A DNA stretch of 60,406 nucleotides, taken from the NCBI GenBank assembly GCA_043820025.1, contig JBDRED010000009.1:1-60406 (forward strand), read 5' to 3'. Source of the stretch: Elusimicrobiota bacterium. GTDB taxonomy: Bacteria > RUG730 > JBDRED01. The notes beneath the pieces were generated by a model that saw nothing but the letters and a program-made list of their open reading frames with translations, made no database searches and was not told the origin of the DNA. A program made the position numbers and the translations under genes. Numbering within the stretch: position 1 is the first letter of the stretch; the number at the start of each line of letters is the position of its first letter. This document shows, piece by piece, positions 1 through 60,406 of the stretch.

Positions 1-316
1 TAACCTTCTTTACCTTAGGTTCTTTTACCTTCTTTACTTTAGGAGCTTTTGGTTCCTTAACCTTCTTTACCTTAGGTTCTTTTACCTTCTTTACTTTAGG
101 AGCTTTCGGTTCCTTAACCTTCTTTACCTTAGGTTCTTTTACCTTCTTTACTTTAGGAGCTTTTGGTTCCTTTATCTTCTTTACCTTAGGTTCTTTTACC
201 TTCTTTACTTTAGGCGCTTTTGGTTCCTTAACCTTCTTTACTTTCGGTTCTTTTACTTTCTTTACTTTAAGCGCTTTTGGTTCCTTTATCTTCTTTACCT
301 TAGGTTCTTTTACCTT
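1..316 (-). repeat. 57-bp tandem repeat, about 5.5 copies, encoding the 19-aa unit KEPKAPKVKKVKEPKVKKV
   Basis: Units 2-58, 59-115, 116-172, 173-229, 230-286 and a partial unit 287-316 differ by only a few substitutions when aligned by eye. Confidence 0.9.
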
Positions 317-529
317 TATAGGTTTATCAACAACCTTCTTACTAACTTTTTTTACCTTTACATTCTTTGTTTTGACTTTTTCTGCAACATTTTCTTTATT
401 TGCCTTTGTTGTGTCTCCGAAAACAGTTGTGTCCTCGGAAACAGGCGCAGCTATTAAAATGCCATTTGATACGCAAAATGTTAGAGCTGTGATAAAAATA
501 ATTAAAAGTTTTGGAATTTTATTTTTCAT
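1..529 (-). CDS. Secreted Lys/Pro-rich KEPK-repeat protein, N-terminal part only (gene continues past the left edge)
   Basis: Absent from the ORF track because no stop lies in the window. ATG at 529-527 has GGTGG just upstream. My translation is MKNKIPKLLIIFITALTFCVSNGILIAAPVSEDTTVFGDTTKANKEN... (signal-peptide-like), then at least 5 units of KEPKAPKVKKVKEPKVKKV running to base 1. Confidence 0.75.
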   Translation of the reverse strand, partial: MKNKIPKLLIIFITALTFCVSNGILIAAPVSEDTTVFGDTTKANKENVAEKVKTKNVKVKKVSKKVVDKPIKVKEPKVKKIKEPKALKVKKVKEPKVKKVKEPKAPKVKKVKEPKVKKIKEPKAPKVKKVKEPKVKKVKEPKAPKVKKVKEPKVKKVKEPKAPKVKKVKEPKVKKV

Positions 530-552
530 AAACCACCTATTTTAAAAAGATA

Positions 553-1437
553 CTATTTTACAAATTGTATTTCATCTAAATACAACGTAAATCCGCTTGG
601 GTTATCTTCAGCGCTTGCTGACCATGAAAACCCTCCTATTATATGACTCAAATCCTTGTCTTTTAAATTTATTGTATACTTTTTCCATTTTTTAGTAAGC
701 ATAATAGGGCCAATTGACGCAACTGTTGAGTCCGGATATTTACCCGTAATTCCGCCAACATTAAACTCAGCAATAATTTCATCGCCTTTTTCTCCACGCG
801 CCCAGAACTCAAGTTTCTTAATACCGGTTAAATCAAACCCTTCCTTTTCTACACCCCAATTATTCGCAGGATACTGCCAGTATATTCCTGCCCAGCCTGC
901 GCCTTGGATTTTTTCAGCGCTATAATCAATTTTTACACAAGTTTGCCCTTTGAAAGGCTTAATACGGCATCTTGGTGAATATTTTATATCTCCTGTGTCA
1001 CCCATCCATCCTGAAGGTATAAAATGGTTTTCATCAGAACGAAGTTCTGTAAATACATAAAACTTTTTCATACCCTTTTTATTAGAAGATTTCTTAACCT
1101 TAGGCGCTTTTGGTTCCTTTATCTTCTTTACCTTAGGTTCTTTAATTTTCTTAACTTTAGGAGCTTTTGGTTCTTTTACCTTCTTTATCTTAGGTTCTTT
1201 TACTTTCTTTACTTTAGGTTCTTTTACTTTCTTTACTTTAGGCGCTTTTGGCTTTCTTTCTCTTTTTCCTTTTTTTGTTACTTCTTTTGTAACTGTTTTT
1301 GTTGTAATTGTTTCCATGCTTTCAGTAGTTACGCCTGTGTCTGCCCCTGTTGTACTCTCAACTTTCCCGGGCTGAGCATATAGCCCCGCAACCATACTTA
1401 TTACTAAGATTATTGCTAACATTGTCTTTTTAATCAT
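553..1437 (-). CDS. Secreted protein: signal peptide, Thr-rich linker, KEPK lysine-rich repeats, C-terminal ~170-aa CBM-like beta-sandwich domain
   Basis: 294-aa ORF. N-terminus MIKKTMLAIILVISMVAGLYAQ. Repeat block KVKKVKEPKVKKVKEPKIKKVKEPKAPKVKKIKEPK. C-terminal domain carries IPSGWMGD, GWAGIYWQYPANNWG and FTLYLDEIQF, a pattern typical of galactose-binding-like/CBM folds. The family was not assigned. Confidence 0.8.
   Translation of the reverse strand: MIKKTMLAIILVISMVAGLYAQPGKVESTTGADTGVTTESMETITTKTVTKEVTKKGKRERKPKAPKVKKVKEPKVKKVKEPKIKKVKEPKAPKVKKIKEPKVKKIKEPKAPKVKKSSNKKGMKKFYVFTELRSDENHFIPSGWMGDTGDIKYSPRCRIKPFKGQTCVKIDYSAEKIQGAGWAGIYWQYPANNWGVEKEGFDLTGIKKLEFWARGEKGDEIIAEFNVGGITGKYPDSTVASIGPIMLTKKWKKYTINLKDKDLSHIIGGFSWSASAEDNPSGFTLYLDEIQFVK
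1093..1256 (-). repeat. Degenerate copy of the KEPK coding repeat inside the second gene
   Basis: Same cttctttaccttaggttctttt / ctttaggagcttttggttc building blocks as 1-316, but more diverged. Confidence 0.8.
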
Positions 1438-1463
1438 TTTCTTTCTTCCTCCTTTAATTTTTC

Positions 1464-1943
1464 CTAAAACGGAATATTATAAGCTACCATAAAGGCATCT
1501 TTTTTATTATACATTGCATATTTCTTCTTTTTCCTGCTATTTTCAATTTTTTTGCCGGTTGAATACGCGTCTAACACACCAAACAACCAGACAATCGCAG
1601 TAAAAGCCAAAGAATAATACATGTAATTTGTATAATCAATGTAGTCATCATACAACTCATCGTCTCTCAATCCTTTATTCTCATAATCATTATAAAAAGT
1701 ATCTGATTTAAGCTTAAAATAAAGCGCGCTTGCTAACCCGGCGCCGGCCGCAATCATTAAGATCAAACCCTTATCCTTTTTATCTAAAAAACTTTGCCCC
1801 CACCCGGGTATTATTAATGAACGGACAACTGCGCTAGTTGCTGACTTTTTTAAAAGGTAATAATCTTTTGGCATATCAGCCTGAGCAGCTGCCTGTCCAA
1901 CAATAATCGTCATTACTAAAAAAAATGATATTAGTTTTTTCAT
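1464..1943 (-). CDS. Small membrane protein with PGWGQ motif (signal/anchor plus two further hydrophobic helices)
   Basis: 159-aa ORF. Contains IIPGWGQSFLDKKDKG followed by hydrophobic LILMIAAGAGLASALYF and a later helix SLAFTAIVWLFGVL. 3-nt gap to the upstream gene. Confidence 0.7.
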   Translation of the reverse strand: MKKLISFFLVMTIIVGQAAAQADMPKDYYLLKKSATSAVVRSLIIPGWGQSFLDKKDKGLILMIAAGAGLASALYFKLKSDTFYNDYENKGLRDDELYDDYIDYTNYMYYSLAFTAIVWLFGVLDAYSTGKKIENSRKKKKYAMYNKKDAFMVAYNIPF

Positions 1944-1946
1944 AGT

Positions 1947-2585
1947 TTATACCTTTTTATATTCAATGTTATCGATATATACAGTACCGCCATTCCCTTG
2001 TGAAATACCCGTATAGTTCATAATAATTTTAATTACTTCTTTTATATTTGTTAAACTCGCAACACTTGTGATAGTTATACTAAATTCCTTCCATGTTGAC
2101 GGTAAAAGATCATTGTTTGTAATAACAACCTTATCATTTGAATCCGGGCCCTTTACCTCTAAATTTGTTTTATCTGACAATGATCCTTTAGCATAAAACG
2201 TTATTCTATTATATCCTCCCGGAGACATATCTCTTGCAACAGAGTTATCTATATGAAATCCGCACCATTTTGCTGTTTCCCATTGACCATTTGTGGAGTT
2301 ATACGCTTTTTCTAATTGTCCTGTCCATGAATAACGAATACATTTTTTCCCAACGTATGAATCTGTGCCGGTAAAATTAGTTTCTAATGTTTGATAATTA
2401 TATGTAGTATAATATTCAATATCACCGTCAGTATTTAATTCAGTATCATATACATGCCAAACACCGCTCCAATTATTCAATGCCCTGTCGCTCATGGGAT
2501 CATTAATAATATCTCTGGCGTTCTTGCAGCCGCTTAAAATTGACATTATACATATTATTTGGAAAATAATAAATACTTTCTTCAT
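1947..2585 (-). CDS. Lipoprotein with CBM-like beta-sandwich domain
   Basis: 212 aa. Lipobox ILSGC. The C-terminal GGTVYIDNIEYKKV ending and W/G/Y pattern parallel the C-terminal domain of 553-1437. Confidence 0.75.
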   Translation of the reverse strand: MKKVFIIFQIICIMSILSGCKNARDIINDPMSDRALNNWSGVWHVYDTELNTDGDIEYYTTYNYQTLETNFTGTDSYVGKKCIRYSWTGQLEKAYNSTNGQWETAKWCGFHIDNSVARDMSPGGYNRITFYAKGSLSDKTNLEVKGPDSNDKVVITNNDLLPSTWKEFSITITSVASLTNIKEVIKIIMNYTGISQGNGGTVYIDNIEYKKV

Positions 2586-2592
2586 CTATTGC

Positions 2593-5280
2593 TTACCTCA
2601 TAATTACTATTTCTATACGATTATTTTTCTCTATAGCTTCTTTGTCTCTAACCTTTGTGATTGGCGTCTTTTCCCCAAGCCCTACAGATGTTATGATCGA
2701 AGAATCTATGCCTGCAGACGCCATATAGCCGGCTACAGTCTCTGCTCGGCCTTGCGATAATGAACCATTATATCTCTTGAGGCCTTTCTTATCTGTATAT
2801 CCTTCAATCTTTATCTTAGTTATATTTATTCCTTTCATGAAAGCTACTATATCATTAATAAGCGCATTTCCGCCGTCTTTTATCTCAGCCTTTTTAGGTT
2901 CAAAAATATCTCTTGCCGTAATAGTTAAAATCAATCCCCGGGCATCCTCTCTGATATCTACTCTCTTTTTTAATTTATTTATTGCCTCTTTATCAAATAC
3001 CTTTTGTGTGTTGCGCAGAATAAAATTTACAGGCTTGGATTCAGCCTTATTTCCAAGAACATCCGTAGCTCCAATAACGGCATTGAAATGTCCCTCAGGA
3101 ACTAATTTGTTCGTTGCCTCGTCTATGCCATCCCAGCTAAAGTAATCCGGAACTCTTCCTTTTCTGTATATGCGTGAAATTTCTTTATTTTCCTTATCTC
3201 TAATAGAAATCCACCATTCATCAATACCGGAGTAGTCATAAACATACAAATGGAAATCTATTAAATCATTTATGCCATCATTATTAGGCGTAAACAGCAC
3301 TCCTTTTGCAAGGCTGATCTCGACCTGAGGAGGCGCTTTGTCTCCAATTATCGCTCCGTGCATTCCAATCCTCTCTTCAGGTTCTTTAAAGTGAAGAATC
3401 GAATTAAATTTCCAAGCCCATGAAACAGTTACTTCGTCAAAAGATCCTATATCAACAGTATTAATTTTATTATCATCCTCTCGAACTCCAACATAAGAAA
3501 CGCCTAATTCTCCAAATCCTTTAAGATCTCTCTTAATTGACGCTTTATACAGCTGATTTACAACAATACCAAATTCCCTGTGCCATGATTCCGGGCCCCA
3601 GGTATCACTACCATACCCAAGCTCAAGTTTGTATAATCTGTGCTTTAAGATTAGCTCTAATGATAACATGTTTGTCGTTGGTTTTAAGTCATCTTCATCA
3701 TTGGCGTAACTATAACTTCCTGTAGCAACCGGTGAATTGCCTCCACGCGCTACGAGCGTAAGAGAAGTCAGCGATCCTAAACTTGAGCGTAAAACAAAAT
3801 CAATATAATGTAGTGGAGTATTGAATCCAAAAAGGCCATAAACACTTGAAGGCTCCCAAATAACCTTGCCGTCTGCGTTATAGTACCATGTTCTGTCAGT
3901 TGACGTAGGATAATAGTTCATAGAATATCCTAAAGCGCAGGCAAATGGAGATTCAATCGCATCATTTATATTCCATGCTTCCAGGTTTGCAGGTTCGTAC
4001 TTATAAAAATTTGATTTTGCCGAAGGATCATATGTAATAAAAAGGCCGGTAAGCGTTGCTTCTCTATTATCCATATCAACCCTAAAAGGCGCATCCTCTC
4101 CCCTTGGAACAATATAAGCCGGCCCGGGCTGTAATTCAGTTCCTTCATATAAATATGGATTCGCAGATATTAAAGGCTTTCTCCATGTTGCTTTTAACGA
4201 CATTGATAAATGTCTCGCAACCTTTTTGTCAGCAAAACCTTCTATTTCATTTTTATTACCTGCGACAATACCCAAATGTGAATACGAAAGCCGCAATTTA
4301 TCAACAAAAGAAATTAATTTCTCGTTTGGCTCAACAATAATCTTATATCCAATTCCATCCTTTTCCTCAGTTGTGCCATTTTTAACCTTAAACTTAGAGC
4401 CAAGATCACCTTCTCCATCTTTTACATTGTCAACATAAGTATAAGCCTCATTAAGCCTAAACGGCTGATACATTACACCTAATTCAAGGTTTATCGAATT
4501 AATATAACTGATTTTTGAATTTAACGCGTAAGATTCTCTAAACTCATCATCCCATCCCCAAGGAATTTTTTCCCGTCTTGCGACAAAATAATTATCCAAT
4601 TTATAAAATCTGTAATTATATTTAGCGTATAACGAATCTCTCATTCCCCATATCGGCTCGCCGCCAATCACTACAAGCGACCCGACCGGAAGTCTCATTT
4701 CCGCCTCGCCGGCCTCAGGCGCTGTTCTTCCGCTTATATTTAAATAATTTTCAGTATCAAACTGTTCCGGATAAAATCCAAAAATATCGCCTTCATATTT
4801 CCAATTATAGTGTCCTACTCCTTTAAAATAACGCAGTCTTGTGCTCGTAGAATGATATTCGACATCCGCTTTTGTAAACCTGGCATATTGCCTGTCATCA
4901 TATAAACGTTTATAATCATTTACAGGACGCCATAATGTGTCGAGATACCCGCCAAAAATATTTACGCCAATCATGCCCTTAAAATTATCTGTGTGCTTAA
5001 AAAGAAGGTCTAAAGAAAGTGTGTTGCGGCTCGATTTATTCCAATCACTCTCCAAAGCGCCCTGTGTGAAAAAAAACTTTTTATTTATCCCATCCTGGCT
5101 TGCGCTCCACCCGTCAACAGTTCTATTCATTGTATAATCAACAGTATAGTCGCCTTTAAATTGAAGACTGCCGTTTTCTAAATGCGAATAGGACACAGAC
5201 CAGACATATGTTTGTAAAAATAACATTGCAATGCAAAAATAATAAAAAAATTTAAAATTTATTTTACTTAGTAAAGGCAT
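2593..5280 (-). CDS. Large outer-membrane protein: ~640-aa putative beta-barrel, Ig-like domain, C-terminal OmpA-type peptidoglycan-binding domain
   Basis: 895 aa. C-terminus IEGYTDKKGLKRYNGSLSQGRAETVAGYM...NNRIEIVI is an OmpA_C signature. FTPNNDGINDLIDF resembles the FlgD-Ig / CHU_C-type beta-sandwich motif. The N-terminal region is rich in aromatic residues in an alternating pattern. Confidence 0.8.
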   Translation of the reverse strand: MPLLSKINFKFFYYFCIAMLFLQTYVWSVSYSHLENGSLQFKGDYTVDYTMNRTVDGWSASQDGINKKFFFTQGALESDWNKSSRNTLSLDLLFKHTDNFKGMIGVNIFGGYLDTLWRPVNDYKRLYDDRQYARFTKADVEYHSTSTRLRYFKGVGHYNWKYEGDIFGFYPEQFDTENYLNISGRTAPEAGEAEMRLPVGSLVVIGGEPIWGMRDSLYAKYNYRFYKLDNYFVARREKIPWGWDDEFRESYALNSKISYINSINLELGVMYQPFRLNEAYTYVDNVKDGEGDLGSKFKVKNGTTEEKDGIGYKIIVEPNEKLISFVDKLRLSYSHLGIVAGNKNEIEGFADKKVARHLSMSLKATWRKPLISANPYLYEGTELQPGPAYIVPRGEDAPFRVDMDNREATLTGLFITYDPSAKSNFYKYEPANLEAWNINDAIESPFACALGYSMNYYPTSTDRTWYYNADGKVIWEPSSVYGLFGFNTPLHYIDFVLRSSLGSLTSLTLVARGGNSPVATGSYSYANDEDDLKPTTNMLSLELILKHRLYKLELGYGSDTWGPESWHREFGIVVNQLYKASIKRDLKGFGELGVSYVGVREDDNKINTVDIGSFDEVTVSWAWKFNSILHFKEPEERIGMHGAIIGDKAPPQVEISLAKGVLFTPNNDGINDLIDFHLYVYDYSGIDEWWISIRDKENKEISRIYRKGRVPDYFSWDGIDEATNKLVPEGHFNAVIGATDVLGNKAESKPVNFILRNTQKVFDKEAINKLKKRVDIREDARGLILTITARDIFEPKKAEIKDGGNALINDIVAFMKGINITKIKIEGYTDKKGLKRYNGSLSQGRAETVAGYMASAGIDSSIITSVGLGEKTPITKVRDKEAIEKNNRIEIVIMR

Positions 5281-5359
5281 TTGCGCTCCAAATTGAATTT
5301 GATTTAAAGGTATTTTAATCTAGCATATTTAGAAAAATATGCCAAGATTATTTTTATAA

Positions 5360-7288
5360 TTATTTTTTAAGGTTCCATAAATCCTTATATGTATAGTAAG
5401 CTTCTCTTAAATTACGCTGAAAAGGGCTATTCTCCCCATTCCCCTGGCCAACAATACCAAACCACTCTTCATGACCCCATCCATCAGGAAACGGCATTGC
5501 GTATTGCGCCTGTCTTTGCTGTTCAAAAGGAGAATCTCCCTGTGAATCTTTCCACCATTCGTCAAGCCACTCAAAAATTATTCCGCCAAGACAAATCCCC
5601 TCTCCCGGCTGGCCCATTGTGTTATATTCAATATCCTTCCAATTACCCTTGTGGTAATTTGCTTGTTCGATTTCATTTACGCCCTGACGCTCATGATACG
5701 CATCACAACCATACTCAGTAATAATAACAGGTTTTTCAATCTTCTTCTTTATTTTTTTCCATAATGGGCCAAAGCTGTCTCCGCCAAGATAAGCGTTTAC
5801 GCCAAATATATCAATTTCCGGGCTGTATTTATGATAATAATCCAAAAGATCCAGACTGTAATTTCCGACAACTACAGGATGATTTGGGTCAAGTTTATGA
5901 ATCATGGCCGCAACCTCATTTACAAATTCAGTGTATTCCTTAGGAAATTTACTCGCATTTGTAGCTGTGGCATTCACTCCGCCTACATCCGGAAGGTCAT
6001 TCTCGTTGCCAATCGCCCACATAAGAACATAAGGTTCATCCTTGTGATCCATAACCATTCTTTTAACGCTGTCCTTCATCATCTTGCGCTGTAAAGGATC
6101 TCGGTAATCTGTTGAAGACGAATCTGATCCAATACCATACGCGCCTATAAAATCTCCTAATATAACTCGTATACCATACGTCTTATATAAATCTCTTAAT
6201 ATGTCTTTATCAATTCCTCCCTGCTCATAACCCTTCTTTGAAAACATATGGTACATTCTTATGGTATTTACGCCCATATCCTTTAATAATTGAAAATCGC
6301 CGACTATCGGCTCGTTGCTGTCCCGTTTATTATTACTATTACTATCAACCCATGAGTCATAAGCAGCGTCAGATTTTCCATTCTTATTAGTATCCAGTTT
6401 CATCCACTTTGTTTCCCTGCCCGGTTCATCCACCTTTGTACCAATCTTGGTCGGAGCGTAAGTGATGCCTTTTACAATATATGGTTTACCTTTTACCAAT
6501 AACTGCCATTGCCCATTATCATACTGAACTACCTGAACAGCGCCTTCTCCTCTCTGTTTAATAATATTCAGCGCCCCGGCTTTTACCTTTTGCGGCACAC
6601 GCGATTCATTACTCACAAATCTGCCGGGATTAACAACAACAACATCATTTTGAAGATCTGTGTCATCCTTATTTTCTATTTCAACTGAAGCGTCTACGAG
6701 CGTAAAACCCAGATCATCAGCGTATTCCCTGCATAACACATTAATTCTGTCAATCGCTACAGGCGCAACATACCAGACAAAACTTCCGTCAATACCCCAG
6801 CATGCCGTCTGAGGAAAATTAATAACAATAGAATAGTACGCCTTTATAGCCTGCACTATACTTCCGCCGTTTTTTAACGCCTCCGCAGTAAAGAACTGCC
6901 TTGTGCCGGGATCATGGTCTAAATAATTATCATTTACAACATTTGCCGTTGCCCAAGCGAAAAAATCAACCTCAGGATTTCCGGTATTAACATTCTTCCA
7001 AATATCATCTTCAAATGCTTGTTGTTTTAAAAGTTTTTTATAGACAGGGTCTAAAGACGCTTCGCGGTTTGGGTACACGCCCTCGCCTGCAGCGCGGGAT
7101 AAACCCTCTTTATCCGTGATTTTGTACTTGTAATAAGCTGTCCCTATATTCTTAAATTTCCCGTACTTTTCGTAATCAATAATTTTATCGCCTGTATTTT
7201 TTATACGTATTTCCGACCCTAAAACAACCATCTGTAAAAAGCAGATGATTAGCATACTCAGAATTAAACTAACTGTTATTTTTTTCAT
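5360..7288 (-). CDS. Secreted clan GH-A (TIM-barrel) glycoside hydrolase-like protein, paralogue A
   Basis: 642 aa with signal peptide. WAIGNEN (acid/base NE) and VIITEYGCDAY (nucleophile E, GH2 GusA-like ITEYG) lie at the expected spacing. GVNTIRMYH is the first barrel strand. The ~230-aa N-terminal domain is unassigned. Confidence 0.8.
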   Translation of the reverse strand: MKKITVSLILSMLIICFLQMVVLGSEIRIKNTGDKIIDYEKYGKFKNIGTAYYKYKITDKEGLSRAAGEGVYPNREASLDPVYKKLLKQQAFEDDIWKNVNTGNPEVDFFAWATANVVNDNYLDHDPGTRQFFTAEALKNGGSIVQAIKAYYSIVINFPQTACWGIDGSFVWYVAPVAIDRINVLCREYADDLGFTLVDASVEIENKDDTDLQNDVVVVNPGRFVSNESRVPQKVKAGALNIIKQRGEGAVQVVQYDNGQWQLLVKGKPYIVKGITYAPTKIGTKVDEPGRETKWMKLDTNKNGKSDAAYDSWVDSNSNNKRDSNEPIVGDFQLLKDMGVNTIRMYHMFSKKGYEQGGIDKDILRDLYKTYGIRVILGDFIGAYGIGSDSSSTDYRDPLQRKMMKDSVKRMVMDHKDEPYVLMWAIGNENDLPDVGGVNATATNASKFPKEYTEFVNEVAAMIHKLDPNHPVVVGNYSLDLLDYYHKYSPEIDIFGVNAYLGGDSFGPLWKKIKKKIEKPVIITEYGCDAYHERQGVNEIEQANYHKGNWKDIEYNTMGQPGEGICLGGIIFEWLDEWWKDSQGDSPFEQQRQAQYAMPFPDGWGHEEWFGIVGQGNGENSPFQRNLREAYYTYKDLWNLKK

Positions 7289-7346
7289 CTTTCTTTCTCC
7301 TTTTAATATCCATCGATATGTTATAGAAAAAATCTATACCGGATTC

Positions 7347-9254
7347 CTATTGAACATTAGTCTCTTGATCATTCCATACGCTCTTGTAATAATAATAGCT
7401 TTCTCTAATCTGTCTCAAAAACGGACTATTCTTTCCTTTTCCCTGGCTGCAAATACCCAGCCATTCTTCATACATCCACCCATCGGGAAAAGGCCCTGCC
7501 CACTGTCCGGTGCGATCATGATAGTAAGGATAAAAAGCCTTCCACCATCCATCCACCCACTCAAAAACCACTCCTCCCAACGCAATACCTTTCCCTTTGC
7601 CGGCCATATTATTTATAATATCTTCCCAGGCAAATTGGTGATACAGCCTCTGGTAGTGTTCCGCTTCCTTTTGGCTCTTACCCCAATAAAAAGCCGGGCA
7701 TCCATATTCTGTAACTAAAACAGGCTTATTAATTTCACCTTGCAGATCTTCCCAAAATGTTGAGCCAAATCCTTCCATGCCCCTATACGCATTACAGCCA
7801 AAAATATCAATATTGTCGCTATTCTTCGCAAAAACATCTAGAAACAGGACATCCCCGTTACAAATAGCTATAGGATGGTTCGGATCTATTTCCTTTATTT
7901 TTTTCGCAACCTTATTAACAAATTTGTAAAACTGTTCAGGCTGTTCCCCGGCCATACACCCGGATCCCGTAGACTGCTTCTTTATTCCCACTGTGCCATA
8001 ATTATTCTCATTACCAAGAATCCACATAAGAACATACGGCTCATCCTTATGTTCACGAACCATCTTTAAAACGCTTGCCATCATGTTCTTACAATGTTTC
8101 GGATTAGTATAATCTGTGCCTTGAAACCAATCTGCTCCTGACCCTGTTGCATACATTCCCAGAAAATCACCGAGCATTACCATTATTCCGTATTTATTAT
8201 ATAATTCGCGCAGAAGTTTTTTATTCGACGCATGATGATAAACACGCAATGTGTTTACGCCCATATCATGCATAAGCTTAAAATCTCCTACAACTTGCTC
8301 GTTATTGTCTTGAACATCATTCTGATTTAAATCTACCCAGGTATCAAAAGGACAATCAACACGCCCATTTTTATTTATATCGCTCTGCATCCAATCTTTA
8401 AATGTTCCTTTATCCGGGCTCTGTCCAATAACACTCGGGAGATAACCCATCCCTCTTATTTGCCAAAGCCTATCGTTTATAAAAAGCTGCCAATGCTTAT
8501 TATCGTACTGAACCAGTTTTATATCCCCAAATATATTTTCTTTAACCTTATGAAGAGCGTTGATATTAATTTTGGCAGGTGTTACTTGTTTATCAACATT
8601 AACCAGTTTGCCGGGATTAACTATAAAAATATCATTACTGATATCATTATCAAACCTGTTCTTAATTTTTATGAAAGCGCCTTCAATAGCTATCTTTTCT
8701 TCAGGATGATACGCGCACAAAAACTTTATTTTATCAAGAGCAACCTGCCCAACATACCATGGATTATGCCAATATGTTCTTCCTATTGTTCTTGGAAACA
8801 TTACAACAACCGTATAATAAGCTTTTATTGCCTGTTTAATGTGCCCCGCTTTTTCTAAGGCTGATGCCACATAAAACTGCCTCAATCCCGGATGCTCCTC
8901 GTATGAACTGGCCCATTTAAAGAATGCAAGCTCCTTATTATCCACATTAACAAAATCCCACCTATTACCATCTAAAAGGCCTGCTTCCTTGTCCTTAGTA
9001 AAACGCGGGTTCTTATCAAGGCTCCATGTGTTAGGCGCTATTCCTTCTCCCTGCGCTCTGCCTAAACCTTCGTAATCTGAAATTATATATCTATAATTTT
9101 CCGTATCAACTCCGTCAAAACTACCGTACTTGCCGTAATCTACTATATCCTCTGTACCCCAATCACTAATAAAGGTATCAGCCGAATAGGAAAGCGACCC
9201 GGCTAATATTAATGCTGAGGCTAATAAATAAATCCGTTTTGATTTTGCAATCAT
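7347..9254 (-). CDS. Secreted clan GH-A glycoside hydrolase-like protein, paralogue B
   Basis: 635 aa with signal peptide. WILGNEN and VLVTEYGCPAFY. Shares HKDEPYVLMW, DPNHP, IDIFG.NAY and PFPDGW..EEW.GI with paralogue A. The start overlaps the permease stop by 4 nt. Confidence 0.8.
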   Translation of the reverse strand: MIAKSKRIYLLASALILAGSLSYSADTFISDWGTEDIVDYGKYGSFDGVDTENYRYIISDYEGLGRAQGEGIAPNTWSLDKNPRFTKDKEAGLLDGNRWDFVNVDNKELAFFKWASSYEEHPGLRQFYVASALEKAGHIKQAIKAYYTVVVMFPRTIGRTYWHNPWYVGQVALDKIKFLCAYHPEEKIAIEGAFIKIKNRFDNDISNDIFIVNPGKLVNVDKQVTPAKININALHKVKENIFGDIKLVQYDNKHWQLFINDRLWQIRGMGYLPSVIGQSPDKGTFKDWMQSDINKNGRVDCPFDTWVDLNQNDVQDNNEQVVGDFKLMHDMGVNTLRVYHHASNKKLLRELYNKYGIMVMLGDFLGMYATGSGADWFQGTDYTNPKHCKNMMASVLKMVREHKDEPYVLMWILGNENNYGTVGIKKQSTGSGCMAGEQPEQFYKFVNKVAKKIKEIDPNHPIAICNGDVLFLDVFAKNSDNIDIFGCNAYRGMEGFGSTFWEDLQGEINKPVLVTEYGCPAFYWGKSQKEAEHYQRLYHQFAWEDIINNMAGKGKGIALGGVVFEWVDGWWKAFYPYYHDRTGQWAGPFPDGWMYEEWLGICSQGKGKNSPFLRQIRESYYYYKSVWNDQETNVQ

Positions 9255-10111
9255 TCTTTAACTGCTCCTGCCATAATTCCTTTAATAATATATTTCTGCA
9301 TTATTAAGTAAACAGTTATGATAGGCACAATGGTGATTGTAATACCTGCCATTAACAAAGGGTATTCTGTGAGATGGCTCCCCTGAAACACCATAAGGCC
9401 TCTTTGAAGAGGCATAAGAGTCTTACTAGAAAGAACTAACATAGCTAACAAGTATTCATTCCATACTCCGAGCGCTACAAATATAACAAGCACTGCCAAA
9501 GCCTGCTTAGCTAAAGGCAGGGCAACGTGCCAGTATATACCAAACTTGCCGCAGCCATCAATACGCGCCGCGTCCTCAAGCTCTTTTGGCATCTTGTCAA
9601 AAAATGTTTTTAAAAGAAAAATACCTAATGCAAGCCCTCCGTTTATCTGCGGCAGTACATATCCTATTCTCGTATTAACAAGATTGAGTTTAGTTAACAA
9701 CACATACAATGCGATAAATGAACCCGGAATTGGAATCATCATTGTAGCCATAAATACCATAAAAAACAGCCTTCGTCCCGGAAACTCAAGCCTTGAAAAC
9801 GCGTAAGCTGCAAGCGAAGAAATAAGCACAACCCCTAAAACAACCACTATTGTATATAAAACGCTGTTAAAAAAATATGTCCCGAAATTTGCTTTTGTCC
9901 ACGCAATTTTAAAATTTATCCATTGAGGGTTGCCGGGAAACAAACTCATATCGGAAAAAACCGTTCTTTGAGTTTTTAAAGCTGAGGAAAACATCCAAAT
10001 AAGCGGAAATATACATGTGATAGAAACAAGCCCGAGAATTGTATGCGTTATGAAAGCCGACACGAATCTTTTTATTTGGTATTCATAATGAGGCCTTTGT
10101 CTAATAGTCAT
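9251..10111 (-). CDS. Carbohydrate ABC transporter permease (MalG-like)
   Basis: 286 aa, multi-TM. EAA loop LEDAARIDGCGKFGIYWHVALPLAKQA. Confidence 0.9.
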   Translation of the reverse strand: MTIRQRPHYEYQIKRFVSAFITHTILGLVSITCIFPLIWMFSSALKTQRTVFSDMSLFPGNPQWINFKIAWTKANFGTYFFNSVLYTIVVVLGVVLISSLAAYAFSRLEFPGRRLFFMVFMATMMIPIPGSFIALYVLLTKLNLVNTRIGYVLPQINGGLALGIFLLKTFFDKMPKELEDAARIDGCGKFGIYWHVALPLAKQALAVLVIFVALGVWNEYLLAMLVLSSKTLMPLQRGLMVFQGSHLTEYPLLMAGITITIVPIITVYLIMQKYIIKGIMAGAVKE

Positions 10112-10113
10112 AA

Positions 10114-10998
10114 TTATACCTTACGTCTTTGGGAGATTTTCATCTGAATAACAGATAAAGATAATAATACAACACCGAACACAATGCTCATAGCGCATGC
10201 ATAACCAAACCTTGATGTGCCTGTCATTGCCGCAAGTATGCGTGTTATTGGAACCTCAGTATGATACCCCGGTCCTCCATGAGTAGTAGAAACAATTAGA
10301 TCGTATATCTGCATAGTGCCGAGGATTGTCAGGATAGAAACCAAGATAAAAACAGGAATCATTAAAGGCACTGTAATATTCTTAAACACCTGCCACGCAT
10401 TAGCTCCGTCAACCTTTGATGCTTCATATAATTCGCGGGGTATTCCTTGAAGCCCTGCAAGCAGTATAATAAATCCCCATCCAAAACCTTTCCACATATG
10501 TATAACTGCAACAGATGTCAACGCTGTTTTTGGATCAGCCAGCCACGCGCGCGCTAAATCGCCTAAGCCCATAGCATTTAACGCATAATTTAAAAGTCCA
10601 TAATTTCCGTCATAAATCCAATTCCAAATTAAACCAACTACGATTCCTGATAATACCGGCGGCAAATAAAATATAACTCTATACGCTTTCGCTCCTCTTA
10701 TTTCCCTATCGCATGCTAACGCGAGAATCAACGCTAAAGAATTTTGAAGTATTAGAGCTAAAAATGTTATATAACCGGCATTTAACATTGATGTCCAGTA
10801 AACCTTATTGTTTCTAAAAATATCTATAAAATGTTCAAGGCCGACATACTTCATAGACAAAGATATTCCATCCCATTGAAATACGCTAAGCTGGAACACC
10901 TTAATAAAAGGATATAGGCTAAAGACCATGAATAATGAGATAGCAGGCAGAACAAATAAATAATTTTCAAGAACCTGTTTTCTTTTGCTGTTAATCAT
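10114..10998 (-). CDS. Carbohydrate ABC transporter permease (MalF-like)
   Basis: 294 aa, multi-TM. EAA loop LYEASKVDGANAWQVFKNITVPLM. Confidence 0.9.
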   Translation of the reverse strand: MINSKRKQVLENYLFVLPAISLFMVFSLYPFIKVFQLSVFQWDGISLSMKYVGLEHFIDIFRNNKVYWTSMLNAGYITFLALILQNSLALILALACDREIRGAKAYRVIFYLPPVLSGIVVGLIWNWIYDGNYGLLNYALNAMGLGDLARAWLADPKTALTSVAVIHMWKGFGWGFIILLAGLQGIPRELYEASKVDGANAWQVFKNITVPLMIPVFILVSILTILGTMQIYDLIVSTTHGGPGYHTEVPITRILAAMTGTSRFGYACAMSIVFGVVLLSLSVIQMKISQRRKV

Positions 10999-11031
10999 CC
11001 CAATATTCCTTTTATAACAAAATATTTTGTC

Positions 11032-12330
11032 TTATTGCGATTTAATTCTTTTTAGTTCTGTTTCTTTAAGCGACTGCACCTCTTTCGCAATCTGTTCAGC
11101 TGTTTTTTCTCCAATAATTATTGATTGAATGCCTTTGTCAAAAGCTTCTATAACACTTGGGAATTCAGCGTAAGGAAGAAAGCTTGGATGCGTTGTTTTA
11201 TCCATATTATCCGCGAATTGCGCGAGTATTGGAGAAATACTCTTTAAACTATCCTTATTTACAGGAAGGTTTCTGGTAGCTTCAGCTAAGAATACCTGCT
11301 GATCTTTATCTGTAAGCCATTTTAAAAATTTTATTGCTTCTTCTTTATTCTTTGAATTGGCGTTTACCATAAATGACGAGCCTGCGCCGCCCCAGATCAC
11401 CATAGGATACTGGTCAGAAACGCGCGGCGGAAATAAAACTTCATAATCTAAGTCCGGATTCATGCCATGATAAACATTTACGCACCATGTCCCGTTAAAC
11501 GCCATTGCCGCCCTCTCATTAGCAAACATTTGCTCTGCTGTTTTATTAACCATTGTGACTATTCCGGTCGCAAGCACATGGTTATTTACCATTTCTTTAA
11601 ATAATGAAAGAACCTTAATCCAATCAGGATCAGTATAAGGAACATCTCCTTTTATCGTTGCAACAACCTTTTCTTTACCCATAATATTAAAAGCGTAGTT
11701 TGAAGCAAGGCAGTCTATCATCCATATCTCGCCCCATCCGCTGACAAGTCCCTGCATGCCGGCCTCGTGCAGTTTTTTGCCTGCTTTCATAAATTCATCC
11801 CATGTCTTTGGCGGATTTTCCGGGTCAAGGCCTGCTTTTCTAAACATCTTTTTATTGAAAAGCATTTGAATGTTAGTTACATCAATAGGGACGCCATATA
11901 CGCCCGGTTTTATACCAAACTGATTATCAGGCAAAAACTCATTAACAGCCAAAGCCTTTAAAAACATTCTGTTTTTCCATAAACCATTGCTCGCGTCCAT
12001 ATAAGGAGTAAGGTTTTCAACATGACCGGCCTTAATAAAGCTGGCAAAATCCCTAGCCTCGCTTAAGATACCATAAATATCCGGCAATGTGTTTGTTTGA
12101 GCCGCAGCTTTAACTTTAGAGGAGTATGCTTCTGAAGGCGCGTATAATTCAAATGTAACGTCTATTCCAAACTGTTGTTTATATCTGTTTGTTAATTCTA
12201 TAAATGCGTCATCCCTATCTGTCATCCAATGCCACACAGTAATTCCTTTCTTGTCCTTTTTAACGCTGCAGCCGCTAATCATTCCCAAAATAAAAACGCT
12301 AAGAATAAAAAGCGATATACCTTTTTTCAT
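11032..12330 (-). CDS. ABC transporter extracellular solute-binding lipoprotein (sugar type)
   Basis: 432 aa. Lipobox MISGCS. Length and composition are typical of family-1 SBPs. First gene of the permease operon. Confidence 0.85.
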   Translation of the reverse strand: MKKGISLFILSVFILGMISGCSVKKDKKGITVWHWMTDRDDAFIELTNRYKQQFGIDVTFELYAPSEAYSSKVKAAAQTNTLPDIYGILSEARDFASFIKAGHVENLTPYMDASNGLWKNRMFLKALAVNEFLPDNQFGIKPGVYGVPIDVTNIQMLFNKKMFRKAGLDPENPPKTWDEFMKAGKKLHEAGMQGLVSGWGEIWMIDCLASNYAFNIMGKEKVVATIKGDVPYTDPDWIKVLSLFKEMVNNHVLATGIVTMVNKTAEQMFANERAAMAFNGTWCVNVYHGMNPDLDYEVLFPPRVSDQYPMVIWGGAGSSFMVNANSKNKEEAIKFLKWLTDKDQQVFLAEATRNLPVNKDSLKSISPILAQFADNMDKTTHPSFLPYAEFPSVIEAFDKGIQSIIIGEKTAEQIAKEVQSLKETELKRIKSQ

Positions 12331-12443
12331 TATTTTTCTCCTTTGGTTATATCTAAAATATTCACAGATTCAATATCTGTAAGAAACAAATTAAATGTTC
12401 TTTTCTTATTAAATTGGCAGTCTTTTTTTCGGATGGCTTTTTG

Positions 12444-12473
12444 ATTATACTACAACTATATAATATATGTCAA
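12444..12473 (-). promoter_or_regulatory. Sigma70-type promoter candidate for the ABC/GH operon
   Basis: The minus strand reads TTGACA (12473-12468), an 18-nt spacer, then TATAAT (12449-12444), about 110 nt upstream of the SBP ATG. Confidence 0.5.
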
Positions 12474-12538
12474 TAAAAAGAACGAAAGTTACAAATTTTA
12501 CGCATTATACGCAAAACATATTAGATAAATTTAATATT

Positions 12539-14716
12539 CTATTTATTAATAATTTTAATTTTGTCAAAACTAATACTGATATTTAGATCCTTATTACGCA
12601 CCGCAATATTTAATTCCTTTGGCCAAACCATTCTTCCATTCACTGAATGCCAGTCGCTATATAATATTTCCACTTTGTTATTACCGGTTTTATTTACAAA
12701 ATCTTGTTGTAAGATATATCCGTCTTTTGATATCACCAAATCAACATTTTCAAATGAAAGCCTATAACAGTCTTTATCTTCAATCAGCTCTTTGTCGTCT
12801 AAAATAACCTCCGGAATGATTTGAAAATTATTAATCTCTGAAAGCGCCGGGATATTATCTTCTAAATTATATTTTTTACTGCTCGCTACAGAATAAAACG
12901 AAACCTCATCGTGAATCAATATATAACCGGCAGGAAGGCCCGGGATATTATTTGCGTCAATACGAATATAATCCGGAAATAAATAGCGCAGACTGCCTTT
13001 AAAAACTAATTTTCTCTTATACTTAATTTTAATATTTACGCCGGCTATTAAAAGATGTTTTTGCGCTGAGCGTTGAAGCGTATTAATACGATTTTTTATC
13101 ATTTCATCAATCGGGATATCTGCGAGCATTCTCGAACATTCGTTAAGTTTTAATTCATAATCATGATTCGTGTCGTCTAAAAAACGCGCGCTGTCATACG
13201 CAAAAAAGGCTTTTTCATAATTACCCAGTTTATTATACGCCTCTCCCATATGGAAATAAATAACAGGATCAATTTGATCCTTACCTGCCTCTTCCAAAAG
13301 ATTTAACGCTTCTTTGTATTCGCCCTTTTTAAAATAGAGCCATCCCAGACTATCCTTATAAGCGCTGCTTTCAGGAAAGATTTTTAACGCTTTTTTTATT
13401 AATATCTCAGCCTCGCCAAGGTTCTCGCCTTTTTCAATCATTGAATATCCAATATAATTCGCGGCCTGAGCATTATCAGGATCATATTTCAAAAGAGTTC
13501 TTAGAGTCATTACAGCGTTATCCGTCTTATCCATACTATCGTATGTCATTCCTAAAGAATAAAGCGCGCTTGTATACCCGGTTTTGAGCGACACAGCTTC
13601 TTGAAAATACCTGACAGCTTTTTTATTATTCCCATTGTCGCTATAACCAAGCCCTATAAAGTAATATAGATCCGGATCGCTCGGATATCTTTTTAACGCC
13701 TTTTTTAAAATATTTACAGCTTTATCATTCTTGTTTTTTTTAGAATACAAATAAGCGATACGCAAATAATTTTCAACGGCGTAGTTATTGTATTCCATTA
13801 TGTCAAACAGATATTCTATCGCCTTGTCCCAATCTTTAATTTCCTCCGCGCGTTTTATCAGCATGAGATATGCGTATAGCGTCTGCGTGATGAGCATATC
13901 GTCTATTTTATTTGCTGATTTTATTTTATCTATGACGCGTAGAAAATATTCTTCGCCTTCCAGGCTCCACTCATCCTGCCACGCTAGAGTGCCGAGTTTA
14001 TTGAGGAGCATCACTACATTAATATCCGAAGATTCGTGTATAAGAGCCTCTGAGTATGCTTCTTCTGCTAATTGTTTTTCATTGGTTCTCTCATACAACA
14101 CGCCTAACCGCCACCAAATAGCGCTGTTTTCTTTATCCTTAATAATTATCTCTTTATACAAATCCTTAGCTTTCTCATACTCCTTCTCGCGCTCAAGCAC
14201 ATTAGCAAGAAGCGCTTTTACGTCATTATTACCCGGCGCTTTCTCTAAATATTTTTCATAGTATATCCCGGCTTTCTTTTGATCGCCCCGGCGCTCATAA
14301 AATAGTCCAAGATAAAAATACACGCCCGGCTGGTCAGGATCTATCTCTTTTGCTTTTTCAGCATATTCAATCGCCTTATCAAACTCCGACAAAGAAGCTT
14401 TAGTGTGCGCTAAAATGAAATATGTTTCATAATCAGGCTCGCCGTACTCAACAATCCATAATCCTTTCTCCTCAGCCTCTTCAAACTTACCGCTTCTCCA
14501 TAATGCAATCAATGCATCCTTCTCAACAATATTGCTAACAGGGCCGCTGCTGTCAATCTTTGCGTACATCTCTAACGCCTTATCATAATCACCCTCAAAC
14601 TGATACATAAGCCCTTGAATATATGTTTCATAACTTTCAGACTCGCTTCTGCTCTGAGCTAAAAGAAACGATAAGGGCATAAACATTAATAATAAGGTTA
14701 TAACTATTTTCTTCAT
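12539..14716 (-). CDS. Secreted TPR-repeat protein with a ~200-aa non-TPR C-terminal beta-rich domain
   Basis: Many 34-aa repeats of the A..Y...L..-P type. I place the start at ATG 14716 (MKKIVITLLLMF..., GAGGA upstream) rather than the track's TTG at 14731. Confidence 0.8.
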   Translation of the reverse strand: MKKIVITLLLMFMPLSFLLAQSRSESESYETYIQGLMYQFEGDYDKALEMYAKIDSSGPVSNIVEKDALIALWRSGKFEEAEEKGLWIVEYGEPDYETYFILAHTKASLSEFDKAIEYAEKAKEIDPDQPGVYFYLGLFYERRGDQKKAGIYYEKYLEKAPGNNDVKALLANVLEREKEYEKAKDLYKEIIIKDKENSAIWWRLGVLYERTNEKQLAEEAYSEALIHESSDINVVMLLNKLGTLAWQDEWSLEGEEYFLRVIDKIKSANKIDDMLITQTLYAYLMLIKRAEEIKDWDKAIEYLFDIMEYNNYAVENYLRIAYLYSKKNKNDKAVNILKKALKRYPSDPDLYYFIGLGYSDNGNNKKAVRYFQEAVSLKTGYTSALYSLGMTYDSMDKTDNAVMTLRTLLKYDPDNAQAANYIGYSMIEKGENLGEAEILIKKALKIFPESSAYKDSLGWLYFKKGEYKEALNLLEEAGKDQIDPVIYFHMGEAYNKLGNYEKAFFAYDSARFLDDTNHDYELKLNECSRMLADIPIDEMIKNRINTLQRSAQKHLLIAGVNIKIKYKRKLVFKGSLRYLFPDYIRIDANNIPGLPAGYILIHDEVSFYSVASSKKYNLEDNIPALSEINNFQIIPEVILDDKELIEDKDCYRLSFENVDLVISKDGYILQQDFVNKTGNNKVEILYSDWHSVNGRMVWPKELNIAVRNKDLNISISFDKIKIINK

Positions 14717-14779
14717 AATTTCCTCAAACAAACTGTTTATATTAAAGTAATATTAAAAAAACGCTTCCCTGCTTTATAA

Positions 14780-15232
14780 TTATTTCTTTAATATCAGCGC
14801 GTCTTCTTCAGGATTAGAATAATACTTTTTCCGAACATTTATTATTGAGAAGCCCATATCTCCGTATAATTTTTTTGCCGCTGTGTTTGATTCCCGCACC
14901 TCAAGAAACACGTTTTTTACGCCCTTTTCATTTAAAATATCCAGTATACGCGATAAAATTTTTTTTCCTATGCCCTTTAGCCTATACTGCGCGTCAACAG
15001 CAAGATTTAATATCTCAGCGCAGCTCTCAAAATACCTGCATCCCGCATACCCCACAATTATTTCTTCATCATTATTTTTTATGCAGGCTGTTTGGAACAC
15101 CGAACCTTCAACCAAAAGCTCACTATAAAACATCTCTCTTGTCCACGGATCAGGGAACGCTTTTTTTTCTATATCTAAAATTTTATCAATATCATCCTTA
15201 ATCATGCTTCTAAAAAATATATTCATTGGCAT
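14780..15232 (-). CDS. rimI: Ribosomal-protein-alanine N-acetyltransferase (GNAT)
   Basis: 150 aa. GNAT core RLKGIGKKIL and KLYGDMGF. Sits in the conserved thiL-tsaE-tsaB-rimI order. The exact start is uncertain (an internal Met at aa 10 is possible). Confidence 0.85.
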   Translation of the reverse strand: MPMNIFFRSMIKDDIDKILDIEKKAFPDPWTREMFYSELLVEGSVFQTACIKNNDEEIIVGYAGCRYFESCAEILNLAVDAQYRLKGIGKKILSRILDILNEKGVKNVFLEVRESNTAAKKLYGDMGFSIINVRKKYYSNPEEDALILKK

Positions 15233-15957
15233 CTCTTATTTTTTTCTTCCCACTTAACTTCAGCCTCAGACCTTCGCAGATATAAAGGAATAATTTTGCC
15301 GTAATCCTGTTCTTTCGACTTATCGAATATATCCTTACCCATCTGCGCTATAATTGTTTCTAAATATTTATCCCCGCTCTCCTCAATAAAATGAACGCGC
15401 CTTTTATTTATATATAACAAATCCTGTTTCTTAACAACATCAATGCCATTGCCGAAAAAAACAAATTCATTTTCTTTAACTGCGTACTCGTCTAACACAG
15501 CCTGCATCTTATCCGCGTCAGCTATGCAATAATCGATTTTCTTTTCTAATAATCCTTTATTATTTATATAAACCGCTAAGTAAACTTCATTTCTTAAAGC
15601 GTCAATAACAGAACACACAGCTGTCAAGTCAGGCCTTATCTTTAACGCGTTATGCGCAAGCGCGTCCAAACCGGCCACAGGCGCAATTTTTATATTGCGC
15701 GCCTGAGCCCATGCTCTGCAACATGCTATTCCAACACGTATTCCCGTAAACGAACCCGGCCCTATATTTACTGCAAGACCATCTACCTCTTCCATAGCAA
15801 GTTTATTCCTCTCCAGTAGATTCCGAATAATCCCGATGAGTATCTCAGAATGCACATTGCCCAGATTAACACAAATATAGTCTGCATCATTGCCATTAAC
15901 CATTGACACTTCGCAGTATTTAGTAGTTGTATCAATACCTACAATAATCATATACAC
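15223..15957 (-). CDS. tsaB: tRNA t6A biosynthesis protein TsaB (YeaZ)
   Basis: IVGIDTTT and GPGSFTGIRVGI motifs. Confidence 0.9.
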   Translation of the reverse strand: MYMIIVGIDTTTKYCEVSMVNGNDADYICVNLGNVHSEILIGIIRNLLERNKLAMEEVDGLAVNIGPGSFTGIRVGIACCRAWAQARNIKIAPVAGLDALAHNALKIRPDLTAVCSVIDALRNEVYLAVYINNKGLLEKKIDYCIADADKMQAVLDEYAVKENEFVFFGNGIDVVKKQDLLYINKRRVHFIEESGDKYLETIIAQMGKDIFDKSKEQDYGKIIPLYLRRSEAEVKWEEKNKRCQ

Positions 15958-15971
15958 CTCAAAACACGCCG

Positions 15972-16418
15972 CTAATTTATTTTTTTTATTATTATTTCTC
16001 TCTCATTTTCATCTAAATATTTAAAATAAATCTCCCAGCGTTTTTCAGGCCATAAGGATTTTGCCCTATCAGCCCATTCCACAATAATAACTCTGTTACT
16101 ATTTATATATTCTTCCCAGCCCAAATCCTCTACCTGCGAATCATTATCCAATCTATAAAAATCAAAATGCGCAAGAGAATAATCGCCGCTATACTCATTA
16201 ACCAAGGTAAATGAAGGGCTTCTCACAATATCCTTCACACCCAATTCCTTTGCCACAGCTTTTGTAAATGTAGTTTTTCCGCTCCCTAAATCTCCAATCA
16301 ATAATATTGTATCGCCTTTAGCTATAATCTGCGAAAAGCTCCCGGCAACTTCGCGCGTTTCTGCCACTGAATGGCTTACAATCCTTTGTTCATTTTTATT
16401 TTTATTAAACTTTAACAT
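15972..16418 (-). CDS. tsaE: tRNA t6A biosynthesis ATPase TsaE (YjeE)
   Basis: P-loop GDLGSGKTTFTK, SPSFTLVNEY, FDFYRL. Confidence 0.9.
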   Translation of the reverse strand: MLKFNKNKNEQRIVSHSVAETREVAGSFSQIIAKGDTILLIGDLGSGKTTFTKAVAKELGVKDIVRSPSFTLVNEYSGDYSLAHFDFYRLDNDSQVEDLGWEEYINSNRVIIVEWADRAKSLWPEKRWEIYFKYLDENEREIIIKKIN

Positions 16419-16441
16419 TTTATTATCCTGTAAACTTAACG

Positions 16442-17407
16442 CTAGAATGCCTCATATCCTCTGACTTTAATTTTTTTCTCTTTGCCTTTATCGTCAATAA
16501 ACTTCAACCCCTTGCCTTTCTTGACACAGCCGATAACCTTCACGCCCTCTATTTGCTGAGCGCTCTTAAGCCTGTTTTTTGGGACTGTAAACACAAGCTC
16601 ATAATCCTCTCCGCCATACATTGCATACTTAAGCGCGTCTTTTTTTGAAACACTTTTTTTTAGTTCTTTTGAAATAGGCAGATCATTAATATTAATTTCG
16701 AATTTTTTTAAACTTTTTTCTGCCATAGTATTAAGCGTGGACACAAGTCCGTCACTAACATCCATCATAGAGGTCACATTGCAGTCTTTAACAAGTTTTA
16801 CAGATTCCTTAACTCTTGGCGCAGGACAATTAAATCTTTGTATTAAATATTTATTCTTTATTTTATTTAAAACACATTGCCTGCCAAAAGCCGCATCGCC
16901 GAAAAAGCCTGTTACGCAAACATAATCGCCATTCTTTGCGCCGCCTCTTAGCGCAGGCTTTTCCCCTGCGCATTCTCCCACAATAGTAATTGTTATCATT
17001 AAATCCTTTTTTGAAGATACTGTATCTCCTCCAATTATTTGCACATTCAATTTGTCGGCTAAACTTGAAATCCCTCTATAAATTTCCTTTGCATTGTTGA
17101 CCGTTATATCATTTGTGACAGCGCATGAAACAAGCGCATATTTAGGAATGCCGCCCATAGCTGAAATATCGCTCACATTTATTGCTAATACTTTCCATCC
17201 CAAGTCATAGAAGGAGATGTATTCCCTGTTAAAATGAACCCTCTCGACCATTGTGTCAATACTTACTAATATTTTTCCGTTTAATCGCACCATTGCAGTA
17301 TCATCGCCAATACCAATCGCCGCAGATCCGGCTTTTTTACCGGTCCATTTTTTTATATTGTCTATTAATTTATATTCGCCTATCGAAGATAATTTATGGT
17401 TTGTCAT
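16442..17407 (-). CDS. thiL: Thiamine-monophosphate kinase
   Basis: GEYKLIDNI, IGIGDDTAMV and a PurM/AIR-synthase-like fold pattern. Synteny with tsaE. Confidence 0.9.
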   Translation of the reverse strand: MTNHKLSSIGEYKLIDNIKKWTGKKAGSAAIGIGDDTAMVRLNGKILVSIDTMVERVHFNREYISFYDLGWKVLAINVSDISAMGGIPKYALVSCAVTNDITVNNAKEIYRGISSLADKLNVQIIGGDTVSSKKDLMITITIVGECAGEKPALRGGAKNGDYVCVTGFFGDAAFGRQCVLNKIKNKYLIQRFNCPAPRVKESVKLVKDCNVTSMMDVSDGLVSTLNTMAEKSLKKFEININDLPISKELKKSVSKKDALKYAMYGGEDYELVFTVPKNRLKSAQQIEGVKVIGCVKKGKGLKFIDDKGKEKKIKVRGYEAF

Positions 17408-17464
17408 TTCAACTCCGCGACTACCGGAAAGCGCGCCGGTATTATTGCAAGAATTCCATTACCG

Positions 17465-17491
17465 CAAAAAGGGACAGGACTATTCCTGTCC
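17465..17491 (-). terminator. Rho-independent terminator after the 65-aa membrane protein gene
   Basis: 9-bp stem GGGACAGGA/TCCTGTCCC (17470-17478 / 17483-17491) with a 4-nt loop, followed on the minus strand by TTTTT (17469-17465). Confidence 0.8.
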
Positions 17492-17535
17492 CCGCAATAT
17501 ATACCGCTTTGTTCTCTAAATAATTAAATAGCGTA

Positions 17536-17733
17536 TTAGTCTTTTTTTGATTCTTCTTTTGACTTAGACGATTCCTTTATACTGCTCACGCCTGCAATCA
17601 CAGCTATTACTCCAACTACGACAAATGATATGGGCATCATCCCTGCAAGCACCAAAAGAAGAATATCCCACCACAAGAAAAGGCCTGCTACACCTAACGC
17701 GAACGCAATCGTTCCTAAAATAATACTGATCAC
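17536..17733 (-). CDS. Small two-helix membrane protein with Ser/Lys/Glu tail
   Basis: 65-aa ORF with two hydrophobic helices. It has its own terminator. No family recognised. Confidence 0.55.
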   Translation of the reverse strand: MISIILGTIAFALGVAGLFLWWDILLLVLAGMMPISFVVVGVIAVIAGVSSIKESSKSKEESKKD

Positions 17734-17779
17734 AATTAATACCTCCTTGATATTACAGCGTAGATCTCAAACGCTTATT

Positions 17780-18952
17780 TTACATATTCTGTTCAATAAT
17801 TTTCACAAAAATCTCTGCTCCTAATACTAATGCCTTTTCATCAACATCAAATCTAGGGTTATGCCATGGATACACAATATTTTTATCTGCATTTTTGACT
17901 CCCAGATAAAAAAAAGCTCCGTTAATATAATTCAAATAATCCGCGAAATCCTCTCCGCCCATTGATGTTTTATCTATATAATATATTTTCTTTTCCCCTA
18001 AAACCGCTCTGCCTGCGTTATGCGCCTTTTCAACAGCGCTCTTAATATTTATAAGCGGATCGCCGACATACTCAATATCTATATTACCTTTAATCCCATA
18101 CTTCTTGCAAACATTTTTAACCGATTTCTTCATTTCAGCGTGAATCTTTTTTCTTGTGGCATTTGATATTGATCTGACAGTCCCGCTAAGCTCAATAGTT
18201 TTTGGAATAATGTTAAAGCCGGTGCCTCCATGAATTGTGCATATAGATAACACAGCAGGTTCATTTAGATTTAACTTCTCGGAAATAATATTCTGTAATT
18301 CTTGAACAAGCACGCAAGACGCAAGAATAGTGTGTTGAGTTTTATGCGGTTCAGCGGCATGCCCGCCGCTGCCTATGAGCGTAATATTAATTTTATCAAC
18401 AGCAGCCATCATAGCGCCGTAACGCAATCCTAATACTCCCGAAGGCAATGATGGAGCAACGTGCATACCAAATATTATATCCGGCTTAGGACTCTTTAAA
18501 CATCCTGAACTGATCATATGTTTTGCGCCGTCTCCGCCTTCCTCATTAGGCTGGAATATAAATCTTACGCTTCCGGAAAAATCACTTTTTCTTTTTGATA
18601 ATAATCTGGCTGCGCCTAACAACATGGCTACATGCGTGTCATGCCCGCACGCGTGCATAACACCCTTTATTTTTGAAGAATAGGCTTTACCGGTCTCCTC
18701 AATAATAGGCAAAGCGTCCATATCAGCGCGAAACGCTATTACTAACGCTTTGCCTGTTTTTACCTTTTTTGTTCCGCGCAATGTTGCAATAACGCCTGTT
18801 TTTGTTTTTGTCTTACTTGCTGTTATTCCGCATTTTTTTAACTCATCAAGTATAAGTTTTTGCGTTCGAAATTCTCTAAATCCCAGCTCCGGATATTTAT
18901 GAATTTTATGCCTAATATTAATTATATATTTTTCTAATTCATTTCTTGTCAT
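17780..18952 (-). CDS. M20-family amidohydrolase (N-acyl-amino-acid amidohydrolase / hippurate hydrolase type)
   Basis: 390 aa. HACGHDTH metal site. NEEGG. Confidence 0.85.
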   Translation of the reverse strand: MTRNELEKYIINIRHKIHKYPELGFREFRTQKLILDELKKCGITASKTKTKTGVIATLRGTKKVKTGKALVIAFRADMDALPIIEETGKAYSSKIKGVMHACGHDTHVAMLLGAARLLSKRKSDFSGSVRFIFQPNEEGGDGAKHMISSGCLKSPKPDIIFGMHVAPSLPSGVLGLRYGAMMAAVDKINITLIGSGGHAAEPHKTQHTILASCVLVQELQNIISEKLNLNEPAVLSICTIHGGTGFNIIPKTIELSGTVRSISNATRKKIHAEMKKSVKNVCKKYGIKGNIDIEYVGDPLINIKSAVEKAHNAGRAVLGEKKIYYIDKTSMGGEDFADYLNYINGAFFYLGVKNADKNIVYPWHNPRFDVDEKALVLGAEIFVKIIEQNM

Positions 18953-18991
18953 TTTAAATCCTCTTCAATTCCATATTCTGAATTCTATAAT

Positions 18992-19882
18992 CTAAGCTAA
19001 TGCTTTCATTGCTTCAGGCAAAAATTCAATTATATCGCTGGCAATAAGGCTTTCCTTTCCGTATTTATTTACCGCAAGATCTCCAGCCAAACCGTGAAGA
19101 AAAACGCCATAAGCAATTCTTTTTAATAAGTCTTTCTTTTTCTCAATATCCGGATCTGCGCATAACGCTCCGAGCATACCTGATAACACATCGCCTGTCC
19201 CTGCCGTAGCCATTCCGGAATTGCCTGTAGTATTCTCTATTATATCATTTCCGTCAGAGATTATTGTGTGATATCCTTTTAGCACGCAGATCAAATTATT
19301 GCGCTGCGCTATTTTTTTTACCAAACTTTTCTTTTGTGATTTTATAAAATCCACATCCAAACCTAAAAACCTCGCAAACTCATAATAATGCGGAGTTATC
19401 ACAAGTTTTGATTTATGTTTAATTTGTTTTTCTAAATTTACCATTCCTTCAAACGCGTTTATACCGTCTGCGTCTAATATTGTTGGCAAGGTTACTCTTT
19501 CTATCAAATTTCTAATAAACGCCTTAACTGTTTTATCTTTTGATAACCCGGGCCCAAGCACAACAGACGCCACGCGCCTGGTCTTTATAAAATCAAGTAT
19601 TGTATCCTGCGCTTTGCTTGAAAGCGTTCCGTTTTTAGTTACAGGCATTGGCAGGGTCATTATTTCGGGAATGCTGTTCGCTACTATAGGATAGATTGAC
19701 TCCGGCACAGCGCAGGTTACGAGCCCGGCGCCTGTCCTAAGCGCGGCTAAACCTGCGAGAGAAACACAGCCTGTCATGCTTTTTGAACCTGCAATAACAA
19801 GCACATGGCCATAATCATATTTAGAAGTATCCGGCTTCCTTTTCCCTAAAATACCTTTGAAATATTTTTTTGTTATCTTCAT
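18992..19882 (-). CDS. nnrD: ADP-dependent NAD(P)H-hydrate dehydratase (YjeF C-terminal type)
   Basis: KYDYGHVLVIAGS, GTGDVLSG. I place the start at ATG 19882 (MKITKKYF), which removes the overlap with acpS that the track ORF start (19951) would give. Confidence 0.85.
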   Translation of the reverse strand: MKITKKYFKGILGKRKPDTSKYDYGHVLVIAGSKSMTGCVSLAGLAALRTGAGLVTCAVPESIYPIVANSIPEIMTLPMPVTKNGTLSSKAQDTILDFIKTRRVASVVLGPGLSKDKTVKAFIRNLIERVTLPTILDADGINAFEGMVNLEKQIKHKSKLVITPHYYEFARFLGLDVDFIKSQKKSLVKKIAQRNNLICVLKGYHTIISDGNDIIENTTGNSGMATAGTGDVLSGMLGALCADPDIEKKKDLLKRIAYGVFLHGLAGDLAVNKYGKESLIASDIIEFLPEAMKALA

Positions 19883-19908
19883 ACTTCCCTTATTCCGTAT
19901 TCTATATT

Positions 19909-20259
19909 CTATTTGCAATACACAACATACGCTACCGCATACTTCTCGCAATGCGACAGAGACACTGATAAATAAGATTCATATTTTTTCCAAGAATTCG
20001 TTAAACATACTACCGGCCTGCCGCTATCCTCGTGCGAGATTGTAATATCTTTGAACGGGATATCCCTCTTGCCTAAAGCTTTAATGACCGCTTCTTTTGC
20101 GGCAAATCTTACGGCAAAGTGTTCAGCGTACCTTTTATGTTTATTGCAATAATTTATCTCGTCATCGTTGAAGACCCTTGATGAGAAACTATCATTCTTA
20201 TCAATTAAATCTTTTATTCTTTCAACTTCGATAATATCAACACCTACTTCAATCTTCAT
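19909..20259 (-). CDS. acpS: Holo-[acyl-carrier-protein] synthase
   Basis: 116 aa. GVDIIEVERI, FAAKEAVIKALG. Confidence 0.9.
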   Translation of the reverse strand: MKIEVGVDIIEVERIKDLIDKNDSFSSRVFNDDEINYCNKHKRYAEHFAVRFAAKEAVIKALGKRDIPFKDITISHEDSGRPVVCLTNSWKKYESYLSVSLSHCEKYAVAYVVYCK

Positions 20260-20312
20260 AAAAACCCCGTCTCTTTGCGCGCAGCGCTATATAGATATTT
20301 TACCCCGCATCT

Positions 20313-22166
20313 CTATTCTACAGTTACGCTCTTTGCCAAATTTCTCGGCTGATCAACGTCACAGCCGCGCCTTTCAGCAATATAATAAGCGATAAGTTGA
20401 AGCGGCACAATATTAATAAGAGGAGAAAGCGCTTCAATAGTCTTTGGCATATAGCACACATACTGAACTTTCTGTCCAATTATCTTATCTCCTTTAGTAG
20501 CCAGAGCAAGAATTATTCCGTCACGGGCGCGCGCTTCTGAAATATTTCCAAGCACCTTTTCATACACCCTTGACTCTGTCGCAATCGCCAGCACCGGCAT
20601 ATTTTCATCAATAAGAGCTATGGGGCCATGCTTCATTTCTCCGGCAGGGTACCCTTCAGCGTGTATATACGATATTTCCTTTAGCTTCAACGCGCCTTCA
20701 AGAGCTATCGGATAATTAATATTCCTTCCTATATATAAAAAACTTTGTTTTTTAAAAAAAGCCTTTGCCCATTTTTCTATCTCAGCCGGCGACTGTTTTA
20801 AAACTCGTTCAACCTGTCTTGGAATCCTCATAAGAGCTTCTAAAATCTCCCGGCTTTTATTTTTTGTCATATATTTTTTTCTTCTGCCTAAATATATTCC
20901 AAATAAATATAACGCTAAAAGCTGGCCGGACAACGCCTTAGTAGACGCAACTCCTATCTCAGGCCCGCAGCGCGTATAGATAATATTATCCGCCTCGCGC
21001 GCAATACTGGAATCCACAACATTGCATATAACCAAATTTTTAACCTTACTCTTTTTCGCAGCCTTAAAACTCGCGATTGTGTCAGCTGTTTCGCCGGACT
21101 GGCTGATAGCTATCACAAGCACATCCTTATCCAAAATATGATGCCTGTATCTAAATTCCGAACCAATATCCACCTCACAAGGCACTCCGGCCCATTCCTC
21201 AATAACAAACTTTCCTACCAATGCGGCGTGGTACGATGTGCCGCACGCTAATATTATTATTTTTTTTATAGAATTTATTTCTTTGTCGTTAAATGTCACA
21301 TTTTCCAAAAAAACATCCGCCTTGTTTATATCTATTCTGCCGCGCATTGTGTCGCGAAGTATCTCCGGCTGTTCATGGATCTCCTTTAACATAAAATGCT
21401 TATACCCGCCCTTTTCAGCAAGCACGGGATCCCAGCTTATCGTAGTTATTTTCTTATTTATCTTTTTATTATTTTTATCAAATATGGAGATTTCATTCTC
21501 TTTTAGGAGCGCTGTCTCGTCATCATCCAGAGCAATTATTTTATTAGTGTAAGATAAAACAGCGGGCACATCGGACGCCAAAAATGATTCTTTTTTCCCA
21601 ACGCCGATAATCAAAGGACTGCTTCTGCGCGCCGCTACTATAGTGTGCGGATCATCAGCGCAGATAACGCCTAATGCATACGAGCCTTCCAGCTTTGCAA
21701 CAGCGCTCTGCACAGCCTTAAGAAGCGGCTCGTTTTTTCTTGCTTTTATATTTGCGTAATAATAATTTTCTATAAGGTGCGCGATAATTTCCGTATCTGT
21801 TTCTGAATCAAAGGAATGTTTTTTCTGCAAAGATTTTAGCAGGCCAAGATAGTTTTCAATTATACCGTTATGCACTACTACTATTCTGCCGCTGCAGTCT
21901 GTGTGCGGATGCGCGTTTTCCCACGAAGGCTTGCCATGCGTAGCCCATCTCGTATGCCCAAGGCCTATTCCTGAAGACAAAGATTCGTGCGAAAGAACCT
22001 CTTCAAGATTAATTAGCTTTCCAACACTGCGTTTGACGAACAATTCATCATTTTCTATAACAGCTATACCCGCAGAATCATATCCTCTGTATTCAAGCCG
22101 CTTTAATCCATCAACTAAAACTCTATCAGCTGTTCGCCCGCCGACATAACCGATTATTCCACACAC
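20313..22166 (-). CDS. glmS: Glutamine--fructose-6-phosphate aminotransferase
   Basis: CGIIGYVG N-terminal nucleophile and two SIS domains. GlmS needs Cys directly after the initiator, so the start is GTG 22166-22164, 4 nt after GGGAGG. The track's TTG at 22178 is rejected. Confidence 0.95.
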   Translation of the reverse strand: MCGIIGYVGGRTADRVLVDGLKRLEYRGYDSAGIAVIENDELFVKRSVGKLINLEEVLSHESLSSGIGLGHTRWATHGKPSWENAHPHTDCSGRIVVVHNGIIENYLGLLKSLQKKHSFDSETDTEIIAHLIENYYYANIKARKNEPLLKAVQSAVAKLEGSYALGVICADDPHTIVAARRSSPLIIGVGKKESFLASDVPAVLSYTNKIIALDDDETALLKENEISIFDKNNKKINKKITTISWDPVLAEKGGYKHFMLKEIHEQPEILRDTMRGRIDINKADVFLENVTFNDKEINSIKKIIILACGTSYHAALVGKFVIEEWAGVPCEVDIGSEFRYRHHILDKDVLVIAISQSGETADTIASFKAAKKSKVKNLVICNVVDSSIAREADNIIYTRCGPEIGVASTKALSGQLLALYLFGIYLGRRKKYMTKNKSREILEALMRIPRQVERVLKQSPAEIEKWAKAFFKKQSFLYIGRNINYPIALEGALKLKEISYIHAEGYPAGEMKHGPIALIDENMPVLAIATESRVYEKVLGNISEARARDGIILALATKGDKIIGQKVQYVCYMPKTIEALSPLINIVPLQLIAYYIAERRGCDVDQPRNLAKSVTVE

Positions 22167-22222
22167 ATTGCCTCCCAAAAATACCGGCGCATTTTACCTA
22201 ACGCGAAGCGCCATTACTAAAA

Positions 22223-22948
22223 TCAAATATTTTTATTATTAATTATCTTCTTCATTTCCTGTATCGCCCTTTCGAGTCCTACAAAAACAGCGCGGCTAAT
22301 AATACTATGCCCTATATTTAATTCATGCATTCCTTTAATCTTTGCAACCTGCGCAGTATTAATATAATTAAGGCCATGACCGGCATTTAAAACAAGCCCT
22401 GATTCTATAACATATCTGCCTGCCTCAATAAGCGTTATTAATTCTTCATTAATTTTTTCTTTATTATTAGCGTTCGCGTACGCGCCTGTGTGCAGTTCAA
22501 CAACGCCTGCCCCAACTTCCTTCGACGCTGTTATCTGGCGTTTATCGGGATTAATAAAAAGACTAACGACTGAGCCTGTATTCTGTAATTTCTTAATAAT
22601 CTTCTTAAGCTGTTCCTTATTTCTCTCAACATCCAGCCCGCCCTCAGTCGTTAACTCCGCTCTCTTCTCAGGAACTAAACAAATATTAGCCGGCTTTACG
22701 TCGCATGCTATTTTAATTATTTCTTCTGAAACCGCCATCTCGAGATTTAAAGGAATCTTTAAATTTTTCTTTATTTCATAAACATCATTGTCCTGAATAT
22801 GGCGCCTGTCCTCTCTTAAATGTATTGTTATACCGTCTGCTCCGGCGCGCTCAGCTGTTAATGCCGCTTCAATCACGCTGGGCTCATAGCCAAGCCTTGC
22901 CTGACGCAGAGTCGCAATATGATCTATGTTTATGCCTAATCTAACCAT
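22223..22948 (-). CDS. pdxJ: Pyridoxine 5'-phosphate synthase
   Basis: LGINIDHIATLRQAR, ITIHLREDRRHI, ELHTG. Confidence 0.95.
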   Translation of the reverse strand: MVRLGINIDHIATLRQARLGYEPSVIEAALTAERAGADGITIHLREDRRHIQDNDVYEIKKNLKIPLNLEMAVSEEIIKIACDVKPANICLVPEKRAELTTEGGLDVERNKEQLKKIIKKLQNTGSVVSLFINPDKRQITASKEVGAGVVELHTGAYANANNKEKINEELITLIEAGRYVIESGLVLNAGHGLNYINTAQVAKIKGMHELNIGHSIISRAVFVGLERAIQEMKKIINNKNI

Positions 22949-22951
22949 TTT

Positions 22952-24322
22952 TTATTCCAATTCTTTTTTTATTAATTCCGCGTAGCCGCCAGCCATATCC
23001 TCTATTTCTTCTTTATTCCTGCCTTCAATCATAACCCTCAGTAACGGCTCTGTGCCTGAGTAACGCACATTAATTCTGCCTTCAGAGCCAAGACTATTCT
23101 TAATTGTATTATATCTTTCTTTTAACTTGGGAATTGCCATTATATCTTTCTTTTCTCTCACTTTCACATTGATTAGTATCTGCGGCAATTTTTTTATTAT
23201 TCCGCCTAATTCAGAAAGTCTTTTCCCTTTTTCTTTCACTATTCTTAGTATTTGCAGCGCTGTAAGCATACCATCGCCTGTAACGCTGTAATCTCTAAAA
23301 ATAATATGCCCTGACTGCTCGCCGCCTAAATTTAAATCATTAGTCTTCATGGCCTCATAAACATATCTGTCGCCTACTCCTGTCTCTATGGTCTTAATAC
23401 CCATATCATTCATTGCAAGCTTAAGGCCAAGATTGGTCATAATTGTAATAATGAGAGTATTATTCTTTAGCCTTCCTTGTTCCTTTAATGAAACAGCCGC
23501 GATTGCCATTAAATGATCGCCGTCAAGATCGCTTCCTTTCTCGTCAGTAAAAAGCACTCTGTCTCCGTCGCCGTCAAAAGCAAAACCAAGATCAGCGTTG
23601 TTTTCTCTAACAGACCTCATTATATCTTCTTTATGCAAAGAACCGCAGTCCGCATTAATGTTCTTGCCATTCGGTTTACAATTTATCGCTATAACATCAG
23701 CGCCTAATTCTTGAAAAAAATTTGGCGCAATCTTATAGAGCGCTCCGTTCGCGCAGTCAATCACAACCTTCATGCCTTTTAGGTTAAATTCTTTTGGCAC
23801 AGTAGAGAGTAAAAATTTCTTGTATTCCTCAGACGCCTTTATTGGCCCGGTATTAGTATGATCAAACCCCAGTCTATATTCATCGTCAACATTCGGTATA
23901 TCTGAAGTTTTGTAAAATTCCTGTTCTATCTCATATTCCAAATTATCCGGCAGTTTCTCGCCCGAACCGGAAAAGAATTTAATTCCATTATACTCCCAAG
24001 TATTATGCGACGCTGAAATTACAACTCCGCATATACAGCCTAATTGTTTAACCAAAAAACTTATAGCGGGAGTAGGCGCCACTCCCGCATTATGGATAGT
24101 AAATCCTCCGGACATAAAGCCGCTGCAAAGCGCATCGAATATATGTCCTCGTGACGAGCGGGTATCGCCGCCTATAATAACTCTCTTTGTGGATTTATCA
24201 TTATAATTTTTACTTAAAATACCGGAAGCCGCATAAGCGATTTTTTTTATTGTATCGTCATTTAGCGGATACTCGCCTGCAATGCCTCTAATGCCGTCCG
24301 TGCCAAAAAGCTTTTTTTTCAT
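22952..24322 (-). CDS. glmM: Phosphoglucosamine mutase
   Basis: FGTDGIRG, ISASHNTWEYNGIKF (phosphoserine loop), GGEQSGH. Start taken at ATG 24322 (MKKKLFGTDG). Confidence 0.95.
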   Translation of the reverse strand: MKKKLFGTDGIRGIAGEYPLNDDTIKKIAYAASGILSKNYNDKSTKRVIIGGDTRSSRGHIFDALCSGFMSGGFTIHNAGVAPTPAISFLVKQLGCICGVVISASHNTWEYNGIKFFSGSGEKLPDNLEYEIEQEFYKTSDIPNVDDEYRLGFDHTNTGPIKASEEYKKFLLSTVPKEFNLKGMKVVIDCANGALYKIAPNFFQELGADVIAINCKPNGKNINADCGSLHKEDIMRSVRENNADLGFAFDGDGDRVLFTDEKGSDLDGDHLMAIAAVSLKEQGRLKNNTLIITIMTNLGLKLAMNDMGIKTIETGVGDRYVYEAMKTNDLNLGGEQSGHIIFRDYSVTGDGMLTALQILRIVKEKGKRLSELGGIIKKLPQILINVKVREKKDIMAIPKLKERYNTIKNSLGSEGRINVRYSGTEPLLRVMIEGRNKEEIEDMAGGYAELIKKELE

Positions 24323-24387
24323 AAAATATTCCGTAACCAAAATATTCGCTCAAATAAATTTTCCAATCTAAAAAATTACAAGTGGTC

Positions 24388-25278
24388 TTAACTATATTTA
24401 ACGTAATACCACAATAATAAAGCTAATGCTATTGATACTATCTTTGCGTTTAAATTTTTCTTTAAATTTTCTTCTGACCAGATCCGCCTGCTCCACTTTA
24501 GAAAATTTACCTCATGTTCTTCGTAACACTTGCGTAGTTCTCTCTTTAATTCTTTAAGCCCGACATTCCATGTTATATCGCCGTTCTCAACTATAGAAAC
24601 CTGGCCTGTCTCCTCTGAAACTACTATTACAATAGCGTCCGATACCTCGGTTATGCCAAGCGCGGCTCTATGCCTTGTTCCGACTGTCTTTGGCAGGTCT
24701 TCGCGTTTTGTAAGCGGAAGAAAAGACGCGGCAGACGCGATCTTATCATGTTTAATAATTACTGCTCCATCGTGCAAAGGCGCATACATCATAAATATTG
24801 ACTCTAAAAGCTCAGTTGACACCTCTGCTTCCATAATTACTCCCTGATCAATATATCCCTTAAGCCCAATCTCTCTTTCTAAAACAATTATCGCTCCTGT
24901 TCTGCGCAAAGAAAAAGCCGTAACAGCGGCTATTATACGCTCCATGCTTTCACTGCATATACGGATTGCTGAAAACCTGCCTCTGCCAACAGCCGCCAGC
25001 GCGCTCCTAATCTCAGGCTGAAATATAATAACAGCGGCAATAAGCGCAACTGCCCATAAACTCCTTAAAAGCCATTCCACTATAGTAAAATTAAAAACCT
25101 GAGATATGACTGTGAAAACAAACAGCACTATAATTCCTCTAAGCATGAGCAGCGCGCGGGAATGTTTAATGAGAAGATATGCCCTGTAAAAAATATATGT
25201 AACAATTAAAACATCTAGAGCCTGGACACAAATCGCGCCGAATTGCTTAATTATTTGCATAGTATTTTCAATTTCCAT
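24388..25278 (-). CDS. cdaA: Diadenylate cyclase CdaA with an extra C-terminal hydrophobic segment
   Basis: Three N-terminal TM helices. DAC motifs HDGAVII and GTRHRAALGITEVSDAIVIVVSEETG. A ~40-aa tail ends in KIVSIALALLLWYYV. Confidence 0.9.
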   Translation of the reverse strand: MEIENTMQIIKQFGAICVQALDVLIVTYIFYRAYLLIKHSRALLMLRGIIVLFVFTVISQVFNFTIVEWLLRSLWAVALIAAVIIFQPEIRSALAAVGRGRFSAIRICSESMERIIAAVTAFSLRRTGAIIVLEREIGLKGYIDQGVIMEAEVSTELLESIFMMYAPLHDGAVIIKHDKIASAASFLPLTKREDLPKTVGTRHRAALGITEVSDAIVIVVSEETGQVSIVENGDITWNVGLKELKRELRKCYEEHEVNFLKWSRRIWSEENLKKNLNAKIVSIALALLLWYYVKYS

Positions 25279-26464
25279 TTTTTATTGCTCCTATAATACG
25301 CACTGCTCGATAAGTTTCCAAAACATCGTGCACGCGCAAGACCGGAATATTTTTCATACTTGCGTATACAGACGCCGCAAGCGTTCCTTCAAATCTGTCA
25401 TTGACCGGTAAATTTAAAATATTTCCAATAAATGATTTTTTAGATGTTCCTAAAACTATTGGATATCCCAAAGATTTAAACTCATCTATTCTTCTTAATA
25501 TTTCAAGATTATGCTCGAGAGTCTTTCCAAACCCTATACCCGGATCAATAAATATTGCGTTATCCTTTATTCCTTTTTTAATCGCATATTTAATTCTTTC
25601 GGTAAAAAAACCTAAAATATCAGCTACAACATCGCCATATTTTGGATTTTTTTGCATTGAATGCGGCTCTCCCTGCATATGCATTATTATTACAGGAGTC
25701 TTATACTTAGCCGCAGCATCAACCATTCGCGAGTCAAACCTTAAACCGGAAATATCATTTATTATGTCTGCTCCCGCTTTAATCGCCTTCTCAGCCACAT
25801 CTGCCTTATAGGTATCAATTGATATTGGGATAGAATATTTTTTTCTAATCCTTTTTATCACGGGAATTATTCTTTGCATTTCCTCGTACGATGAAACAGG
25901 TATTGATCCGGGCCTTGTTGACTCACCGCCAATATCCAATATATCCGCTCCATCGGTTATTAAGCTTTTTGCTCTATTAAACGCGTCATCCTCAGAATAA
26001 AATGCGCCTCCGTCGGAGAATGAATCAGGCGTAATATTTAATACGCCCATAATCCGCGTATTCTTACCAAATGTTTTTGTTTTTTTTCCTATTTTTAATT
26101 TCCAATTATTTTTATCGTAATTATTTATTGCGCATTTAATCTGCTTTGCCATGTCGCTAAGCCCATACGGCTGAAACCTAAGCTTTTGCACCAGTTTATT
26201 CAGCTGTTTTATAGTGCCAAGCACAGCGCACGAGTTTTCCCCCTTATCAAACCTGACAACATCCGCATGCACAGCCGCTTCTCCGCCGAGCGAAAGCATT
26301 TCTTGTTTTAAAATAACAGCAGCCTGGTTTTTTATTTTATCAATAACAAGCGCTCTGTGCAGCGCTTTGCCTTTCATGTATCTTACGCCCTCATTTGAAA
26401 CGCCGACTGACTCAAGAAGCCTTGACGAATCGCTTTCATTATTCAGCTCTACTACTCTTATCAT
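25268..26464 (-). CDS. folP: Dihydropteroate synthase with a ~140-aa N-terminal extension
   Basis: The pterin-binding domain begins at MGVLNITPDSFSDGG, with DIGGESTRPG further on. Start taken at ATG 26464 (MIRVVEL, GGGGGA upstream). Confidence 0.9.
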   Translation of the reverse strand: MIRVVELNNESDSSRLLESVGVSNEGVRYMKGKALHRALVIDKIKNQAAVILKQEMLSLGGEAAVHADVVRFDKGENSCAVLGTIKQLNKLVQKLRFQPYGLSDMAKQIKCAINNYDKNNWKLKIGKKTKTFGKNTRIMGVLNITPDSFSDGGAFYSEDDAFNRAKSLITDGADILDIGGESTRPGSIPVSSYEEMQRIIPVIKRIRKKYSIPISIDTYKADVAEKAIKAGADIINDISGLRFDSRMVDAAAKYKTPVIIMHMQGEPHSMQKNPKYGDVVADILGFFTERIKYAIKKGIKDNAIFIDPGIGFGKTLEHNLEILRRIDEFKSLGYPIVLGTSKKSFIGNILNLPVNDRFEGTLAASVYASMKNIPVLRVHDVLETYRAVRIIGAIKNGN

Positions 26465-26546
26465 ATTCCCCCGCCATAAAAGCGTTCCTTCTATCGCGCT
26501 ATTATTGAGCATACGGCAATAATAATTTTATGCGCTTCGCATAACG

Positions 26547-27125
26547 CTAAACGCGTATAAGAGACATTGCTTCTGACCTTGTGCGCGCGTCCTTTAGAAA
26601 AACTCCGCGCATCACAGACGTAACGGTTTTTGATCCCGGTTTTTTTACGCCCCTCATAGTCATGCAAAAATGCTCGGCTTCTATAACAACCATAACGCCC
26701 TGAGGCTCAATCACATTATTAATCGCGTCAGCTATCTGCGTCGTCAATCTTTCTTGAAGCTGCAGTCTTCTTGAGCATGTTTCAACAACGCGCGCTATTT
26801 TAGAAAGGCCCGTGATCTTGTCCTTGTTTGGTATATACGCCACATGTGCCTTACCCACAAAGGGAAGCAAATGGTGCTCGCACATTGAATAAAGAGGAAT
26901 ATCTTTAATTAGAACAATCTCCTCGTAATTTTCCTCTTCGTAATATACCCGGAGATCGTCTTCCGGATTTTTAAAGCTTCCGGCAACGAGCTCCTCATAC
27001 ATCCTCGCAACGCGCTGAGGCGTATTTTTCAGGCCTTCCCTATTAATATTCTCTCCAATAGCCTCGAGAATATCCCTCACAGCTTTTTCTATTTTTGGTT
27101 TATCAATTTTTTTATTTTCCATCAT
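26547..27125 (-). CDS. folE: GTP cyclohydrolase I
   Basis: [21 protein letters not shown]. The start is probably one of the tandem ATGs at 27125/27122, overlapping the ftsH 3' end. Confidence 0.93.
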
Positions 27126-28959
27126 TATTTTCCATATTCTTTTTTTTAGTATTTTTTGCCTCGCCATTATCTATGCCGGCAATTAATTCGTCTAATTCTT
27201 CGCCTTCAATAACCTCGCGCTCAATAAGGCGGTCTACCATTTTTTGTATCGCTTCCTTATTCTCAGAAATATATTTCTTCGCGCGTTCATACGCGTCATC
27301 AATCTCATTCTTTATTTCCTGATCTATAGCCTCGAGCGTTTTATTACTATACTCCCTGGTGCGTGAAATATCCCTGCCAAGAAAAACTTCCTCTTCAGGT
27401 TTTTTATATGTCAAAGGGCCAAGTTTTTTGCTCATGCCAAACTCGCAGACCATCTTTTGCGCGAGCTGAGTAGCCTTATTAAGATCGTCCTGCGCTCCTG
27501 ATGTTATATCATCGCAAAATGTCTCTTCAGCAACGCGCCCGCCCAAAAACACGGTTATCTTGTCGATCATATCTTTACGCGACGTTAGATATTTATCCTC
27601 AGTTGGAAGCTGCAGCGTGTATCCGAGCGCCGGGCCTCTCGGGATTATTGATATCTTATGCACCGGGTCAGCGCCCGGAATCATTTTCGCGACAAATGCA
27701 TGCCCGCATTCGTGGTACGCGACAATTTTTTTCTCGCGTTCAGATATCATTCTGCTTCTGCGTTCAGGGCCTGCTATCACTCTATCTATAGCGTTTTCCA
27801 AATCGTCCATCTCTACAGCTTTCTTATTTTTTCTCGCAGCCAGAAGAGCCCCTTCATTACAAAGATTAGCGAGGTCGCTCCCTACAAAACCGGGTGTTCT
27901 TCTTGCAAGCACGCTCAGGTCTACTTGTTCAGCCAATTTTATATCGCGCGTATGCACTTTTAGTATCTCCTCCCTGCCTTTTAGGTCAGGGCTGGGCACT
28001 GCAATATGCCTGTCAAATCTGCCCGGCCTTAATAGCGCCGGGTCCAGCACATCCGGCCTGTTAGTAGCCGCGATTAATATTACGCCTTCCTTTGTGTCAA
28101 ACCCATCCATCTCAACAAGAATTTGGTTAAGTGTCTGCTCGCGTTCATCATGGCCGCCGCCTATACCTGCGAACCTATGCCTTCCCACAGCGTCAATTTC
28201 ATCAACAAATAATAAACATGGAGCATTTTTTTTGCCTTTATCAAACAGGTCTCTTACTCTTGACGCTCCAACGCCGACAAACATTTCCACAAACTCAGAT
28301 CCGCTGCAGCTAAAGAACGGCACATTTGCTTCTCCTGCCACGGCTTTTGCCAAGAGCGTCTTGCCTGTGCCGGGCGCGCCATACAACAAAACTCCTTTTG
28401 GAATCTTTCCTCCGAGTACCTGAAATTTTTTGGGATTTTTTAGAAATTCAATTATTTCCTCGAGCTCTTCCTTTGATTCATCACAGCCCGCGACATCTTT
28501 GAATGTGATCTTCTTTTCTTTGTCTGTCTGGAGCCGCGCTTTGCTTTTTCCAAAACTCATAGCTTGTTTGCCGCCGCCCTGCATCTGCTTTATCATAAAA
28601 AACCACAATAACGCGAATAGTATTACAGGCCCAAAGTACCACAAAAAATTTGAAAACAATGTGCGGTCTGATTCGCCTCTGTATTCAGGAACATTGTAAG
28701 ATTCAAGCTCCTCTATAAGCTTCGGATCATTCACTGAAACAACCTTATACTTCACTGCCTTGCCTTCCTGCTCATATTCGCCGCGAATCATGTTTGTGCG
28801 TATTATAGCGCTTGTAATCTGTCCTTGTTTAAGAAGCGATTTAAACTCGGAATAACTTACTGTGCGTGTAGCGCCGCCCTGCCCTATGTATGTGGACATA
28901 AGCCACGCGCCGGCAATTATTATAAGCCATAATGAAAGTCCTCTAAAAAATTTATTCAA
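27112..28959 (-). CDS. ftsH: ATP-dependent zinc metalloprotease FtsH
   Basis: [13 protein letters not shown] Walker [15 protein letters not shown] zinc site, two N-terminal TM helices. Confidence 0.97.
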
Positions 28960-29036
28960 CGTGCCTCCCTTATTTGTCGCGCGTTATGCGTCCTCCGCCT
29001 TTGGCGAGACCAAGCGTATGTAATACGTATTATATT

Positions 29037-30419
29037 TTATTTACCGCTCATTTTTATCTTAAGAACCTTCTTTGTTTTATCGGTTACCTTATATTCGTCC
29101 GATGATCTATATCCGGCTATCCAAATAATTTTATTATCCGCAGTAAGCAGCGGTAGTCTGTGCCTCATACTTGGCGCTATTTTCTCGTCAGAAAAATAAT
29201 CCTGAATTTTTTTCGACCCCTTAGAACCGTATGGTTGAAACCTGTCTCCAATATGCCAAAACCTTAGCTCTATTTTTTTTTCTTTTATAAGCTCATAGTC
29301 AAAGAATGCGCATTTTTTATCTTTTAAATCTTCTATTTCTTCCTTAGTAATTACAGCCGTTTCAAAAAAATAATCTCCAAAACTTATCTTTTCACCAAAT
29401 AAAATTTGAGTTGTATCGAGCAAAGGCCTTGAATCATCTTTTTTTATAGAAAACACCAGTTTATTATATTCTTTTGATAAACAAATCTTGCCGGGCAATG
29501 TTATTGAAAAGTTATTATTATTTGTCTCAATCAATCTGCAAATACGCGAAATATGCGAAAATCCCGCGTTTTTTTGCAAAATATCATATAAAACACGTCT
29601 CTTTGTCGCTGTATTATATACCATAAACTTTTTAAAATCAATAACAATATTATATATATCCTCTACAGAACATCTTTCAATAACTATTGATTCTAAAGCG
29701 CTATTTGCTAATTCCTCTAAAAATAAATCCTCTTCTTGGAGAATAGCTGAAGTATTTTGCAAATGCTGTTTAAATGAAGGATTGTATGACTGCATTAACG
29801 GTATTAGTTCGTTACGAACCTTGTTTCTAAAAAATTTTGTCTCGTTATTTGTATGGTCAACTTGAAAATTAATGTTATTGCTTTTCAAATATGCCTCAAT
29901 CTCTTGCCTATACACATTTAGAAGCGGCCGAATTATTGTAATTTTAGAATCAGAGGCTATCTGCCTTTTTATTGGAATACCCGCAAGTCCTTTTGCTCCT
30001 GCGCCGCGGATAAGCCACATAAGCATTGTTTCAATATTATCGTCAGCGTTATGCGCGACCGCTATCTTTGCGGCCCCTGTATCTTTACAAGCCTTTGTGA
30101 ATAATTCATATCTTGCTTTTCTTCCTTTTTCTTCGAGAGCGGTATCTCCCCGCAAATCCGCGCTAAATGAAGTAAAAGGCAAATCAAGCCCCTCAGAAAA
30201 CCTTTTTACAAACGCCTCGTCTTCGTTAGACGATCTCCCTCTTAATTTATGATTTACATGAACAACGTGAAGATTAAAACCAATATCTTTTTGAATTGAT
30301 TTCAGAATATACAAGAGGCATACAGAATCAGCTCCGCCGCTTACGCCAATTACAACTTTATCGCCCTTTGCAATTAAATTATTATTTTTAATTGCGCTGA
30401 GAATTTTTTCTCTAATCAT
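29037..30419 (-). CDS. tilS: tRNA(Ile)-lysidine synthase
   Basis: PP-loop VIGVSGGADSVCL. Synteny upstream of ftsH. Start taken at ATG 30419 rather than the TTG at 30458. Confidence 0.9.
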   Translation of the reverse strand: MIREKILSAIKNNNLIAKGDKVVIGVSGGADSVCLLYILKSIQKDIGFNLHVVHVNHKLRGRSSNEDEAFVKRFSEGLDLPFTSFSADLRGDTALEEKGRKARYELFTKACKDTGAAKIAVAHNADDNIETMLMWLIRGAGAKGLAGIPIKRQIASDSKITIIRPLLNVYRQEIEAYLKSNNINFQVDHTNNETKFFRNKVRNELIPLMQSYNPSFKQHLQNTSAILQEEDLFLEELANSALESIVIERCSVEDIYNIVIDFKKFMVYNTATKRRVLYDILQKNAGFSHISRICRLIETNNNNFSITLPGKICLSKEYNKLVFSIKKDDSRPLLDTTQILFGEKISFGDYFFETAVITKEEIEDLKDKKCAFFDYELIKEKKIELRFWHIGDRFQPYGSKGSKKIQDYFSDEKIAPSMRHRLPLLTADNKIIWIAGYRSSDEYKVTDKTKKVLKIKMSGK

Positions 30420-30435
30420 TTTTATCTCTCTGCTT

Positions 30436-31524
30436 TTATACTCCGAAACTAACTCCAAACGCTTTTGCTGTTCTTACAAGTTCGTGGTTTTTAGAAACAT
30501 TTTTTGTTTTGCCCGCAATTTTTTCTAAAGAAACATACACAAGCTTTCCTCCTCTTGAACCAACCATACATCCGAATTTTTTCTTAACAGCCATATTTAT
30601 CGCTTCATACCCAAACTCAGACGCAAGAATTCTGTCATAAGCAGTAGGAGTCCCTCCTCTCTGCAAATGCCCAAGCACAACAACCCTGCACTCTTTAGCT
30701 GTAAGTTTCTCTAAATCATCCGCAAGCTTCATACCTGCTCCGCCAAGCCTTACGGGATCTGTGCTTTCATTAATAATCTTTTGCACGCTAAACCTGCCGC
30801 CTTTAGGCTTTGCCCCCTCGGAAATAACTATAATCGTAAACAGCCTTCCTTTATTTTGTCTATCCTTTAATACCTGTAATATTTTTGTAATTTCATACGG
30901 CATTTCCGGCAAGAGTATTATGTCTCCTCCTCCTGCTATGCCTGAATGCAAAGCAATCCAGCCGGCGTACCTTCCCATAACCTCCACAATAATTACTCTA
31001 TGGTGCGACTCTGCCGTAGTATGCAGTCTGTCAATAGCTTCAGTCACAATCGAGACAGCTGTGTCAAATCCAAATGTCCTGTCTGTTCCTATTAGGTCAT
31101 TGTCTATGGTTTTTGGAACGCCAATAACATTTATCCCGTCTTTATAAAGCTTATACGCAATACTCTGAGAACCGTCGCCGCCTATGCAAACCAATGCTTC
31201 AAGCCCTAATTCTTTATAATTTTTTATCGCTTCCTTTGACCTATCCTCTATAATTAATTTCCCTTTTTTTTTATATGGAAACCTGTATGGATTTGCGGTA
31301 TTTGATGTGCCAAGCACAGTGCCGCCCTTTGTTATTATTCCTGAAACATCATTAAATGATAAATGTTTATATTTATTTGTAACAAGGCCTTCATATCCGT
31401 CATAAAATCCAATGATCTCTATACCGTGTTCTGTCACAGCTGATTTAACCACGGCCCGTAGAACAGCATTAAGGCCCGGGCAGTCGCCTCCTGCAGTCAA
31501 TACACCAATTCGTTTAACAGTCAT
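30436..31524 (-). CDS. pfk: 6-phosphofructokinase (phosphoryl donor not assignable)
   Basis: RIGVLTAGGDCPGLNAV, IGGDGS, PKTIDNDL. Start at ATG 31524 with GGAGG 6 nt upstream. Confidence 0.92.
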   Translation of the reverse strand: MTVKRIGVLTAGGDCPGLNAVLRAVVKSAVTEHGIEIIGFYDGYEGLVTNKYKHLSFNDVSGIITKGGTVLGTSNTANPYRFPYKKKGKLIIEDRSKEAIKNYKELGLEALVCIGGDGSQSIAYKLYKDGINVIGVPKTIDNDLIGTDRTFGFDTAVSIVTEAIDRLHTTAESHHRVIIVEVMGRYAGWIALHSGIAGGGDIILLPEMPYEITKILQVLKDRQNKGRLFTIIVISEGAKPKGGRFSVQKIINESTDPVRLGGAGMKLADDLEKLTAKECRVVVLGHLQRGGTPTAYDRILASEFGYEAINMAVKKKFGCMVGSRGGKLVYVSLEKIAGKTKNVSKNHELVRTAKAFGVSFGV

Positions 31525-31643
31525 ATATTCCCTCCGTTTCATAAGTTAATGAGTTATTATAATTGTTACAATACTTCCGAATTCTATTTTATATTATTTT
31601 ATTTGAATCGGCTAGTTTGATGATTGATTATAAAAGAATTATT

Positions 31644-31717
31644 TAGCGGCGCAGGGATTTGAACCCCGGACCTGCGGATTATGATTCCGTCGCTCTAACC
31701 AGCTGAGCTACGCCGCC
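31644..31717 (-). tRNA. tRNA with CAU anticodon (elongator Met, or Ile2 that requires lysidine)
   Basis: Reverse complement GGCGGCGTAGCTCAGCTGGTTAGAGCGACGGAATCATAATCCGCAGGTCCGGGGTTCAAATCCCTGCGCCGCTA folds as a cloverleaf. The anticodon stem lacks the three G-C pairs of initiator tRNA. No encoded CCA. Confidence 0.85.
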
Positions 31718-31782
31718 AATAATTGAAATGATTTATATGTATACCAATTTAATGCTTGTTTTTCAAGTGAAAAGTGAACTGA

Positions 31783-31838
31783 GGGACAGACCCCAAAATT
31801 CGGAAAATTTTAAAATACCTGATTTTGGGGGCTGTTCC
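31783..31838 (-). terminator. Long imperfect hairpin downstream of the TlpA-like gene (probable terminator)
   Basis: Arms 31783-31799 and 31822-31838 pair at 16 of 17 positions (one G-U included) with a 22-nt loop. Begins 6 nt after the stop at 31844. The downstream tail is only moderately T-rich. Confidence 0.5.
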
Positions 31839-31843
31839 TCCGG

Positions 31844-32392
31844 TTATAGAAGCTCAAGTATTTGTTTTTCAAAAACCTCTTTTGGCGCATATCCAATATG
31901 TTTACCTCTAATATTTCCTTCCCTGTCAATAATAAATGTTGTTGGTATGCCCCTAATTCCGCCATACGCAATTGTAACAGGCTCATCACCTAAAACAAGC
32001 GTGTAATTTATTCCCATCTCCTCTGCAAATGGAGCAATAACTCCGGGCCCTTCCATATCAAGCGTAACTCCGACTATTTCAAGTCCCTGTTCTTTGTATT
32101 TATTTTGTAGTTCAACAAATCCGGGTATTTCCATTCTGCATGGCGGGCACCATGTTGCCCAAAAATCCAGTATTATTACCTTTCCTTTTAAAGACGATAA
32201 AGTAAAATCTCCTTCTTCAAGAGCCAATGGCAATGTGAAATCGGAAGCGTCGCCCCAATCAGACGCTGTCAGAGTATTTTTTTCACTGACAGTTTTTAAA
32301 GGCTTTTCGTTTTTTGCAGCCTCACTGCCGCAGCTGACTAAAAACACGCTAAATATAGTTACGAGTATTGCTGTTTTTGTTATTTGTATCAT
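31844..32392 (-). CDS. TlpA/ResA-like periplasmic thiol:disulfide oxidoreductase lipoprotein
   Basis: Lipobox LVSCGS. WATWCPPC active site. Thioredoxin fold length. Confidence 0.88.
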   Translation of the reverse strand: MIQITKTAILVTIFSVFLVSCGSEAAKNEKPLKTVSEKNTLTASDWGDASDFTLPLALEEGDFTLSSLKGKVIILDFWATWCPPCRMEIPGFVELQNKYKEQGLEIVGVTLDMEGPGVIAPFAEEMGINYTLVLGDEPVTIAYGGIRGIPTTFIIDREGNIRGKHIGYAPKEVFEKQILELL

Positions 32393-32522
32393 ATAATCCC
32401 TCCTCTATTGTTTAATAATTTATTATAGCAATATAATATTTAGTGTCAAGGAATATATTGTAATATTCATATATTATTATATAGTTTGTTCTGAAAAAGC
32501 GGGCCTATTGCAAATTTAATAA

Positions 32523-32555
32523 TAAAAAAAACGCCGGCTTAAAGACGGCGTTTTT
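32523..32555 (-). terminator. Rho-independent terminator of the tRNA operon (sequence is bidirectional)
   Basis: ACGCCG / CGGCGT stem (32530-32535 / 32545-32550) is flanked by an A-run on one side and a T-run on the other. On the minus strand the hairpin is followed by T8. Confidence 0.8.
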
Positions 32556-32590
32556 TAACGCAATACGCTGTTCGCGCAACGCATTACGAA

Positions 32591-32667
32591 ATGGCGGGGA
32601 CGACGAGACTTGAACTCGCGGTCTCGGCCTTGACAGGGCCGCATGTTAACCAACTACACCACGCCCC
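32591..32667 (-). tRNA. tRNA-Asp (GUC), CCA encoded
   Basis: Reverse complement GGGGGCGTGGTGTAGTTGGTTAACATGCGGCCCTGTCAAGGCCGAGACCGCGAGTTCAAGTCTCGTCGTCCCCGCCA. Anticodon loop CTGTCAA. Confidence 0.93.
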
Positions 32668-32759
32668 CACACCAAAAAGATTAAAGAGTTTATATAATAC
32701 GTTATACGCATGCTTACCCATCTAAAGGCGCCGGCCGCATCGCGTACTACGATTATATT

Positions 32760-32833
32760 TGGGCAATGAGGGAGTTGAACCCCCGACCTTTCGGATGTAA
32801 GCCGAACGCTCTAACCAACTGAGCTAATTGCCC
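32760..32833 (-). tRNA. tRNA-Val (UAC)
   Basis: Reverse complement GGGCAATTAGCTCAGTTGGTTAGAGCGTTCGGCTTACATCCGAAAGGTCGGGGGTTCAACTCCCTCATTGCCCA. Anticodon loop CTTACAT. Confidence 0.93.
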
Positions 32834-32955
32834 AAAAAATTCAAAATCGCTAATCAAAATCAGAGAACCATTTACTACAATAACGCATTACTATTTATTA
32901 TCATTATATCCTATTTTTTAAGTTTAATTACACACTAAAAGTTTTTAATTAAACT

Positions 32956-33027
32956 TACCCCCAAGGGGATTCGAACCCCTGCTACCGCCGTGAAAGGGCG
33001 ATGACCTAACCGCTAGTCTATGGGGGC
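32956..33027 (-). tRNA. tRNA-Glu (UUC)
   Basis: Reverse complement GCCCCCATAGACTAGCGGTTAGGTCATCGCCCTTTCACGGCGGTAGCAGGGGTTCGAATCCCCTTGGGGGTA. Anticodon loop CTTTCAC. Confidence 0.92.
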
Positions 33028-33047
33028 AAAATAGGCGTTTCTATTAT

Positions 33048-33119
33048 TGAGCCGGGTGCGACTTGAACGCACGACCACCTCCTTAAAAGGGAGATGCTCT
33101 ACCACTGAGCTACCGGCCC
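33048..33119 (-). tRNA. tRNA-Lys (UUU)
   Basis: Reverse complement GGGCCGGTAGCTCAGTGGTAGAGCATCTCCCTTTTAAGGAGGTGGTCGTGCGTTCAAGTCGCACCCGGCTCA. Anticodon loop CTTTTAA. Confidence 0.92.
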
Positions 33120-33201
33120 AAAAAATATTTATCAACACATCCCTATTAATACCATTTTTAAATTTACTTCTCTTGAAGCATTAAAAAAGGGAAGAAATTA
33201 A

Positions 33202-34785
33202 TTACAATACCACCAGTTTAACTGAATTAATGTTAGGTTCATTCTCTATTATTTTTAAAACATTATTCGGTATAATTTGGTCAATATTTGTGACAATAAG
33301 AGCTTTCCCGCCCGATGTTTTTCTGCCAACCTGCATACCCGCTATATTAATCTTCGCTTCGCCAAGTATTGTGCCAATCTGCCCAACAACTCCGGGTATA
33401 TCATTATTTGTGCAAATTAATAAATATCCTGTTGGTATTGCGTCAATTGAAAAATCATTAATTCGTATTATTCTAATATTATTCTTATGCAGTACAGTGC
33501 CTGCAACAATATTTTCTTCCTTTTCCGTAGTAACCTTTACAGTTATAAGATTAACAAAATCATCTATTCTATTAATTTTACTTTCAGTTATTTTAATACC
33601 TCTTTCCTTAGCTAAAAAAGGAGCATTAACAAAATTAACCTCTTCTTCATATTTTTCAAGCAAGCCTTTTAATAACGCTGTTGTAATAGGGTTAACTTCA
33701 TAAGACGCGATTTCTCCGCCATAAGTAACTTCAACACGCCTAACTCCGCCTTCAGATATCTGCGCCTGCAAAGCTCCGAGTTTAATCGCAAGATTAATAA
33801 ACGGCTCGAGCTTCTTTAATAATTCCGGCGCTACGGACGGAACATTAACAGCATTCCTAACTAAATTATTTTCAAAAAAATCCTTAATCTGTTTTGAAAT
33901 ATCAACAGCGACCTTAATCTGAGCCTCTTCAGTAGAAGCGCCCAGATGAGGAGTAACAACAACATTAGCAAGCTTAAACAAAGGGCTGTCTATGCAAGGC
34001 TCTGTTGCATACACATCAAAAGCAGCGCCTTTAACTTTGCCGTTTTTAATTGCTTCAGCCAGATCAGCCTCATTGACTATGCCGCCGCGAGCCACATTTA
34101 TTATTCTTACATCCTTTTTCATCTTTGCGATTGTGTCTTTATTAATTAAATTTTCAGTTTCGCTATTGCGCGGTATATGCAATGTTATATAATCCGCTTC
34201 CTTTAAAATATCATCTATAGTTCCTAATCTAACCCCCATCTTTTCTGCCTGTTCCTGTGTGAGCATCGGATCATATGCTAAAATATCCATACCAAAAGCT
34301 TTTGCTCTTTTAGCAACCTCAGCGCCTATTTTACCAAGGCCTATAATACCTAAAACTTTATCTAATACTTCAGTGCCTGTAAATTCCTTTCGTTTCCATT
34401 CGCCCTTTTTTAAAGACTCATTCGCCTGCGGTATATTACGTGAAAGCGCAAGCATCATACTAATTGTATGCTCTGCAGCTGAAATTGTGTTGCCGCCGGG
34501 AGTATTCATTACAACTATACCCTTTTTGCTTGCTGCTTTTACATCTACATTATCTATTCCAACGCCTGCTCTGCCTATTACCTTAAGCTTTTTAGCCGCA
34601 TTGATTACGCTCTCTGTTACCTTGGTCTCGCTCCTAATGAGCAGAGCGTCATAGTCGGGTATTATTTTTATTAGTTCGCTCTCCGGCAGTTTTGTTTTAA
34701 CATCAATCGAATAACCATTGCTTTCTTTAAGAACATTTATGCCTTGTTCTGATAGTGGATCACTAATTAAAATTTTTATTGTCAT
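33202..34785 (-). CDS. serA: D-3-phosphoglycerate dehydrogenase (long form with ACT domain)
   Basis: 527 aa. NAD site GIIGLGKIGAEVA, catalytic PHLGAST, C-terminal ACT-like region. Confidence 0.93.
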   Translation of the reverse strand: MTIKILISDPLSEQGINVLKESNGYSIDVKTKLPESELIKIIPDYDALLIRSETKVTESVINAAKKLKVIGRAGVGIDNVDVKAASKKGIVVMNTPGGNTISAAEHTISMMLALSRNIPQANESLKKGEWKRKEFTGTEVLDKVLGIIGLGKIGAEVAKRAKAFGMDILAYDPMLTQEQAEKMGVRLGTIDDILKEADYITLHIPRNSETENLINKDTIAKMKKDVRIINVARGGIVNEADLAEAIKNGKVKGAAFDVYATEPCIDSPLFKLANVVVTPHLGASTEEAQIKVAVDISKQIKDFFENNLVRNAVNVPSVAPELLKKLEPFINLAIKLGALQAQISEGGVRRVEVTYGGEIASYEVNPITTALLKGLLEKYEEEVNFVNAPFLAKERGIKITESKINRIDDFVNLITVKVTTEKEENIVAGTVLHKNNIRIIRINDFSIDAIPTGYLLICTNNDIPGVVGQIGTILGEAKINIAGMQVGRKTSGGKALIVTNIDQIIPNNVLKIIENEPNINSVKLVVL

Positions 34786-34816
34786 TAGTTTTACTTCCTC
34801 TTTAAAAATTACTTAA

Positions 34817-35944
34817 CTAATAATTCTTTTTCAGCAGCAGCACACCGCTGCCTAAAACAATCTTAACTCCTAATTCTGTTAATGCCATCTCAAGAGCGCT
34901 TATGCCTATTATCAAATCAAATCGTTCCATGTAGCCTAAATGCGCCATTCGAAATATTTTGCCTTTCAGGTCAAGCTGGCCGCCTGCAATACTGACGCCA
35001 TATTCCTGCCTGAGTTTTTTTACTATCTTGCCGCCCTCAATACCTTCAGGAACCTTAACAGATGTAACAACATCGCAAGGATTTGACGCAAATAGTTCAA
35101 GGCCCATTGCCTTAAAACCGGCCCTTGCGCCTCTAGCCAGCCTTTGATGACGAGCCCAAATATTTTCAATACCCTCTTCAAGCATCATCTCTAATGCTTT
35201 TGTAAGCGCCACAACTAAAGAAACAGGCGGCGTAAAAGGCGTTTCATTATCTGCTAATTTCTTTTTATACTTTTTTAAATCAAAATAATATTTAGGCAGT
35301 TTAGAAGACTCTACCGCTTTCCACGCTTTTTCATTTAGCGAAATAAATGCAAGGCCGGGCGCTAACATAAATCCTTTTTGCGAACCGGTTACAACAACAT
35401 CAACGCCCCACTCCTTTGTCTTCATTACCTGTCCGCCTAAACCGCTTATAGCGTCAACGACTAAAAGAGTTTCCTTATCTTTCACAAGCCCTGCCAATGC
35501 TTTTATGTCATTTACAACGCCTGTTGACGTTTCAATTAATGTTGAAAATATTGCTTTTATGCCGGGTGTTTTTTCAAGCCGGTCCTTTACCTTATTTATA
35601 TCAACAGCATTACCCCATTTTTCAACTATCACAATCGGCTCGATTCCATATGCCTTTATTATCTGCGCCCAACGCTGGCCAAAAACACCTGTGTCTAAAA
35701 CTAATACCTTATCCCCCGGAGAAAGAAGATTTATGACCGCCGCTTCCATAGCTCCTGTGCCTGACGATGCGATTATTAAAACATCATTATCCGTTACAAA
35801 TATCTTTTTTAATCCTTCTTTCGCCTTTTCAAAAATCGCGCTAAACTCAGATGTTCTATGGTGCAGTATAGGCTGGCCTTCAGCGCTTAAAACTTCCGGC
35901 GGCACCGGCGTAGGGCCGGGCGTTAATAAATATTTCTTAATCAT
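34817..35944 (-). CDS. Class-V aminotransferase (AGXT/SerC-like), probable phosphoserine aminotransferase by synteny with serA
   Basis: 375 aa. LTPGPTPVP N-terminus. PLP lysine context TGSQKGFMLAPG. Confidence 0.85.
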   Translation of the reverse strand: MIKKYLLTPGPTPVPPEVLSAEGQPILHHRTSEFSAIFEKAKEGLKKIFVTDNDVLIIASSGTGAMEAAVINLLSPGDKVLVLDTGVFGQRWAQIIKAYGIEPIVIVEKWGNAVDINKVKDRLEKTPGIKAIFSTLIETSTGVVNDIKALAGLVKDKETLLVVDAISGLGGQVMKTKEWGVDVVVTGSQKGFMLAPGLAFISLNEKAWKAVESSKLPKYYFDLKKYKKKLADNETPFTPPVSLVVALTKALEMMLEEGIENIWARHQRLARGARAGFKAMGLELFASNPCDVVTSVKVPEGIEGGKIVKKLRQEYGVSIAGGQLDLKGKIFRMAHLGYMERFDLIIGISALEMALTELGVKIVLGSGVLLLKKNY

Positions 35945-36022
35945 AAACCCTCCAAACTGTCACAGATTCTTAAAAATTTCCATTATTTTAAAAGGCTTTC
36001 TTTGCTATGTAAAGGCAGTATT

Positions 36023-38362
36023 TTATCTTTTTGCAAGCGCTTTGTCAATAACTTCAGTAATATGTTTTACGGTAATAAGATTGATTTTTTTTTGTATTTC
36101 TTTTGGGATTTCTTCAATATCCTTAATATTATCTACCGGGAATAATATGGTTTTAATGCCGCCGCGGTGAGCTGCAAGCACCTTTTCCTTTAATCCGCCT
36201 ATAGGAAGAACCCTGCCTCTTAATGTCATCTCGCCTGTCATTGCAAGATCTTTCTTAACCTTCCTGCCTGTTAGAGCTGAAATCATAGCCACTGTCATTG
36301 TAATACCGGCTGAAGGGCCGTCCTTTGGTATAGCGCCCTCAGGAACATGAACATGTATTTCCTTGTCGTTAAAAAAGCCTTCTTTTATACCGAGTTTTTT
36401 CGCGTTTGATCTGATATATGATAGGCCTGCCTGAGCTGATTCTTTCATTACATCTCCCAGCTTTCCGGTAAGGCTGAGTACGCCTTTACCGGGCATAATT
36501 GAAACTTCAATATTAAGAATATCACCTCCGACTTCTGTCCAAGCAAGGCCTGTGGCAACACCTATTTCATTTTCCGCGTGCAGGTCTGAAAAGAACTTTG
36601 GAGCGCCTAAATATAGATCAATATTTTTGGGGTCAACATTGATTTTTTTGGATATCTTAAGTTTTTCAGCGACTATATTTTTTGCGATCTTTCTGCATAT
36701 ATTCGCTATTTCTCGTTCCAAATTTCTTACGCCGGCCTCTCTTGTGTATCCTTTAATAATAGCCTTTATTGACTCGTCGTTAAAATCTATATTTGCCTTG
36801 TCCAATCCATTTTCTTTTTTTTGTTTTGGCACTAAATATTTTTGCGCTATCTTTACCTTTTCATGAGTTGTGTAACCCGGGAATCTTATAAGCTCCATCC
36901 TGTCAAAGAGCGCAGGCGGAATATTATAAAATGTATTAGCCGTTGTTATAAACAATACATCCGATAAATCAAACTCTACCTCTAAATAATGATCCGCGAA
37001 TGTAGAATTCTGCTCAGGATCAAGCACCTCTAAAAGCGCTGACGCCGGATCCCCTCTAAAATCCATGCCAAGCTTATCTATTTCATCCAGCAGAAAAACA
37101 GGATTTTTAAATTTGGCTTTGCGTAATGATTGTATTATTCTGCCGGGTAGAGCGCCAATATATGTTCTTCTGTGCCCTCTAATTTCTGCCTCATCCCTGA
37201 CACCGCCAAGCGAAATGCGTATAAATGTCCGTCCCATTGCCCTGGCTATAGACCTGCCCAATGATGTTTTTCCCACGCCCGGAGGCCCCACAAAACAAAG
37301 TATCGGGCCTTTCATTTTTTTTGTCAGCTTTCGTACGGCAAGATATTCCAGAATCCTTTCTTTTGCTTTCTGTAATCCATAATGATCTTCCTCTAAAATC
37401 TTTTCGGCTGTCTTAACGTCAAGCCTGTCATTTGTTTTTTTATCCCATGGCAGAGTGATAAGCCAGTCAAGATACGTTCTAATAACCGTTGCCTCCGGAG
37501 AAAAAGGCATCATCTTCGTTAATCGCTCATGTTCTTTTATCGCGGCTTCTTCAGCCTCTTTTGTCATATTCGCGGCTTTTATCGCGCCCGCTAATTCATC
37601 CATCTCAGTTGAATATTCATCCTTATGCTTCAACTCCTTTTTAATAGCTTTCATCTGTTCTGTTAAATAATACTCTTTCTGTGATTTTTCTATCTGCCCT
37701 CTTACACGGCCTTGAATCTTTTTCTCGAGCATTAATATCTCATTTTCTGACGCAATTATGCTCGACAATTTATTCAGCCTTTCAACAGGGTCAATCACAG
37801 CGAGTAAAAGTTGTTTATCCTTAACCTTTATTAAAATATGGGCGGCTATAATATCCGCTAATTTTTCAGGATCGTCTATATTGGCCAAATTTAGCGTTAA
37901 ATCAAGCGGCAGGCGCCTGTTTAATTTTATATATTCCTCAAAAAGATACTGAACGTTTCTCATAAGCGCTTCTATCTCGTGCGTAACGACTACAGGCTTC
38001 TTAAGTTCTGCAATCTCTACATCAACGTATCCAACTCGCTCGAAATAATCTATAATTTTTGCCCTGCTTATGCCTTCAACAAGTATCTTGATTGTTCCAT
38101 CCGGAATTCTTAGAAGCTGTAAAATCTCGACAATACATCCAACCTCGAAAAGATCTTCTTTTGAAGGATTTTCAGTCTGCAGTTTTTTTTGCGTAGCAAC
38201 AAATATCAGCCTATTCCCATCCATCGCCTTTTCCAGGGCTTTTATAGACTTTTCTCTGCCCACTGCTAACGGCATCATCATGTGCGGGAAAATAATAACA
38301 TCCCTTATAGGAAGAAGCGGAAGTATTTCAGGAATCATAATCTTTTTTTTATCATTATTCAT
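36023..38362 (-). CDS. lon: ATP-dependent Lon protease
   Basis: [14 protein letters not shown]-domain, GPPGVGKTS, protease site [11 protein letters not shown]. Confidence 0.97.
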
Positions 38363-39606
38363 GCTGTTTGTTTCTCCTTTTCCTGTACCGTAAATTGCGC
38401 GGAAGCGAGAATTACATCTTCGTCGATAATATATTTCTTAGCTTCCTTATTTCCATCAAACGCAAACATAATATCAAGCATACTTTCCTCGATAATCGCG
38501 CGCAGGCCTCTGGCGCCTGTGCCTCGCTCTAAGGCTAACCGCGCAATAACAGCTATTGCCCCTTCAGTAAACTCCAGTTCGATATTTTCAAAAGAAAATA
38601 TCTTTTTATATTGTTTAATTAATGAATTTTTTGGCTTTGTCAATATATCAATAAGCGCATTTTTGTCAAGCGGCGATAGCGAAGATACCATAGGCAGTCT
38701 TCCAATAAGCTCAGGGATAATTCCATATTTTATTAAATCTTCAGGCCTTGCCTGCCCTAATAAAGTGTCTCTATTTTCTTTTGTTTGCGCTTCTTTGTCC
38801 TTAATAAAACCAATTTTCTTTTTATTTAGCCGCGATTCTATTATTTTATCTAATCCGTCAAACGCGCCGCCGCATATAAATAAAATATTCTCTGTGTTAA
38901 CCTTGATAAATTCCTGCTGTGGATGCTTTCTTCCTCCTTGAGGCGGAACATTCGCAATGGTTCCCTCGAGAATCTTTAATAACGCCTGCTGAACGCCCTC
39001 GCCTGAGACATCTCTTGTAATTGAAGGCGTTCCGTTTTTCCTGGCAATTTTATCTATCTCATCTATATAAATAATGCCGCGCTCAGCTTGTTTAACATTA
39101 TTATTTGAATTTTGCAAAAGCCTTAAAATTATATTCTCAACATCTTCTCCGACATATCCTGCTTCTGTCAGCGCTGTAGCGTCAGCTATAGCAAACGGAA
39201 CCTTTAAGAGTTTAGCCAGAGTTTGAGCTAAGAGTGTTTTACCGGTACCCGTAGGGCCAATGAGCAGTATATTGGATTTTTGTATTTCAATATCCTTATG
39301 AGCATCACAGCCCTTCTCAAATATTCTCTTATAATGATTATATACCGCGACTGAAAGGACCTTTTTCGCCTGTTCCTGCCCTATTACATGATCATCTAAA
39401 AATGTCTTTATCTCTTTTGGATTTGGAATTATGGAAAGCATCTCATCGTCATTAATATTTTTATATAAATCCTTCAATATCTTAGACGACATTTTTATAC
39501 AGTCTTCACAAATATAGACATGCTGATTCCCAATAAGCCTCTTTCCGCTTCTTTTATCTTTGCCGCAAAACACGCACTTAATTATTTTTTTATCCATGAT
39601 ATCCAT
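38359..39606 (-). CDS. clpX: ATP-dependent Clp protease ATP-binding subunit ClpX
   Basis: Zinc ribbon CVFCGK...[23 protein letters not shown]. Its stop overlaps the lon start by 4 nt. Confidence 0.97.
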
Positions 39607-39648
39607 AATATATTTCCTATTTTTCGACTGCCGTTCGCTTAATATACG

Positions 39649-40239
39649 TCACTTTTTCTTTTCTTTTTCTATAACCTCGTCTACTATTCCATACTGCTTT
39701 GCCTCAATAGGAGATAAAAATTTATCTCTTTCCGTGTCCTGTTCAACTTTCTTAATGCTCTGCCCGGTATGACTTGAAAGCAGATGGTTTAAACGATCGC
39801 GCACACTTAGTATTTCCTGCGCGTGAATATTTATATCCGTTGCCTGCCCCTGGAATCCGCCTAGAGGCTGATGTATCATTATTCTTGAATTAGGAAGCGC
39901 GAATCTTTTTCCATGTTCGCCTCCGGCTAAAAGTATAGCTCCCATGCTTGCAGCCTGGCCTATACAAATCGTTGAAACCTTTGAATTAATATACTGCATA
40001 GTATCATAAATCGCCAATCCTGCCGTGACTGAACCGCCGGGGCTGTTTATATATAAAGAAATTTCTTTTGAGGAATCTTCAGCGTCTAGGAATAACAGCT
40101 GAGCTATTATTACATTCGCCATTTCGTCATAGATCTGCGTTCCTAAAAAAATAATTCTATCCTTTAAAAGGCGCGAATAAATATCATACGCTCTCTCTCC
40201 ACGCTGTGATTGTTCAACTACCATTGGAATAAGACTCAT
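39649..40239 (-). CDS. clpP: ATP-dependent Clp protease proteolytic subunit
   Basis: GQAASMGA (Ser), IMIHQPLGG (His), 196 aa. Confidence 0.97.
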
Positions 40240-40322
40240 TGCAAACCTCCAAAATGACGCGAAGCGTTATCCATAACCTCAAATTACCGAGCTTGGCGGG
40301 AAAGGCGCTTACTACGCATTTA

Positions 40323-41618
40323 TTATTTAGTTTTCTTCTCTATCTCTTTTATCTTTGCGTTTTCTTCAAGAAATTTAAATATTTTATCTTCTTCAATACG
40401 CGCTATAATTGTATTCTTATGCTCATTAAAGTACTTTTGAACTTCGTCCCTGCGATTACCTGAACCATCCAGAGCCCTTGTCAGTTCGCCCTGAAACTCT
40501 TCGTCTGAAACCTTGATTTGTTCTTTCTCTGCGATTGCGTTTAAAATGTATGATATCTGAACTTGTTCCTTTGCGTCATTCATATACTTTTCTTTAAGCG
40601 CATGTTTTTCTTCATCGCCTTTAGGCTGTATACCGCCCTTGTGCTGCATATAATTCTGCACTCTTTCCGCCATATACTCAGCCTGCCTCTGAATAATTGA
40701 AGCCGGCACTTCAATATCATTATTTTTAACTAAGTTTTTAACAATTTGTTGTTTGATATTCTGTTTTTGCGAATTTTCCTGCTCTTGTTGTAAATGCTCC
40801 TTTATCTTCTGACGCAGATCAGCTTCAGATTCCAAACCCAGCATTTGCAAAAACTCCTTATTAAGCTCCGGCAATTCCTTTTTCTTTATCTCATTTATTG
40901 TAACTGTATACTCCGCGGTTTTTCCGGCCAGGTCCTTCTTGTAATAATCTGACGGAAATGTGATACTAATAATTTTACTGTCAGCTTTTTTCATACCAAT
41001 AAGCTGTTTCGTAAAATCCGGCAATCCATTGCCTCTCTCTATCGAAATAAACGAAGCTTTAGCGCTCTCCTTTGTTAGAGGCGTTCCATCTAATTTTGCG
41101 TCATAATCTGCCGTAACAAAACTGCTGTCTCCGACTATTCCAATATCATCAGTTACAACCTTAGCATACCTCTCGCATAAATCAGCGACTGCTTTATTTA
41201 CATCCTTTTCTTCGACATTTAATGTTTCTTTTTCCAGCTTAATTTTTTTATAATCCTTAACTTCAAATTCGGGTTTTGTTTCAACAATTAATGAAAATGT
41301 TATTTCTTTGCTGTCGTCCATCTTGAAATCATGGATTTTCGGATATGAGACAGCTTCTATCTTTTCTATTTCAAGAACTCCGTTTACTGCCTTAGGAACA
41401 ATACTGTTTATAAGCTCTTCCTCGGCTCTTTCCGCAAATTTTGCTTTAATAGTTTCTATAGGCGCTTTTCCAACCCTAAAACCGGGCACTCTTACCGAAT
41501 TTTGAATCTTAATAAAAATAGATTCTCTTTCTTTGTTAATTATATCCTGCTCAACAACAACATTTAACTTTACTTCGCATGCCTTCTTTAATACGACCGT
41601 AGCCTTAACTCCATCCAT
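40323..41618 (-). CDS. tig: Trigger factor
   Basis: 431 aa. Ribosome-binding GFRVGKAP motif. Synteny tig-clpP-clpX-lon. Confidence 0.93.
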   Translation of the reverse strand: MDGVKATVVLKKACEVKLNVVVEQDIINKERESIFIKIQNSVRVPGFRVGKAPIETIKAKFAERAEEELINSIVPKAVNGVLEIEKIEAVSYPKIHDFKMDDSKEITFSLIVETKPEFEVKDYKKIKLEKETLNVEEKDVNKAVADLCERYAKVVTDDIGIVGDSSFVTADYDAKLDGTPLTKESAKASFISIERGNGLPDFTKQLIGMKKADSKIISITFPSDYYKKDLAGKTAEYTVTINEIKKKELPELNKEFLQMLGLESEADLRQKIKEHLQQEQENSQKQNIKQQIVKNLVKNNDIEVPASIIQRQAEYMAERVQNYMQHKGGIQPKGDEEKHALKEKYMNDAKEQVQISYILNAIAEKEQIKVSDEEFQGELTRALDGSGNRRDEVQKYFNEHKNTIIARIEEDKIFKFLEENAKIKEIEKKTK

Positions 41619-41706
41619 TATCTTACTCCTTATATTGTCATTCGTAATTCATTTTGCGTATTACATAAAAACATTATTCCCTCACCGCGCGCGCAATACG
41701 TTACTA

Positions 41707-41786
41707 TGCGAGGGGTGGGACTTGAACCCACACCCAAAAGGACTAGATCCTAAGTCTAGCGCGTCTGCCAATTCCGCCACCCTCGC
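41707..41786 (-). tRNA. tRNA-Leu (UAG)
   Basis: Reverse complement GCGAGGGTGGCGGAATTGGCAGACGCGCTAGACTTAGGATCTAGTCCTTTTGGGTGTGGGTTCAAGTCCCACCCCTCGCA. Anticodon loop CTTAGGA, long variable arm. Confidence 0.9.
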
Positions 41787-41789
41787 AAA

Positions 41790-42209
41790 TTAAATTTCCA
41801 TTAGTTTACTTCTAGCCCTCGTTACTACGCTTTTTTGTTCGGAAAAGTGTTTTAAAATTTGTCTTAATACTATCTTAGCGTCATGTATCTTACCCATCTC
41901 CTCATAAGCAATCGCTATCACAAAAAGAGCCTCTGCTTTTAATTCATGGGATTTTGCTCTGCTATAAGCGTGCTGAGCATACTCCATAGCTTGAAAATAA
42001 TCAGCCTTTTTTAAATATTCCTGACTCTTTCTATATAAGGCCTCTGCCGCGCTCTTAAATTCCTGCTCTTTTCTCTTTATCTGCGTTACATCGTTTTTTA
42101 AAACTTCCCGGCTCTGCGCATTATCCCGGCGCGGCTGATCTGCGTCAGAATAAAGACACTGAAACAAAAGACCAAAAAAAATAAAAACCAAAACTAAGTG
42201 TTTTATCAT
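41790..42209 (-). CDS. Small secreted helical (TPR-like) protein
   Basis: 139 aa. Signal peptide MIKHLVLVFIFFGLLFQCLYS. Helical A/E/K-rich body with one or two TPR-like units. Its stop lies 3 nt before the tRNA-Leu 5' end. Confidence 0.65.
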   Translation of the reverse strand: MIKHLVLVFIFFGLLFQCLYSDADQPRRDNAQSREVLKNDVTQIKRKEQEFKSAAEALYRKSQEYLKKADYFQAMEYAQHAYSRAKSHELKAEALFVIAIAYEEMGKIHDAKIVLRQILKHFSEQKSVVTRARSKLMEI

Positions 42210-42387
42210 AATTAATACTAAGTGTTTTTAACCGGCATATAAGCCTGATTAGCGCATAACCGGTTCCATTACTATTATAATATATCTAAATACAATTAAA
42301 TGTGATTATATCAATCTCAAATAAAAAAAGCAACTATAGAAATAGTTTCGAAGTAATTTTTAAAATCGAGTGCTGTCATTAGCGCCG

Positions 42388-42831
42388 CTATAGAAATGGT
42401 TTTTGGGACTGTATTATCTTCTCTGCCTCTCCTAACAGCCTTTTTGCCTCAACAAAGGTCAGAGCTGAAAAAGCTTTCTTATAATCGCACCACATAAATT
42501 CCTTTAATTCCTGCTCTTGTAATCTTACATTCTGCGTTCTAACTATTCCTATAAAATAACACACCTCTTTTTTTACAACAACATTATCTTTATTAAATTC
42601 ATAATGCTCAGTAAGCGGCTTATTTTGTAAAAACTCTACCTCCTTTATTCCTGTTTCCTCATCTAATTCTCTCAATGCTGTTTCTATGGAAGTTTCGTTA
42701 GGATTTATATGCCCCTTTGGAAATCCCCAGTGAAGAGCTTTATGCTGTACCAACAAGTATTCATGCGAATTATTTTTTTTAAAAACTACTATTACTCCGC
42801 ATGATTTTTCATACGCAATCTTTTTATCCAT
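42388..42831 (-). CDS. NUDIX hydrolase
   Basis: Nudix box GFPKGHINPNETSIETALRELDEETG. Confidence 0.9.
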   Translation of the reverse strand: MDKKIAYEKSCGVIVVFKKNNSHEYLLVQHKALHWGFPKGHINPNETSIETALRELDEETGIKEVEFLQNKPLTEHYEFNKDNVVVKKEVCYFIGIVRTQNVRLQEQELKEFMWCDYKKAFSALTFVEAKRLLGEAEKIIQSQKPFL

Positions 42832-42933
42832 CTTTTTTCCAAATACAAATAAAATAAGACGGCTTACCCGGAACGCATATCCTTGCCATGCGAAGCCCGG
42901 AATAAAAACCGCCTCTTTTTTATTTTAAGATTT

Positions 42934-43122
42934 CTATATTCCGGCGCTAACCAGCAATCCTATTAGAATTCCTATTAAAATACTTAAATACATATTCCCA
43001 ACTATCGGGCATGTCTTCCCGGCGCATCTTAAAATTTTATGCCATAAAAACCCGGCTACTCCGCCTATCACAGCCCAAACAATAATCGGCATTTTACCCT
43101 CCAAAAAAATTATATTTATCAA
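42934..43122 (-). CDS. Small two-helix membrane protein with a C-x-G-x-x-C-P-I motif
   Basis: 62-aa ORF. WHKILRCAGKTCPIVGN sits between two hydrophobic helices. Immediately downstream of arsR-trx. Confidence 0.6.
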   Translation of the reverse strand: MINIIFLEGKMPIIVWAVIGGVAGFLWHKILRCAGKTCPIVGNMYLSILIGILIGLLVSAGI

Positions 43123-43158
43123 GATCCGTAATAAGAATAATCACAGCAGTCTGCGCGC

Positions 43159-43485
43159 TTATTTTAAATTACTGTTAATCAATTCTTCTATATCATCCTG
43201 CGAATGATACCCTACCAGCCTCTTAATTTCCTTGCCATCCTTAAATAAAACCAGTGTCGGGATACCTGTTACCTTGTATTTAGACGATACCTCAGGATTT
43301 TCGTCAGTATTAATCTTATATACAGCCAGATCGTCTTTATATGAGCCTGCAATATTTTCGATTATTGGAGAAATCATTTGGCATGGAGCGCACCATGGAG
43401 CCCAAAAATCAATAAGAGCAATTCCTTTTTTTGTCTCCATCACTTGTATAAAATCCTTGTCTTCCATTTTCTTTACAGTACTCAT
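43159..43485 (-). CDS. trxA: Thioredoxin
   Basis: WAPWCAPC. Start taken at ATG 43485 with GGAGG upstream, giving a canonical 108 aa. The track's longer ORF would overlap arsR. Confidence 0.92.
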   Translation of the reverse strand: MSTVKKMEDKDFIQVMETKKGIALIDFWAPWCAPCQMISPIIENIAGSYKDDLAVYKINTDENPEVSSKYKVTGIPTLVLFKDGKEIKRLVGYHSQDDIEELINSNLK

Positions 43486-43486
43486 A

Positions 43487-43771
43487 TTATTCCTCCTTAT
43501 CGCCGGATTTACCAAGTAAATCCTTAAAAATTTTCTTAATATTCCGGTCAACAACCTTGTAACAAATATTCATTTTATCACGCCTGCCCTCTATTATTCC
43601 CGCTGATTTTAAAATACGCAGGTGTTGAGAAACCGTTGCCTGCGGCATAGCCATACACTTTACAATGTGCGTTACATTGCATTCATCATTTAGCAAACCT
43701 TCAATTATTTTCAATCTATGCGGATGCGCTATTGCTTTAAGTTTTTCCGCGTAAATCTGATATTTATCCAT
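43487..43771 (-). CDS. ArsR/SmtB-family transcriptional regulator
   Basis: 94 aa. LKAIAHPHRLKIIEGL...CNVTHIVKCMAMPQATVSQHLRILKSAGII winged-helix pattern. Confidence 0.9.
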   Translation of the reverse strand: MDKYQIYAEKLKAIAHPHRLKIIEGLLNDECNVTHIVKCMAMPQATVSQHLRILKSAGIIEGRRDKMNICYKVVDRNIKKIFKDLLGKSGDKEE

Positions 43772-43801
43772 ATTGATTTCCTATCTATGCGTATTAGTGT
43801 A

Positions 43802-43821
43802 TTATTCATATATATTAATAA
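43802..43821. promoter_or_regulatory. AT-rich near-palindrome upstream of arsR (candidate operator)
   Basis: TTATTCATAT|ATATTAATAA matches at 9 of 10 positions as an inverted repeat, 31-50 nt upstream of the arsR ATG. The AT-only composition makes chance occurrence plausible. Confidence 0.25.
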
Positions 43822-43829
43822 TACTCCTC

Positions 43830-44582
43830 TCATCTGTCAAGCGCTTCAAGCCAGTCTATTACATATTCTATAAATTTTTGATCAATTAATGATATGCCGT
43901 GTTTATCCCCGGGAATCTGTAAAAATTTTAAGTTCGCGTTGGATGATAAGTAACTCATAAAAGTAAGGCATGTTTCGTATGAGTATTCATCTTTAAAAGC
44001 GCTGACAATCATAAGCGGCCTATTCACATAACCTGAAACCACAGGCCCTGTCCCTATTCCCAAATAATCCATTCCCGGAGATATCATAATAACAGGCTGA
44101 ACCTTCGCGTCAGTAACTGCGTAACGAAGAGCAAGGTTAGCTCCAATATCGCTTCCTATTATTCCTATTTTCTTATGCTTAACATTTTTTTGTTCAACCA
44201 AAAAATCTACCGCGAACTCTATATCTCGAATCATCTTTTGCCACTCGGAATACTCCATTGACTTATCAAACTGCTCATATGTATATCCTTTACTGACAGA
44301 AGCTCCGTGCCCCCTAAGATCAAGGGCTAAATATCCAAATCCCTTTTCTTCAAGTTCCTGAGCAAAAGACGCCCAGTCTTCTCTGTCTCCTCCATAACCG
44401 TGAAGAAGTATAAATGTTCTATTATTATTTTCAGGCAGGTATAAATCCCCTGCTATATTTAATCCATCTTCTGCAGTAAAGGACACTATTTCTTTTGAAT
44501 CAGCATCGTGGATAAATATTAGCGCTATACCGCACATTAGAAAAAGCGCTCTTAGTATTTCAGAGAAATATTTTCTTTTCAT
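43830..44582 (-). CDS. Secreted alpha/beta-fold hydrolase with Asp at the nucleophile elbow
   Basis: 250 aa with signal peptide. HGYGG oxyanion region, elbow G-S-D-I-G, later KDEYS and GDKHG. Confidence 0.8.
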   Translation of the reverse strand: MKRKYFSEILRALFLMCGIALIFIHDADSKEIVSFTAEDGLNIAGDLYLPENNNRTFILLHGYGGDREDWASFAQELEEKGFGYLALDLRGHGASVSKGYTYEQFDKSMEYSEWQKMIRDIEFAVDFLVEQKNVKHKKIGIIGSDIGANLALRYAVTDAKVQPVIMISPGMDYLGIGTGPVVSGYVNRPLMIVSAFKDEYSYETCLTFMSYLSSNANLKFLQIPGDKHGISLIDQKFIEYVIDWLEALDR

Positions 44583-44600
44583 AATTCTTCGATATCATTA

Positions 44601-46286
44601 TTAAATTTTCGCAAGCACCGGGTCTTCATCTACATTAAACTTCTTTACTTGCGAAAAATAAAAATGTCCTCCGGCAGCCTGCGCAATATTTGTTAAGTGA
44701 TCCGCAACCTTCTCTAAATTATTTATTATATCAATAAAAATAAGCGTGCCCTGCGCAGTGCATTGTTTGGAAACAAGCCGCGCCGCATGTTCGTTTAAAA
44801 AACTCTTATGGTCTGCGTTTACCTCTTTCTCGAGCCTTATTACATCTTCAACCAGTTTCTTCTCAAAACTATTAATAACCTGTATTGATCTTTCAAACAT
44901 TAACTCGATTTTATCATACATTGACTTAATCTCTTGAAGGGCGGTATCGCTTAATACAGCCTCTTCCCCTATTACAGCGTCAGTTTTTTCCGCAATATTT
45001 ACCGCATGATCGGATATGCGCTCAATATCATTTATTGAATGCAGGTACACCGGCAGTTGAGACGATAACTCCTCAGTAAGCGTGTCTGTCGAAATCTTTG
45101 CAATATAGAATGTAATATCTCGCTGAATATGATCAATAGCGTCTTCCTGTGTAATTACATGGTGCACAGACTGCTTATCCCTGTTAAAGAATCCGTCAAC
45201 AGCAGTCTTTAAAACCTTTCTTGACATCTTAGCCATCTCTGCTATCTCCTTCTTTGTGCTCTCTAACGCTACTGCGGGCGTATTCAAAAGACTGTCCTGA
45301 AGATATTTCATATCTATTGAAACATATGTTTCCTCTCCCGGAATAAGTTTTTTAATAATTACTATTATTATGCCGACTAACGGTAAAAAAACCACTGCGT
45401 TTATTATATTAAAAAATGTATGCGCGTTCGCAATATACCTTGCGATATTTTCCGTTGTTATAATCTTTCCGGGAGTAACAAACATAATAAATTTCTCATA
45501 AACCCCGAAATATATTAAAAACCCAAAATATATACTGCCAAGAATATTAAATAATGAATGGAAACACGCCATGCGCCTTGCAGAAACAGTTCCGCCTATA
45601 CTGGCAAGCCACGCAGTAACTGTAGTTCCAATATTTGTCCCTAATAATATATATAAAGCAGACTTAAAATCAATCAAACCGCCAATTGCGAGAGCAATAA
45701 GAAGACCTATTGAAGCGCTGCTTGACTGGATTACAACGGTAAAAAGCGCGCCTATAAGTATTGCCAATAATCCGTTTTTACTAATAAGCACAAAAAAATC
45801 TGTAACAGCAGGTATATCCCGCAGAGGTTTTACAACATCAGACATTGTTGATAAACCTAAAAATATTATTCCCAGAGCTAAGATAACCTCTCCCCAAAAT
45901 TTCACCTTTCTCCTGCGCGCAATCAGCATAATGAGCATACCTATTCCTATTCCCGGAAGAGCGTATTTTGAAATTTTAAACGCAATAATTTGAGCCGTTA
46001 TAGTAGTTCCTATATTCGCGCCTATGACAACGCTTGCCGCCTGCACCAGGTTAATAATTCCGGCGTTTATCAGGCCGATTAATATTACGGTTGTAACGCT
46101 GCTGCTCTGAACAATACTTGTCACAAAAGCGCCTAACGACACTCCCATAAGTTTATTATCTGTCAAAGAACGCAGCATTCTTCTTATACGAAGACTCCCT
46201 ATCTTTTGCAAGCCTTCTGATAAGAACTTCATTCCAAAAATAAACAGACCCAGGCCGCCTATAACGCCAAAAATTATTTTTTCCAT
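44601..46286 (-). CDS. Na/Pi-cotransporter family protein with C-terminal PhoU-like domains
   Basis: 561 aa. Duplicated QSSSxT/QSSSAS transporter repeats. The C-terminal helical half carries ISDHA.NIAE and VADHLTNIAQ PhoU-type motifs. Confidence 0.9.
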   Translation of the reverse strand: MEKIIFGVIGGLGLFIFGMKFLSEGLQKIGSLRIRRMLRSLTDNKLMGVSLGAFVTSIVQSSSVTTVILIGLINAGIINLVQAASVVIGANIGTTITAQIIAFKISKYALPGIGIGMLIMLIARRRKVKFWGEVILALGIIFLGLSTMSDVVKPLRDIPAVTDFFVLISKNGLLAILIGALFTVVIQSSSASIGLLIALAIGGLIDFKSALYILLGTNIGTTVTAWLASIGGTVSARRMACFHSLFNILGSIYFGFLIYFGVYEKFIMFVTPGKIITTENIARYIANAHTFFNIINAVVFLPLVGIIIVIIKKLIPGEETYVSIDMKYLQDSLLNTPAVALESTKKEIAEMAKMSRKVLKTAVDGFFNRDKQSVHHVITQEDAIDHIQRDITFYIAKISTDTLTEELSSQLPVYLHSINDIERISDHAVNIAEKTDAVIGEEAVLSDTALQEIKSMYDKIELMFERSIQVINSFEKKLVEDVIRLEKEVNADHKSFLNEHAARLVSKQCTAQGTLIFIDIINNLEKVADHLTNIAQAAGGHFYFSQVKKFNVDEDPVLAKI

Positions 46287-46399
46287 AAGCTCTCCTTAAA
46301 AATTGTTTTTATATCATCGCCAAAGATTGTTAGGCAGGATTCCGAAACATGTCTATTAATTATACTTTTTGAGCTCAAATAGGCAATGCTTTTTTAAAT

Positions 46400-46436
46400 A
46401 AAAAAGCCCCGGACGCCTTTAAAGGCAGCCGGGGCT
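46400..46436 (-). terminator. Rho-independent terminator after the small basic protein gene
   Basis: AGCCCCGG...CCGGGGCT 8-bp outer stem (46405-46412 / 46429-46436) with additional inner pairing, followed on the minus strand by a T-run (46404-46400). Confidence 0.85.
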
Positions 46437-46457
46437 ATTTGAATCGTTAAGAATTTA

Positions 46458-46781
46458 CTATCTCTTTTTTTTCTTAACCGCTTTTTTCTTCTTCACAACT
46501 TTCTTCTTCGCAGCCTTTTTCTTCTTTACAACTTTCTTCTTAGCAGCCTTTTTCTTTCTTCCGCCGCGAACCATCTTTGTTCTGGAAATGTCTCCCTCTT
46601 TGTCAATGTAATAAAGAAAGCCATCTTCTCTCTTTACTCCAACCTTTTGAACCTTTGCTGCTCCGCCACCCTTCTTTCCACCGCGAGCCATCTTAGCTCT
46701 TGAAATATCTCCCTGTTTATCTAGATAATACAGGAAACCTTTTTCCCGGCGAATACCGGCTTTTGCGACTTTTTGTCCCAT
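46458..46781 (-). CDS. Small basic protein: tandem duplicated ~33-aa domain plus Lys/Ala/Val histone-H1-like tail
   Basis: Start at ATG 46781, 8 nt after GGAGG. Repeats are AGIRREKGFLYYLDKQGDISRAKMARGGKKGG and VGVKREDGFLYYIDKEGDISRTKMVRGGRKKK. Tail is AAKKKVVKKKKAAKKKVVKKKKAVKKKKR. Confidence 0.75.
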   Translation of the reverse strand: MGQKVAKAGIRREKGFLYYLDKQGDISRAKMARGGKKGGGAAKVQKVGVKREDGFLYYIDKEGDISRTKMVRGGRKKKAAKKKVVKKKKAAKKKVVKKKKAVKKKKR

Positions 46782-46811
46782 GCAACGCACCTCCTTGATT
46801 TACGGTTAATT

Positions 46812-46902
46812 CGGAGAGGGAGAGATTCGAACTCTCGCTAGATCTTAACGACCTACTACAGGTTTAGCAAACCCGCCCCTTCAGCCACTTGGGTACCTCT
46901 CC
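46812..46902 (-). tRNA. tRNA-Ser (GCU)
   Basis: Reverse complement GGAGAGGTACCCAAGTGGCTGAAGGGGCGGGTTTGCTAAACCTGTAGTAGGTCGTTAAGATCTAGCGAGAGTTCGAATCTCTCCCTCTCCG. Anticodon loop TTGCTAA, long variable arm. Confidence 0.92.
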
Positions 46903-46916
46903 TCACTCGTGAAACA

Positions 46917-46945
46917 ATTATATGTAAGCTTATCTTAAAATGCAA
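46917..46945 (-). promoter_or_regulatory. Sigma70-type promoter candidate directly upstream of tRNA-Ser
   Basis: The minus strand reads TTGCAT (46945-46940), a 17-nt spacer, then TATAAT (46922-46917). The tRNA 5' end lies 14 nt after the -10 box. Confidence 0.45.
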
Positions 46946-46964
46946 GCATTTCTTATAAATATTT

Positions 46965-49568
46965 TTATTTTTTTCTCTTAGAAAATTTGAATTTATTCTT
47001 GTCTGCGCCTATCTCAATCTGATCTCCATCCTGTATTTCTCCTCGGAGAATCATTAAAGCAAGGGCGTCCTGGATGTTTTTTTGTATAGTCCTTTTTAGC
47101 GGCCGCGCGCCAAACGCGGGGTTATATCCAAGCGTAGTAATCAGGAGTTTTGCCTCTGAGGCAACGATAATTTGAATTTTATTTACGTCTAACAGTTTTT
47201 GAAGCTGCGCTATTTGTATATCCACAATCTTTAAGAGTTCTTCCTTTGTTAGAGGATGAAACAGCACAACCTCGTCAATACGATTAAGAAATTCCGGCCT
47301 AAAGAATTTATTTAATAAATCCCACGCAGCTATTTTCTCGTCCTCCAGCTCCTTCTTTTTTTTCTTTTCAAATCCTATGGGGTTAACTTCTTTATTCGAC
47401 CCAAGATTTGAAGTCATAATTATAATACAGTTTTTAAAGTCTACTGTTCTGCCTTGGCCATCGGTTAGACGGCCGTCGTCCAATAACTGTAACAGCACAT
47501 TAAAAACATCGTGATGCGCCTTTTCTATTTCATCGAATAGAATTACCGAATATGGCCGCCTTCTCACCGCTTCTGTCAGCTGTCCGCCTTCTTCATAACC
47601 AACATACCCGGGAGGCGCGCCTATCAGCCTTGCAACAGCGTGTTTCTCCATATACTCAGACATATCCACTCTAAGCATAGCCTTTTCATCGTCGAATAAA
47701 AATTCCGCTAATGCCCTCGCAAGTTCTGTTTTACCAACACCTGTAGGCCCCATAAAAATAAATGAGCCTATCGGCCTGTCAACGCTCTGCACTCCTGCCC
47801 TGGAACGCCTAATCGCGTTTGAAACTACTGTCACAGCATCGTCCTGGCCTATAAGCCTTCTTCTTATATTCTCTTCCATGGCCACTAATTTATGTTTTTC
47901 TTTTTCAAGCATCTTTGAAACAGGTATGCCTGTCCACTTTGAAACTATTTCGGCAATATCTTCATCGTCAATAGATTCCTTTAGCATTGCTTCTTTGCTT
48001 TGAGCCTTTTCAAGCTTGCCGGTTTCCTCGTCTAATATTTTATTCAGCGCTACTATTTTACCATACCTTATTTCAGCTACCTTTTCTAAATTCCCTTCCC
48101 GTTCAGCAGTCATCTCCTCTAGTTTTGCGTCTTCAATCTGTTTTCTTGTATCCCGAATTTTTGTAATACAATCTTTTTCCTTTTGCCATCTGGCCCTCAG
48201 CGCATCCCTGTCTGCTTTATAATTAGCGATTGTTTTTTCGAGATTTACCAGCTTATCCTTAATATTATCATCAGATTCTTTCTTCAGCGCCTCTCTTTCC
48301 ACCTCAAGCTGTCTTACCTTTCTTTCTAATTGGTCAATCTCAAGAGGCATGCTGTCTATCTCCATACGAAGCTTTGACGCGGCCTCGTCAATTAAATCAA
48401 TCGCCTTATCCGGAAGAAATCTGTCATTAATATATCTATGTGAAAGATTAGCTGCGGCTACGATAGCGGAATCCTTTATTTTTATACCATGGTGCACCTC
48501 ATACTTTTCCTTTATTCCGCGCAGTATTGCTATTGTGTCTTCCACAGACGGCTCTCCAATTAAAACAGGCTGAAAACGCCTTTCCAATGCCGCATCCTTC
48601 TCAATATATTTGCGGTATTCATTTAGAGTCGTGGCGCCAATACACCTCAACTCCCCGCGAGCTAACGCAGGCTTAAGCATATTCGACGCGTCAATAGCTC
48701 CTTCCGCTGCGCCGGCGCCGATTAATGTATGAAGCTCGTCAATGAATAGGACTATCTCCCCTGCGCTCTTCTCAACTTCCTTTATTACGGCCTTGAGCCT
48801 GTCTTCAAACTCCCCTCTGAATTTCGCGCCTGCTATTAAAGCGCCAAGATCTAAACTAATAACCTTTTTATTCTTAAGCGATTCAGGCGCATCGCCGCTC
48901 ACTATCCTCTGAGCCAAGCCTTCCGCAATCGCAGTCTTTCCCACGCCCGGTTCTCCTATAAGAACAGGATTATTCTTAGTCCGCCTTGAAAGAACCTGCA
49001 TAACACGCCTTATCTCTTCATCTCTTCCAATCACAGGATCCAGCTTTCCATCCTTGGCGAGCTTTGTGAGATTCCTGCTGTATTTTTCTAAAACCTGATA
49101 CTTATTCTCAGGGTTTTGATCAGTAACATTTTGATTGCCTCTAATATCAACAAGAGCCTGATAAATCGATTCTCTATTTACGTTAAATTTGAGCAGGAAA
49201 TCCTGCAGCATACTATTGCGTTCCTCGCTCATAGCTATCAATAAATGTTCAGTAGAAACATATTCGTCCTTCAACCGTCCCGCTTCCTTTATGGACGTTT
49301 TAAGCGTCTGATCAAAACGCGGAGTTACATAAAGCTGAACAGCGCCTGTAACTTTTTGTCTATTATTTATATTGGCTTCAACAGCGCGGATAAGCGCGCC
49401 TGCGTCTACTCCTAATTTTTGCAGTATTGGCACAACTATACCCTCGCTTTGTCTAAGCAGAGCCAAGAGCAAATGTTCGACATCAACCTGTTGTTGATCA
49501 AGATTTTGCGCAATACTTTGCGCTTCCTGTAATGCTTCCTGCGCTTTAATTGTGAATTTATCAAACAT
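46965..49568 (-). CDS. clpB: Chaperone/disaggregase ClpB
   Basis: 867 aa. Two AAA modules ([26 protein letters not shown]) separated by a long coiled-coil middle domain. Confidence 0.97.
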
Positions 49569-49651
49569 AATACACCTCTTTCTCCCGGAGGAAACCTATG
49601 TGTCCGCCTAAACAATGGGAAGTGTTTTTTATTCCGGATTCTGTTTCATAG

Positions 49652-49679
49652 GGGACAGACCCTATACAGGGACAGACCC
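49652..49679. repeat. 11-nt direct repeat GGGACAGACCC x2 (17-nt period) in the clpB upstream region
   Basis: Exact copies at 49652-49662 and 49669-49679, 84-111 nt upstream of the clpB ATG. Confidence 0.9.
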
Positions 49680-49715
49680 GGCGCCCGGCTTTTTTGATCT
49701 CATGTATTCTGTATT

Positions 49716-50081
49716 TTAATCTTTTTTTATTTCGATTCCCAGGGGTTTAAGCTTTTGTTCCATCCTGCTGAAAAACTCTGCTTTATTCGGAGGAGTTATA
49801 ACAATCTGTTTACGTCCTTTTCTTGGAATAGCTAATCCAATAGTAATTGCTCTGTTCAGCCTCCAATTTTGCCACTTACTCTTTAAAAACCATGCTTTAG
49901 TGCCCTGCCTTATCCATGACACTTCATTGTATTTTATTGTAAGCGCCCTTATACCAAATATTCTCATTTGAATCTCATTATCTGATAAAGAATATTTCGC
50001 AGTGGATATTCCCAACATTAAAACTATAGGGCCAAACACCACTAAAAAGAATAGTAAGCCTGTTGCTATTAATTGTTCCAT
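49716..50081 (-). CDS. Small membrane-anchored protein, possibly a bacterial PH-like domain
   Basis: Start at ATG 50081 with GGAGG upstream. One N-terminal helix GLLFFLVVFGPIVLMLGI, then a ~90-aa beta-rich soluble part. Confidence 0.6.
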   Translation of the reverse strand: MEQLIATGLLFFLVVFGPIVLMLGISTAKYSLSDNEIQMRIFGIRALTIKYNEVSWIRQGTKAWFLKSKWQNWRLNRAITIGLAIPRKGRKQIVITPPNKAEFFSRMEQKLKPLGIEIKKD

Positions 50082-50180
50082 CTTAATCCTCCAATTTAAT
50101 GGTAATAATATTATATTTAAAACCAAAAATCCAAATTTTCAAAATATATTATTTTAAACAAAGCGTCTAATAATAAATTT

Positions 50181-50732
50181 TTACAGTATGTCTAAACTCG
50201 GGAGTTTTATTTTTAATTTATTGATCTCTGTTATAGCGTCTTCAGAAAGAATTGTCTTCATGTAATCCACTATTTCCGACGGCTTAATAAACGCGTTTGA
50301 GTTTCTTCTAAACACGTAATGAATTTCCCTAAGCGCGCGCTCTGAAAAAACCGCTTTTATAACATTCTCCCGAGTTAACGCCTTGGTTTTATCGAGTGAT
50401 TCATCAATCTTTCGCTGAATCGCTTCTAAGGAAAACGGCTTCATTATAAATCCGGTAGCTCCCATCCACCTAGCGCTGTCGTCAGTAATACCCTTTAGCT
50501 TGCCGGACATAAGTATAGTATTAAACATACGAACCTCTTTTAAAATATCCAGGCCTGATGTGTCGGGCAGATCCAGATCAAGCAGCACAACATCCGGTTT
50601 TATCTTCTCAATCCATTCCAATCCTTCATTACCGGTATAAGATTTATAAACCTCGTACTCCTTTTTGTCAAAATACTCGGCCAGCATATCGCAAAGGTCT
50701 TTCTCATCGTCAATAATTATCATTTTACGCAT
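50181..50732 (-). CDS. Response-regulator receiver protein with an unassigned ~65-aa C-terminal region
   Basis: IIIDDE (acidic pocket), VLLDLDLPD (phospho-acceptor Asp), MSG, IMKPF. No recognisable HTH or enzymatic output. Confidence 0.85.
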   Translation of the reverse strand: MRKMIIIDDEKDLCDMLAEYFDKKEYEVYKSYTGNEGLEWIEKIKPDVVLLDLDLPDTSGLDILKEVRMFNTILMSGKLKGITDDSARWMGATGFIMKPFSLEAIQRKIDESLDKTKALTRENVIKAVFSERALREIHYVFRRNSNAFIKPSEIVDYMKTILSEDAITEINKLKIKLPSLDIL

Positions 50733-51029
50733 GCGCTCTCCTCCTGATTTTTTAACTTAAAAATCATCAATGATTCTATCTATGTTTATCAAAAATAATA
50801 GTCGTTGTCTATAATAATATTCAAAATACAAAGGGATTAGTCAACCCATACGGCACCCCCTGTAAAATTGTTAACATTATACTTAAACTAAAAACCAATA
50901 TTTGAATTTAATATTTTTTCTCCGCTTCGGAGCTGAGTAGAGATAAATTCGGCCTGCGCGCGAAAAGGTAATTTATTGACGCTATAATCCAATTTGGACA
51001 AGTTTACAATTCTTAATAATATATTTTAT

Positions 51030-52028
51030 TTAAAATAAGGTTAGCTCCGGTTCTCCGGACTTAGGCGGCTCTGTCTCAATATGCTCGGACTCGGTATTAT
51101 TCATTGTAATATTCTCAATATATTTTGATCCTTGAATAATATTTTTTTCGCTCATTACATTTTCCAGCATACTTTCCAAACCTTCTTGATCTCCGACCCA
51201 CGAAGGCGCAACTAAGATATCCCTTGAACAGCTTGCTCCAAGTCTCTGCACCACAGTTCCGGGCCATAACTCAGACAAAAACTCAGCCAATATATCAACA
51301 TACACTTCTATATCAAGCGGCATGTACTGTCCCTGTTTATAAATATCCTCAAGCATTGTGTTTTTTACTATATGCATAGGATGAATTTTTATCCCGTCTA
51401 TCTTTAAATCCGCCATCTTTTTTGCTGTCTCAAGCATCATACGCCTTGTTTCTCCGGGCAAGCCGATAATTGTGTGAACACAAACTTTTATTCCTTTATT
51501 TTTTGTCATTTCGTAAGCGCGCAAAAAATCATCGTATGTGTGGCCGCGGTTAATATACTGGAGAGTTAAATCATGCACGCTCTGCAGTCCATATTCTATC
51601 CACACATCATAATCGTTTTTATACTCGCATATAAGATCCAGCACATTCTCGTCAACGCAGTCAGGCCGCGTTGCTATAGCAATGCCTACAATGTCATCAA
51701 ATATTCGGACCGCAGTATATGTCCTTCTTAAAACTTTTAGCGGCGCGTATGTATTCGAATAAGCCTGAAAATAGAGAAAGAATTTTTTCGCTTCAAAACG
51801 CCTTCGCGCTATTGCCATACCCTGCTCAATCTGTACCTCAATAGGAGAAATTTCTTCGCCCTTTGACTGATGAATAAAAGCCCTGTTATCGCAGTATATA
51901 CAGCCGCCTGTGCTCTTTGTGCCGTCTCTATTAGGGCATGTAAACCCTGCGTCAACACTAACTCTTTGCACGCGCAGGCCGAATTTATCACGCAGGTATT
52001 TTGAAAATTTATTGTATTTTGAAAGCAT
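51030..52028 (-). CDS. Radical SAM protein, TIGR01212 (YhcC-like) family
   Basis: FTCPNRDGTKSTGGCIYCDN cluster motif, YFQAYSNTY, GLQS. Confidence 0.88.
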   Translation of the reverse strand: MLSKYNKFSKYLRDKFGLRVQRVSVDAGFTCPNRDGTKSTGGCIYCDNRAFIHQSKGEEISPIEVQIEQGMAIARRRFEAKKFFLYFQAYSNTYAPLKVLRRTYTAVRIFDDIVGIAIATRPDCVDENVLDLICEYKNDYDVWIEYGLQSVHDLTLQYINRGHTYDDFLRAYEMTKNKGIKVCVHTIIGLPGETRRMMLETAKKMADLKIDGIKIHPMHIVKNTMLEDIYKQGQYMPLDIEVYVDILAEFLSELWPGTVVQRLGASCSRDILVAPSWVGDQEGLESMLENVMSEKNIIQGSKYIENITMNNTESEHIETEPPKSGEPELTLF

Positions 52029-52060
52029 ATATATCCTTTGCGGCTTGTGGATCCGGATAC

Positions 52061-53157
52061 TTAACCTAACTGCATTATTTCATCAACCTTATCCATAACA
52101 GCGTCTACTGAAATATCGTTTATATTATCCGTTGCGGATTGTATGTATAAATTATTCCTGCCAATAGGATTCCACCTTGCGGCAAATGTAGGGCCGAACA
52201 GGCCTATTGTACTGCTCCTGACAGCCGCGGCAATATGCAGAATACCTGTGTCATTTGATATGCATAAATCGGCTTTTTTTAAAAAACTTGCCAGATGCCT
52301 TAGTCCAAACTGAGGCAGATACATAAATCTGTCCTTTGCTAAATTTTTGCATTCTTCCATAATGGCTGATTCCCCCGGCCCGCAGGATATCAAAATTTTC
52401 AAATTTTCCTTATCCAATATTTTTTTTCCAAGCGCCGCAAAATTTTTACAGCCCATCTGTTTTGCGCCTTGCCTGCGCCCAAATGCATTATTATAACTTT
52501 GTCTTTGCTGTTTATATTATTATTTTTATAATAATCTTCATAAAAACATTCCTCATCTTTTGTGAGAATCATACGTTCGGATAGATCATTGCATACAGCT
52601 TTAAAAAAAGCCGCGTATTCGCATTTAATTAATATATCATGCTGTTTGAAATTTATTGGAATCATCAAGTTAAACAGCCTTGTGATTTTAGGCTCAAACC
52701 GAACTGCAAGATCCCTTGCTCCAATCACATACCGCGCATTAGAAAAATACGCAAAAAGTCCGCTCGTCAAAGAAAACGATATTGAATCAATCACGATTGC
52801 GGCATCGTATCTCCTGCTCCTGATTTTTTTAATAAATTTCAACAATCCAAATACCTTTAACTTCTTTTTATCATACACATATATTTCATCGATATCAGGA
52901 TTATTTATAAGAACAGCGCAATGAAGAGGCCTTACAACAACACCCAGCTCTCCTCCCGCGCCTATTAATTCTTTTAACGCTTTTATCATTGGCGTGGCTA
53001 ACAGCATATCTCCTGTTTCATTGTGAGGATAAACAATGAGAATTCTTCTTATTGTTGAATTTCTAATCTCTTCAGCTGATATTTGTTTTCCGGATGGAAT
53101 TAAACTTATAATTAACCTGGTTAGATATGGCCTTATCCGGGCTTCTATTTTCTTCAT
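52061..53157 (-). pseudogene. GT9 (heptosyltransferase-like) glycosyltransferase split by a 1-nt frameshift
   Basis: Track ORFs 52399-53157 (ILIVYPHNETGDMLLATPMIKALKE..HLGAGKAQNRW) and 52061-52456 (..NFAALGKKILD...SNDTGILHIAAAV..IGLFGPT) are the N- and C-halves of one GT9 protein. The frames join at the A5T4 run (minus strand) at 52439-52447. Confidence 0.8.
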
Positions 53158-53336
53158 AACAACACCTTAATATGATAATTTGTAATGTTAATAATATTTA
53201 TATATTCAATTTCATCTCTTATTGGGCAATACCTGAAAATTAAAAGACTGGCTTTAATTTAGGACTGATTTGTCGCCTGATTCCTTGACTTTATTATCCT
53301 TATTCGCTTCATCCGCAAAATTTAACTGCAGTTGAG

Positions 53337-53561
53337 CTACGCTGTCATTAAAAATTTGCCTTCTTCTATTGATAAATTACCTATAGTTTTTTCTCTTAGC
53401 ATTTCAAGCATATCAATACTAACCTTTGCCTGGTTAAGATTACGCTCTGTCTTGCCTGTAACCGGATTGCTTATTTTCCCCATCTGCATAAGCGCCGCCT
53501 GGCCTAACGAAAACACAAGATTAACTAAAAGCGGATTTGTTTTTTTATCCATATCAGACAT
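53337..53561 (-). CDS. DUF1844-like small protein, apparently truncated by a frameshift
   Basis: SLGQAALMQMGKISNPVTGKTERNLNQAKVSIDMLEMLREKTIGNLSIEEGKFL matches my recollection of the DUF1844 pattern. Start at ATG 53561 (AAGGAG upstream). The expected C-terminal helix is encoded in the +1 frame down to 53254. Confidence 0.65.
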   Translation of the reverse strand: MSDMDKKTNPLLVNLVFSLGQAALMQMGKISNPVTGKTERNLNQAKVSIDMLEMLREKTIGNLSIEEGKFLMTA

Positions 53562-53571
53562 AACACACTCC

Positions 53572-55050
53572 TTATTCACAGAATTTTTTTGCTTCTTCTA
53601 TGCGGGCAATAACACGATCTTTTCCTATCACTTCCATGTAGTGAAACAGGCTGGGCCCTTCGGTCCTTCCTGATGTAGCTACCCGCAAAGGATGAAATAT
53701 CCGGCCTGTTTTTATCCCGGTTTCAGCCGCATACGCGCGCACAATTTCTTCAATATCATTTGCTGTAAAATTTTTCATTTCAGAAAGTTTTTTTGACATA
53801 TCGCTTAATATTGTGAGCGTTCCTTCTTTTTTAAGAACCTTATTAACCGCATTCTCGCGCCATTCTATCTCATCCTTTAACATAAAATCAACCAGTTTGG
53901 GTATCTCAGTTAAAAGTTTTATTTTTTCCTGTTCCAAAGAAAGAACCTTTTTTATATATGCCTCTTTTTCCGAAGATACTAAATCATCAATAAGCCCGGC
54001 TTCCTTTAAAAATGGGAGCGCTAATTTGTAAAAAGTATCTATTTTTTTTGATCTGATATATTCGCCATTCATCCATAACAATTTCTGAGAATCAAAAATG
54101 GAAGGGCTTGACCCGCATCTCTCAAGCGTAAACTTTTTTATAAGATCATCCGGCTCAAATAACTGCTGGCTGTCTTCTGTAGCCCATCCAAGAAGCGCCA
54201 GATAATTTACAACAGCGTCGTGCATATATCCCTCATCCCTGTAAGCGGTAACTGCGGTTGCGCCATGCCGCTTTGATAATCTGCCTCCATCCTGGCCTAA
54301 TATCATGGGTATATGCGCGAAAACAGGCAGAGCCCATCCAAGCGCGTTGTAAATCATTATCTGTCTCGGAGTATTTGAAATATGGTCATCGCCTCTTATT
54401 ATATGCGTGATTTTCATTGTATAATCATCTACCGCCACAGCGAAATTATATAACGGCACGCCTGTTGACTTCACTATTATAAAATCATCGAGCAAAGCGT
54501 TCTCAAACACAACCTCTTTTTTTATTATATCCTTAAATTTGGTCTGGCCTGCATTATCATTTAAAAACCTAATAACCGGTTTTCTTCCTTCAGCCTCATA
54601 TTTTTCTATTTCTTTCTGCGAAAGATTTCTGCATCTTCCGTCATATTTTGGCGGCCTGCCCTCTTTAGCGGCTTCTTCTCTTCTGGCTGCAAGCTCTTCT
54701 GCAGAACAATAACAATAATAAGCCTTTTTCTTATCTAAGAGTTCCTGGCCATACTGAGCATAAAGATTACGTCTCTGCATCTGAAAATATGGGCCGTAAA
54801 TACCTTTGCTGGATAAACTTCCATTCTGAATAACAGGCCCCTCGTCCCAGTCAAGTCCAAGCCACTGCATGCTCTCAAGTATAGCGTGCACAGCCTCGGG
54901 CGTTGACCGCACCTCATCCGTATCCTCTATACGTAAAACAAATGTTCCTTTATTATGCCTTGCGAATAGCCAGTTATACAACGCTGTGCGCGCGCCGCCA
55001 ATATGCAGATACCCTGTCGGGCTTGGCGCAAATCTTACTCGTACTGACAT
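53572..55050 (-). CDS. gltX: Glutamate--tRNA ligase
   Basis: RFAPSPTGYLHIGGARTALYNW (HIGH), RLSKRHG (KMSKS). Confidence 0.96.
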   Translation of the reverse strand: MSVRVRFAPSPTGYLHIGGARTALYNWLFARHNKGTFVLRIEDTDEVRSTPEAVHAILESMQWLGLDWDEGPVIQNGSLSSKGIYGPYFQMQRRNLYAQYGQELLDKKKAYYCYCSAEELAARREEAAKEGRPPKYDGRCRNLSQKEIEKYEAEGRKPVIRFLNDNAGQTKFKDIIKKEVVFENALLDDFIIVKSTGVPLYNFAVAVDDYTMKITHIIRGDDHISNTPRQIMIYNALGWALPVFAHIPMILGQDGGRLSKRHGATAVTAYRDEGYMHDAVVNYLALLGWATEDSQQLFEPDDLIKKFTLERCGSSPSIFDSQKLLWMNGEYIRSKKIDTFYKLALPFLKEAGLIDDLVSSEKEAYIKKVLSLEQEKIKLLTEIPKLVDFMLKDEIEWRENAVNKVLKKEGTLTILSDMSKKLSEMKNFTANDIEEIVRAYAAETGIKTGRIFHPLRVATSGRTEGPSLFHYMEVIGKDRVIARIEEAKKFCE

Positions 55051-55165
55051 AATATTCTCCTATCTCTAGCATTTAGCGTATAAAATTTTACTTGGCTCTT
55101 GTGTCATCGCTTTGGCCGGATTGGGTTTGCAACCCGCTCCGCATATTCATTTCTTATTATAATTA

Positions 55166-55272
55166 TTCTGTATTCCGGCTTCTGTATTCCGGCTTCTGTA
55201 TTCCGGCTTCTGTATTCCGGCTTCTGTATTCCGGCTTCTGTATTCTGACTTCTGTATTCTGACTTCTGTATT
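55166..55272. repeat. 14-bp tandem repeat, 7.6 copies, two unit variants
   Basis: TTCTGTATTCCGGC x5 (55166-55235), TTCTGTATTCTGAC x2 (55236-55263), partial TTCTGTATT (55264-55272). The partial unit overlaps the hisG stop codon. Confidence 0.95.
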
Positions 55273-56152
55273 AATAAATTACTTTATTCAATGGATACTC
55301 GATTATTCCTTCAGCTCCCGCGCGTTTTAAGTCCGGAATAATTTTTTTCACAGTTGATTCCTTTATTATTACCTCAAGAGATACCCAGCCTTTCGCTCCA
55401 CCGAGCTGAGCTATTGTAGGTTTTCTTAAAGCCGGCAGAAGGTTCATAACTTCTTTAATCTTTGTTTCTAAAATATTCATCTTAAGCCCTACCATACCTT
55501 CCGCCTCTAAAGCTCCTTTCAATAAAATTGATATATTTTCAATTTTCTCTCGTTTCCATTTATCATTTAATGAAGATTTATTTGCTATAAGCCTTGTAGA
55601 AGATACTAAAAGCTCTTCTACAATCTTTAATTTGTTTGCTCTCAATGAGCTTCCTGTTTCTGTTAGCTCAACTATCGCGTCAACCAGAGCAGGGACCTTT
55701 GCCTCGGTAGCTCCCCATGAAAATTCAACATGCGCCTTGACATTATTTTTTTTGAAATACTTTTTTACATAATTAACCAGTTCTGTAGCTACTCTCTTGC
55801 CGTTTAGGTCTTTCACTCCCTTTATCTTAGAATCCTCAGGAACAGCCAAAACCCATCTGACAGGCCTGAATCCGCTCTTTGCGTATAATAACTCGCATAC
55901 TTCCTTTACATCAGCTCCTGATTCGCATATCCAATCATACCCTGTAAGCCCCGCGTCAAATACTCCGTCTTCCACATATTGCGCCATTTCCTGACTACGC
56001 ACGAGCATAATCTCAAGCTCCTCATCGTCGCAGTAAGGAAAATATGACCTGCTCGAAGACTGTATTTTTATTCCGGCTTTTTTAAATAATTCTATGGTTG
56101 ATTCTTGAAGACTTCCTTTTGGAAGACCGATTTTTAATTTTTTATTACTCAT
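55271..56152 (-). CDS. hisG: ATP phosphoribosyltransferase (long form)
   Basis: 293 aa. [19 protein letters not shown]-terminal regulatory domain. Confidence 0.93.
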
Positions 56153-56231
56153 TTTTATCCCTCTTTTTTATAATGTAATCCATTTTTTTATTATTAACCC
56201 TTATATCGCGCTGTACCAAAAACGCATATTG

Positions 56232-56260
56232 ATTATACTATTTCCTGAAAGGTAAGTCAA
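56232..56260 (-). promoter_or_regulatory. Sigma70-type promoter candidate for hisG
   Basis: The minus strand reads TTGACT (56260-56255), a 17-nt spacer, then TATAAT (56237-56232), about 80 nt upstream of the hisG ATG. Confidence 0.55.
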
Positions 56261-56270
56261 ACATAGAGGT

Positions 56271-56309
56271 AATAACCGAAATGCGGACCTGTCCCTTATT
56301 TCGGTTATT
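56271..56309 (-). terminator. Perfect 12-bp inverted repeat hairpin at the end of the fibre-like gene array
   Basis: AATAACCGAAAT (56271-56282) and ATTTCGGTTATT (56298-56309) with a 15-nt loop. The right arm overlaps the stop codon 56305-56307. No clear T-run follows on the minus strand. Confidence 0.45.
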
Positions 56310-57651
56310 CTATTGATTCGATTATGCCGTCCCAGATATTTATAGTCCTGTCAACTCCGTCAAGATCCCTAAACTGCATGCTATAGGTAATCCCCTGATA
56401 ATTTCCGTAATAATAATTTTGCGCGTACACATCGCCTGAAACTTCCAGCTTTTCTCTCGCATTTATTGATGAGCCTATGCCTACATTGCCGTCATTTTTA
56501 ACAATAATCCCATAATTACCGCCGTCGTCGCGAATACCCAGGCCGTCAGGCCCTTCAGCCTCTATGCGCATAGTAGTTATATATCCATTTACAGTCAGCC
56601 TCTCGGAAATATGTTCCGGCCCTGCGACACGCAGTTTATCAGCCCCTACTGTAGTTGTCCCTATCCCGATCTTTTGAGAGCTTTGATATATGACCGAGTC
56701 GGTTACCTGACTGCCGCCGCTTCCAAACTTTGCAATATAATTTGACGTGCCTGACCCTCCGACTCCTGACCCGCCGGATGCCCAAGTATAATTGCCGCTG
56801 TTATCATTCTTTAAGTATCCTTCGGCATGCGCGCTCGGCCATGACGACGCAATATTACGTATTTTTTTGATATTTCCGGTTTTATCTATTTGAAAAACAT
56901 TGTTTCCCGCTGTAAATAGTTCGTCTCCGCCATCAGTGCCTACGCCTACCTTACCGTCAGCTTTTACGCTTAAAACCGTATTTGCTCCTTTCTTAATCTT
57001 AAGAATATAATCAGCCGGAGCAGGCGATCCCTTAGAAATATGCACCAATCCTGCAGGATTAGTTGTTCCTATTCCCACATAACCTGTGTCATGTATTAAA
57101 AGCCCGTTTGTTCCCGCATAATTTAAAAGCCTTAAACCGCTGTTATCTCGAGCCTGAATTCTATCTGTGTTTATAAATTTATTATAAATAAATTCAACAT
57201 TGTCTCCAAAATATGAACTACCCTTAACTGTCAATTTATAATTTAAAGCCTGTGTTGTTCCTATTCCTATATTACCCTGAGCATTTACATAAACCACATT
57301 GGGAATACTGCCGTTAGCTGACTCCAGCGAATTACTTACAGCAAGAGTCGTAGTGCTCACAGCAATGCTTCCGTCAGGAAATTTAACACCGCTAAAACTT
57401 CCTGCCAGACTAATCGTGCTCACAATCAGCTTATAATTTCCCGGCGAAGCGCCTATTCCGACATTACCTTTAAAATATACCCGGCCGTTCGACGCAACCG
57501 TAGACACAACAACACCCGCGCTATTCTGTATCCAGAATCCGCTGGATGCATCGCTCGTAGACAGTTTTATCCTGGCGTCGCTTCCTGCATAGAGATTCCC
57601 CGCGGTTAAAGAAGCCAAAATAAATAATAATATAATTAAATTCTTTTTCAT
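56305..57651 (-). CDS. Secreted fibre-like repeat protein, paralogue 1 (GN[VI]GIG repeats)
   Basis: 448 aa. Signal peptide MKKNLIILLFILASLTAGNLYA. Repeated GNVGIGAS / GNIGIGTT / YVGIGTTNP / KIGIGTTT / GNVGIGSS. Also carries the FQIDKTGNIKKIRNIASSWP...NDNSGNYTW module. Confidence 0.85.
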   Translation of the reverse strand: MKKNLIILLFILASLTAGNLYAGSDARIKLSTSDASSGFWIQNSAGVVVSTVASNGRVYFKGNVGIGASPGNYKLIVSTISLAGSFSGVKFPDGSIAVSTTTLAVSNSLESANGSIPNVVYVNAQGNIGIGTTQALNYKLTVKGSSYFGDNVEFIYNKFINTDRIQARDNSGLRLLNYAGTNGLLIHDTGYVGIGTTNPAGLVHISKGSPAPADYILKIKKGANTVLSVKADGKVGVGTDGGDELFTAGNNVFQIDKTGNIKKIRNIASSWPSAHAEGYLKNDNSGNYTWASGGSGVGGSGTSNYIAKFGSGGSQVTDSVIYQSSQKIGIGTTTVGADKLRVAGPEHISERLTVNGYITTMRIEAEGPDGLGIRDDGGNYGIIVKNDGNVGIGSSINAREKLEVSGDVYAQNYYYGNYQGITYSMQFRDLDGVDRTINIWDGIIESIE

Positions 57652-57663
57652 AAACCTATCCAG

Positions 57664-59046
57664 TTAATCCGGCGTTTTAACGCAATACGTAACTATACCG
57701 CCGTATAAATTAATATCTAACGTGCCTGTATCATAAGAATCGTTTATATATACTTTTATACTATCCGTTAGTGTTCCTCCCTGTTTTACTCCTGCAAAAA
57801 AACTTCCGCTTGTTCGTAGTTTCCCTGTAACATCTAACTTTTGCTGTGGACTGCTTGTCGCAATACCTACATTACCCGCATTACCGACAAACAAACCTAA
57901 TGCTCCTGCGTCGTTTGTGATATACATCCCATTTGTATCAGGAGCGCGAACACTGTTAAGCGTAATGCTCGAGACAACCAGCTCTTGTTCGACATAATGC
58001 CTTGTGCTTACATTTAATTTGTAATTACCGGGAACCGTTGTTCCTATTCCGATATTACCGCCTGACTCAAAGATCTCTGATGAGCCGATATTCTCGGAGC
58101 TTGTAAAATATGCGGCATAGCCTGCAGTACCGCTTCCTCCCAATCCACCCTGCGCTGTTACCCATGAGAGATTCCCTGATCCGTCATTTTTAAGAAATGT
58201 ATCCGCGCTTCTTGACGATGGCCACGAATATGTTAAGTTATTTATTTTAATTAGGTTGCCGCTCCTGTTAACCTGGAATGTATTATCCCCCACTGTGAAA
58301 AGCGCGGTTGGATTAGTAGTGCCTACGCCAACATTTTCAGAGACTGCCATCAATGTGTTTACGCTTGTTGTGCCTGTAGTTATTCTTAAAAGATACTGCG
58401 TATTCGTAATACTCTGCGAAGAAACATGCAGCATTGCTGTAGGGCTATTTAGACCGACTCCTATATTGCCGTATTGATCTATAAACATCCGATTCACGCT
58501 GTCGTCTGAATAAAGGCTTATCCCGGCCGCGCTTTTTGCTTTAATTTTATCAATTAATAAATATTTACTATCAGCCACAACAGCGCTGCTTCTAAAGAGC
58601 GTTGTTCCGTTAATATTAAACTTACTGCCTGCAGGTATAGTCATGCCGTATCCTATGCCGACTGCGGCTGTGTCGTCTACATACATAACATTTGCTATTC
58701 CATTGCCAAGCGAATTTAGCCTGTAACTCGTAGAATAAGGCGCAGTTGAATTAAAAATCGTATTATCGGTTAATATAATACCGCCGCCTGTCACAAAAAT
58801 ATCGCCGTTTACCGTGAGAGTTGATACTGCTATATGCGTGCCTATCCCAACATTCCCCGGGAAATACGCATTGCCGGTTGAAGTTATTGTTGTAATTTTT
58901 ACTCCATTTGAATTTTCTATCCACAATCCGTTTTCAGCGCTGTCGCTTGCAAGCCGCACAGTTACCTCTGACGCAGAATAAAGAAAGCTGCAGCTTGCCG
59001 GTATTAAAAATATTAAGCTGATATATTTCAAATATTTTGTAATCAT
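57664..59046 (-). CDS. Secreted fibre-like repeat protein, paralogue 2
   Basis: Start taken at ATG 59046, which forms an ATGA overlap with the upstream stop, giving MITKYLKYISLIFLIPASCSFLYSA. Module order matches paralogue 1. Shares ESGGNIGIGTTVPGNYKLNV exactly with paralogue 3. Confidence 0.85.
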   Translation of the reverse strand: MITKYLKYISLIFLIPASCSFLYSASEVTVRLASDSAENGLWIENSNGVKITTITSTGNAYFPGNVGIGTHIAVSTLTVNGDIFVTGGGIILTDNTIFNSTAPYSTSYRLNSLGNGIANVMYVDDTAAVGIGYGMTIPAGSKFNINGTTLFRSSAVVADSKYLLIDKIKAKSAAGISLYSDDSVNRMFIDQYGNIGVGLNSPTAMLHVSSQSITNTQYLLRITTGTTSVNTLMAVSENVGVGTTNPTALFTVGDNTFQVNRSGNLIKINNLTYSWPSSRSADTFLKNDGSGNLSWVTAQGGLGGSGTAGYAAYFTSSENIGSSEIFESGGNIGIGTTVPGNYKLNVSTRHYVEQELVVSSITLNSVRAPDTNGMYITNDAGALGLFVGNAGNVGIATSSPQQKLDVTGKLRTSGSFFAGVKQGGTLTDSIKVYINDSYDTGTLDINLYGGIVTYCVKTPD

Positions 59047-60406
59047 CCGCTCCACCCCGAAGGAACATGCTGGCTTGTGCTTCCGTTATACACATGCACA
59101 ACAATCCCGCCTTTCATAGTAACCGTATATGAATCGCCCCAATAATCATAGAATGATATTTCCTTAGTTTCGCCTGCATTCCCTGCGCAATCATACCCCT
59201 CGCTTACTCTGATACCCTCGCTGTTGCCCGCATCTTCCGAATAAACGGAAAGCTTCCTGGGCGCTGTTGTTGACCCTATACCTACATTGCCCTGGTCATA
59301 TACAGTTAATCTGCGCGTGCCTGTGCTGCTTGTAACAATAAATCCCAAAGCTGTCTTAGCGTCTAACATTCTTACTACTGTATATGAGGAATATGATATA
59401 TCGCTGTTAACATACATAGGACCGTTTACATTAAGCTTATAATTCCCGGGAACGGTTGTGCCTATTCCAATGTTGCCGCCTGATTCATAAATCACGCTGT
59501 TACCCACGCTCGCAGCGCCTGTAAACTTTGTTATATAATTTTCTGTGCCGCCGCCTGTTATATTAATAGCCAGGCTCTCCCACGACAAATCGCCGTCAGT
59601 ATTTACCTTAAGGAGCGTATCAGCGCCGCCTTGTATAGCCGGCCATGTGTAAGTAACGCCATTTATTGATTTCATATTCCCTGCAGTATCTATCTGAAAC
59701 CCGTTATTCCCGCCTACACAAAAAAGCTGTGACGGCGCATCCGTGCCAATACCTACCCTTTCGTCTCCTCTTACAGTCAGAATAGGAGTAGTGCCTGTTG
59801 TTATCTTTAAATAATACTGCGAGCTTGTGGCTGTATCGCTGGATATATGCAAAACCGCGGTTGTGCCGCCGGACCCGATCCCGATATTCCCTGAATTTGT
59901 AACGCGCAGGCCTTCTGCGCCTGCGCTGTTTGAAATAAATAATGTATCGCTTTCCTCGCTGCCGCGCGGCCGCGCCTCATCAGCAGAAAAATATAAACCA
60001 TTATCTAATGTCAAATCATTATTAAAAAATGTTTTGCCGTTAACATAAAGTTTTGACGTGATTGATTCTGTAATACCTATTCCGACATTTCCGGAGTTAT
60101 CAACATACACAACATTATGAGTAAGAGCGTCGTCTGAGCTGAGCGAATTTTTCGAACCAAGATCGTCTGTTGAGGAAAGATAAGTATTGTCAGGGAAATA
60201 TAAGCTTCCGGAAGAAAGCGCCATATTTCCGTTAATCGTCAGGTTTGTATTTGTGCTCTTTGCGCCGATCCCGACCTTGCCTTTAAAGTACGCGTCGCCT
60301 CTTGAGCTGAAGGATGAGATAATAACTCCGCTACTATTTTCAATAGCCAGCTGCGAACTGCCGTCAGATGTGTCTAAATCTATAATTACATCGCCTGCAG
60401 CCAGAG
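59043..60406 (-). CDS. Fibre-like repeat protein, paralogue 3, N-terminus beyond the right edge
   Basis: The reading frame stays open from the track's Met (60224) to base 60406. My translation is LAAGDVIIDLDTSDGSSQLAIENSSGVIISSFSSRGDAYFKGKVGIGAKSTNTNLTINGN-MALSS..., which aligns with the post-signal N-termini of paralogues 1 and 2. Confidence 0.85.
   Translation of the reverse strand, partial: LAAGDVIIDLDTSDGSSQLAIENSSGVIISSFSSRGDAYFKGKVGIGAKSTNTNLTINGNMALSSGSLYFPDNTYLSSTDDLGSKNSLSSDDALTHNVVYVDNSGNVGIGITESITSKLYVNGKTFFNNDLTLDNGLYFSADEARPRGSEESDTLFISNSAGAEGLRVTNSGNIGIGSGGTTAVLHISSDTATSSQYYLKITTGTTPILTVRGDERVGIGTDAPSQLFCVGGNNGFQIDTAGNMKSINGVTYTWPAIQGGADTLLKVNTDGDLSWESLAINITGGGTENYITKFTGAASVGNSVIYESGGNIGIGTTVPGNYKLNVNGPMYVNSDISYSSYTVVRMLDAKTALGFIVTSSTGTRRLTVYDQGNVGIGSTTAPRKLSVYSEDAGNSEGIRVSEGYDCAGNAGETKEISFYDYWGDSYTVTMKGGIVVHVYNGSTSQHVPSGWSG

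Follow-up and report, generated by a model that had tools for sequence, protein, structure and literature searches.

Ten co-directional genes of an uncultivated Elusimicrobiota bacterium, probably of the class Endomicrobiia, form what is, on balance, probably a catabolic operon for beta-glucan acquisition in a diderm bacterium. Its outer-membrane barrel, which is coupled to a secreted hydrolase, may show how polysaccharides are taken up by bacteria without the Bacteroidetes SusC/SusD. An earlier note, made from the sequence alone, had read the locus as a glycan capture-and-import system that may be undescribed. The gene set, the GH158 affinity of the hydrolases, the fold of the binding domains, and conserved synteny uphold that reading, while the site of the binders, the channel role of the barrel, and the claim of full novelty have to be revised or softened.

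Organization of the locus

The window, the whole 60,406-nucleotide stretch of DNA that was analyzed, carries all ten genes on the minus strand at the positions first given for them. Upstream lies a sigma-70-type promoter (12444..12473, minus strand) with 12 of 12 consensus matches, TTGACA and TATAAT being separated by 18 nt, and a consensus scan showed this perfect arrangement to be unique within 15 kb. A leader of about 113 nt, in which no Rfam element was found, separates the promoter from the first gene, whose ATG at 12330 follows an AAGGAG ribosome-binding site read directly from the sequence. According to the gene coordinates, intergenic spacing ranges from a 4-nt overlap, where the stop of the second permease gene shares 4 nt with the start codon of the downstream hydrolase gene, up to 79 nt between hydrolase and barrel. 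The promoter, genes, and tight spacing described earlier are all confirmed. At its far end the locus runs off the window, whose boundary lies within a 57-nt tandem repeat; in relatives, four or five further co-directional genes follow downstream. The operon was seen in biofilm and groundwater metagenomes; none of the RNA runs checked contains it.

The first gene encodes a CUT1 carbohydrate-type solute-binding lipoprotein (SBP; 432 aa; 11032..12330, minus strand) with an ISG-C lipobox and matches to SBP_bac_8 (E 7.5e-38) and SBP_bac_1 (E 1.4e-34). SBPs encoded at the corresponding place in Omnitrophota and Elusimicrobiota loci are 63-69% identical to it. Two ABC permeases follow on the same strand, one UgpA/MalF-like (294 aa; 10114..10998; BPD_transp_1 E 2.3e-16, UgpA E 1e-30, MalF E 2e-24) and one UgpE/MalG-like (286 aa; 9251..10111; BPD_transp_1 E 3.6e-16, UgpE E 7e-38, MalG E 3e-29), so that the sugar-type importer proposed earlier is borne out by Pfam, family matches, and lipobox. 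The absences proposed with it hold as well. Across 40 ORFs, which cover the locus and most of the window's long ORFs, Pfam gave no match to a TonB-dependent receptor, SusD, ABC ATPase, or DNA-binding regulator, and LSGGQ, the ABC ATPase signature, is absent from the whole 60 kb.

Two secreted hydrolases resemble GH158 glucanases

The first hydrolase (635 aa; 7347..9254, minus strand) has a Sec signal and a Glyco_hydro_2_C match (E 5e-14). Its N-terminal ~300 aa are conserved, with a fold that is not recognized; after them comes a GH158-like TIM barrel, whose predicted catalytic residues are N415-E416 and E516. The best PDB match is the GH158 structure 9oro, at E 9e-9 for the sequence by itself and 1.3e-15 when a family profile is used. 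The second hydrolase (642 aa; 5360..7288, minus strand), also with a Sec signal and encoded directly upstream of the barrel gene, is 43% identical to the first and matches 9oro (E 1.9e-14), BuGH158 (6pal, E 1.5e-9), and, at best, GH2 with 5e-5. Over the pair, GH158 matches reach E 1e-14 to 1e-15 versus 1e-5 to 1e-11 for GH2. All 24 homologues compared retain the NE and E residues, which line up with the GNES and TEFG motifs of 9oro; in BuGH158 these motifs contain N136/E137 and E220 (PMC7157763). Judged by sequence, the two paralogues are, as had been noted, clan GH-A enzymes, closest to GH158 endo-beta-1,3-glucanases. Because the GH158 resemblance is confined to about 150-200 residues, specificity may differ. 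On the earlier question of a cell-wall or exopolysaccharide-remodeling versus a nutritional family, the best match is the nutritional GH158, and that to GH72, a cell-wall remodeling family, is weak and under the Pfam threshold. Homologues number more than 2145 clusters and occur in at least 548 species genomes.

A large outer-membrane barrel genetically coupled to the hydrolase

The next gene encodes an 895-aa outer-membrane protein (2593..5280, minus strand) with a signal peptide. Its AF2 model (pLDDT 82.5) has a plug-less beta-barrel at about residues 38-630 (~590 residues, roughly 26-28 strands), an Ig-like domain at ~650-755, and a C-terminal OmpA_C domain spanning Pfam residues 793-886 and ~770-895 in the model (OmpA E 3e-16), the architecture that had been proposed for it. 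Foldseek aligned the OmpA_C part with a TM of about 0.8, whereas the barrel returned generic large barrels only (TM 0.3-0.4), AlgE among them, and is unclassified, belonging to no known family. There are 18 other homologous clusters; those named by source are Endomicrobiales or Elusimicrobia. As in LptD/LptE, a large barrel gene lies beside a small lipoprotein gene, but there is no sequence or specific structural similarity, and the function is unrelated to LPS.

We examined 33 barrel-anchored loci, with denominators that vary by feature. In 21 of 25 related loci a hydrolase of the same family is encoded no more than 2 kb upstream of the barrel; a lipoprotein lies downstream in 19 of 20 with enough flank, and a CBM-like gene downstream in 20 of 20. 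Elusimicrobiota-type contigs repeatedly show this GH-barrel-lipoprotein-CBM order. Hydrolase and barrel are a single ORF of ~1100-1240 aa, hydrolase N-terminal and barrel C-terminal, in 26 of 35 distant loci. The other nine were not scored as fused, most of their barrel matches being in ORFs that begin at the end of a contig. The hydrolase part of the fusion matches with E 2e-42 and the barrel part with a BLAST E of 4e-11; the family HMM gives the latter 1e-23 to 1e-28 for most, and 1e-14 to 1e-17 in three shortened ones. The fusion occurs in marine Myxococcota beside GH16, GH1, and sugar transporters. The single cluster looked up, that of the L119 protein, is labeled Myxococcales/Polyangiales; around the fusion at L119 are genes for an MFS sugar transporter, GH16, GH1, an SBP, and an HTH-ROK regulator. 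With this fusion the link between barrel and hydrolase, as read from sequence, is now strong. The earlier idea of an outer-membrane import channel gains its tie to a hydrolase from these loci, and the barrel itself may be the conduit.

The same pairing raises the possibility that barrel, periplasmic hydrolase, and binders handle the cell's own envelope polysaccharide or exopolysaccharide, with the importer recycling fragments. Synthase-dependent systems (BcsC/BcsZ, PgaA/PgaB, AlgE/AlgL) genetically couple an outer-membrane beta-barrel porin to a periplasmic, polymer-specific glycosidase. In addition to AlgE among the Foldseek matches and the weak GH72 matches, many hydrolase homologues carry TPR repeats, PilZ proteins occur downstream in relatives, and the hydrolase is nearly ubiquitous in Omnitrophota and ~50% identical across phyla, which is unusually high for a niche nutrient locus. 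However, neither the window locus nor the related loci inspected hold a glycosyltransferase or synthase, the barrel has no TPR domain, the GH72 matches are sub-threshold, and the SBP importer, GH94, ROK, GH1, GH16, GH81, and MFS sugar transporter are catabolic hallmarks. Because the locus has an SBP-dependent importer and catabolic partners, unlike exopolysaccharide secretion, an inward direction is implied, and we regard an endogenous substrate as quite improbable.

A family of CBM-like domains

Downstream of the barrel gene lie four further genes. The first encodes a 212-aa lipoprotein (1947..2585, minus strand; lipobox LSG-C) that has no Pfam match and is a divergent member of a CBM-like family (hhalign probability 99.1%, E 1.7e-18). 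The second encodes a 159-aa DUF5683 membrane protein (1464..1943, minus strand; PF18935 E 3.6e-6) that contains the PGWGQ motif as well as a signal peptide and two hydrophobic helices; its homologues belong to the corresponding module at L004-L006, at L085, and in at least seven metagenome loci. The third protein (294 aa; 553..1437, minus strand) has a Sec signal, a Lys/Pro-rich KEPK-repeat linker (nt 1090-1236), and a C-terminal CBM-like domain (nt 556-1062). The fourth, a second KEPK-repeat secreted protein recognized by translation and signal peptide (1..529, minus strand), is truncated by the window edge before its C-terminus; at least 5.5 copies of its 19-aa repeat are present, encoded at nt 1-316 by the tandem repeat (57-nt period, 93% matches). 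The PGWGQ and KEPK-repeat proteins of the earlier note are present.

The CBM-like domain of the 294-aa protein (model pLDDT 98) is a jelly roll whose best folds are CBM30 (1wmx, TM 0.65) and CBM11 (1v0a, TM 0.59), with CBM4/22/29 also among the top folds; all of these families bind beta-glycans. The glycan-binding type of fold expected for it was thus found. The CBM-like ends of the lipoprotein and the secreted protein, both anticipated, belong to one large domain family outside Pfam, with 2490 representative clusters and up to eight tandem copies.

The earlier note had called these proteins surface binders, a description that found no support. They carry only Sec or lipoprotein signals, and in L085 and L048 single proteins combine CBM-like, Ig, and OmpA_C domains (OmpA E 4e-26 and 2e-21). 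Because OmpA_C is a peptidoglycan anchor, the CBM-like domain is periplasmic in those relatives, and the binders here are probably periplasmic rather than on the surface. Against this stands the possibility that the hydrolases, perhaps along with the CBM-like proteins, are exported to or anchored at the cell surface by the barrel in an autotransporter-like manner; hydrolysis could then be extracellular, with only oligosaccharides diffusing inward, which would follow the classical PUL scheme of surface enzymes. The fusion order is passenger-like (signal peptide, Pro-rich linker, GH, C-terminal barrel), resembling the N-terminal enzyme and C-terminal barrel of type Va autotransporters, and an Elusimicrobia population without recognized cellulases was enriched 500-fold on cellulose particles (PMC7031533), which would fit surface binders. 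However, the ~590-residue barrel with its periplasmic C-terminal OmpA_C is far larger than 12-strand autotransporter barrels and has no specific similarity to them in sequence or structure. It has no Autotransporter Pfam match, the hydrolases and CBM proteins show no known surface-sorting signal, and the OmpA_C-fused CBM-like domains must be periplasmic. We therefore consider surface display unlikely, if worth keeping in mind.

Conservation in relatives

Anchoring on the hydrolase, we compared 80 species-level genomes, mainly Omnitrophota, with denominators that vary by feature. The importer is upstream in 50/62, a CBM-like gene downstream in 57/64, a second hydrolase present in 46/59, and GH94 or ROK within 10 kb in 27/35. 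The importer-GH-CBM-GH order recurs in most of the 80, often with a GH94 phosphorylase and ROK kinase. Because gene order is conserved in dozens of independent genomes, the arrangement is more than chance, and the conservation among relatives that had been proposed as a check is strong in both this and the barrel-anchored set.

The locus could nonetheless combine two unrelated neighboring modules, a sugar importer with hydrolases and an outer-membrane/peptidoglycan tether with envelope proteins. L004 holds the barrel module alone, beside type IV pilus genes and with no hydrolase or importer within 10 kb, and Omnitrophota hold the importer-GH cassette alone, with no barrel homologue detectable. 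But hydrolase and barrel form one polypeptide in 26 loci, the hydrolase gene directly precedes the barrel in 21 of 25, and CBM-like genes accompany both modules, so this reading is strongly disfavored and has almost no weight left.

In L001 the cassette directly follows a gene for 45,376 aa. Where genes for an SBP, permeases, and 'GH2'-annotated glycosyl hydrolases follow giant genes of Omnitrophota, they were previously read as degrading prey cell walls (10.1101/2023.11.21.568195; 10.64898/2026.06.07.730766). These flanks share the window's gene order (SBP 63%, permeases 58-64%, GH 51% identical), so the importer-GH core had been mentioned before, if only in passing as flanking genes, whereas we found no literature mention of the barrel module, CBM-like family, GH158 affinity, or GH-barrel fusion. 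A cassette that degrades and imports prey or host cell-wall glycans would accord with L001 and with those authors' reading. In contrast, neither the locus nor the 40 scanned ORFs of the 60-kb window include giant, pilus, or secretion genes, the Myxococcota context is a plain sugar-utilization locus, and the closest enzyme families target storage or plant-type beta-glucans, not murein. Elusimicrobiota are, to our knowledge, not predators. Predation or epibiosis is very unlikely here.

Proposed mechanism and comparison with known systems

For the favored catabolic reading, we propose that the peptidoglycan-anchored barrel is the route by which, or the place where, a glucan chain enters the periplasm, and that the barrel would physically cooperate with the product of the gene immediately before it, the GH158-like retaining glucanase. 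The two hydrolase paralogues would cleave the chain in the periplasm, where CBM30/CBM11-like family members may hold the polymer: here the lipoprotein plus one or more secreted proteins with a polycationic KEPK linker, in relatives OmpA_C-fused proteins. The SBP would pass oligosaccharides to the permease pair, with the ATPase encoded elsewhere. Cytoplasmic phosphorolysis and phosphorylation (GH94, ROK) would follow, as encoded in the same cassette in Omnitrophota, outside this window. The substrate is likely a beta-glucan. GH158, GH81, and GH16 point to beta-1,3 linkages, whereas the GH94 is far nearer cellobiose phosphorylase (E 1.7e-152) than laminaribiose phosphorylase (3e-43), and CBM30/CBM11 ligands are beta-1,4 or mixed-linkage glucans; because these clues disagree, the linkage is ambiguous.

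Bacteroidota PULs, such as the GH158-containing beta(1,3)-glucan locus of B. uniformis (PMC7157763), likewise have co-directional binders, GH158-type endo-glucanases, an outer-membrane barrel, and onward transport, and periplasmic 'selfish' processing is plausible in the window locus. Unlike them, this locus has no SusC-type TonB-dependent transporter, SusD, HTCS regulator, or surface-lipoprotein hydrolase; its barrel is plug-less and OmpA_C-bearing, its inner-membrane uptake relies on an ABC importer, and its binders are of a different, unclassified family. In one relative, L006, the locus additionally includes GH81, CBM_11, a TonB-dependent receptor, and a FadL-like channel.

CUT1 importer loci of Gram-positives, Thermotogae, and others combine a cellodextrin/laminari-oligosaccharide SBP and MalFG-like permeases with GH94 or ROK. 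The window locus shares with them the SBP lipoprotein, two permeases, an ATPase in trans, secreted hydrolases, and, in its Omnitrophota versions, phosphorylase or kinase partners. It differs in belonging to a diderm and in adding a barrel dedicated to it in the outer membrane, a CBM-like lipoprotein, a DUF5683 protein, and binding proteins tethered by peptidoglycan or polycation.

A probable operon for glycan capture and import

The left end of the window carries a run of tightly spaced genes on the minus strand, positions 1 to 12473, behind a sigma-70-type promoter (TTGACA-18-TATAAT, 12473-12444) that is the sole 12/12 match within 15 kb. Read directly from the sequence, the promoter is followed by a leader of ~113 nt and then an AAGGAG site. 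An Rfam scan found no element in this leader, tRNAs being the sole Rfam families in the window. In transcription order, the promoter leads into a solute-binding lipoprotein (11032-12330; Pfam SBP_bac_1/8), two MalFG/UgpAE-type permeases (10114-10998 and 9251-10111; both BPD_transp_1), and two Sec-secreted hydrolase paralogues with a Pfam GH2-type TIM barrel, one of 635 aa (GH635, 7347-9254) and one of 642 aa (GH642, 5360-7288). These are followed by an 895-aa OmpA_C-bearing protein (OM895, 2593-5280; PF00691), a 212-aa lipoprotein that hhalign aligns to the CBM-like family described below (1947-2585), a DUF5683 membrane protein with a PGWGQ motif (1464-1943), a secreted 294-aa protein with the Lys/Pro-rich KEPK repeat (553-1437), and a second KEPK-repeat ORF that runs past the window edge (1-529). 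Neighbouring genes overlap by 4 nt at the closest and lie 79 nt apart at most.

The genes, promoter and tight spacing listed in the earlier note, which described a glycan capture-and-import locus, are thus all found, with the addition that the operon is truncated. On its left side the window ends within a tandem array of 57-nt period (1-316), which encodes 5.5 copies of the 19-aa unit KEPKAPKVKKVKEPKVKKV with 93% matches, and relatives have further co-directional genes downstream, hence the truncation. It was probably at this repeat that the contig broke, cutting short the final ORF. The preceding 294-aa KEPK gene contains the unit too, in a shorter array (nt 1090-1236). Directly upstream of the promoter lies a 730-aa TPR protein (12539-14731) whose C-terminal ~200 aa have no family match; we rejected it as a member of the system, as no homologue sits beside any related locus. 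Locus DNA was detected in biofilm and groundwater metagenomes, and the locus was present in none of the RNA-seq runs searched.

The importer is of the CUT1 type, with an SBP_bac_1/8 protein (E 1e-34 to 1e-38) and two MalF/MalG-type BPD_transp_1 permeases that resemble UgpA/MalF and UgpE/MalG. No LSGGQ signature of a cognate MalK/MsiK-type ATPase turned up when the 60-kb window was translated in six frames. CUT1-type importers commonly rely on a shared ATPase supplied in trans, and the lack of one here therefore does not exclude membership of that class.

The hydrolases are GH158-like

GH635 and GH642 are 43% identical to each other. Pfam recognises the GH2-type TIM barrel alone in them (E 5e-14 and 9e-11), and the best relative of both among solved structures is GH158. 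The GH158 structure 9oro matches GH635 at E 8.6e-9 and GH642 at E 1.9e-14, and BuGH158 (6pal) matches at E 1.5e-9. A 24-sequence family profile run against solved structures gave 1.3e-15 and 3.4e-14 for GH158 versus 1.9e-11 for the best GH2; the GH158 similarity spans just ~150-200 residues, and GH2 comes next at 1e-11 to 5e-5. Consistent with clan GH-A, N415-E416 (acid/base) and E516 (nucleophile) are invariant in 24 homologues and, in the alignment with 9oro, fall on its GNES and TEFG motifs. In BuGH158, a retaining endo-beta-1,3-glucanase from a Bacteroides laminarin PUL, these motifs contain N136/E137 and E220 (PMC7157763). The C-terminal Ig-like domain of the BuGH158 architecture is missing, as the window paralogues stop right behind the TIM barrel, and both carry a strongly conserved N-terminal domain of ~300 aa. 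FlgD_ig-type Ig domains are present in shorter GH paralogues of relatives. Because the similarity is confined to ~150-200 residues and the N-terminal domain takes the place of the C-terminal Ig domain, we assign the paralogues from sequence as GH158-like clan GH-A enzymes rather than GH158 members.

Two other assignments were rejected. Matches to GH72 transglycosylases reach 17-19 bits, under the Pfam cut-off of 25.9. Plain GH2 beta-galactosidases or glucuronidases score ~27-29 bits with NCBIfam models whose cut-offs are 544-1284, and the paralogues have neither the GH2 sugar-binding nor the GH2 Ig domains. The family is large, counting over 2145 clusters at full-length identities of 50-65%, and its members were found in no fewer than 548 species-level genomes. 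Most of these genomes are Omnitrophota; some Endomicrobiia and further Elusimicrobiota are also among them. The family likely represents a new CAZy-type GH subfamily or family.

A CBM-like domain family shared by two proteins

The last 169 aa of the 294-aa KEPK protein (nt 556-1062) form a CBM-like domain with no Pfam family. Its relatives make up 2490 representative clusters in a 1.84-billion-protein library and are often tandem, with up to 8 copies. Structure models of the families were built from library representatives. The CBM-like model, from a 30-sequence alignment, has a pLDDT of 98 and shows the beta-jelly-roll of CBM30 and CBM11. Foldseek placed it nearest CBM30 (1wmx, TM 0.65, E 6e-6) and CBM11 (1v0a, TM 0.59), then CBM8, CBM29, CBM4 and CBM22. 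At the sequence level, Pfam CBM30 matches 1/11 members (E 0.11), and the family profile matches CBM30 in the PDB at E 0.31; these sub-threshold matches agree with the Foldseek placement. By sequence the domain is thus classed as a family separate from CBM30/CBM11, and the modelled CBM30/CBM11-type fold makes its members putative glycan binders.

The 212-aa lipoprotein found only itself in a word-index homology search, and BLAST and hhalign brought up its relatives in neighbouring loci. It is a divergent member of the CBM-like superfamily (hhalign 99.1%, E 1.7e-18). The two proteins that the earlier note had called CBM-like therefore both belong to one new family, which still has no Pfam model and is worth characterising as a new CBM family.

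OM895 and a new barrel family

The AF2 model of OM895 (pLDDT 82.5) comprises a signal peptide, a large plug-less barrel, an Ig-like domain and OmpA_C. The barrel covers approximately residues 38-630 with roughly 26-28 strands, a count taken from secondary structure and not from coordinates. OmpA_C is well supported (PF00691 E 3e-16; Foldseek TM about 0.8 to PA0833, YfiB and OmpA C-domains). Foldseek of the barrel returned generic large barrels only, namely TonB-dependent receptors, AlgE, chitoporin and ushers, at TM 0.2-0.4. OM895 is thus predicted from the model to represent a new, peptidoglycan-tethered barrel family. Homologues were found in 18 other clusters, and those with a named source are all Endomicrobiales or Elusimicrobia.

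Known identities were considered and rejected. Classical OmpA has a small 8-stranded barrel, versus 26-28 strands here. A TonB-dependent transporter, which has a plug inside a 22-strand barrel, is contradicted by the lack of any Plug or TonB_dep_Rec Pfam match; the strands begin directly behind the signal peptide, the N-terminal plug is missing, and the likeness to TBDT barrels is generic (TM 0.27-0.42, rmsd >12 A). A type Va autotransporter, with its 12-strand C-terminal barrel, is contradicted by a barrel region of ~500-600 aa and by the absence of PF03797 from OM895 and from the GH-barrel fusion described below.

Gene order is conserved in relatives

Conservation was assessed in two sets of related loci. 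The first, anchored on the hydrolase, covers 80 species-level genomes to which the window proteins were mapped by tblastn. Its commonest order is SBP-permease-permease-GH-CBM-like (one or two copies)-GH', with or without ROK and GH94. Among loci with enough flank, the importer is upstream in 50/62, a CBM-like gene downstream in 57/64, a second GH downstream in 46/59, and GH94 or ROK within 10 kb in 27/35. The GH94 resembles a cellobiose phosphorylase (3qde, E 1.7e-152); a laminaribiose-phosphorylase reading is not favoured, at 3.4e-43. The second set comprises 33 loci anchored on the barrel, with a metagenome scan that used an 8-sequence barrel alignment. A GH of the hydrolase family lies directly upstream of the barrel in 21/25 of these, with the lipoprotein downstream in 19/20, CBM-like genes downstream in 20/20 and the importer in the locus in 9/15.

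Some relatives differ in content. One barrel locus (L006) also carries a TonB-dependent receptor, a CBM_11 protein, a FadL-like channel and a GH81 endo-beta-1,3-glucanase. Between its SBP and permease genes sits a 118-aa Avd/23S_rRNA_IVP-type gene (4454-4810), Avd-type proteins being accessory proteins of diversity-generating retroelements. In another (L004), the barrel module stands beside type IV pilus genes, without GH or importer. On the Omnitrophota contig CP070837.1 (L001/L015, 1-5990), an annotated gene of 45,376 aa ends ~300 nt upstream of the SBP-permease-permease-GH cassette. In the same locus (14942-18064) and about 20 others, the second GH is followed by a protein of ~920-1040 aa with N-terminal TPR and a weak C-terminal MtrB/PioB-type barrel match. 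It was rejected as a counterpart of OM895 (hhalign probability 0.6%), and it might be the outer-membrane component of Omnitrophota. Relatives repeatedly have, a few genes further downstream than the module, a PilZ protein of ~660 aa and a DUF4416 protein (P0123 contig; L005, another related locus, 17468-19480). Their recurrence hints at c-di-GMP control; the corresponding region falls outside the window.

The barrel is fused to the hydrolase in a distant group

The metagenome scan with the barrel also gave a distant group of 35 loci (L117-L151). In 26/35, GH and barrel form one ORF of ~1100-1240 aa, ordered signal peptide, Pro-rich linker, GH, barrel; in the 9 not scored as fused, most barrel matches fall in ORFs beginning at the edge of a contig. 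Identity between the GH part and the window GH is 31% (E 2e-42), and BLAST finds the barrel part at E 4e-11. The family HMM covers positions ~125-575 in most fusion barrels at E 1e-23 to 1e-28, and in three shortened ones at 1e-14 to 1e-17. The one cluster looked up, that of a protein in L119 (8174-11470), is a 'hypothetical protein' in Myxococcales and Polyangiales MAGs, and the marine Myxococcota fusions, MDH3622484.1 being an example, are all annotated 'hypothetical'. Because both partners occur in one polypeptide, this Rosetta-stone fusion indicates that hydrolase and barrel act together. That two unrelated modules are merely adjacent is essentially excluded by the fusion, and we give it negligible probability. 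On a 736-kb contig the fusion sits between an MFS sugar transporter, GH16, an HTH-ROK regulator, a GH1 beta-glucosidase and a sugar SBP, a context that is plainly one of beta-glucan catabolism.

Probable periplasmic capture, a possible translocon, and the likely substrate

The earlier note had proposed surface binders. This found no support, as the CBM-like proteins carry Sec or lipoprotein signals only. A barrel that presents the enzymes on the cell surface is rather unlikely in our estimate. In two related loci (L085 19550-20929, L048 8153-9487), signal peptide, CBM-like domain, Ig-like domain and OmpA_C (E 3.6e-26 and 1.7e-21) are joined in one barrel-less protein, whose CBM-like domain would be periplasmic because OmpA_C is a peptidoglycan anchor. 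Genomes with such proteins have a short form of the barrel protein without Ig and OmpA_C. In the window, the CBM-like domain of the 294-aa protein hangs instead on the polycationic, proline-containing KEPK repeat, presumably a spacer or envelope tether. The signals and the OmpA_C-fused relatives favour a periplasmic model: glycan would be captured and hydrolysed behind a dedicated outer-membrane barrel, as in 'selfish' uptake, and then imported by way of the SBP. We regard this as the most economical account of location.

A further step can be proposed tentatively, as a possibility more doubtful than probable. The barrel and its GH158-like partner may constitute an unrecognised, TonB-independent, hydrolase-coupled glycan translocon of the outer membrane. 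The polysaccharide chain would thread through the plug-less, peptidoglycan-anchored barrel and, on reaching its periplasmic opening, be captured and cut by the hydrolase, which would be docked there or fused to the barrel. CBM-like proteins tethered to peptidoglycan would stop back-diffusion, and direction would come from hydrolysis and binding, not TonB.

The substrate is probably a beta-glucan, judging from the sequence families involved. GH158, GH81 and GH16 point to a beta-1,3 linkage. The GH94, being cellobiose-phosphorylase-like, and the CBM30/CBM11-like fold would instead fit beta-1,4 or mixed-linkage glucan. An Elusimicrobia population without recognised cellulases was enriched 500-fold on cellulose particles (PMC7031533). 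We take this as a lead to the substrate, not as evidence, and the system may account for the attachment of Elusimicrobia to cellulose particles despite their lack of recognisable cellulases.

Comparison with known systems

The absence of SusC/SusD, ATPase and regulator reported in the earlier note was confirmed: the 40 ORFs searched against Pfam, namely the locus genes and most long window ORFs, include no TonB-dependent receptor, SusD or DNA-binding regulator. A Sus-like PUL of Bacteroidota is defined by neighbouring genes for a susC-like TonB-dependent transporter and a susD-like lipoprotein; here the locus proteins and 30 other window ORFs have no Plug, TonB_dep_Rec or SusD match. Functionally, the gene content suggests a polysaccharide utilisation locus, one that lacks the defining SusC/SusD pair. 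In contrast to a Gram-positive-type ABC locus, it adds its own outer-membrane module. Synthase-dependent EPS secretion differs in turn, as the locus has no GT domain and OM895 no TPR. A system that handles the cell's own envelope or exopolysaccharide, as BcsC/BcsZ do, would pair an outer-membrane protein with a hydrolase; we think it very unlikely, since neither the locus nor the related loci inspected have a synthase, and since an importer and catabolic partners do not fit such a role.

The importer-GH core has already been noticed in passing in Omnitrophota, and prey-wall degradation was suggested for the homologous genes there (10.1101/2023.11.21.568195; 10.64898/2026.06.07.730766). Nothing in the window supports predation, which we consider highly improbable for this locus. 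So far read only as a predation accessory, the hydrolase-importer-CBM core may be the main sugar-acquisition route in small-genome Omnitrophota. In the literature searched we found no description of the GH158 affinity of the hydrolases, of the CBM-like or barrel families, of a barrel obligatorily paired with, or fused to, the hydrolase, or of peptidoglycan-tethered binders. Selfish uptake outside Bacteroidota is explicitly an open question (PMC12323593), and polysaccharide passage across the outer membrane of non-Bacteroidota diderms is an acknowledged gap. The locus is a concrete candidate here, with a new barrel family genetically locked to a glucanase and fused to it in one phylum, a CBM-like domain family and a conserved ABC importer. 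If the translocon reading is true, it would supply a 'selfish' mechanism for phyla without SusC/SusD (Elusimicrobiota, Myxococcota), and Omnitrophota would use the same logic with a different outer-membrane part.

Remainder of the window

The rest of the 60-kb window is housekeeping: GlmS, GlmM, FtsH, Lon, ClpB, GltX and others. Four ORFs of 448, 463, 393 and 252 aa (56305-57651, 57664-59055, 59043-60224 and 52399-53157) have no Pfam match at E <= 1e-4. The tRNA genes form a cluster of five (31644-33119), with two isolated (41707-41786; 46812-46902). All credible genes of the window (1-60406) lie on the minus strand, an unusually strict co-orientation, with a GC skew between about -0.15 and -0.34 along its entire length.

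Follow-up and report, generated by a model that had tools for sequence, protein, structure and literature searches.

The window, meaning the whole stretch of DNA analyzed, is an entire contig of 60,406 bases, one end of which is occupied by three consecutive paralogous genes that we call geneA, geneB, and geneC. Translation of the window places all three ORFs on the minus strand, at the positions where the initial annotation had put them. That annotation also described the third gene as truncated by the window edge. One gene is indeed truncated, but because the array lies on the minus strand, it is the gene that heads the operon, and what it has lost is its 5' end. The orthologue of geneA, MFH1714846.1 (P0139), is 87% identical over 221 aa in an alignment that begins at its residue 20, so geneA misses only 19 codons, those of the signal peptide.

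59043 to 60406, minus strand: geneA, fiber paralogue and first gene of the putative operon; 453 aa present, 5' end lost at the contig edge
59043 to 59046, minus strand: ATGA in which the geneA stop and geneB start overlap, a signature of translational coupling
57664 to 59046, minus strand: geneB, second paralogue, 460 aa, intact
57652 to 57663, minus strand: 12-nt spacer CTGGATAGGTTT from the geneB stop to the geneC start
56305 to 57651, minus strand: geneC, third and final paralogue, 448 aa, intact
56263 to 56313, minus strand: hairpin across the geneC stop codon, then UUAUUA
56232 to 56260, minus strand: sigma-70-like promoter match upstream of hisG, TTGACT-17-TATAAT, 11/12

The ATGA overlap and the 12-nt spacer, both noted by the initial annotation, were read directly in the sequence, and the geneB ATG (at 59046) has a GGAG 6 to 9 nt upstream. 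The hairpin at the geneC stop codon (RNA fold ΔG −17.8 kcal/mol; z −3.9 versus shuffles) is a probable operon terminator, and a simple terminator scan did not flag it. Just beyond it, the consensus match to a hisG promoter would mark the downstream boundary of the transcription unit. Taken with the spacings of −4 and +12 nt, the hairpin suggests that geneA, geneB, and geneC are co-transcribed.

The three products are of about 450 aa and, as originally described, rich in Gly, Ser, Thr, and Asn (G 12–14%, S 10–13%, T 7–11%, N 7.5–8%). The order of modules proposed for them is correct in every case: each protein begins with a signal peptide and a conserved N-terminal module, continues with six GNVGIGT..P...L motifs and a central module, and closes with a small divergent tip. 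Where five to six copies of the GN(V/I)GIG(T/S) repeat had been counted, we find exactly six capping-type motifs ([VIL]G[IV][GA]) per protein, at offsets from the first of 0, ~63, ~129, ~172, ~266, and ~328 residues that match among the paralogues within about four residues. No other ORF in a six-frame translation of the window contains this motif.

58972 to 59046, minus strand: geneB signal peptide, MITKYLKYISLIFLIPASCSFLYSA; by inspection of Sec/SPase I type, canonical lipobox absent
57583 to 57651, minus strand: geneC signal peptide MKKNLIILLFILASLTAGNLYAG, by inspection
60264 to 60395, minus strand: geneA N-terminal module, right after the signal-peptide cleavage site
58840 to 58971, minus strand: geneB N-terminal module
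57451 to 57582, minus strand: geneC N-terminal module
60234-60281, 60045-60092, 59844-59891, 59715-59762, 59430-59477, 59244-59291, minus strand: geneA capping-type motifs
58810-58857, 58621-58668, 58423-58470, 58291-58338, 58012-58059, 57829-57876, minus strand: geneB capping-type motifs
57421-57468, 57229-57276, 57037-57084, 56908-56955, 56629-56676, 56443-56490, minus strand: geneC capping-type motifs
59580 to 59699, minus strand: geneA central module, FQ(I/V)..(S/T)GN..KI....Y(S/T)WP......L..(D/N).(S/D)G(N/D)L(S/T)W
58162 to 58278, minus strand: geneB central module
56782 to 56895, minus strand: geneC central module, residues 253-290
59046 to 59231, minus strand: geneA C-terminal tip past the last capping loop, ~62 aa, longer than those of geneB and geneC
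57667 to 57822, minus strand: geneB C-terminal tip, ~52 aa
56308 to 56436, minus strand: geneC C-terminal tip, ~43 aa, with the shared (G/D)GI(I/V) motif near the C terminus

The signal peptides that had been claimed are readily recognized by eye in geneB and geneC, and that of geneA, which falls past the contig end, is supplied by its orthologue P0139. The mature proteins would be about 425 aa long.

Pairwise, the three proteins are 35–38% identical over their full length (BLASTP, E 1e-67 to 1e-75) and collinear end to end. The N-terminal module is the best-conserved region between them (52%), and the tips are homologous yet divergent (29%). The stretch ESGGNIGIGTTVPGNYKLNV is identical in the geneA and geneB proteins, while 11 of the 60 nt that encode it differ, spread over 10 codons and all synonymous, as had been reported for a shared stretch of this kind. 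The longest exact nucleotide word common to any gene pair is 12–14 nt. The three genes are old duplicates, in agreement with the initial annotation. Given the full-length collinearity and the homologous tips, the set is not a chimeric, swapped-tip cassette.

None of the three proteins matches a family in Pfam, NCBIfam, or PADLOC, whether of enzymes or otherwise, and none has an S74 domain. In the PDB, the only sequence relatives of the array profiles are four structures of mosaic adhesive trimer (MAT) fibers from Bdellovibrio (Caulton et al. 2024, PMC10769870). Profile A1 matches 8OND (Bd2133; E 8.2e-13), 8OL4 (7.5e-4), and 8OJN (0.011), and the central-module profile A5 matches 8OND (2.9e-12), 8OJN (5e-5), 8OML (5e-4), and 8OL4 (9e-4). 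The GNVGIGT motif aligns to the capping loop of the MAT trimeric β-helices. HMMER pairs GNIGIGLTSPTALLHIS with RVGVGTTAPTSALHVI of Bd3182, the published proximal capping loop (PMC10769870 section 11, Suppl. Fig. 18), and the last capping loop of the array proteins also matches the MAT fibers. Past that loop, the tips have no sequence relatives in the PDB. The Bdellovibrio analogy drawn in the initial annotation therefore holds as far as homology to MATs is concerned; its picture of a chimeric, cassette-like set does not.

AlphaFold2 monomer models of geneC (pLDDT 65) and of its residues 200-352 (pLDDT 81), both of moderate confidence, are all-β, free of helices, and non-globular. Foldseek ranks 8OND top among PDB entries for the geneC model (E 1.3e-4, prob 0.96). 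The Foldseek TM-scores are low (0.1–0.25); for the central-module model, no match was significant (E > 0.01). Against BFVD, the geneC model gave 74 matches at E ≤ 1e-3, chiefly to phage tail-fiber-like or S74 proteins, and weak matches to PHROG tail-fiber families point the same way. The early association with tail-fiber-domain proteins is borne out. MAT fibers and phage S74 tail-fiber-like proteins come first in the Foldseek ranking.

The superfamily defined by the shared modules comprises 64,785 representative clusters at E ≤ 1e-3, many of whose members are 2,000–7,700 aa long with 10–50 repeats. The array is a new member of a known, very widespread kind of protein and is not a new kind of system. 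Of all parts, the central module is the best conserved in outside proteins, with domain E values as low as 3e-35, and it also occurs in the S74 proteins P0012 and L006a. The short architecture with the N-terminal module of the array is rare: only a handful of sequences match that module at full length, all of them Elusimicrobiota-type. The same post-signal-peptide N-terminal module is present in L003 (an Elusimicrobia bin), P0391 and P0396 (Elusimicrobiota), and L006a. The last of these ends in Peptidase_S74 (E 2.7e-17) with SDVRWK, a parallel to the division of MATs into S74 and non-S74 types. The geneA orthologue is labeled Elusimicrobiota and the named GltX matches are Elusimicrobiota; judged by these sequences, the host is an Elusimicrobiota bacterium. 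None of the evidence points to the epibiotic or predatory life considered in the initial annotation. An OmpA-family protein and a GT9 heptosyltransferase encoded in the window point to a diderm cell.

We consider it reasonably likely that the locus is a single operon whose three genes arose by ancient duplication and encode short, Sec-exported, all-β fibers of the tail-fiber-like/MAT superfamily, non-S74 in type, that form an adhesin repertoire. Each product would be exported by the signal peptide recognized by inspection and would fold into an intertwined trimeric β-helix or prism shaft, with the six GNVGIGT..P...L motifs as capping loops; the trimeric shaft is proposed because the sequences are homologous to Bd2133, Bd3182, Bd2439, and Bd1334, whose crystal structures have been solved. 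Scaled from published Bdellovibrio fibers (about 0.4–0.6 Å per residue), such fibers would be roughly 17–25 nm long. By analogy, the N-terminal module would be cell-proximal and hold the fiber to the cell, since it is the best-conserved part and is common to proteins with other C-terminal architectures. The divergent distal shaft and tip may bind different ligands, making the three paralogues a small adhesin repertoire. That the array proteins are trimeric, displayed at the surface, and adhesive is our inference. The tips are small (43–62 aa), mutually homologous, and without a recognized adhesive fold, so an argument from diversified tips is weaker here than in Bdellovibrio. Within the window, no outer-membrane crossing route or anchor partner for the fibers is visible.

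Alternatively, the three genes could encode the three chains of a single heterotrimeric fiber (A:B:C = 1:1:1), comparable to the tandem C1q A/B/C genes and heterotrimeric collagens, and translational coupling would then equalize the amounts of the chains. Near-equal lengths and six motifs at matching offsets in collinear paralogues could reflect a need for in-register assembly, and order and register have been preserved in such old duplicates; a shared fold predicts conserved spacing equally, however, and the unlinked homologue P0129 keeps it. The overlap and short spacer are typical for fixed-ratio subunits, and a tandem, overlapping arrangement recurs in L004 from another sample, but tandem paralogous adhesins are common, such as bd0704/0705 and bd3266/3267 in Bdellovibrio (PMC10769870). 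The count would be exactly three if geneA, inside which the contig ends, is the first gene. As the characterized relatives, Bdellovibrio MATs and phage S74 fibers, are all homotrimers (PMC10769870), we regard a heterotrimer as unlikely.

The same fold-family evidence would fit exported trimeric β-helix fibers that are structural rather than adhesive, serving as a surface coat, sheath, matrix, or decoy for phage receptor-binding proteins. Although no lectin, TNF, or other binding fold is matched by the very small tips, and some members of the huge superfamily are giant repetitive proteins with a possibly structural role, the only bacterial members studied experimentally are adhesins, the MATs being prey-binding fibers (PMC10769870). 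Moreover, a relative that shares the hisG-gltX synteny has no such array, so an accessory, niche-specific function fits better than a core envelope component. We judge a structural role to be improbable.

It is very unlikely that the array is phage-derived cargo, in which case its products would be tail fibers and the remaining genes of the prophage, tailocin, or extracellular contractile injection system would be located past the contig end. The upstream side is unseen, the BFVD matches include phage fibers, and there are weak matches to PHROG tail-fiber families 9942 and 18345 (geneA versus PHROG 9942, "tail fiber protein", E 2.8e-12), but the Sec signal peptides are not needed by virion or tailocin fibers. 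The 56 kb downstream are uninterrupted housekeeping sequence (ClpB, Tig, ClpPX, Lon, FtsH, HisG, GltX) with no phage genes, and the array has GC and GC3 similar to its neighbors and ends with its own hairpin before the hisG promoter. In IMG/VR, no contig codes for a relative that has the N-module patterns, and 50,697 GenBank phage records yielded only four weak matches. Secreted β-helix enzymes, such as tailspike-like polysaccharide depolymerases or lyases, are most doubtful of all, because the distant Foldseek matches to phage hyaluronidases and one Streptomyces hyaluronidase (E 0.09–4) fall short of significance and reflect the triple-stranded β-helix shaft, and the proteins are short, lack a catalytic domain signature, and match no enzyme family.

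Returning to the adhesin-fiber reading, the array can be set beside several known systems. Phage S74 fibers and tailspikes (the T5 L-shaped fiber pb1, K1F endosialidase, and cyanophage "tail fiber-like" proteins) have the same shaft type and capping loop (PMC10769870). They carry a C-terminal Peptidase_S74 intramolecular chaperone, whereas the array proteins have none and instead have signal peptides, chromosomal genes in a non-phage setting, and no close relatives in IMG/VR or the GenBank phage records. The capping-loop repeat and central module are also common to "tail fiber domain-containing" or giant repetitive fiber proteins of Bacteroidota, CPR, DPANN, and others; next to them, the array proteins are among the shortest, have a lineage-restricted N-terminal module, and lack a T9SS sorting domain. 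Closer in length, by description, are short MAT-like proteins from other phyla that Caulton et al. assign to the same superfamily (Suppl. Table S3, PMC10769870), including A0A3D8MTN3 of Bradymonadaceae (434 aa, "beta helix" tip) and A0A239D1M7 of Dokdonia (481 aa). None of these is from Elusimicrobiota, and a tandem coupled triple is not reported for them.

The nearest comparison is with the non-S74 MATs of Bdellovibrio bacteriovorus (Bd2133, 8OND; Bd2439, 8OL4; Bd1334, 8OML). The array proteins are half their size or less (~450–472 aa versus 626–1,151 aa in HD100), with tips of just 43–62 aa that are mutually homologous and resemble no known adhesive fold. Instead of carrying swapped tips, the paralogues are collinear; they form one translationally coupled operon of three genes, and their Elusimicrobiota host is not a known predator. 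Like these MATs, however, they have a signal peptide with a conserved module straight after it, repeating β-helix segments with the NVGIGT..P...L capping loop and significant sequence homology, and a capping loop followed by an "SGG(I/V)KFPDGS" stretch; they lack an S74 domain, and a separate tip comes after the last capping loop. As in Bdellovibrio, multiple paralogues occur in one genome, some of them adjacent.

The array occupies the right end of the window as three tandem, paralogous fiber-like genes:

59043..60406, minus strand: geneA, first gene in transcription order, 5′-cut at the contig end
57664..59046, minus strand: geneB, second gene
56305..57651, minus strand: geneC, third gene

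Reading of the sequence confirmed the three frames of the initial annotation and their spacing, with the geneA stop codon overlapping the geneB start in an ATGA and a 12-nt spacer between the end of geneB and the start codon of geneC. That annotation had also taken the third gene to be truncated by the window edge. There is indeed a truncated gene, but because the array lies on the minus strand, the edge-cut gene is the first of the operon, geneA, and it is the 5′ end that is cut. The window takes in the entire contig, whose length in the protein database is 60,406 bases. The geneA orthologue P0139 (MFH1714846.1, "partial [Elusimicrobiota bacterium]") is 87% identical, and the alignment begins at its residue 20, so that geneA is missing just 19 codons; read from the orthologue, these encode the signal peptide (MKTRLCIYTIILIMTASFT...). 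At the other end of the array, the geneC stop codon lies within a stable hairpin (dG -17.8 kcal/mol, z -3.9), with a near-consensus sigma-70-type promoter match downstream of it and ahead of hisG. GC and GC3 are similar in the three genes and their neighbors. Assemblies break in the same gene twice, the window ending at geneA codon 20 and the 19.8-kb Elusimicrobiota MAG contig of P0139 at codon 240 ("partial"), a pattern that suggests variation among strains or, at the array, assembly failure over repeats.

Gly, Ser, Thr, and Asn abound in the three products, which are 35 to 38% identical to one another from end to end (E 1e-67 to 1e-75). They are strictly collinear, each with six [VIL]G[IV][GA] motifs whose offsets match, and a six-frame translation of the window contains this motif nowhere else. 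Within the 20-residue block ESGGNIGIGTTVPGNYKLNV, geneA and geneB are identical at the protein level, whereas the DNA carries 11 differences over 60 positions, spread across 10 codons and all synonymous; the longest exact nucleotide word common to any pair of the three genes is 12 to 14 nt. Judging from these sequence comparisons, the duplicates are old, as had been proposed. Recent gene conversion or cassette recombination among the three genes is rejected from shared words of no more than 14 nt, and repeats at the DNA level are confined to motif-coding stretches of ~23 nt.

Scans with Pfam, NCBIfam, and PADLOC returned nothing usable for the three proteins, and matches to PHROG "tail fiber protein" families were weak (best E 2.8e-12). 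When profiles were compared with all PDB sequences, matches were confined to the Bdellovibrio bacteriovorus mosaic adhesive trimer (MAT) fibers of Caulton et al. 2024. The whole-protein profile matched Bd2133 (8OND) in three stretches at E 8.2e-13, Bd2439 at 7.5e-4, and Bd3182 at 0.011, and a profile of the central module (the FQV..YSWP..L.W block) matched Bd2133 at 2.9e-12, Bd3182 at 5e-5, Bd1334 at 5e-4, and Bd2439 at 9e-4. The HMMER profile alignment places "GNIGIGLTSPTALLHIS" of the array proteins onto "RVGVGTTAPTSALHVI" of Bd3182. This Bd3182 stretch, residues R656-H669, is a capping loop at the edge of the intertwined trimeric β-helix, and the capping loops in Supplementary Fig. 18 of the same work include NVGIGATAPTAKLE and NVGIGTTTTTEKLN (PMC10769870). 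From this alignment and the published loop description, the GNVGIGT repeat therefore corresponds to the MAT/S74 capping loop. Each protein has six such motifs (V-G-x-G/N-small-x-x-P-x-x-x-L) that align to loops of Bd3182, Bd2133, Bd2439, and Bd1334, and the stretch that follows the first loop, …SGVKFPDGS…, aligns with GGIKFPDGS of Bd2133. The tail-fiber family and the analogy to Bdellovibrio suggested in the initial annotation were thus largely right.

Structural comparison points the same way. The AlphaFold2 model of the geneC monomer is all-β, extended, and non-globular, as the fiber proposal needs, with moderate confidence (pLDDT 65, pTM 0.35), and its top PDB match in Foldseek is 8OND (E 1.3e-4, prob 0.96). 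Searching BFVD with the same model gave 74 matches at E ≤ 1e-3, chiefly phage tail-fiber-like or S74 proteins. The TM-scores are low, as expected because single chains of intertwined trimers are being compared. The isolated central module was modeled at a pLDDT of 81; Foldseek found no significant PDB match for it, with Bd3182 and Bd2133 ranking first.

The N-module, a conserved block of ~45 residues past the signal peptide cleavage site (D.E.KL.S.DGS.GF.IQ…G……S.GNAYFKGNVGIG), is the part of the proteins with the highest identity among paralogues (52%), followed by the central module (44%), the shaft (29–33%), and the C-terminal tip (29%). Full-length N-module profile matches were limited to the window proteins, P0139, the 475-aa homologue P0129, a protein of the Elusimicrobia ADurb.Bin231 contig L003, two Elusimicrobiota fragments (P0391 and P0396), and two tandem genes on the metagenome contig L006. 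A word-indexed protein search with a 75-aa N-module profile returned just 68–132-aa proteins, with little besides two Elusimicrobiota fragments. The first protein on L006 (L006a, a 687-aa open frame) has a Peptidase_S74 chaperone at its C-terminus (E 2.7e-17, SDVRWK motif). Because L006a combines the N-module with S74, fibers with and without an S74 end begin with the same post-signal-peptide module in this lineage. Upstream of the L003 fiber gene, positions 3615-8179 hold, by eye, flagellar-motor-like ORFs (FliG-, MotA-, and two MotB/OmpA-like), a TPR protein, and a nucleotidyltransferase/HEPN-type pair, with no evident link to the fiber gene.

MAT proteins end in a variable tip that is exchanged between paralogues and consists of an S74 chaperone or of an adhesive domain that folds on its own (Caulton et al. 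2024, PMC10769870). In the array, the tip past the last capping loop comprises 43–62 aa and has no PDB or Pfam relative. PF13884 is absent from all three proteins at E ≤ 1, in a scan that detects it in P0012 and L006a. The set had been likened to phage tail-fiber cassettes and to chimeric fiber sets, a description that does not suit it, as the three proteins are collinear and their tips are mutually homologous, not swapped; mosaicism is seen at the lineage level only, in the pairing of the N-module with an S74 end in L006a.

By inspection, signal peptides with a positively charged n-region, a 14–16-residue hydrophobic core, and a small-residue site right before the N-module occur in geneB, geneC, P0139, P0129, L003, and L006, giving these proteins the secretion signal found in MAT fibers. 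Lipoprotein anchoring of geneB was considered and rejected: its "PASC" does not qualify as a canonical lipobox, and the cysteine has no counterpart ahead of the cleavage site in geneC, P0139, or L003. A Pfam scan detected no Por_Secre_tail sorting domain of T9SS cargo in the array proteins; P0004, a partial homologue in a different organism, merely adjoins a protein that has one.

An exhaustive profile search returned 64,785 representative clusters (defined at 50% identity) at E ≤ 1e-3, 16,283 of them at E ≤ 1e-10. The top matches are mostly giant (1,300–7,700 aa, with 10–50 matching stretches), and the named matches come from Bacteroidota, CPR, DPANN, cyanobacteria, and Elusimicrobia, many with Peptidase_S74. 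From this spread, the modules belong to a very large, shuffled repeat superfamily. Its central module, GNVGIGT..P..L..VG….FQV..SGN..KI….YSWP……L..DGSGNLSW, is the unit most conserved beyond the window (domain E down to 3e-35). Capping-loop and central modules recur 10–53 times in proteins of 2,000–7,700 aa (matches P0122-P0269), and this large superfamily is mostly missing from the Pfam copy scanned.

The complete short architecture was found in the exhaustive search only in the window proteins, P0139, and P0129. P0129 is 37–41% identical to the products of geneA, geneB, and geneC, and on its 1.7-kb contig (L004), the C-terminal end of another paralogue lies immediately upstream and overlaps its start, so the tandem arrangement recurs in another sample. 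L004, a 1,675-base Logan contig, carries the Nextera transposase adapter at 1-30 and 1646-1675 (CTGTCTCTTATACACATCT and its complement), and its upstream ORF begins "SEMCIRDR"; these ends are library artifacts, not genome sequence. A profile scan of genome contigs found one distant locus only, and 14 loci were found in metagenomes, mostly large fiber proteins of unrelated architecture, L006 alone being informative.

The remaining 56 kb of the window consists of housekeeping genes on the same strand as the array, among them hisG, gltX, DUF1844, a radical-SAM enzyme, clpB, tig, clpP, clpX, lon, ftsH, and tilS, as well as pfk, serA, glmS, pdxJ, folE, and an ABC sugar transporter. A diderm envelope is indicated by two further products, an OmpA-family protein and a GT9 heptosyltransferase. 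GltX has relatives at 70% identity, and its named relatives, at 56–60%, are Elusimicrobiota, the label also carried by the geneA orthologue. One contig with a 70% identical GltX (L005, GCA_042566505.1) retains the hisG-gltX-DUF1844 order and has crcB, Fe-ADH, and alaS upstream of hisG in place of the fiber genes; because synteny is shared without the array, we regard the array as accessory rather than core.

The GT9 gene (52061-53157, minus strand) seems to be divided between two ORFs that overlap in different frames: 52399..53157 (252 aa) has no Pfam match, and 52061..52456 (131 aa) covers Glyco_transf_9 positions 125-236 of 247. An assembly error, a frameshift, or pseudogene status could explain the split. 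The credible genes of the window, its seven tRNA genes included, all lie on the minus strand, an extreme bias for a length of 60 kb, and GC skew is negative in all 2-kb bins (-0.15 to -0.34). Five of the tRNA genes (Met, Asp, Val, Glu, and Lys) cluster within 1.5 kb at 31643-33120 (minus strand), between the pfk and serA regions.

MAT fibers are intertwined homotrimers along their whole length, are displayed on the cell surface, and bind foreign surface epitopes (Caulton et al. 2024, PMC10769870). By spacing and hairpin, geneA, geneB, and geneC would be co-transcribed, and the signal peptides recognized by eye suggest Sec export of each product. By homology, the products may fold as trimeric β-helical rods of six capped segments, in which the N-module would be proximal and anchoring, as its conservation and the MAT analogy suggest, and the distal shaft and tip, from their pattern of divergence, would form binding ends that differ among paralogues.

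Three collinear chains, a register kept among them, and translational coupling would also be expected if the genes encoded distinct chains of one obligate heterotrimeric β-helical fiber, with gene order and coupling setting the stoichiometry, as in C1q A/B/C. We consider this improbable, as the studied relatives are homotrimeric without exception and the unlinked homologue P0129 keeps the register too. We know of no earlier heterotrimeric member of the tail-fiber/MAT class; the array would be the first if this reading were true. That the fibers are structural and non-adhesive is likewise doubtful. Derivation from a phage, a tailocin, or an injection system is unlikely, and a prophage is rejected, given the signal peptides, the housekeeping context with no phage genes across the 56 kb downstream of the array (the contig ends on the upstream side), the lack of a related locus in IMG/VR, and just four weak matches in GenBank phages. 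Nothing supports enzymatic tailspikes: in keeping with the fiber proposal, no characterized enzyme family, whether pectate lyase, glycoside hydrolase, or other β-helix enzyme, was matched in the Pfam and NCBIfam HMM scans.

Secreted, MAT-type fibers are the more probable reading. Such fibers have been studied in Bdellovibrio only, where they are interpreted as prey-recognition tools, and no MAT work beyond predators turned up in our literature search. Several phyla, "predatory and otherwise," are on record as having MAT-like proteins of 417–1,915 aa, and some MAT genes of Bdellovibrio are neighbors (Caulton et al. 2024, PMC10769870); neither an Elusimicrobiota member nor a coupled triple appears in the lists of that study. 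What is particular to the array is its minimal size, lineage-specific N-module, homologous small tips, and three-gene coupled operon, a compact ~450-aa design of signal peptide, N-module, six capping-loop segments, and tiny tip. Together with the S74-ending relatives of the N-module, it suggests that a conserved base with a variable distal end is a general bacterial surface toolkit and not a predator speciality. The small size makes these proteins a tractable model for fiber export and anchoring in diderm bacteria, and they bear on the biology of Elusimicrobiota, a group in which little is known of surface structures for host or partner attachment. Unless the heterotrimer reading is true, the value is incremental.

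Every MAT protein has a conserved β-rich domain of ~130 aa directly after the signal peptide (Caulton et al. 2024, PMC10769870). The array N-module is analogous to this domain in place and conservation; the PDB entries of the Bdellovibrio proteins cover their C-terminal parts only. The Bdellovibrio MATs comprise 13 S74 and 8 non-S74 members (PMC10769870), an organization like that found under the Elusimicrobiota-type N-module.
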